From: Vulcanimicrobiota bacterium
Lineage (GTDB): Bacteria; Vulcanimicrobiota; Vulcanimicrobiia; Vulcanimicrobiales; Vulcanimicrobiaceae
DNA: 16,270 bases
Assembly (NCBI GenBank): GCA_003133025.1
Contig: PKZK01000230.1
Coordinates: forward strand, 1 to 16,270
Reading direction: 5' to 3'
Positions within the stretch are counted from its first letter, which is position 1; every line of letters starts with the position of its first letter. The notes under the pieces are model-generated. The model saw only the letters and a program-made list of their open reading frames with translations. It made no database searches and was not told the origin of the DNA. Of this stretch, positions 1-16,270 are shown piece after piece. The translations under genes were made by a program, and so were the position numbers.

Positions 1-1782
1 GCCCGAGTGGATGCCCATGTGCCTGGGAAAGCCGTCTATGCGACGGCAAAACGCCAACAGCAATTCGCCTAGTGCGCCGCCTACCGGGCCTCTTACGCTT
101 TCTGTTGCGTTGTCGCTCGGCTCGTTGTCGTGGGGTGCGAAGCCGTAATATGCCGGGCGTTTTCGGCCTTCCGGCTTGGGCTTTGCTGCTTGGGCCGCCT
201 GGGGTTGGGGGGCGTCGTTTGAGCGTGAGAAGCGGATGTTGCTGCCGGTGTCTAGGTCTCGGCGTTTGGCTACTGAGGCCGGCAGCGTCGCTTCGCTCGC
301 CGCGCCGCCGGCGGCGGTTGTTGCGGTGGCGTCTGGGGCTTTGGGTGGTGATGTGCCCGTTGCTCCGGCCAAAGATTCTCGCGCGTCGTATTCTTTGGAG
401 ACTGCGTCTACTTGGGCCAGGGATAGGCCTAGGGCTTTGCCTACGTCGCGTATTGCGGAGCGGGTGCGGTAGGTGATCACTTCGGCGGCCATGGCGGCGT
501 GTTCCCGACCGTAGCGGTCGTAGACGTACTGGATTACCTTTTCGCGGTCTTGGTGGGCGAAGTCGATGTCGATGTCGGGCACTTCGTTGCGTTCTTCCGA
601 CAAGAAGCGTTCGAAGAGCAGCTTCATGCCGATCGGGTCGACGGCGGTTATGCCGAGCGCGTAGCAGACTGCGGAGTTGGCGGCGGAGCCTCGGCCTTGG
701 GCGAGTACGCCGAGTTCTGCGGCTTTGTTCGAAATGTCCCAGACGACTAAGAAATAGCCGGCCAGATCCATTCTGGCGATGATGCCGAGTTCGTATTCGA
801 GTTGGCGTTCGACTTCGCGCTCTAAGGGGTGGCCGTAGCGCTCGCGCGCGCCCTTGAAGACCAGCGTGCGCAGGTGCGAGTGGCTGCTGTTTTCTTCGGG
901 CGGGATGGGGAAGTGCGGGAATTGGCCGGACAGTTTGTCGAGGCGGAAGGTGCAGCGTTCGGCGACGTGCAGCGTGTTGTGGATGGCTTTGGGATAGGGT
1001 GCGAAGATGCGGGCCATTTGGGCCGGGCTCTTCAGGTAGAATTCATGATTTGGTAAGAGCAGGGTGCCCGCGCGCTGCAGCGAGGTTTTGTATTTGACGC
1101 AGGTCAGCACGTCGCAGAGTTTCGCGTCTTCGGCGTGCGCGTAGGCGACGCCGTTGGTTGCGACGTACGGGATGCCGAGGTCGGCTGCGAGCGTAACTTG
1201 CATCAGCACGAGGCGCGCGTCTTCGGAGCGTAGATGCTGCTGCAGTTCCATGTAGAAACTGCCCGGAAAGCGATCGCGCAGGCGTGCGGCGCGTTCGCGC
1301 GCGGTCGCGTAGTCGTCGCGCAGCAGCGCTTCTTCGGCGTAGCCTCGACGCGAGGCGGAGAGGGCGATCAGTCCGCGCGCGTCACCGACGTCGTCGAGGT
1401 GCAGACGCGCGTCGCGTTTCTTGCCGCGCAGTTGCGCGTGCGAGATCGCGCGGGCGAGGTTGGCGTAGCCGGTTTCGTCTTCGGCGAGCAAAACGAGGCG
1501 CGGGAAGCGCGCGGATTCTTCGGGCGTGGGATCGCGCCGGCGCTTGGGACGCAGTTCCGGAGCGTCGAGCGTGAGTTCCGCGCCGACGATCGCGCCGAGG
1601 CGCAGCGGCTTCGCCGCCTTGGCGAAGCGCACCGTGCCGTAGAAGCCGTCGCGGTCGGTGAGGGCGACGGCCGCGAGGCCGAGTTCGGCCGCTCTTTCCG
1701 CCAGCTCCTCGGGATGCGAGGCGCCTTCGAGAAAGCTGAAGTTGGAGCGGCAGTGGAGTTCGGCGTACCGGGCGGCGGCCAT
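1..1782 (-). CDS. dnaE2: Error-prone DNA polymerase III alpha subunit DnaE2/ImuC, 5' part (594 codons; continues beyond the left edge)
   Basis: Manual translation from ATG 1782 is open to position 1: MAAARYAELHCRSNFSFLEGASHPEEL (PHP start typical of DnaE2), ALTDRDG, GYFLVVWDI, QGRGSAANSAVCYALGIT (GSAANS is the DnaE2-type motif), LLFERFL, PDIDIDF (catalytic Asp pair), FPRHMGIHSG. Preceded by a LexA box; imuAB nearby. Confidence 0.97.
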   Translation of the reverse strand, partial: MAAARYAELHCRSNFSFLEGASHPEELAERAAELGLAAVALTDRDGFYGTVRFAKAAKPLRLGAIVGAELTLDAPELRPKRRRDPTPEESARFPRLVLLAEDETGYANLARAISHAQLRGKKRDARLHLDDVGDARGLIALSASRRGYAEEALLRDDYATARERAARLRDRFPGSFYMELQQHLRSEDARLVLMQVTLAADLGIPYVATNGVAYAHAEDAKLCDVLTCVKYKTSLQRAGTLLLPNHEFYLKSPAQMARIFAPYPKAIHNTLHVAERCTFRLDKLSGQFPHFPIPPEENSSHSHLRTLVFKGARERYGHPLEREVERQLEYELGIIARMDLAGYFLVVWDISNKAAELGVLAQGRGSAANSAVCYALGITAVDPIGMKLLFERFLSEERNEVPDIDIDFAHQDREKVIQYVYDRYGREHAAMAAEVITYRTRSAIRDVGKALGLSLAQVDAVSKEYDARESLAGATGTSPPKAPDATATTAAGGAASEATLPASVAKRRDLDTGSNIRFSRSNDAPQPQAAQAAKPKPEGRKRPAYYGFAPHDNEPSDNATESVRGPVGGALGELLLAFCRRIDGFPRHMGIHSG

Positions 1783-1791
1783 GGGGCCACC

Positions 1792-1820
1792 ATGCTAATC
1801 GAACGTATGTTCGATGTCAA
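1792..1820 (-). promoter_or_regulatory. Sigma70-type promoter of dnaE2: TTGACA (1820-1815), 17 bp spacer, TAGCAT (1797-1792)
   Basis: Consensus -35, exact 17-bp spacer and a TAnnAT -10; only 9 nt separate the -10 from the ATG. Confidence 0.85.
1798..1815. promoter_or_regulatory. LexA SOS box ATCGAAC-GTAT-GTTCGAT
   Basis: Perfect 7-4-7 palindrome matching the GAAC-N4-GTTC (Gram-positive/actinobacterial TCGAAC-N4-GTTCGA) LexA operator, directly upstream of dnaE2. Confidence 0.93.
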
Positions 1821-2386
1821 GTAGCGCTGGGCGCGGGTGCCGGTGCTCCGGGTTTGGGCAGGAGCGAGATCGACTTGAGCGCCGCGTCGCGCACTTTGAC
1901 GGCGTCGTCGTGGAATTTGGAGACGCCGCCGGCGTTGGTGTTATGAACCGAGCCTTGACCGACGTTGACGTCGTTCGAACCGTAGGCGATCTGCGAGGGC
2001 GGACGCCAATCGATGATGTCTTGCGCGAGCTTCACCGAGCGTTCCAAGGCCGCGCGGGCCAGCCCCTCGTTACCCGCGAGATGCTGCCAACCGCCGAGGA
2101 CGTATTGATACTGTGCCGCGGACAGGTGGGCGTACTGCAAATTGTCGACGCTGTTGTTGGTCGCGTTTTCCGACGCACACAGATCGTAGGCGTCGATCAC
2201 TTTTTGGGCCAGTTCGACCGCGGTATCGAGCGTGGTCGCCGGATTCTTGGTCTTGTCGAAGTACTCGCGCACGGGCTTCGTCGCTTGCGTGCAAATCGGA
2301 TCGGAGAAGCCGGCCTCCGCTGCCGGGGCTTGCGTCGCGACGGCTCCCGTGCCGAGCATGAGAGCGAGCGCAAGAATGCGTTTCAT
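1817..2386 (-). CDS. Hypothetical secreted protein (189 aa, helical-looking, 2 Cys)
   Basis: Start moved to ATG 2386 (MKRILALALMLGTGAVATQAPAAEA, a Sec signal peptide with AxA site; AAGGG upstream). Natural protein composition and a Pro/Ala-rich tail. No family recognised. Confidence 0.8.
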   Translation of the reverse strand: MKRILALALMLGTGAVATQAPAAEAGFSDPICTQATKPVREYFDKTKNPATTLDTAVELAQKVIDAYDLCASENATNNSVDNLQYAHLSAAQYQYVLGGWQHLAGNEGLARAALERSVKLAQDIIDWRPPSQIAYGSNDVNVGQGSVHNTNAGGVSKFHDDAVKVRDAALKSISLLPKPGAPAPAPSAT

Positions 2387-2483
2387 AGCCCTTGCGCCTA
2401 CTGCATCGCCCGGCTCCGGCCCTTCCGCACCGTTTGGGGCGGGACGCGGAGGATAATCTTCGGCCGGCGGGCCAGCCTTACGA

Positions 2484-3458
2484 GTGAAGTATAGAAAACT
2501 CGGACGCTGGGGCGTCAAGGTCTCGACGGTCGGTCTCGGTTCGTGGTTGACCTACGGCGGCAGCGTCGAGGAAGCGACCGCGCGCGACTGCGTCAAGCGC
2601 GCGTACGAACGCGGCGTAACCTTCTTCGATACGGCCAACGTCTATGCGCGGGGCCGCGCCGAGGAAGTGATGGGCCGGGCGCTCGCGGCGTATCGCCGTG
2701 ACTCGTACGTCCTGGCCACCAAGGTCTATTTTCCGATGAACGACGGGCCCAACGACCGCGGGCTCTCGCGCAAGCACGTCTTCGAGCAGAGCCGTCTCTC
2801 GCTCAAGCGTCTCGGCGTGGACTACATCGATCTCTATCAGTGTCACCGCTACGACGTGCAGACGCCGCTCGAAGAGACCTGCGCCGTCATGAACGATTTG
2901 ATTCGGCGCGGCGACGTGCTGTATTGGGGCGTGTCGGAGTGGAATCCCGATCAGATCGCGGCGGCGGTCACGCTCTGTCGCGCACGCGGCTGGGCGGAGC
3001 CCGCGAGCAATCAGCCGCAGTACAGCGCGCTCTGGCGGAGGATCGAGGAACGCGTGTTGCCCGTGTGCGCGGAATACGGTTTGGGCAACGTCGTCTGGTC
3101 GCCGCTCGCGATGGGCATTCTCTCCGGTAAGTACGCCGATGCGGCCAATCCGCCGGCGGGCACGCGCGCCGCGGGCTCGGCCAAAGACATGATGAGCGAT
3201 TATTTCACCCAGCCGGTGCTCGACGCGGTGCAAAAACTCGAACCGCTGGCGCGCGAAGCAAACGCCTCGCTCGCGCAGTTGGCGTTGGCCTGGTGCCTGC
3301 GTCGCAGCGAGGTTTCGAGCGTGATCGTCGGCGCCACGAAGACGCAACACGTCGACGACAACGTCGCCGCCGCCGACCTCGAGGTCGACCCCTCGATCTT
3401 CGCGCGGATCGATGCGATCTTGGCGCCGGTCACGCCGCACGAGCCGTATCTGTCGTAG
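2484..3458 (+). CDS. Aldo/keto reductase (Kv-beta-like subgroup)
   Basis: MKYRKLGRWGVKVS, GLGSWLTYG, FDTANVY, LATKVYF, GLSRKH, IDLYQCHRYD, YWGVSEW, WSPLAMGILSGKY: AKR catalytic Asp/Tyr/Lys/His motifs present. Confidence 0.95.
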   Translation: MKYRKLGRWGVKVSTVGLGSWLTYGGSVEEATARDCVKRAYERGVTFFDTANVYARGRAEEVMGRALAAYRRDSYVLATKVYFPMNDGPNDRGLSRKHVFEQSRLSLKRLGVDYIDLYQCHRYDVQTPLEETCAVMNDLIRRGDVLYWGVSEWNPDQIAAAVTLCRARGWAEPASNQPQYSALWRRIEERVLPVCAEYGLGNVVWSPLAMGILSGKYADAANPPAGTRAAGSAKDMMSDYFTQPVLDAVQKLEPLAREANASLAQLALAWCLRRSEVSSVIVGATKTQHVDDNVAAADLEVDPSIFARIDAILAPVTPHEPYLS

Positions 3459-3466
3459 CCGCGCGA

Positions 3467-4267
3467 TTGTTGCTGCGCGCCGCGCGGTTGGAACGGCCGC
3501 AACGCGCGGAGGGTTATCCCTGGAGCGTTCCGTCCGTGCTCGGGCTGCAGCGGCTCGAATTCTCCTCGGCCGTCACGTTCTTCGTCGGCGAGAACGGTTG
3601 CGGCAAGTCGACGCTGCTCGAAGCGTTGGCGGTCGCGGCCGAAGGCGTCGCGCTCGGTGCCGCGGATTTAGACAACGATCCGACGTTGGCGGCGGCGCGC
3701 GCGCTGGCCGCGCACGTCACGTTGAGCTGGGGCACGCCGCGCCCGGTTACGCGACTGTTCGTGCGCGCCGAGGACGTGTTCGGTTTCGTCAAGCGCGTTG
3801 CCGGTGAGATGCAAGGCTTGGGCGACCTCGAGAGCGAGTTTTTATCGGACGAGCCGCCGCTGCCGGGCTCCGGACGGGCGCGGGCGGCGGGCTACATGGC
3901 CGGTCAACGGCGCGCACTCGCTCAGCGCTACGGCGCCGATCCCGATGCGCGCTCGCACGGCGAGACGTTCCTGGCCTTCTTGCAACAACGCATCGTGCCG
4001 CGCGGACTGTACTTTTTCGACGAACCCGAGACGCCGCTCTCGCCGACGCGCGTGCTGGCCCTGATCGCGTTGTTGCGCGACGCCGCGGCGGCGGGCAGTC
4101 AGTTCGTGATCGCGACGCACTCGCCGATCTTGATGGCCACGCCCGGCGCCGACATCCGGCTCGTCGAGGAGAGCGCCATCCGCAGCGTCGCGTTCGACGA
4201 AGTGGAGCACGTCCGCGTGACCCGCGATTTCCTCAACGCGCCCGAGCGCTATCTGCGGCAGTTGTAA
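3467..4267 (+). CDS. Predicted ATPase (ABC/AAA-type, COG3910-like)
   Basis: Walker A GENGCGKST, SHGE signature, Walker B LYFFDEPE, H-loop IATHSPILM. Start placed at TTG 3467 just after the AKR stop; the ORF-track extension from 3293 overlaps the AKR. Exact start uncertain. Confidence 0.88.
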   Translation: MLLRAARLERPQRAEGYPWSVPSVLGLQRLEFSSAVTFFVGENGCGKSTLLEALAVAAEGVALGAADLDNDPTLAAARALAAHVTLSWGTPRPVTRLFVRAEDVFGFVKRVAGEMQGLGDLESEFLSDEPPLPGSGRARAAGYMAGQRRALAQRYGADPDARSHGETFLAFLQQRIVPRGLYFFDEPETPLSPTRVLALIALLRDAAAAGSQFVIATHSPILMATPGADIRLVEESAIRSVAFDEVEHVRVTRDFLNAPERYLRQL

Positions 4268-4270
4268 AGT

Positions 4271-4329
4271 GGCGCGGCTGCGGGCGACGCCACGGTGCAC
4301 ATCACCGTGGAGAAACCTGCAGCCGCGCC
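4271..4329. other. Nested 59-nt inverted repeat between convergent genes (terminator-like or structured RNA)
   Basis: Outer arms 4271-4284 (ggcgcggctgcggg) and 4316-4329 (cctgcagccgcgcc), 14 bp with one G-U; 5x5 internal loop; inner perfect 8-bp stem ccacggtg/caccgtgg with a 5-nt loop. Confidence 0.7.
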
Positions 4330-4358
4330 TCAGTGAGAACGCCCGCTAAAGAGGCGAA

Positions 4359-5240
4359 CTACGGGTCGAGCGTGCCGATCAGTTGCGCGGCCGAGGCGGT
4401 GTCGACGGCGAAGATCGAGAGGTGCGCGCCGGCGGGGATTGCCGAGCTGGTGTCGGCCGCGAGCGCCTGCTGTTGCGTGGTCGGATTCTTCAAACCGGAG
4501 GCCAACTGCGACGGCGTCGCGTTGATCAGCACGGAGAAGTTGCCGCTGCCGATGGACGGTCCGGCGGCGAAGCCGATCGCCGTGGGCAGACCGTTCGGTA
4601 ACGGCGAGAGGAAGTACTCGCCGCCTGCGACGTTGCCGCTGGTCGCGGGTCCGCTGATCGGGCTGGTCAACGAGAACGTGAAGAGCGTGGGCAGCAGCGT
4701 GGGAACCGGCTGCGCCGCATTGTAGACGCCGACCGCGACCGGCGCGTTGAGCGCACCCTGCACGAAGGGCGAGGCGTGATGCACGAGCAGCGCCGTCGTT
4801 CCGGCGGTCTCGGCCGACTCGACGAAGTTGATGAACTGCAGCGAGTTGTTGGCCAGCTTGCCGCCCACCACGATGCTGTACTGCGTGCTCGACGAGACGG
4901 TCACGCTTTCCGAAGCGACCGGCGTGGTGGTGCTGGGCGAACCGGCCGGTGCGATCACGTCGACCGTGTAGGTGCCCGGCGGAATGCTCAGATAGCTGGT
5001 GATCTGCGGGTAGGCGGCCGCGCCGACGGTGGGCGAGGTGGGCCGCGTCTTGCTGCTCTTGTAGACGTAGATGTCGACCGGGCCGGCGTCGGGCGAACCG
5101 TGAATGGCTCGCACCTGCGCGGGAGTCGGCGTCGGACCGACGCTCGGCGTCGAGCTGGAATTACACGCGGCGAGCGCGAGCGAGAACGCTGCGGCGCCTG
5201 CAAGCGCAAGCCCGCGCATCAGCGTACGGTATGATTTCAA
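4359..5240 (-). CDS. DUF4397-like lipoprotein, paralog 2
   Basis: TTG start at 5240 with AAGGAG 6 nt upstream; lipobox LAAC; Ser/Thr/Pro linker; VRAIHGSPDAGPVDIYV is a DUF4397-type motif, with a second LLVHHASP repeat. Confidence 0.85.
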   Translation of the reverse strand: MKSYRTLMRGLALAGAAAFSLALAACNSSSTPSVGPTPTPAQVRAIHGSPDAGPVDIYVYKSSKTRPTSPTVGAAAYPQITSYLSIPPGTYTVDVIAPAGSPSTTTPVASESVTVSSSTQYSIVVGGKLANNSLQFINFVESAETAGTTALLVHHASPFVQGALNAPVAVGVYNAAQPVPTLLPTLFTFSLTSPISGPATSGNVAGGEYFLSPLPNGLPTAIGFAAGPSIGSGNFSVLINATPSQLASGLKNPTTQQQALAADTSSAIPAGAHLSIFAVDTASAAQLIGTLDP

Positions 5241-5361
5241 GCGGAGCTCCTTCAAGTGTGGGCGCCAGGTGGGCGCTTCCGGGAGCTATACGGGGCCGTG
5301 TCGCTTCTGGACGCCGGGGGCGTCGAAGGGGCCGGGCGCCGCACACGCCCGGCAGTCCGGC

Positions 5362-6252
5362 CTATGGGTCGAGCGTGCCGATGAGTTGGGCGCTCGGAAT
5401 CGTATCGACGGCGAATACCGAGAGGTGCGCGCCGGCCGCGATGGTCGAGCCCGTGTCCCCCGCCAGCGTCAGTTGCGCCGAGGTCGGATTCTTCAAGCCC
5501 GTCGCGAGTTGTGACACCGGGGCGTAGATCAGCACCGAGAGGTTGCCGCTACCGGCAGGCGTGCCCGCAGCGAAGCCGACCGCGTTGGGCAACGCGCCGG
5601 CTTGCAGCGGCGAGAGGTAGAACTCTGCGCCGCTCACCGTGCCCGTGGCGGCGGGTCCGCTGGTACCGCTCGCGAGCGAAAACGAGAAGATCTGCGGAAC
5701 GAGCGCCGGGATGGGCTGCGACGCATCGTAGGCTCCGATGGCGACCGGAGCATTGAGGGCATTCTGGACGTACGGTGACGCATGGTGCACGAGCAACGCC
5801 GTTTGGCCCGAGACTTCCGCCGGCTCGACGAAGTTCACGAAGCGCAGCGTGCCGGCTCCGACTTTACCGCCGACGACGACGCTGTATTGCGTGTTCGACG
5901 AAACGTTGATGCTTTCGGAAGCAACGGGCGTGGCCGTACTCGGCGAACCGGCCGGTGCGATGACGTCGATGGTGTACGTGCCCGAGGAGATGCTGAGGTA
6001 GTTCGTGATCTGCGGGTACGCGGCGTTCGCAACGGTCGGCGACGTGGGCCGCGACTTGCCGCCGGGGTACACGTAGATGTCGACCGGACCGGCGTCGGGC
6101 GAGCCGTGAACGGCGCGCACTTGCGCGAATCCGCTGTTAGAGGGCGAACTCGTGCTCGGCGTCGAGCTGGAAGAACATGCGCTCAATGCGAGCGCGTACG
6201 CCGCGGCGCTAACGAGTGCGAAACGGCGTACGATTGGACGGACAGAGGGCAA
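5362..6252 (-). CDS. DUF4397-like lipoprotein, paralog 1
   Basis: TTG start at 6252 with AAGGAG 7 nt upstream; lipobox LSAC; VRAVHGSPDAGPVDIYV; colinear with the neighbour and sharing the C-terminus SAQLIGTLDP. Confidence 0.85.
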   Translation of the reverse strand: MPSVRPIVRRFALVSAAAYALALSACSSSSTPSTSSPSNSGFAQVRAVHGSPDAGPVDIYVYPGGKSRPTSPTVANAAYPQITNYLSISSGTYTIDVIAPAGSPSTATPVASESINVSSNTQYSVVVGGKVGAGTLRFVNFVEPAEVSGQTALLVHHASPYVQNALNAPVAIGAYDASQPIPALVPQIFSFSLASGTSGPAATGTVSGAEFYLSPLQAGALPNAVGFAAGTPAGSGNLSVLIYAPVSQLATGLKNPTSAQLTLAGDTGSTIAAGAHLSVFAVDTIPSAQLIGTLDP

Positions 6253-6270
6253 GGGTAAACTCCTTCGTTA

Positions 6271-6299
6271 TGTGGCGAGCGCCGATGGCGCTTGCCACA
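6271..6299. other. 13-bp hairpin just upstream of the lipoprotein RBS
   Basis: tgtggcgagcgcc-gat-ggcgcttgccaca, 12/13 Watson-Crick pairs; no U-tract, so function unclear. Confidence 0.5.
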
Positions 6300-6348
6300 C
6301 GCATACCGCGCACGGAGCGTACCGCCTTGCTTCCGGCGCTGGAAATTT

Positions 6349-7167
6349 TTACCCGAGCGCGCCCATGGCGAGTGCAGCCCACATTCCGCTGCCGAGCAGA
6401 TTCTGTCCGCCGTCGGCCACGAGGACCGTGCCCGTCACATACGACGCGAGCGGCGAAGCGAGAAAGACCGCCACGCGTCCGATGTCGTCGACGCTTCCCA
6501 GGCGTTGCAACGGAACCGCGCGCGCCAGTTTACCTTGGGCTCCCTCGCCCGGCGCTAAACGGCGCATGCCTTCGGTGTCGGCGATCGGTCCGGGCACGAT
6601 GCTGTTGCAGCGGATGCCGTGCTTGCCCCAATCGACGGCCAGGTCGCGCATCAACATGTCGACGCCGGCTTTGGCCGCGCCGACGTGCGCTTGATACGGA
6701 TACGCTTGAAAGGCTTGACCCGCCGAGATGAAGGTGATGCTGCCGCGCGTCTCCTTCAATTGTGGAAAGGCCGCGCGCGCCGCGTGGAACGAGCCGAGCA
6801 CGTCGATATCGAGCACCGACTTGAAACCGTTGGGCGTGATTGCTTCGGCCGAAGCGGGAAAGTTGCCGGCCGCACCGGCGATCAACACGCCGATCGTTCC
6901 GAGCGTCTGGCCCGCGTTCGTAATCGCCGCTTCGAGTGCGGCGTAATCGCGCACGTCGGCCGCTTGGGCGAAAACGGGATTACCGATTTCGCGTAATTCG
7001 GCGGCGGCGCCGTCGAGACGTTCTTGCGAACGTCCGCAGATCGCCACGCTCGCTCCGACCGCCGCGAAATTTTTAGCGATGCCCAGGTTGATGCCGCTGC
7101 CGCCGCCGGTGATGAACACGGTCGTGCCGCGGAAAAGGTCTTTGGAAAAGACGTCGGTGATCTGCAT
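6349..7167 (-). CDS. Short-chain dehydrogenase/reductase, peroxisomal-type 2,4-dienoyl-CoA reductase-like
   Basis: Start ATG 7167 (MQITDVFSKDLF); TGGGSGIN Rossmann motif, GAAGNF, QAHVGAAKAGVD, IRCNSIVPGPI, YVTGTVLVADGG. Confidence 0.9.
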   Translation of the reverse strand: MQITDVFSKDLFRGTTVFITGGGSGINLGIAKNFAAVGASVAICGRSQERLDGAAAELREIGNPVFAQAADVRDYAALEAAITNAGQTLGTIGVLIAGAAGNFPASAEAITPNGFKSVLDIDVLGSFHAARAAFPQLKETRGSITFISAGQAFQAYPYQAHVGAAKAGVDMLMRDLAVDWGKHGIRCNSIVPGPIADTEGMRRLAPGEGAQGKLARAVPLQRLGSVDDIGRVAVFLASPLASYVTGTVLVADGGQNLLGSGMWAALAMGALG

Positions 7168-7224
7168 ACGGGCTACCGTTGCGTTCGTAACCCGGGCGTT
7201 CCTCGAAGGGCTTATCCGCAAGGC

Positions 7225-8712
7225 TCAATCGTAGGCGCCGCGCACGTACCAGCGTTGCGCTTCGGTAACGATGCGCCAGAGCGTACCGTCGTCGAGCAGC
7301 ACGTCGTAGGCATCGCTGGCATAGGGCAACGCGCCCTCGTCGAGGGCTTGCGCCCACCACGATTCGTCGACGCGCCACGGTCCGGCGAGTTCCACGATCT
7401 TGCGGCCCCCGACGGCCACGGGCCGGCCGCGTTCGACGCGCACGCCGATCTCGCGCGGTGCGAGCACGCGATAAGCCAGCGTGCCTTCGGACGCGGACGT
7501 TTGCGCGGCGCCGGCGTGCGGCGCGCGACGCACGAGCCCGCGCGCGTCGAATGCTTCGTAGGCATAGCGCGTCTCGCGCCGATGCCCCGAGGTCACGCGC
7601 GCCCGCAACGCCGAGCCCGGGCCGAGCGCGGCCTCGATGCGCGCCAGCGCCACCGCCACCGTTTCGGGATCGGGGTCGCTGCCCGCAAAGAGCGAACGTT
7701 CCGCGCCGCCTTCTTCCAGCCGTTCGGCGCCCAAGCGCAGACCGCTCACCGGTGCGGCCAACACGATGCCTTCCAAACGCGCGCGCAGGAGATCGAACAT
7801 CGTCGCGGCTTGCGCCGTCGGTTGCGCGAGCAGCGTGGGCACGTCGTGCGTCGTGCCGTCTTCGCATTCGAGCGTCAAGCGCAAGTAACCGCACCGCTTG
7901 CCCGCGAGCGCCACGTCGTCGGCAACGCGCGCCACCAGCGTGCGCAAGGCGAAGAGCACCTGTTCTTCGCGCTCCGCCGTGCCTTCGCCGAAGAGCGATC
8001 GTTCCACGCGCAGCGCCCGCGCGCGCGGCACGAGCGGTTCGGGATCGATGCCGCCGGCGCGATCGTGGGCGCGCGCCGCGGCCGGTCCGAAGCGGCGCAC
8101 GAACGGTCCGTGCGGCAGCGCGGCGAGTTCGCCCAGCGTGCGCACGCCGAGCAACTGCAAACGTTCGATCGCGTAGGCTTCGAGATCCAGCACGCGTAGC
8201 GGCAGCGGTGCGACGAAGGCGCGCTCGCTGCCGCGCCGCACGATCGTGCCGTCGCGCGACGAGGCCGCCGCGCGCGCGACGAATTTGCCCGCGGCCAGGC
8301 CCAAGCGAAAGGGCAGCGCGCCCGCCGCAACCGCGTTGAGCGCGCCGCGCACGCTCGCCAGCCAAACGCGCGGCGTGCCTTCGATGCCGCGCATCTCGAG
8401 AAAGGCGATGCCGGGCTCGGCATCTTCGACCAAGGGCGACGCGGCGTCGAGTGCGTCGAGGATCTCTTCCCAGAGCGCGAGGCCGCGCGCGGGTTCGTCG
8501 ACGACGATCGCCGCTTCGCGCGCGCACGCACTCGCTTGAACCAGCGTCATGCCCGGACGCACGCCGAGTTCGTAGGCGGCGTCGTCGACGGCCAGCGCGT
8601 GTCCGCGTTCGAGCCGGTCGACGACGACCAGCGGCCGCTCGCGCAATTCCGGCTGCGTGAAGCGCGCGACCTCGACCTTGAATGCCGGCACCAGCGCGCA
8701 GACGATCGGCAC
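7225..8712 (-). CDS. imuB: ImuB, catalytically inactive Y-family polymerase homolog (495 aa)
   Basis: GTG 8712 lies 2 nt after the imuA stop. GVRPGMTLVQASA, LGVRTLGELAALP and the C-terminal GPWRVDESWW...WYVRGAYD are typical of ImuB; the Y-family catalytic acidic motifs are degenerate (CALVPAF; EDAEPGIAFLE). Confidence 0.92.
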   Translation of the reverse strand: MPIVCALVPAFKVEVARFTQPELRERPLVVVDRLERGHALAVDDAAYELGVRPGMTLVQASACAREAAIVVDEPARGLALWEEILDALDAASPLVEDAEPGIAFLEMRGIEGTPRVWLASVRGALNAVAAGALPFRLGLAAGKFVARAAASSRDGTIVRRGSERAFVAPLPLRVLDLEAYAIERLQLLGVRTLGELAALPHGPFVRRFGPAAARAHDRAGGIDPEPLVPRARALRVERSLFGEGTAEREEQVLFALRTLVARVADDVALAGKRCGYLRLTLECEDGTTHDVPTLLAQPTAQAATMFDLLRARLEGIVLAAPVSGLRLGAERLEEGGAERSLFAGSDPDPETVAVALARIEAALGPGSALRARVTSGHRRETRYAYEAFDARGLVRRAPHAGAAQTSASEGTLAYRVLAPREIGVRVERGRPVAVGGRKIVELAGPWRVDESWWAQALDEGALPYASDAYDVLLDDGTLWRIVTEAQRWYVRGAYD

Positions 8713-8714
8713 CG

Positions 8715-9437
8715 TTACGCGCCGGCAGCCACGCGACAGAAGAGTTCCGCGCTGCGCCCGGGCGAAGCGCGTTTGTGCTTGAGGACCGTCGCTTCGAGTT
8801 CGGCGCCCGCCAGCGCGCAGAAGAGTCCGCTGACGCCCGACCAGCGCACGCGGCGCGGACGCAGGCGCACGCGCAGCGAGGCGAAGTAGCGCAGCTCGTC
8901 GGAGGCCTCCGTGCCCAGCGCCAGCAGCACCGCGTTGGAACGGTGCGCGAGCCCGGCCAGCCGCGTCCAGGCGACGGCGGGCAGGCTGACCGCCGGAATG
9001 ACCACGAGCCCGAAGGCGCCCGCGCGCAGCAGTACGTCGGCGGCCCGGGCGGCGCTCACCGCATCGTGCGCGGGCACGACCAGCAGCCGCTCGAGATTCA
9101 CCCCGGCGGCCGCGAGCGAGGGCGGGTAGAGGCAACCTTCCGAACCCCGGGGCGACTCGATCAGCGCGCCCAGGCCGCCCCCGAGGGTGGCGCCGGCCAG
9201 CAGCCGGGCGGCCAGCGCCGACCTGCCCGAGCCCGAAGGGCCTTCGAGGGTGGCGATGATGCCCCGCGGCACGCCCCCGCCCAGGGCCGCATCCAGAGCC
9301 GGGAAGCCCGTGCGCAGCACGGCCTCTTCGGCCAGGGTGAAGGCTGCGGGCGCGGCCTCCGCGTGGGCATTCGCCAGCGTCGCGCGAAGCTCGGCGAAGG
9401 CGTCCCGGCGGGGTTGCGTCGCGGCCGTCAGAGGCAT
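8715..9437 (-). CDS. imuA: ImuA, RecA-like mutasome accessory protein (240 aa)
   Basis: LRTGFPALDAALGGGVPRG resembles the RecA core; degenerate Walker A GPSGSGRS; LYPPSLAAAGVNLERLLVV is typical of ImuA; directly upstream of imuB and under a LexA box. Confidence 0.9.
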   Translation of the reverse strand: MPLTAATQPRRDAFAELRATLANAHAEAAPAAFTLAEEAVLRTGFPALDAALGGGVPRGIIATLEGPSGSGRSALAARLLAGATLGGGLGALIESPRGSEGCLYPPSLAAAGVNLERLLVVPAHDAVSAARAADVLLRAGAFGLVVIPAVSLPAVAWTRLAGLAHRSNAVLLALGTEASDELRYFASLRVRLRPRRVRWSGVSGLFCALAGAELEATVLKHKRASPGRSAELFCRVAAGA

Positions 9438-9445
9438 GGGAGGTC

Positions 9446-9474
9446 ATGGTAATCGAACGTATGTTCGATGTAAA
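9446..9474 (-). promoter_or_regulatory. Sigma70-type promoter of imuAB: TTTACA (9474-9469), 17 bp spacer, TACCAT (9451-9446)
   Basis: Same geometry as the dnaE2 promoter; 8 nt between the -10 and the imuA ATG. Confidence 0.8.
9452..9469. promoter_or_regulatory. LexA SOS box ATCGAAC-GTAT-GTTCGAT (second copy)
   Basis: Identical to 1798-1815, including the 4-bp spacer; upstream of imuA. Confidence 0.93.
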
Positions 9475-10018
9475 GGGGCCGAAGGTCCGGCCCGTCGAGC
9501 CCGGCGACGCTCCCGCGATCGCCTGCCTCTACGCGCCCATCGTCGAGACGACGACGATCTCGTTCGAAGAAATCGCGCCCGATGCCGCCGAGATCGCGCG
9601 GCGGATCGAGGCCGTCACGCGCACGCATCCGTGGCTCGTCGCCGACGACGCGGGCAGCCTCGCGGGCTACGCCTATGCCACGAAGTACCGAGAGCGGGCC
9701 GCCTACCGTTGGGCGGTCGACACGAGCGTTTACGTCGACGAACGCTACCGGCGCCGCGGCATCGGCCGCCTCCTCTACGCCGAGTTGTTCGCGACCTTAC
9801 GCCGGCTGGGTTATCTGCGGGCTTTCGCCGGCGTGGCGCTGCCCAACGCCGGGAGCGAAGCGCTGCACGAAGCGGTGGGCTTTCGCGAGGTGGGCACCTA
9901 CCGCGCCGTCGGCTTCAAGTTCGGCCGCTGGCACGACGTGCGCTGGTACGGCCTCACGCTCGGCGAAAGCGCGACGCCCGCGGAGCCCGTGCCGTTCGGC
10001 TCAGCGCGCTTTGAGTGA
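9461..10018 (+). CDS. GNAT N-acetyltransferase, phosphinothricin/arsinothricin (Pat/YncA/ArsN1)-like
   Basis: TTISFEEIAP, AYRWAVDTSVYV, RRRGIG acetyl-CoA motif, VALPNAGSEALHEAVGF, VGFKFGRWHDV. Start uncertain (ATG 9446 or 9461). Confidence 0.88.
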   Translation: MFDVKGPKVRPVEPGDAPAIACLYAPIVETTTISFEEIAPDAAEIARRIEAVTRTHPWLVADDAGSLAGYAYATKYRERAAYRWAVDTSVYVDERYRRRGIGRLLYAELFATLRRLGYLRAFAGVALPNAGSEALHEAVGFREVGTYRAVGFKFGRWHDVRWYGLTLGESATPAEPVPFGSARFE

Positions 10019-11398
10019 CATGCGGCGCTGCTGCTCGGGCGTGTCGTAGCGCAGCAAACTCATCGGATGCAACGGCAGCAGCAACGGCGGCCGCGGCGTC
10101 TGGTTGAAGTTGAAGTCGTTGGCCAAGTCGCCGTACTGGGATTCCGCATCGCGATAGTCGGGACGCGGATCGGGCCGTCCCGATTGGCTCATCCGTTCGC
10201 CGTTCAAGAAGACGTCTTCGATGAATTTGAGATAGCAGTCGGTGCTGCAGATCTGGTGATCGATGTAACCCGGGATGGCGTAGGGGCTCACGATCCAGGC
10301 CGGCACGCGGATGCCCAAGCCTTGCGAGTCGAAACTGTACGGCGGCGGTTCGTGATCGTAGAAGCCGCCGTCGTCGTCGTAGGTCACGAAGATCGCGCTG
10401 CTATTCCAATCCGGTCCGCTCATCACCGCGTTGATCAAGCCGGTCACGTACGTTTCGCCGTGCGCGACCGATGAGGTTGGATGTTCGCTGTCGGCTTGTT
10501 GGGGCAAGACCCAACTCACCGCGGGCAACGTGCCGTTGGCCGCATCGGTGTAGAACTGGGTCAAGTTGATCAGAGCGTTGCCCAACTGACCGTCGTCTTG
10601 AACGGTCTCGAAACCGGGCAAGACGTTCCAGATGCCCATCACGCCGTGATGCGTGAACGTGGCGCCTTGGCCGCCGTCGAGATAGGCCGCCCAGGTCACG
10701 TTGTTCTGATAGAGCAAATAGGTGATGTCGGTCCACTGATACGGCGTCGGATCCTTCGTGTTCCAGACATCGCCGCCGAACGAACTCGTGCAACTGTCCA
10801 CGTCGTTGGGTTTCAGACACTTCGCGGCCCACGCCGAAAAGAGAAAGAGATGGGCCGGCTGGCTCCAGGAGTGGCTGGCTTCGTAGAATTGATCCTGGAG
10901 CACGTAGTTGCTCGCGTAGGCCCAATAGTTGGGCAGATCGGTGCCGTCGTGATAGCCCATCACGTCGACGATGTCGCCCTTGCTGCCCGGTTTGCAATCG
11001 GGATCGACGCCGACCTCGATATCCGACGGGCAGCCGCCGCGGGCTAATTGCTTCTCGCGCTGGACGACGAAGCCGTCCATCTTCCCGCCGTCGATATCGG
11101 CTTCTTGGTATTCGTCGAGATACGGACCGCCCTCGTTGCTCGCTTCGTGATTGGGGTAGGGCGTGAAGCATTCGCTGGGATGGCGGATGCTCGGCAAACA
11201 CGGCAAGGGGCTCGGGAAGCCGTCGGCGCCGGGAAACGTGCCGAAGTAGTGATCGAACGAGCGATTTTCCTGAACGATGAAGATCACGTGCTGGATCGTT
11301 TGCAGCCCGGCGGCCGGCACCGCGCGCGGTGCGGCCAGGAGCGCCGGCGCGCAGGCGAAGAAGCCGGCGGCAATGCCGAGCCGCGTGCGCGCGTTCAC
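10001..11398 (-). CDS. Secreted phosphoesterase (phospholipase C/acid phosphatase family), paralog A, 465 aa
   Basis: GTG 11398 in a GTGA overlap with the upstream stop, GGAGG RBS; signal-like N-terminus; IQHVIFIVQENRSFDHYFG, SEHP, TYDDDGGFYDHEPPP, GIRVP. The 3' end overlaps the convergent GNAT by 18 bp. Confidence 0.92.
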   Translation of the reverse strand: MNARTRLGIAAGFFACAPALLAAPRAVPAAGLQTIQHVIFIVQENRSFDHYFGTFPGADGFPSPLPCLPSIRHPSECFTPYPNHEASNEGGPYLDEYQEADIDGGKMDGFVVQREKQLARGGCPSDIEVGVDPDCKPGSKGDIVDVMGYHDGTDLPNYWAYASNYVLQDQFYEASHSWSQPAHLFLFSAWAAKCLKPNDVDSCTSSFGGDVWNTKDPTPYQWTDITYLLYQNNVTWAAYLDGGQGATFTHHGVMGIWNVLPGFETVQDDGQLGNALINLTQFYTDAANGTLPAVSWVLPQQADSEHPTSSVAHGETYVTGLINAVMSGPDWNSSAIFVTYDDDGGFYDHEPPPYSFDSQGLGIRVPAWIVSPYAIPGYIDHQICSTDCYLKFIEDVFLNGERMSQSGRPDPRPDYRDAESQYGDLANDFNFNQTPRPPLLLPLHPMSLLRYDTPEQQRRMSLKAR

Positions 11399-12813
11399 GG
11401 GGCCTCCGAGCGCAGCAAGGTCATCGGGTGCGTCGAGAGCACGAGCGGCGGACGCGGCGCCTTCGAGAAGTCGAAATCCGCCGCGAGGGTTCCGTACGCG
11501 GGTTGCGCGTCGCGGTAGTCGGGGCGTGGGTCGGGCCGGCCGGATTCGCTCATGCGCTCGCCTTTCAAGAACACGTCTTCGATGAACTTCAAATAGCAGT
11601 CGGTGCTGCAGGCTTGATGATCGACGTAGCCCTTTTTCGCATACGGGCTGACGATCATCGCCGGCACGCGTATGCCCAGGCCCAAACTGTCGAAGTCGAA
11701 CGGCGGCACTTGGTGATCGTAGAAGCCGCCCATGTCGTCGTAGGTGATGAAGATGGCGCTGCTCTCCCAGTCCGGCCCGTTCATCACCGCATCGATCAAG
11801 CCGGTCACGTAGCTCTGGCCTTGCTTGATCGAGGCTTGGGGGTGCTCGGCATCGACGTACTTGGGCAACAGCCACGTCACTTGCGGTAAGGTGCCGTCGG
11901 CCGCATCGGAATAAAACTGCGTCTGGTCGTACTCGGCGTTGGCCACCTGACCGTCCTGGTTGACGGTTTCGAAGCCGGGCAGCACGTCCCAGATCCAGGC
12001 CGAGCCGTTCTGTCCCTGCGGCTTGCCGGCCAAGCCGCCGTCGAGGTAGACGCGCCAACTGACGCCGTGCTGCCAAAGCAGATACGTGATGTCGGTCCAG
12101 AGATACGGCGACGGCGCGGTCGGACTCCAGCCCAGTCCGCCGGGCGAGGTCGAGCACGAATCGACGTTGGGCGGATTGAGGTCTTTACAGATCGCCGACC
12201 AGCCCGAGAAGAGTTCGAGGTGTCCCACCAGGCTCCACGACATCGCCGATTCGTGAAAATGATCCTGGAGCACGAAGTTCTGCGCATACGCCCAGTAGTT
12301 GGGCAGATCGGTGCCGTCGTGATAGCCCATCACGTCGACCAGACAGTGCACGTTTTGGATGAAGCCCTCGTCGTCGATCATCGTCGTTCCGCTGCGTTCG
12401 CGCGGCGCGCGTCCGCGTTGCGGCGCACACTTCGAGCCCAACTGCTGCTCGCGGCTGATCACGAAGCCGTCCATCTTGCCGTTGTCGATGTCTTGCGTTT
12501 GATAGGTGATCAGCAACGGCCCGCCCTCGTTGCTGTCGCGATGGTTGGGATAGGGCGTGAAGCATTGGCTCGGATACCAATGGCTGGGCAAGCACGGCGC
12601 TTGCGTGGGGATGCCGTCGGCGCCGGGGTACGTGCCGAAATAGTGATCGAACGAGCGGTTCTCTTGCACGATGAAGATCAGGTGTTTGAGCTTGTACAGC
12701 CCGCGGCTCGCTCCGCTGTCTTCCGCCGCGCGGCCGCCGCTCGGCGCGAGGCCCGCGTAGAGCGCGCCCACGGCGATGCACGCGAGCGCGAGCAGAGGGA
12801 GGCGGCGAAGCAC
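11395..12813 (-). CDS. Secreted phosphoesterase, paralog B (about 472 aa)
   Basis: GTG 12813 (alternative 12822) with GAGGT upstream; signal peptide LRRLPLLALACIAVGALYA; QENRSFDHYFG, AEHP, TYDDMGGFYDHQ, GIRVP. Confidence 0.92.
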   Translation of the reverse strand: MLRRLPLLALACIAVGALYAGLAPSGGRAAEDSGASRGLYKLKHLIFIVQENRSFDHYFGTYPGADGIPTQAPCLPSHWYPSQCFTPYPNHRDSNEGGPLLITYQTQDIDNGKMDGFVISREQQLGSKCAPQRGRAPRERSGTTMIDDEGFIQNVHCLVDVMGYHDGTDLPNYWAYAQNFVLQDHFHESAMSWSLVGHLELFSGWSAICKDLNPPNVDSCSTSPGGLGWSPTAPSPYLWTDITYLLWQHGVSWRVYLDGGLAGKPQGQNGSAWIWDVLPGFETVNQDGQVANAEYDQTQFYSDAADGTLPQVTWLLPKYVDAEHPQASIKQGQSYVTGLIDAVMNGPDWESSAIFITYDDMGGFYDHQVPPFDFDSLGLGIRVPAMIVSPYAKKGYVDHQACSTDCYLKFIEDVFLKGERMSESGRPDPRPDYRDAQPAYGTLAADFDFSKAPRPPLVLSTHPMTLLRSEAP

Positions 12814-12827
12814 GACGCGCACCTCGG

Positions 12828-13412
12828 CTATGTGGCTCGACGAGCCGCGATGATCTCCGCGCGGCGAAAACACGTCGAGCGATGGTCGTTGAGGATGCCG
12901 CAGGCTTGCAAGAACGATTGCACGATCGTCGAGCCGGTGAAGGTGAAGCCGCGTGCGCGCAGATCGGCGCTCACCGCGTCGGAGAGCGGCGTCGTCGCCG
13001 GAAGCGGCGTCTTGGTACCGTATCTGCCGTCGCGCGGACGCCCGGCGACGAACGCCCACAGGTACGCGGCAAAGGAGCCGTGCGTGCGCGCGACCTCGAG
13101 CAACGCGCTTGCGTTTTTCAGCGTCGAGAGAATCTTTCCGCGATGGCGCACGATGCCCGGATCGCTGACCGCGGCCTCGACGGCATCCGCGTCGAGCGCG
13201 GCGACGGCCCGCGGATCGAAATTCCGAAACACGCGCCGGTACCCCTCACGCTTGCGCAAGATCGTCACCCAGCTCAGCCCGGCTTGCGCGCCCTCCAATG
13301 TGAGCAATTCGAAGAGCGCCCGATCGTCATGAACGGGCACTCCCCACTCGGTATCGTGGTACGTCGTCAGCGGCTCTGCGAGCGCCCACGCGCAGCGCGC
13401 TCGTGGCGCGAT
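12828..13412 (-). CDS. tag: DNA-3-methyladenine glycosylase I (194 aa if initiated at ATC 13412)
   Basis: In-frame extension upstream of the listed ORF gives RCAW...YHDTEWGVPVHDDRALFELLTLEGAQAGLSW...IVRHRGKI...GILNDHRSTCF; all four Zn ligands (C, H, H, C) present. The start is non-canonical (see findings). Confidence 0.9.
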   Translation of the reverse strand: MAPRARCAWALAEPLTTYHDTEWGVPVHDDRALFELLTLEGAQAGLSWVTILRKREGYRRVFRNFDPRAVAALDADAVEAAVSDPGIVRHRGKILSTLKNASALLEVARTHGSFAAYLWAFVAGRPRDGRYGTKTPLPATTPLSDAVSADLRARGFTFTGSTIVQSFLQACGILNDHRSTCFRRAEIIAARRAT

Positions 13413-14911
13413 TACCGCTCTCCGCGCGTTCTCAAATTCGCCGGCAGCGGCGCCGGCACGTTGTCGATGAGCGTCGTCATCGGATGGGTGGAGAGCACCA
13501 GCGGCGCGCGCGGTGCCTGCTTGAAGTTGAAGTCGTTGGCCAGGTTACCCAGTTGCGTCGACTGATCGCGACAGTCGGGGCGCGGGTCGGGCCGGCCGGC
13601 CTGGCAGATGCTCTCGCCGTTGACGAAGACGTCTTCGATCAGTTTGAGGAACGAGTCCGTCGTGAGGATCTGGTGATCGATGTAGCCGGTCAACGAGTAG
13701 GGACTGATCAAGATCGCCGGCGTGCGCAGGCCCGGGCCGTCGAAGTCGATTTGGAACGGCGGGGGCTCGTGATCGTAGAAGCCGCCCATGTCGTCCCACA
13801 CGATGAAGATCGCGGTGCTGTTCCAATCCGGGCCGCTCATGGCCGCGTTGACCAGACCCGTCACGTAGGCTTGCCCGTTTTTGACCGACGCTTGCGGATG
13901 ATCGCTGTCGGGGTAGTCGGGCAATAGCCAGGTCACCTGCGGCAGCGTTCCCGCCGCGGCATCGGTGAAGTATTGCGTCGTCTCGATGCCCACCGCGTTG
14001 TTGTATTGCCCGTCGTCGTTGACCGTTTCGAAGCCGCCGAGCACGGCCCAGATTCCCTGGACGCCCAGCTTGCCGATGCCGATCGGATCGCCCAGACCGT
14101 GATCGAGATACGAGATCCACGAGATGTTGTGCTGGTTGAGCAGGTAGGTGATGTCGGTCCAGAGGTACGGGATCGCGTCCGCGCCGTTGGGATTCCAGGT
14201 GGTGTCGCCGAGATCGCTCGAGCAGCTATCGATCTGGGGCGGATTGATCTGCGTGCACTTCGCGGCCCAGCCGGAGAAGAGCGCGAGGTGCGCGGGCAGG
14301 CTCCACGACTCGGCCGACTCGTAGAAGTGATCGTAGAGCACGTAGTTCTGCGCGTAAGCCCAATAGTTGGGCAGATCCTTGCCGTCGTGGTAGCCCATCA
14401 CGTCGTCGATGCACTGCTTGGTCTGCGGGATGCCCTCGTCGACCTTGACGCCGACGACTTTGCGGGGATCGGGCCGCCGGCCGTTTTGCGGCGCGCAGCC
14501 CTCACCCAACTCTTGCTCGCGCGACTCGACGAAGCCGTCCATCTTGCCGCCGTCGATGTCTTGCACCTGATACGGATTCATGTACGGGCCGCCGTTGTTG
14601 CTGGCGTTGTGATCGGGATACGGCGTGTCGCAGGCGCTCGGGTACCACGGATCGATCTGACACGGCGGGCTCGTCGGCAAGCCGTCGGCGCCCGGGTACT
14701 TTCCGAAGAACTGATCGAACGAACGATTTTCCTGAACGATGAAGATCAAATGCTTGATCTTACCGAGGCCCGAGCCCGGGGTGGGAGCCGGAAAGGTTGG
14801 CGGCGGCGTCGCGCCGTTTGGCACGGTGAACAGTCCCGCCTTCGCCGGCGCGGCGGCCACGCCGAGCGCGACGGCGACAACGATGCCGATCAAAACACGC
14901 ATGCGATTCAT
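13412..14911 (-). CDS. Secreted phosphoesterase, paralog C (499 aa)
   Basis: ATG 14911 (or 14902) with GGAGAAG upstream; signal peptide ending AKA; Pro-rich linker; QENRSFDQFFG, SDHP, VWDDMGGFYDHEPPP, GLRTP. Confidence 0.92.
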   Translation of the reverse strand: MNRMRVLIGIVVAVALGVAAAPAKAGLFTVPNGATPPPTFPAPTPGSGLGKIKHLIFIVQENRSFDQFFGKYPGADGLPTSPPCQIDPWYPSACDTPYPDHNASNNGGPYMNPYQVQDIDGGKMDGFVESREQELGEGCAPQNGRRPDPRKVVGVKVDEGIPQTKQCIDDVMGYHDGKDLPNYWAYAQNYVLYDHFYESAESWSLPAHLALFSGWAAKCTQINPPQIDSCSSDLGDTTWNPNGADAIPYLWTDITYLLNQHNISWISYLDHGLGDPIGIGKLGVQGIWAVLGGFETVNDDGQYNNAVGIETTQYFTDAAAGTLPQVTWLLPDYPDSDHPQASVKNGQAYVTGLVNAAMSGPDWNSTAIFIVWDDMGGFYDHEPPPFQIDFDGPGLRTPAILISPYSLTGYIDHQILTTDSFLKLIEDVFVNGESICQAGRPDPRPDCRDQSTQLGNLANDFNFKQAPRAPLVLSTHPMTTLIDNVPAPLPANLRTRGER

Positions 14912-15026
14912 GATCTTCTCCGAGCCCTGTCCCCGGGGAGGGACGGGCGGGCTACTGCCTGGGCCTATGTACCACAATGCGCCCGCACCCGCCGTCGGCA
15001 CCTGCCGGTTCGACTGGAAAATCGGC

Positions 15027-16270
15027 CTAACGGGGGCTCCCGCCCTCCACCAGCAGCGACATGGGGTGGGTCGAGAGAATCAGCGGCGGCCGCGCCGGCT
15101 GATTGAAATCGAAGTCGTCGAGAATGTTGCCCAACTGGGTCGACTCGTCGCGGCAATCCGGCCGCGGATCGGAGCGGCCGGTTTGGCAGATGCTCTCGCC
15201 GCCGGCGAACGTGTCTTCGACGAGCTTGAGGAACGAGTCGCTGGTCAGGATCTGATGGTCGATCGTTCCCGCGACGGCGTAGGGACTGATCAGGAGGGCG
15301 GGCACGCGCAGGCCCGGTCCGTCGGCGTCGAGCTTGAACGGCGGCGGCTCGTGGTCGTAGAAGCCGCCCATGTCGTCCCACACGACGACGATCGCCGAGC
15401 TGCTCCAATCGGGTCCGCCCTCGACGGCGTTGACCACGCTGGTCACGAACGCTTGCCCCTTGGCCACCGATGCTTGCGGGTGGTCGCTATCTTCGTAGTT
15501 GGGAATCACCCACGAGACCTGGGGTAGCGTGCCCGCTGCCGCCTGGCTCTCGAAATCGGCGACGGTGGAACCGACGGCGTTTGCGTACTGGCCGTCGTCG
15601 TTGACCGTCTCGAAGCCGCCGAGCGGAATCCAGATGCCTTGCACCTTATTCGAGGGCGCTCCGATGGCGCTGCCCAGGCCACCGTCGAGATAGGCCGACC
15701 ACGTGATGCCGTTCTGGTAGAGCAGATAGGTGATGTCGGTCCAGAGGTACGGGATTTTGCCCGGCACCCATTGCTTGCCGTTGAGATTGCTCGAACAACT
15801 GCCGATCTCGGGCGGATCGATCTTCGTGCACTGCGCCGACCATCCCGAGAAGAGCGCCAGATGCGAGGGCAGGCTCCACGATTCGGCCGACTCGTAGAGG
15901 TGATCGAAAAGCACGTAGTTCTTGGCGTAGGCCCAGTAGTTCGGCAGGTCGGTACCGTCGTGATACCCCATGACGTCGACGATGCAGTGATCGTTGACGC
16001 GTACGCCCTCGTCGTCCATGGGCGCGGCGACGATGCGCCGGGGATCGACGCGCCCGTTCTTCGGCGCGCATTGCGGCCCCAGGGCCTGCTCGCGCTGGAT
16101 CACGTAGCCGTCCATCTTGCCGCCGTCGATGTCGGCGACCTGATACTTGTTCACGTACGGTCCGCCGAAATTCGAGGCTGCGTGATTGGGATACGGCGTG
16201 AAGCATTGGCTCGGATACCACTTGCTGGGCAGACACGGTGCGGCGCTCGGGATGCCGTCGGCGCCGGGGT
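15027..16270 (-). CDS. Phosphoesterase, paralog D (5' end beyond the right edge)
   Basis: Frame continues to the edge as PGADGIPSAAPCLPSKWYPSQCFTPYPNH; DVMGYHDGTDLPNYWAYA, SDHP, VWDDMGGFYDHEPPP, GLRVP. Confidence 0.92.
   Translation of the reverse strand, partial: PGADGIPSAAPCLPSKWYPSQCFTPYPNHAASNFGGPYVNKYQVADIDGGKMDGYVIQREQALGPQCAPKNGRVDPRRIVAAPMDDEGVRVNDHCIVDVMGYHDGTDLPNYWAYAKNYVLFDHLYESAESWSLPSHLALFSGWSAQCTKIDPPEIGSCSSNLNGKQWVPGKIPYLWTDITYLLYQNGITWSAYLDGGLGSAIGAPSNKVQGIWIPLGGFETVNDDGQYANAVGSTVADFESQAAAGTLPQVSWVIPNYEDSDHPQASVAKGQAFVTSVVNAVEGGPDWSSSAIVVVWDDMGGFYDHEPPPFKLDADGPGLRVPALLISPYAVAGTIDHQILTSDSFLKLVEDTFAGGESICQTGRSDPRPDCRDESTQLGNILDDFDFNQPARPPLILSTHPMSLLVEGGSPR

What the first reader, a model, noticed from the sequence alone, without database searches (positions are those of the whole stretch)
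1..9474. Split mutasome: imuAB and dnaE2 separated by six unrelated genes, each half with its own copy of the same SOS promoter
Seen: imuA-imuB and dnaE2 are on the same strand in canonical order but about 5.4 kb apart, with two opposite-strand genes in between. Their upstream regions match over 30 bp with 2 mismatches (catgctaatcgaacgtatgttcgatgtcaa 1791-1820; catggtaatcgaacgtatgttcgatgtaaa 9445-9474). 22 bp are identical, including the normally variable N4 spacer. Known: imuA-imuB-dnaE2 is commonly one LexA-regulated operon, though split arrangements exist (e.g. mycobacteria). Inference: an ancestral operon was interrupted and co-regulation was kept by duplicating the promoter/operator, or this motif is a strict lineage-wide SOS promoter design.
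Basis: partly seen in the sequence, partly recalled or inferred. Interest (0 to 1): 0.7.

Follow-up and report, generated by a model that had tools for sequence, protein, structure and literature searches.

The report
Split mutasome, twin LexA promoters
The error-prone DNA-polymerase genes of this soil bacterium sit in two blocks 5.4 kb apart, each behind a nearly identical promoter that is likely switched off by the LexA repressor, and the match reflects a promoter design shared across the whole bacterial class rather than a fresh copy, so this is a known arrangement in a new lineage.

Summary
In detail: 28/30 identity, 22 bp unbroken, six genes between. Read on the gene strand, the 30 bp are a complete promoter: -35 (TTGACA/TTTACA), the SOS-type box TCGAAC-N4-GTTCGA in the spacer, then -10, with ATG 8-9 nt on (predicted leaderless). 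Relatives are Vulcanimicrobiota.

The match needs no recent duplication. The design precedes imuA in 80 of 81 loci across the class; promoters of other genera match the G000 copies at 29-30/30; the spacer is not free (146 of 156 are RYRY); 20 of the 22 bp recur at an HNH gene; flanks share nothing.

The split is old (44 of 45 rows of one clade) and recurrent: dnaE2 has its own promoter in 34/34 loci over 1.2 kb from imuB and 0/38 contiguous ones. Parsimony gives about four gains, and imuB gained one repeatedly. An ancient copy of the imuA promoter stays plausible. Split cassettes with separate boxes are known (M. tuberculosis), and this scan reported them on other DNA. Side result, also noted earlier by the scan: a second, likely WYL-activated promoter class at recA.

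The parts
1..1782 (-). dnaE2 (error-prone Pol III alpha), N-terminal 594 aa; runs off the contig; C-terminal part on contig C180
   Evidence: best NCBIfam hit PRK05672 error-prone polymerase E 8e-150 (below whole-protein cut-off because truncated); PHP + NTPase domains; C180
1783..1820 (-). dnaE2 promoter: -35 TTGACA 1815-1820, SOS-type box 1799-1814, -10 TAGCAT 1792-1797, 9 nt ending CCCC before the ATG; the TGA in the -35 is also the stop codon of the upstream gene
   Evidence: same design before dnaE2 in 44 of 45 clade rows
1817..2386 (-). 189-aa protein, no Pfam/NCBIfam family, with a signal-peptide-like N-terminus (by eye); homologues at the same place in several close relatives
2484..3458 (+). 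aldo-keto reductase; the conserved core of the insert (orthologue inside the fetched cassette region in 30 of 45 clade rows)
   Evidence: PF00248
3467..4267 (+). AAA_21-type ATPase (start approximate); found at this locus only in G000
4271..4329 (.). hairpin between the convergent ATPase and DUF4397 genes; candidate terminator (inferred)
   Evidence: inverted repeat I13; not scored as an intrinsic terminator
4359..5219 (-). DUF4397 protein, paralogue 1; at this locus only in G000
5362..6252 (-). DUF4397 protein, paralogue 2 (71% alike at DNA level over 300 nt)
6349..7167 (-). SDR oxidoreductase, 57 bp after imuB, possibly co-transcribed with imuAB; orthologue in the cassette region of 9 genomes of one subclade
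   Evidence: PRK07576 above cut-off
7225..8712 (-). imuB: Y-family homologue lacking the catalytic acidic residues, with C-terminal extension
   Evidence: IMS + IMS_C; alignment to Pol IV 7yll shows D to P and DE to PG at the two catalytic motifs
8715..9437 (-). imuA / imuA'-like RecA homologue
   Evidence: NF033429 E 1e-17, below cut-off; RecA PF00154
9438..9474 (-). imuA-imuB promoter: -35 TTTACA 9469-9474, SOS-type box 9453-9468, -10 TACCAT 9446-9451, 8 nt ending CCC before the ATG
   Evidence: same design at 80 of 81 imuA loci

Best explanation
This is a split imuA-imuB / dnaE2 cassette in which each half has its own sigma-70-type promoter with a LexA-type operator filling the space between -35 and -10, so LexA would likely block both promoters until DNA damage triggers its cleavage, and both halves are predicted to start leaderless messages at the ATG. 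Shown: gene identities, the -35/box/-10 anatomy, its conservation across the class, the age and recurrence of the split, one intact lexA with two near-consensus boxes of its own. Inferred: LexA binding, repression by blocking polymerase, induction, transcription start at the ATG, and that the plus-strand genes and hairpin in the insert stop read-through from the imuA promoter, which makes the second promoter necessary. The 28/30 identity arises because nearly all 30 positions are functional and the spacer is biased, not because the copy is young. The split dates to the ancestor of a large clade of the family, with the aldo-keto reductase as the conserved insert; the other insert genes came later.
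For: The only two sigma-70-like promoters in 1700-10100 are these copies (shuffle mean 0.5); both mismatches fall inside the hexamers. Box equals the M. tuberculosis consensus TCGAAC(N4)GTTCGA (PMC3381160). Perfect boxes: 9 in G000, control pattern 0; present in 60 of 61 genomes. In G000 they precede ftsY-recA, a ribonucleotide reductase and two HNH-like genes; a looser box precedes an AlkB-like gene. Single lexA over cut-off, with Ala-Gly, Ser and Lys aligned to E. coli LexA, and two boxes (1 mismatch each) in its divergent promoter. Design at 80 of 81 imuA loci (the exception has an NN gap there). dnaE2 has its own promoter in 34 of 34 loci with gap >1200 nt, 2 of 6 at 600-1200, 0 of 19 at <=600 and 0 of 19 in the outgroup families. 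Spacer RYRY in 146 of 156. 7 and 17 of 158 foreign promoters match the two G000 copies at >=28/30; G006 (intact operon, ImuB 47%) matches both at 29/30. No within-genome flank similarity. An unrelated RNase H-like gene has the same -35/box/-10 design in 15 genomes.
Against: No binding, induction or start-site data; RNA runs were uninformative. 28/30 is in the tail: only 2 of 38 genomes reach it within genome and 81 of 4636 cross-genome pairs. Within-genome spacer agreement exceeds permutation even inside the big clade (p about 0.005; 9 of 18 one-per-genus identical, p 0.001); GC content explains only part (rho 0.39). 8-9 nt from -10 to ATG is longer than the 6 nt peak of other leaderless-like genes in G000. 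The 45-row clade has SH-aLRT 90, not starred, on a gene tree.
Confidence: 0.82

Rival explanations
1. Origin by ancient copying: at each split the downstream gene received a copy of the imuA promoter including its start context (for example tandem duplication of the cassette followed by reciprocal loss). This is compatible with the best explanation and concerns origin only.
For: The 8-9 nt discriminator ending CCC directly before ATG is found at imuA (66 of 72), dnaE2 (34 of 43) and imuB (11 of 19) but at 0 of 15 RNase H-like gene promoters and 4 of 42 leaderless-like genes of G000, one being imuA. Genus g32 shares a shifted box register at imuA and dnaE2. In G004 and G091 the imuB promoter keeps a CC(C/A)ATG at the imuA position although imuB starts about 80 nt later. 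A 46-bp design arising de novo about nine times is demanding.
Against: No imuA stump or flank similarity in any genome (36-38 imuA/dnaE2 pairs). CCC-A survives where the ATG is lost in the outgroup family, so it may be selected as a start-site context. Shared register in g32 may follow a trans-acting change.
Confidence: 0.5
2. Recent duplication or ongoing gene conversion between the two promoters in this genome or its genus.
For: 28/30 with identical spacer, reached by 2 of 38 genomes; significant within-genome spacer agreement.
Against: dnaE2 promoter is orthologous across 44 of 45 clade rows; G078 dnaE2 matches the G000 dnaE2 copy at 30/30 and G036 and G006 imuA match the imuA copy at 29/30; discriminators differ (GACCTCCC vs GGTGGCCCC); whole 30-mer excess vanishes without g32 (p 0.32); in G014 a third, unrelated promoter has the same spacer as both cassette promoters.
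Confidence: 0.08
3. The palindrome is bound by a regulator other than LexA.
For: No binding data; recA carries a different palindrome right at its own promoter.
Against: Box equals a validated LexA consensus, flanks lexA itself, lies within 1.5 kb upstream of recA in 28 of 30 loci, and persists in G002 and G069, which lack the WYL candidate.
Confidence: 0.05
4. The split is an assembly artefact caused by the repeated 30-mer.
For: Logan contigs break at 1791/1819.
Against: The same gene order, with the reductase inside, occurs in independent genomes including single-contig G004 and G023; two other assemblies cover all 30 bins with long 99% pieces.
Confidence: 0.01

Closest known systems
Split imuA'-imuB / dnaE2 cassette of Mycobacterium tuberculosis (Rv3395c-Rv3394c and Rv3370c)
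   Same: Two transcription units, each with a LexA site of the same consensus TCGAAC(N4)GTTCGA; both are ChIP peaks (PMC3381160 Table 1 passage; called 'split' in PMC10421592).
   Different: In M. tuberculosis the Rv3395c start site lies within the box, 7 bp upstream of the start codon, and imuA'B is also under PafBC (PMC8682763). Here the box fills the -35/-10 spacer and no WYL-type palindrome was seen at either promoter. The split here arose separately from a contiguous ancestor in the class.
imuABC cassette configurations surveyed by Erill et al. 2006 (not held; read through the review PMC3901139)
   Same: The review states that almost all configurations exist, including each gene at its own locus with its own SOS box; G004, G091, G063, G089, G113, G127 and G180 show three promoters.
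   Different: Vulcanimicrobiota are not found with LexA in the searches run; here several independent splits can be placed on one tree.
DriD / DdaA / PafBC WYL activators (for the side finding at recA)
   Same: Palindrome where -35 would be, fixed distance to -10, targets recA, ssb, helicases; PafBC motif tGTCgg(N10)tA(N3)T has the same N10 spacing.
   Different: Motif RTGCCA-N6-TGGCAY differs from those three; it does not lie at the mutasome promoters.

Membership tests
ImuA-ImuB-DnaE2 mutasome cassette | RecA-like ImuA/ImuA' directly upstream of imuB | tested here: met
   NF033429 E 1e-17 (below cut-off, so divergent) and PF00154; 2 bp from imuB
ImuA-ImuB-DnaE2 mutasome cassette | ImuB: Y-family fold without catalytic acidic residues | tested here: met
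   IMS/IMS_C; catalytic motifs replaced in alignment to Pol IV
ImuA-ImuB-DnaE2 mutasome cassette | Second, non-replicative DnaE (DnaE2) besides DnaE1 | tested here: met
   PRK05672 best hit; separate dnaE1 on C52/C117; orthologues follow imuB directly in relatives
ImuA-ImuB-DnaE2 mutasome cassette | Full-length intact DnaE2 | tested here: inconclusive
   residues about 578-857 fall between contigs C214 and C180
ImuA-ImuB-DnaE2 mutasome cassette | Damage-induced mutagenesis | not testable with these tools
   needs a cultured strain
LexA regulon, GAAC-N4-GTTC (Gram-positive/actinobacterial) type | Operator matches the consensus and overlaps promoter elements | tested here: met
   0 mismatches; between -35 and -10
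LexA regulon, GAAC-N4-GTTC (Gram-positive/actinobacterial) type | Intact lexA with boxes at its own promoter and upstream of recA | tested here: met
   box precedes ftsY-recA rather than recA itself in most genomes
LexA regulon, GAAC-N4-GTTC (Gram-positive/actinobacterial) type | LexA binding and RecA-dependent induction | not testable with these tools
   no experimental data
Recently duplicated promoter | Similarity beyond functional positions, higher within genome than between genomes | tested here: not met
   flanks and discriminator show no excess; spacer shows a modest excess
Leaderless promoter | Transcription start at the ATG | tested here: inconclusive
   geometry fits and no Shine-Dalgarno room; only contigs were available, which cannot show starts

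The most novel reading that the evidence does not exclude
Vulcanimicrobiota repeatedly break their mutasome operon and each time re-deploy one complete 46-bp module (-35, LexA operator, -10, CCC-ATG leaderless start) copied from imuA: about four times in front of dnaE2 and several times in front of imuB. That would make the class a replicated natural experiment on how operon fission keeps co-regulation, by promoter copying rather than de novo operator gain, and the odd 8-9 nt CCC start could be a mutasome-specific dosage control.
Probability: 0.4. Interest if true: 0.5.

Novelty: new member of a known kind. Interest (0 to 1): 0.3.

Why it matters
It gives the SOS box and core regulon of a phylum for which the searches found no LexA paper, and shows that split mutasome cassettes arise repeatedly from an intact operon while always keeping a promoter. 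It is also a caution: near-identical promoters in one genome can come from constraint alone. The arrangement itself is textbook, so the surprise is modest.

Tried and rejected
Recent duplication: tested by flank alignment (no excess), foreign-promoter matches and permutation; rejected except for a modest spacer signal. Single origin of the dnaE2 promoter: AU test on 63 of 96 rows rejects one clade (p 7e-5); the group was defined by the trait but after I had seen the tree, and it is an ImuB+DnaE2 gene tree under LG+G4. Eight rows were left out of the tree for low coverage. Expression: two RNA runs (identical tables, probably one data set filed twice) have short exact pieces on imuA, imuB and dnaE2 and none on the insert, but the control stretch 10000-16270 is covered alike, so nothing follows. 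Terminator scan: 8 sites vs 6.4 expected, uninformative. Genome-wide leaderless test was crude (first ATG of long ORFs). WYL autoregulation: half-site upstream of the WYL gene in 10 of 28 loci vs 8 of 224 background windows, six of the ten from one genus, not convincing. Erill 2006 was not held. No supplements were read; the supplementary tables of the cassette surveys could list this phylum. No structure or complex prediction was run.
Full report
Observation. The two stretches match at 28 of 30 positions with a 22-bp identical run and no similarity outside. The palindrome TCGAAC-N4-GTTCGA occurs twice in the window, against 0.10 expected; 0 of 200 shuffles reach two. imuA, imuB and dnaE2 are on the minus strand with six genes (two on plus) in a 5.44-kb gap. 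The window starts at the end of contig C214; the C-terminal part of dnaE2 is on C180. The closest ImuB relatives are titled Vulcanimicrobiota/Eremiobacterota.

Anatomy. On the gene strand each 30-mer is -35 hexamer, 16-bp operator, one T, -10 hexamer, one G: TTGACA/TAGCAT for dnaE2 and TTTACA/TACCAT for imuA, 17-nt spacers. They are the only sigma-70-like promoters in 1700-10100. Both mismatches lie in the hexamers. The ATG follows after 9 and 8 nt ending in CCC, leaving no room for a ribosome-binding site, so leaderless messages are predicted. ImuB lacks the catalytic acids of Pol IV. G000 has one lexA with intact cleavage and catalytic residues and two one-mismatch boxes in its promoter region. 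Nine perfect boxes exist in the genome (control pattern 0), upstream of ftsY-recA, a ribonucleotide reductase, two HNH-like genes and an RNase H-like gene among others. The box equals the M. tuberculosis consensus (PMC3381160, passages).

Is the match more than design? The same design precedes imuA in 80 of 81 loci with upstream DNA, over three families. Spacers are RYRY in 146 of 156 parsed promoters; ATAT, ATAC and GTAT dominate. Of 158 promoters from other genomes, 7 match the G000 imuA copy and 17 the dnaE2 copy at 28/30 or better, including 30/30 for G078 dnaE2 and 29/30 to both for G006, whose operon is intact. Twenty of the 22 identical bases recur at an HNH gene on C63. An unrelated RNase H-like gene uses -35/box/-10 in 15 genomes. 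Flanks show no within-genome excess. Against this: 28/30 is reached by only 2 of 38 genomes and 81 of 4636 cross-genome pairs; the whole-30-mer excess (p 0.002) disappears without genus g32 (p 0.32), but spacer agreement stays (p about 0.005). It correlates with GC (rho 0.39, p 0.015), and G014 uses one spacer at three promoters, which suggests genome-wide bias. Kin are not independent, so these p-values overstate.

Age and recurrence. I searched 60 relatives and 150 family genomes and fetched mainly split cases from the second set, so the counts are not frequencies. dnaE2 has its own promoter in 34 of 34 loci more than 1200 nt from imuB, 2 of 6 at 600-1200, 0 of 19 at 600 or less and 0 of 19 in outgroup families. 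On an ImuB+DnaE2 tree of 96 rows, G000 lies in a 45-row clade (SH-aLRT 90) of which 44 have the second promoter; the reductase orthologue is in the fetched region of 30 of them and the SDR in 9; the ATPase and DUF4397 pair are G000-only. Parsimony needs 5 changes for the dnaE2 promoter (four gains and a loss in G080, with the contiguous outgroups as root) and 6 for an imuB promoter (20 of 96 rows). One clade for all dnaE2-promoter rows is rejected (63 rows, p-AU 7e-5; caveats under Tried and rejected). These cassette counts use no genome flagged unpublished; the tallies and the recA counts include some (G018, G020 and others).

Mechanism. LexA bound in the spacer would block polymerase at both promoters; damage-activated RecA would trigger cleavage and induce both halves together. 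Plus-strand genes and a hairpin at 4271-4329 would stop read-through, so dnaE2 needs its own promoter. All of this is inferred from anatomy and established LexA biology. How the second promoter arose is open. The 8-9 nt CCC-ATG end is shared by imuA (66/72), dnaE2 (34/43) and imuB (11/19) but not by the RNase H-like gene (0/15) and is rare genome-wide (4/42), which favours old copying; the lack of any stump leaves constraint equally possible.

Known context. M. tuberculosis has imuA'B and dnaE2 as separate LexA-bound units (PMC3381160 passages incl. Table 1 rows; PMC10421592 passages). The review PMC3901139 (passages) says nearly all configurations occur, each part with its own box. PMC6511836 (passages) was read for ImuB features. 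Searches for Eremiobacterota or Vulcanimicrobi with LexA gave 0 papers; two searches listed none on this system (listings only). The scan has reported split cassettes with twin promoters in other phyla.

Side finding. A palindrome RTGCCA-N6-TGGCAY, 10 nt before a -10 and without -35, precedes recA in 28 of 30 loci (26 of 28 without unpublished genomes), 9 of 10 more and 0 of 9 in the outgroup family f3; other targets include ssb, UvrD-type helicases, RmuC and an exonuclease. One WYL-WCX orthologue is in 147 of 151 family genomes, not found in G002 and G069, the two that lack the recA palindrome, nor at orthologue level in f3; G020 and G032 have the motif without a found orthologue (fragmented assemblies). 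The strict pattern misses 10 of 151 genomes, eight of which have the WYL gene and a 1-2 mismatch site at recA. The geometry equals PafBC's N10 spacing (PMC8635444, passages) and resembles DriD and DdaA (passages). I found this independently; the scan had noted it twice before.

Verdict. Real, well supported, ordinary in kind; new for the phylum. Interest 0.3.

Noticed in passing
G000:C21:4997, C38:16330, C59:2753, C165:928, C169:2991, C192:3223, C192:7232; WYL gene G000:C94:530-1525 (L222): Second damage-type promoter class: RTGCCA-N6-TGGCAY, N10, -10, often 6 nt to ATG, at recA, ssb, helicases and an exonuclease; co-occurs with one conserved WYL-WCX protein (not found in G002, G069 and family f3, which also lack the recA site). 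Likely a DriD/DdaA/PafBC-type activator. In G014 one version is repeated about 17 times, probably on a mobile element.
   Followed up: yes
G000:C17 (L004:2094-2525 minus) and orthologues L264-L283: A conserved 140-aa protein with no Pfam hit sits behind a -35/SOS box/-10 promoter in 15 genomes across the class; nearest named Atlas clusters are RNase H-like (RVT_3, score 0.91, a lead only). Candidate lineage-specific SOS gene.
   Followed up: partly
window 9446-10018 (+): ArsN1b-like GNAT acetyltransferase (above NCBIfam cut-off) whose only possible ATG starts (9446, 9461) lie inside the -10 and the operator of the imuA promoter on the opposite strand; its own promoter would lie within imuA.
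   Followed up: partly
window 1817-1819: The stop codon of the upstream gene is the TGA of the dnaE2 -35 hexamer.
   Followed up: no
L095, L097, L109, L184, L185 (G012, G007, G003, G061, G115): A 160-aa ORF with a GIY-YIG-like look (by eye, family recalled, not tested) lies in frame-strand between imuB and dnaE2 without a new promoter: a possible fourth operon member.
   Followed up: no
L080, L138, L145, L161, L141 (G010, G078 and kin): About 1 kb same-strand insert between imuA and imuB, with an esterase/PHB-depolymerase-like look in G010 (recalled, not tested), and no second promoter.
   Followed up: no
G000:C63:7847 and 8511 (L006): Two tandem HNH-like genes next to tRNA-like sequence, each with a perfect SOS box whose last base is the A of the start codon.
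   Followed up: partly
window 10001-16270 (-): Four tandem phosphoesterase-family (PF04185) paralogues, 62-80% alike, interrupted by a 3-methyladenine glycosylase (tag) gene at 12828-13340 that has no SOS box.
   Followed up: partly
window 1-400: DnaE2 carries a roughly 100-aa low-complexity insert after residue 470, in DNA with lower GC and strong skew.
   Followed up: no
G000:C21:5778-5783 (L157 near 2193): recA looks shortened by about 55 residues, but the join is an NN scaffold gap: assembly artefact.
   Followed up: yes
G033 (C61 and C23): Two split cassettes in one assembly (4% contamination), either a real duplicate or a bin mixture; relevant to the duplication-and-loss route.
   Followed up: no
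G069 (L356), genus g50 (L344-L348, L354), G004, G016, G023: The SOS box sits directly before recA (100-180 nt) instead of about 1 kb upstream before ftsY.
   Followed up: no
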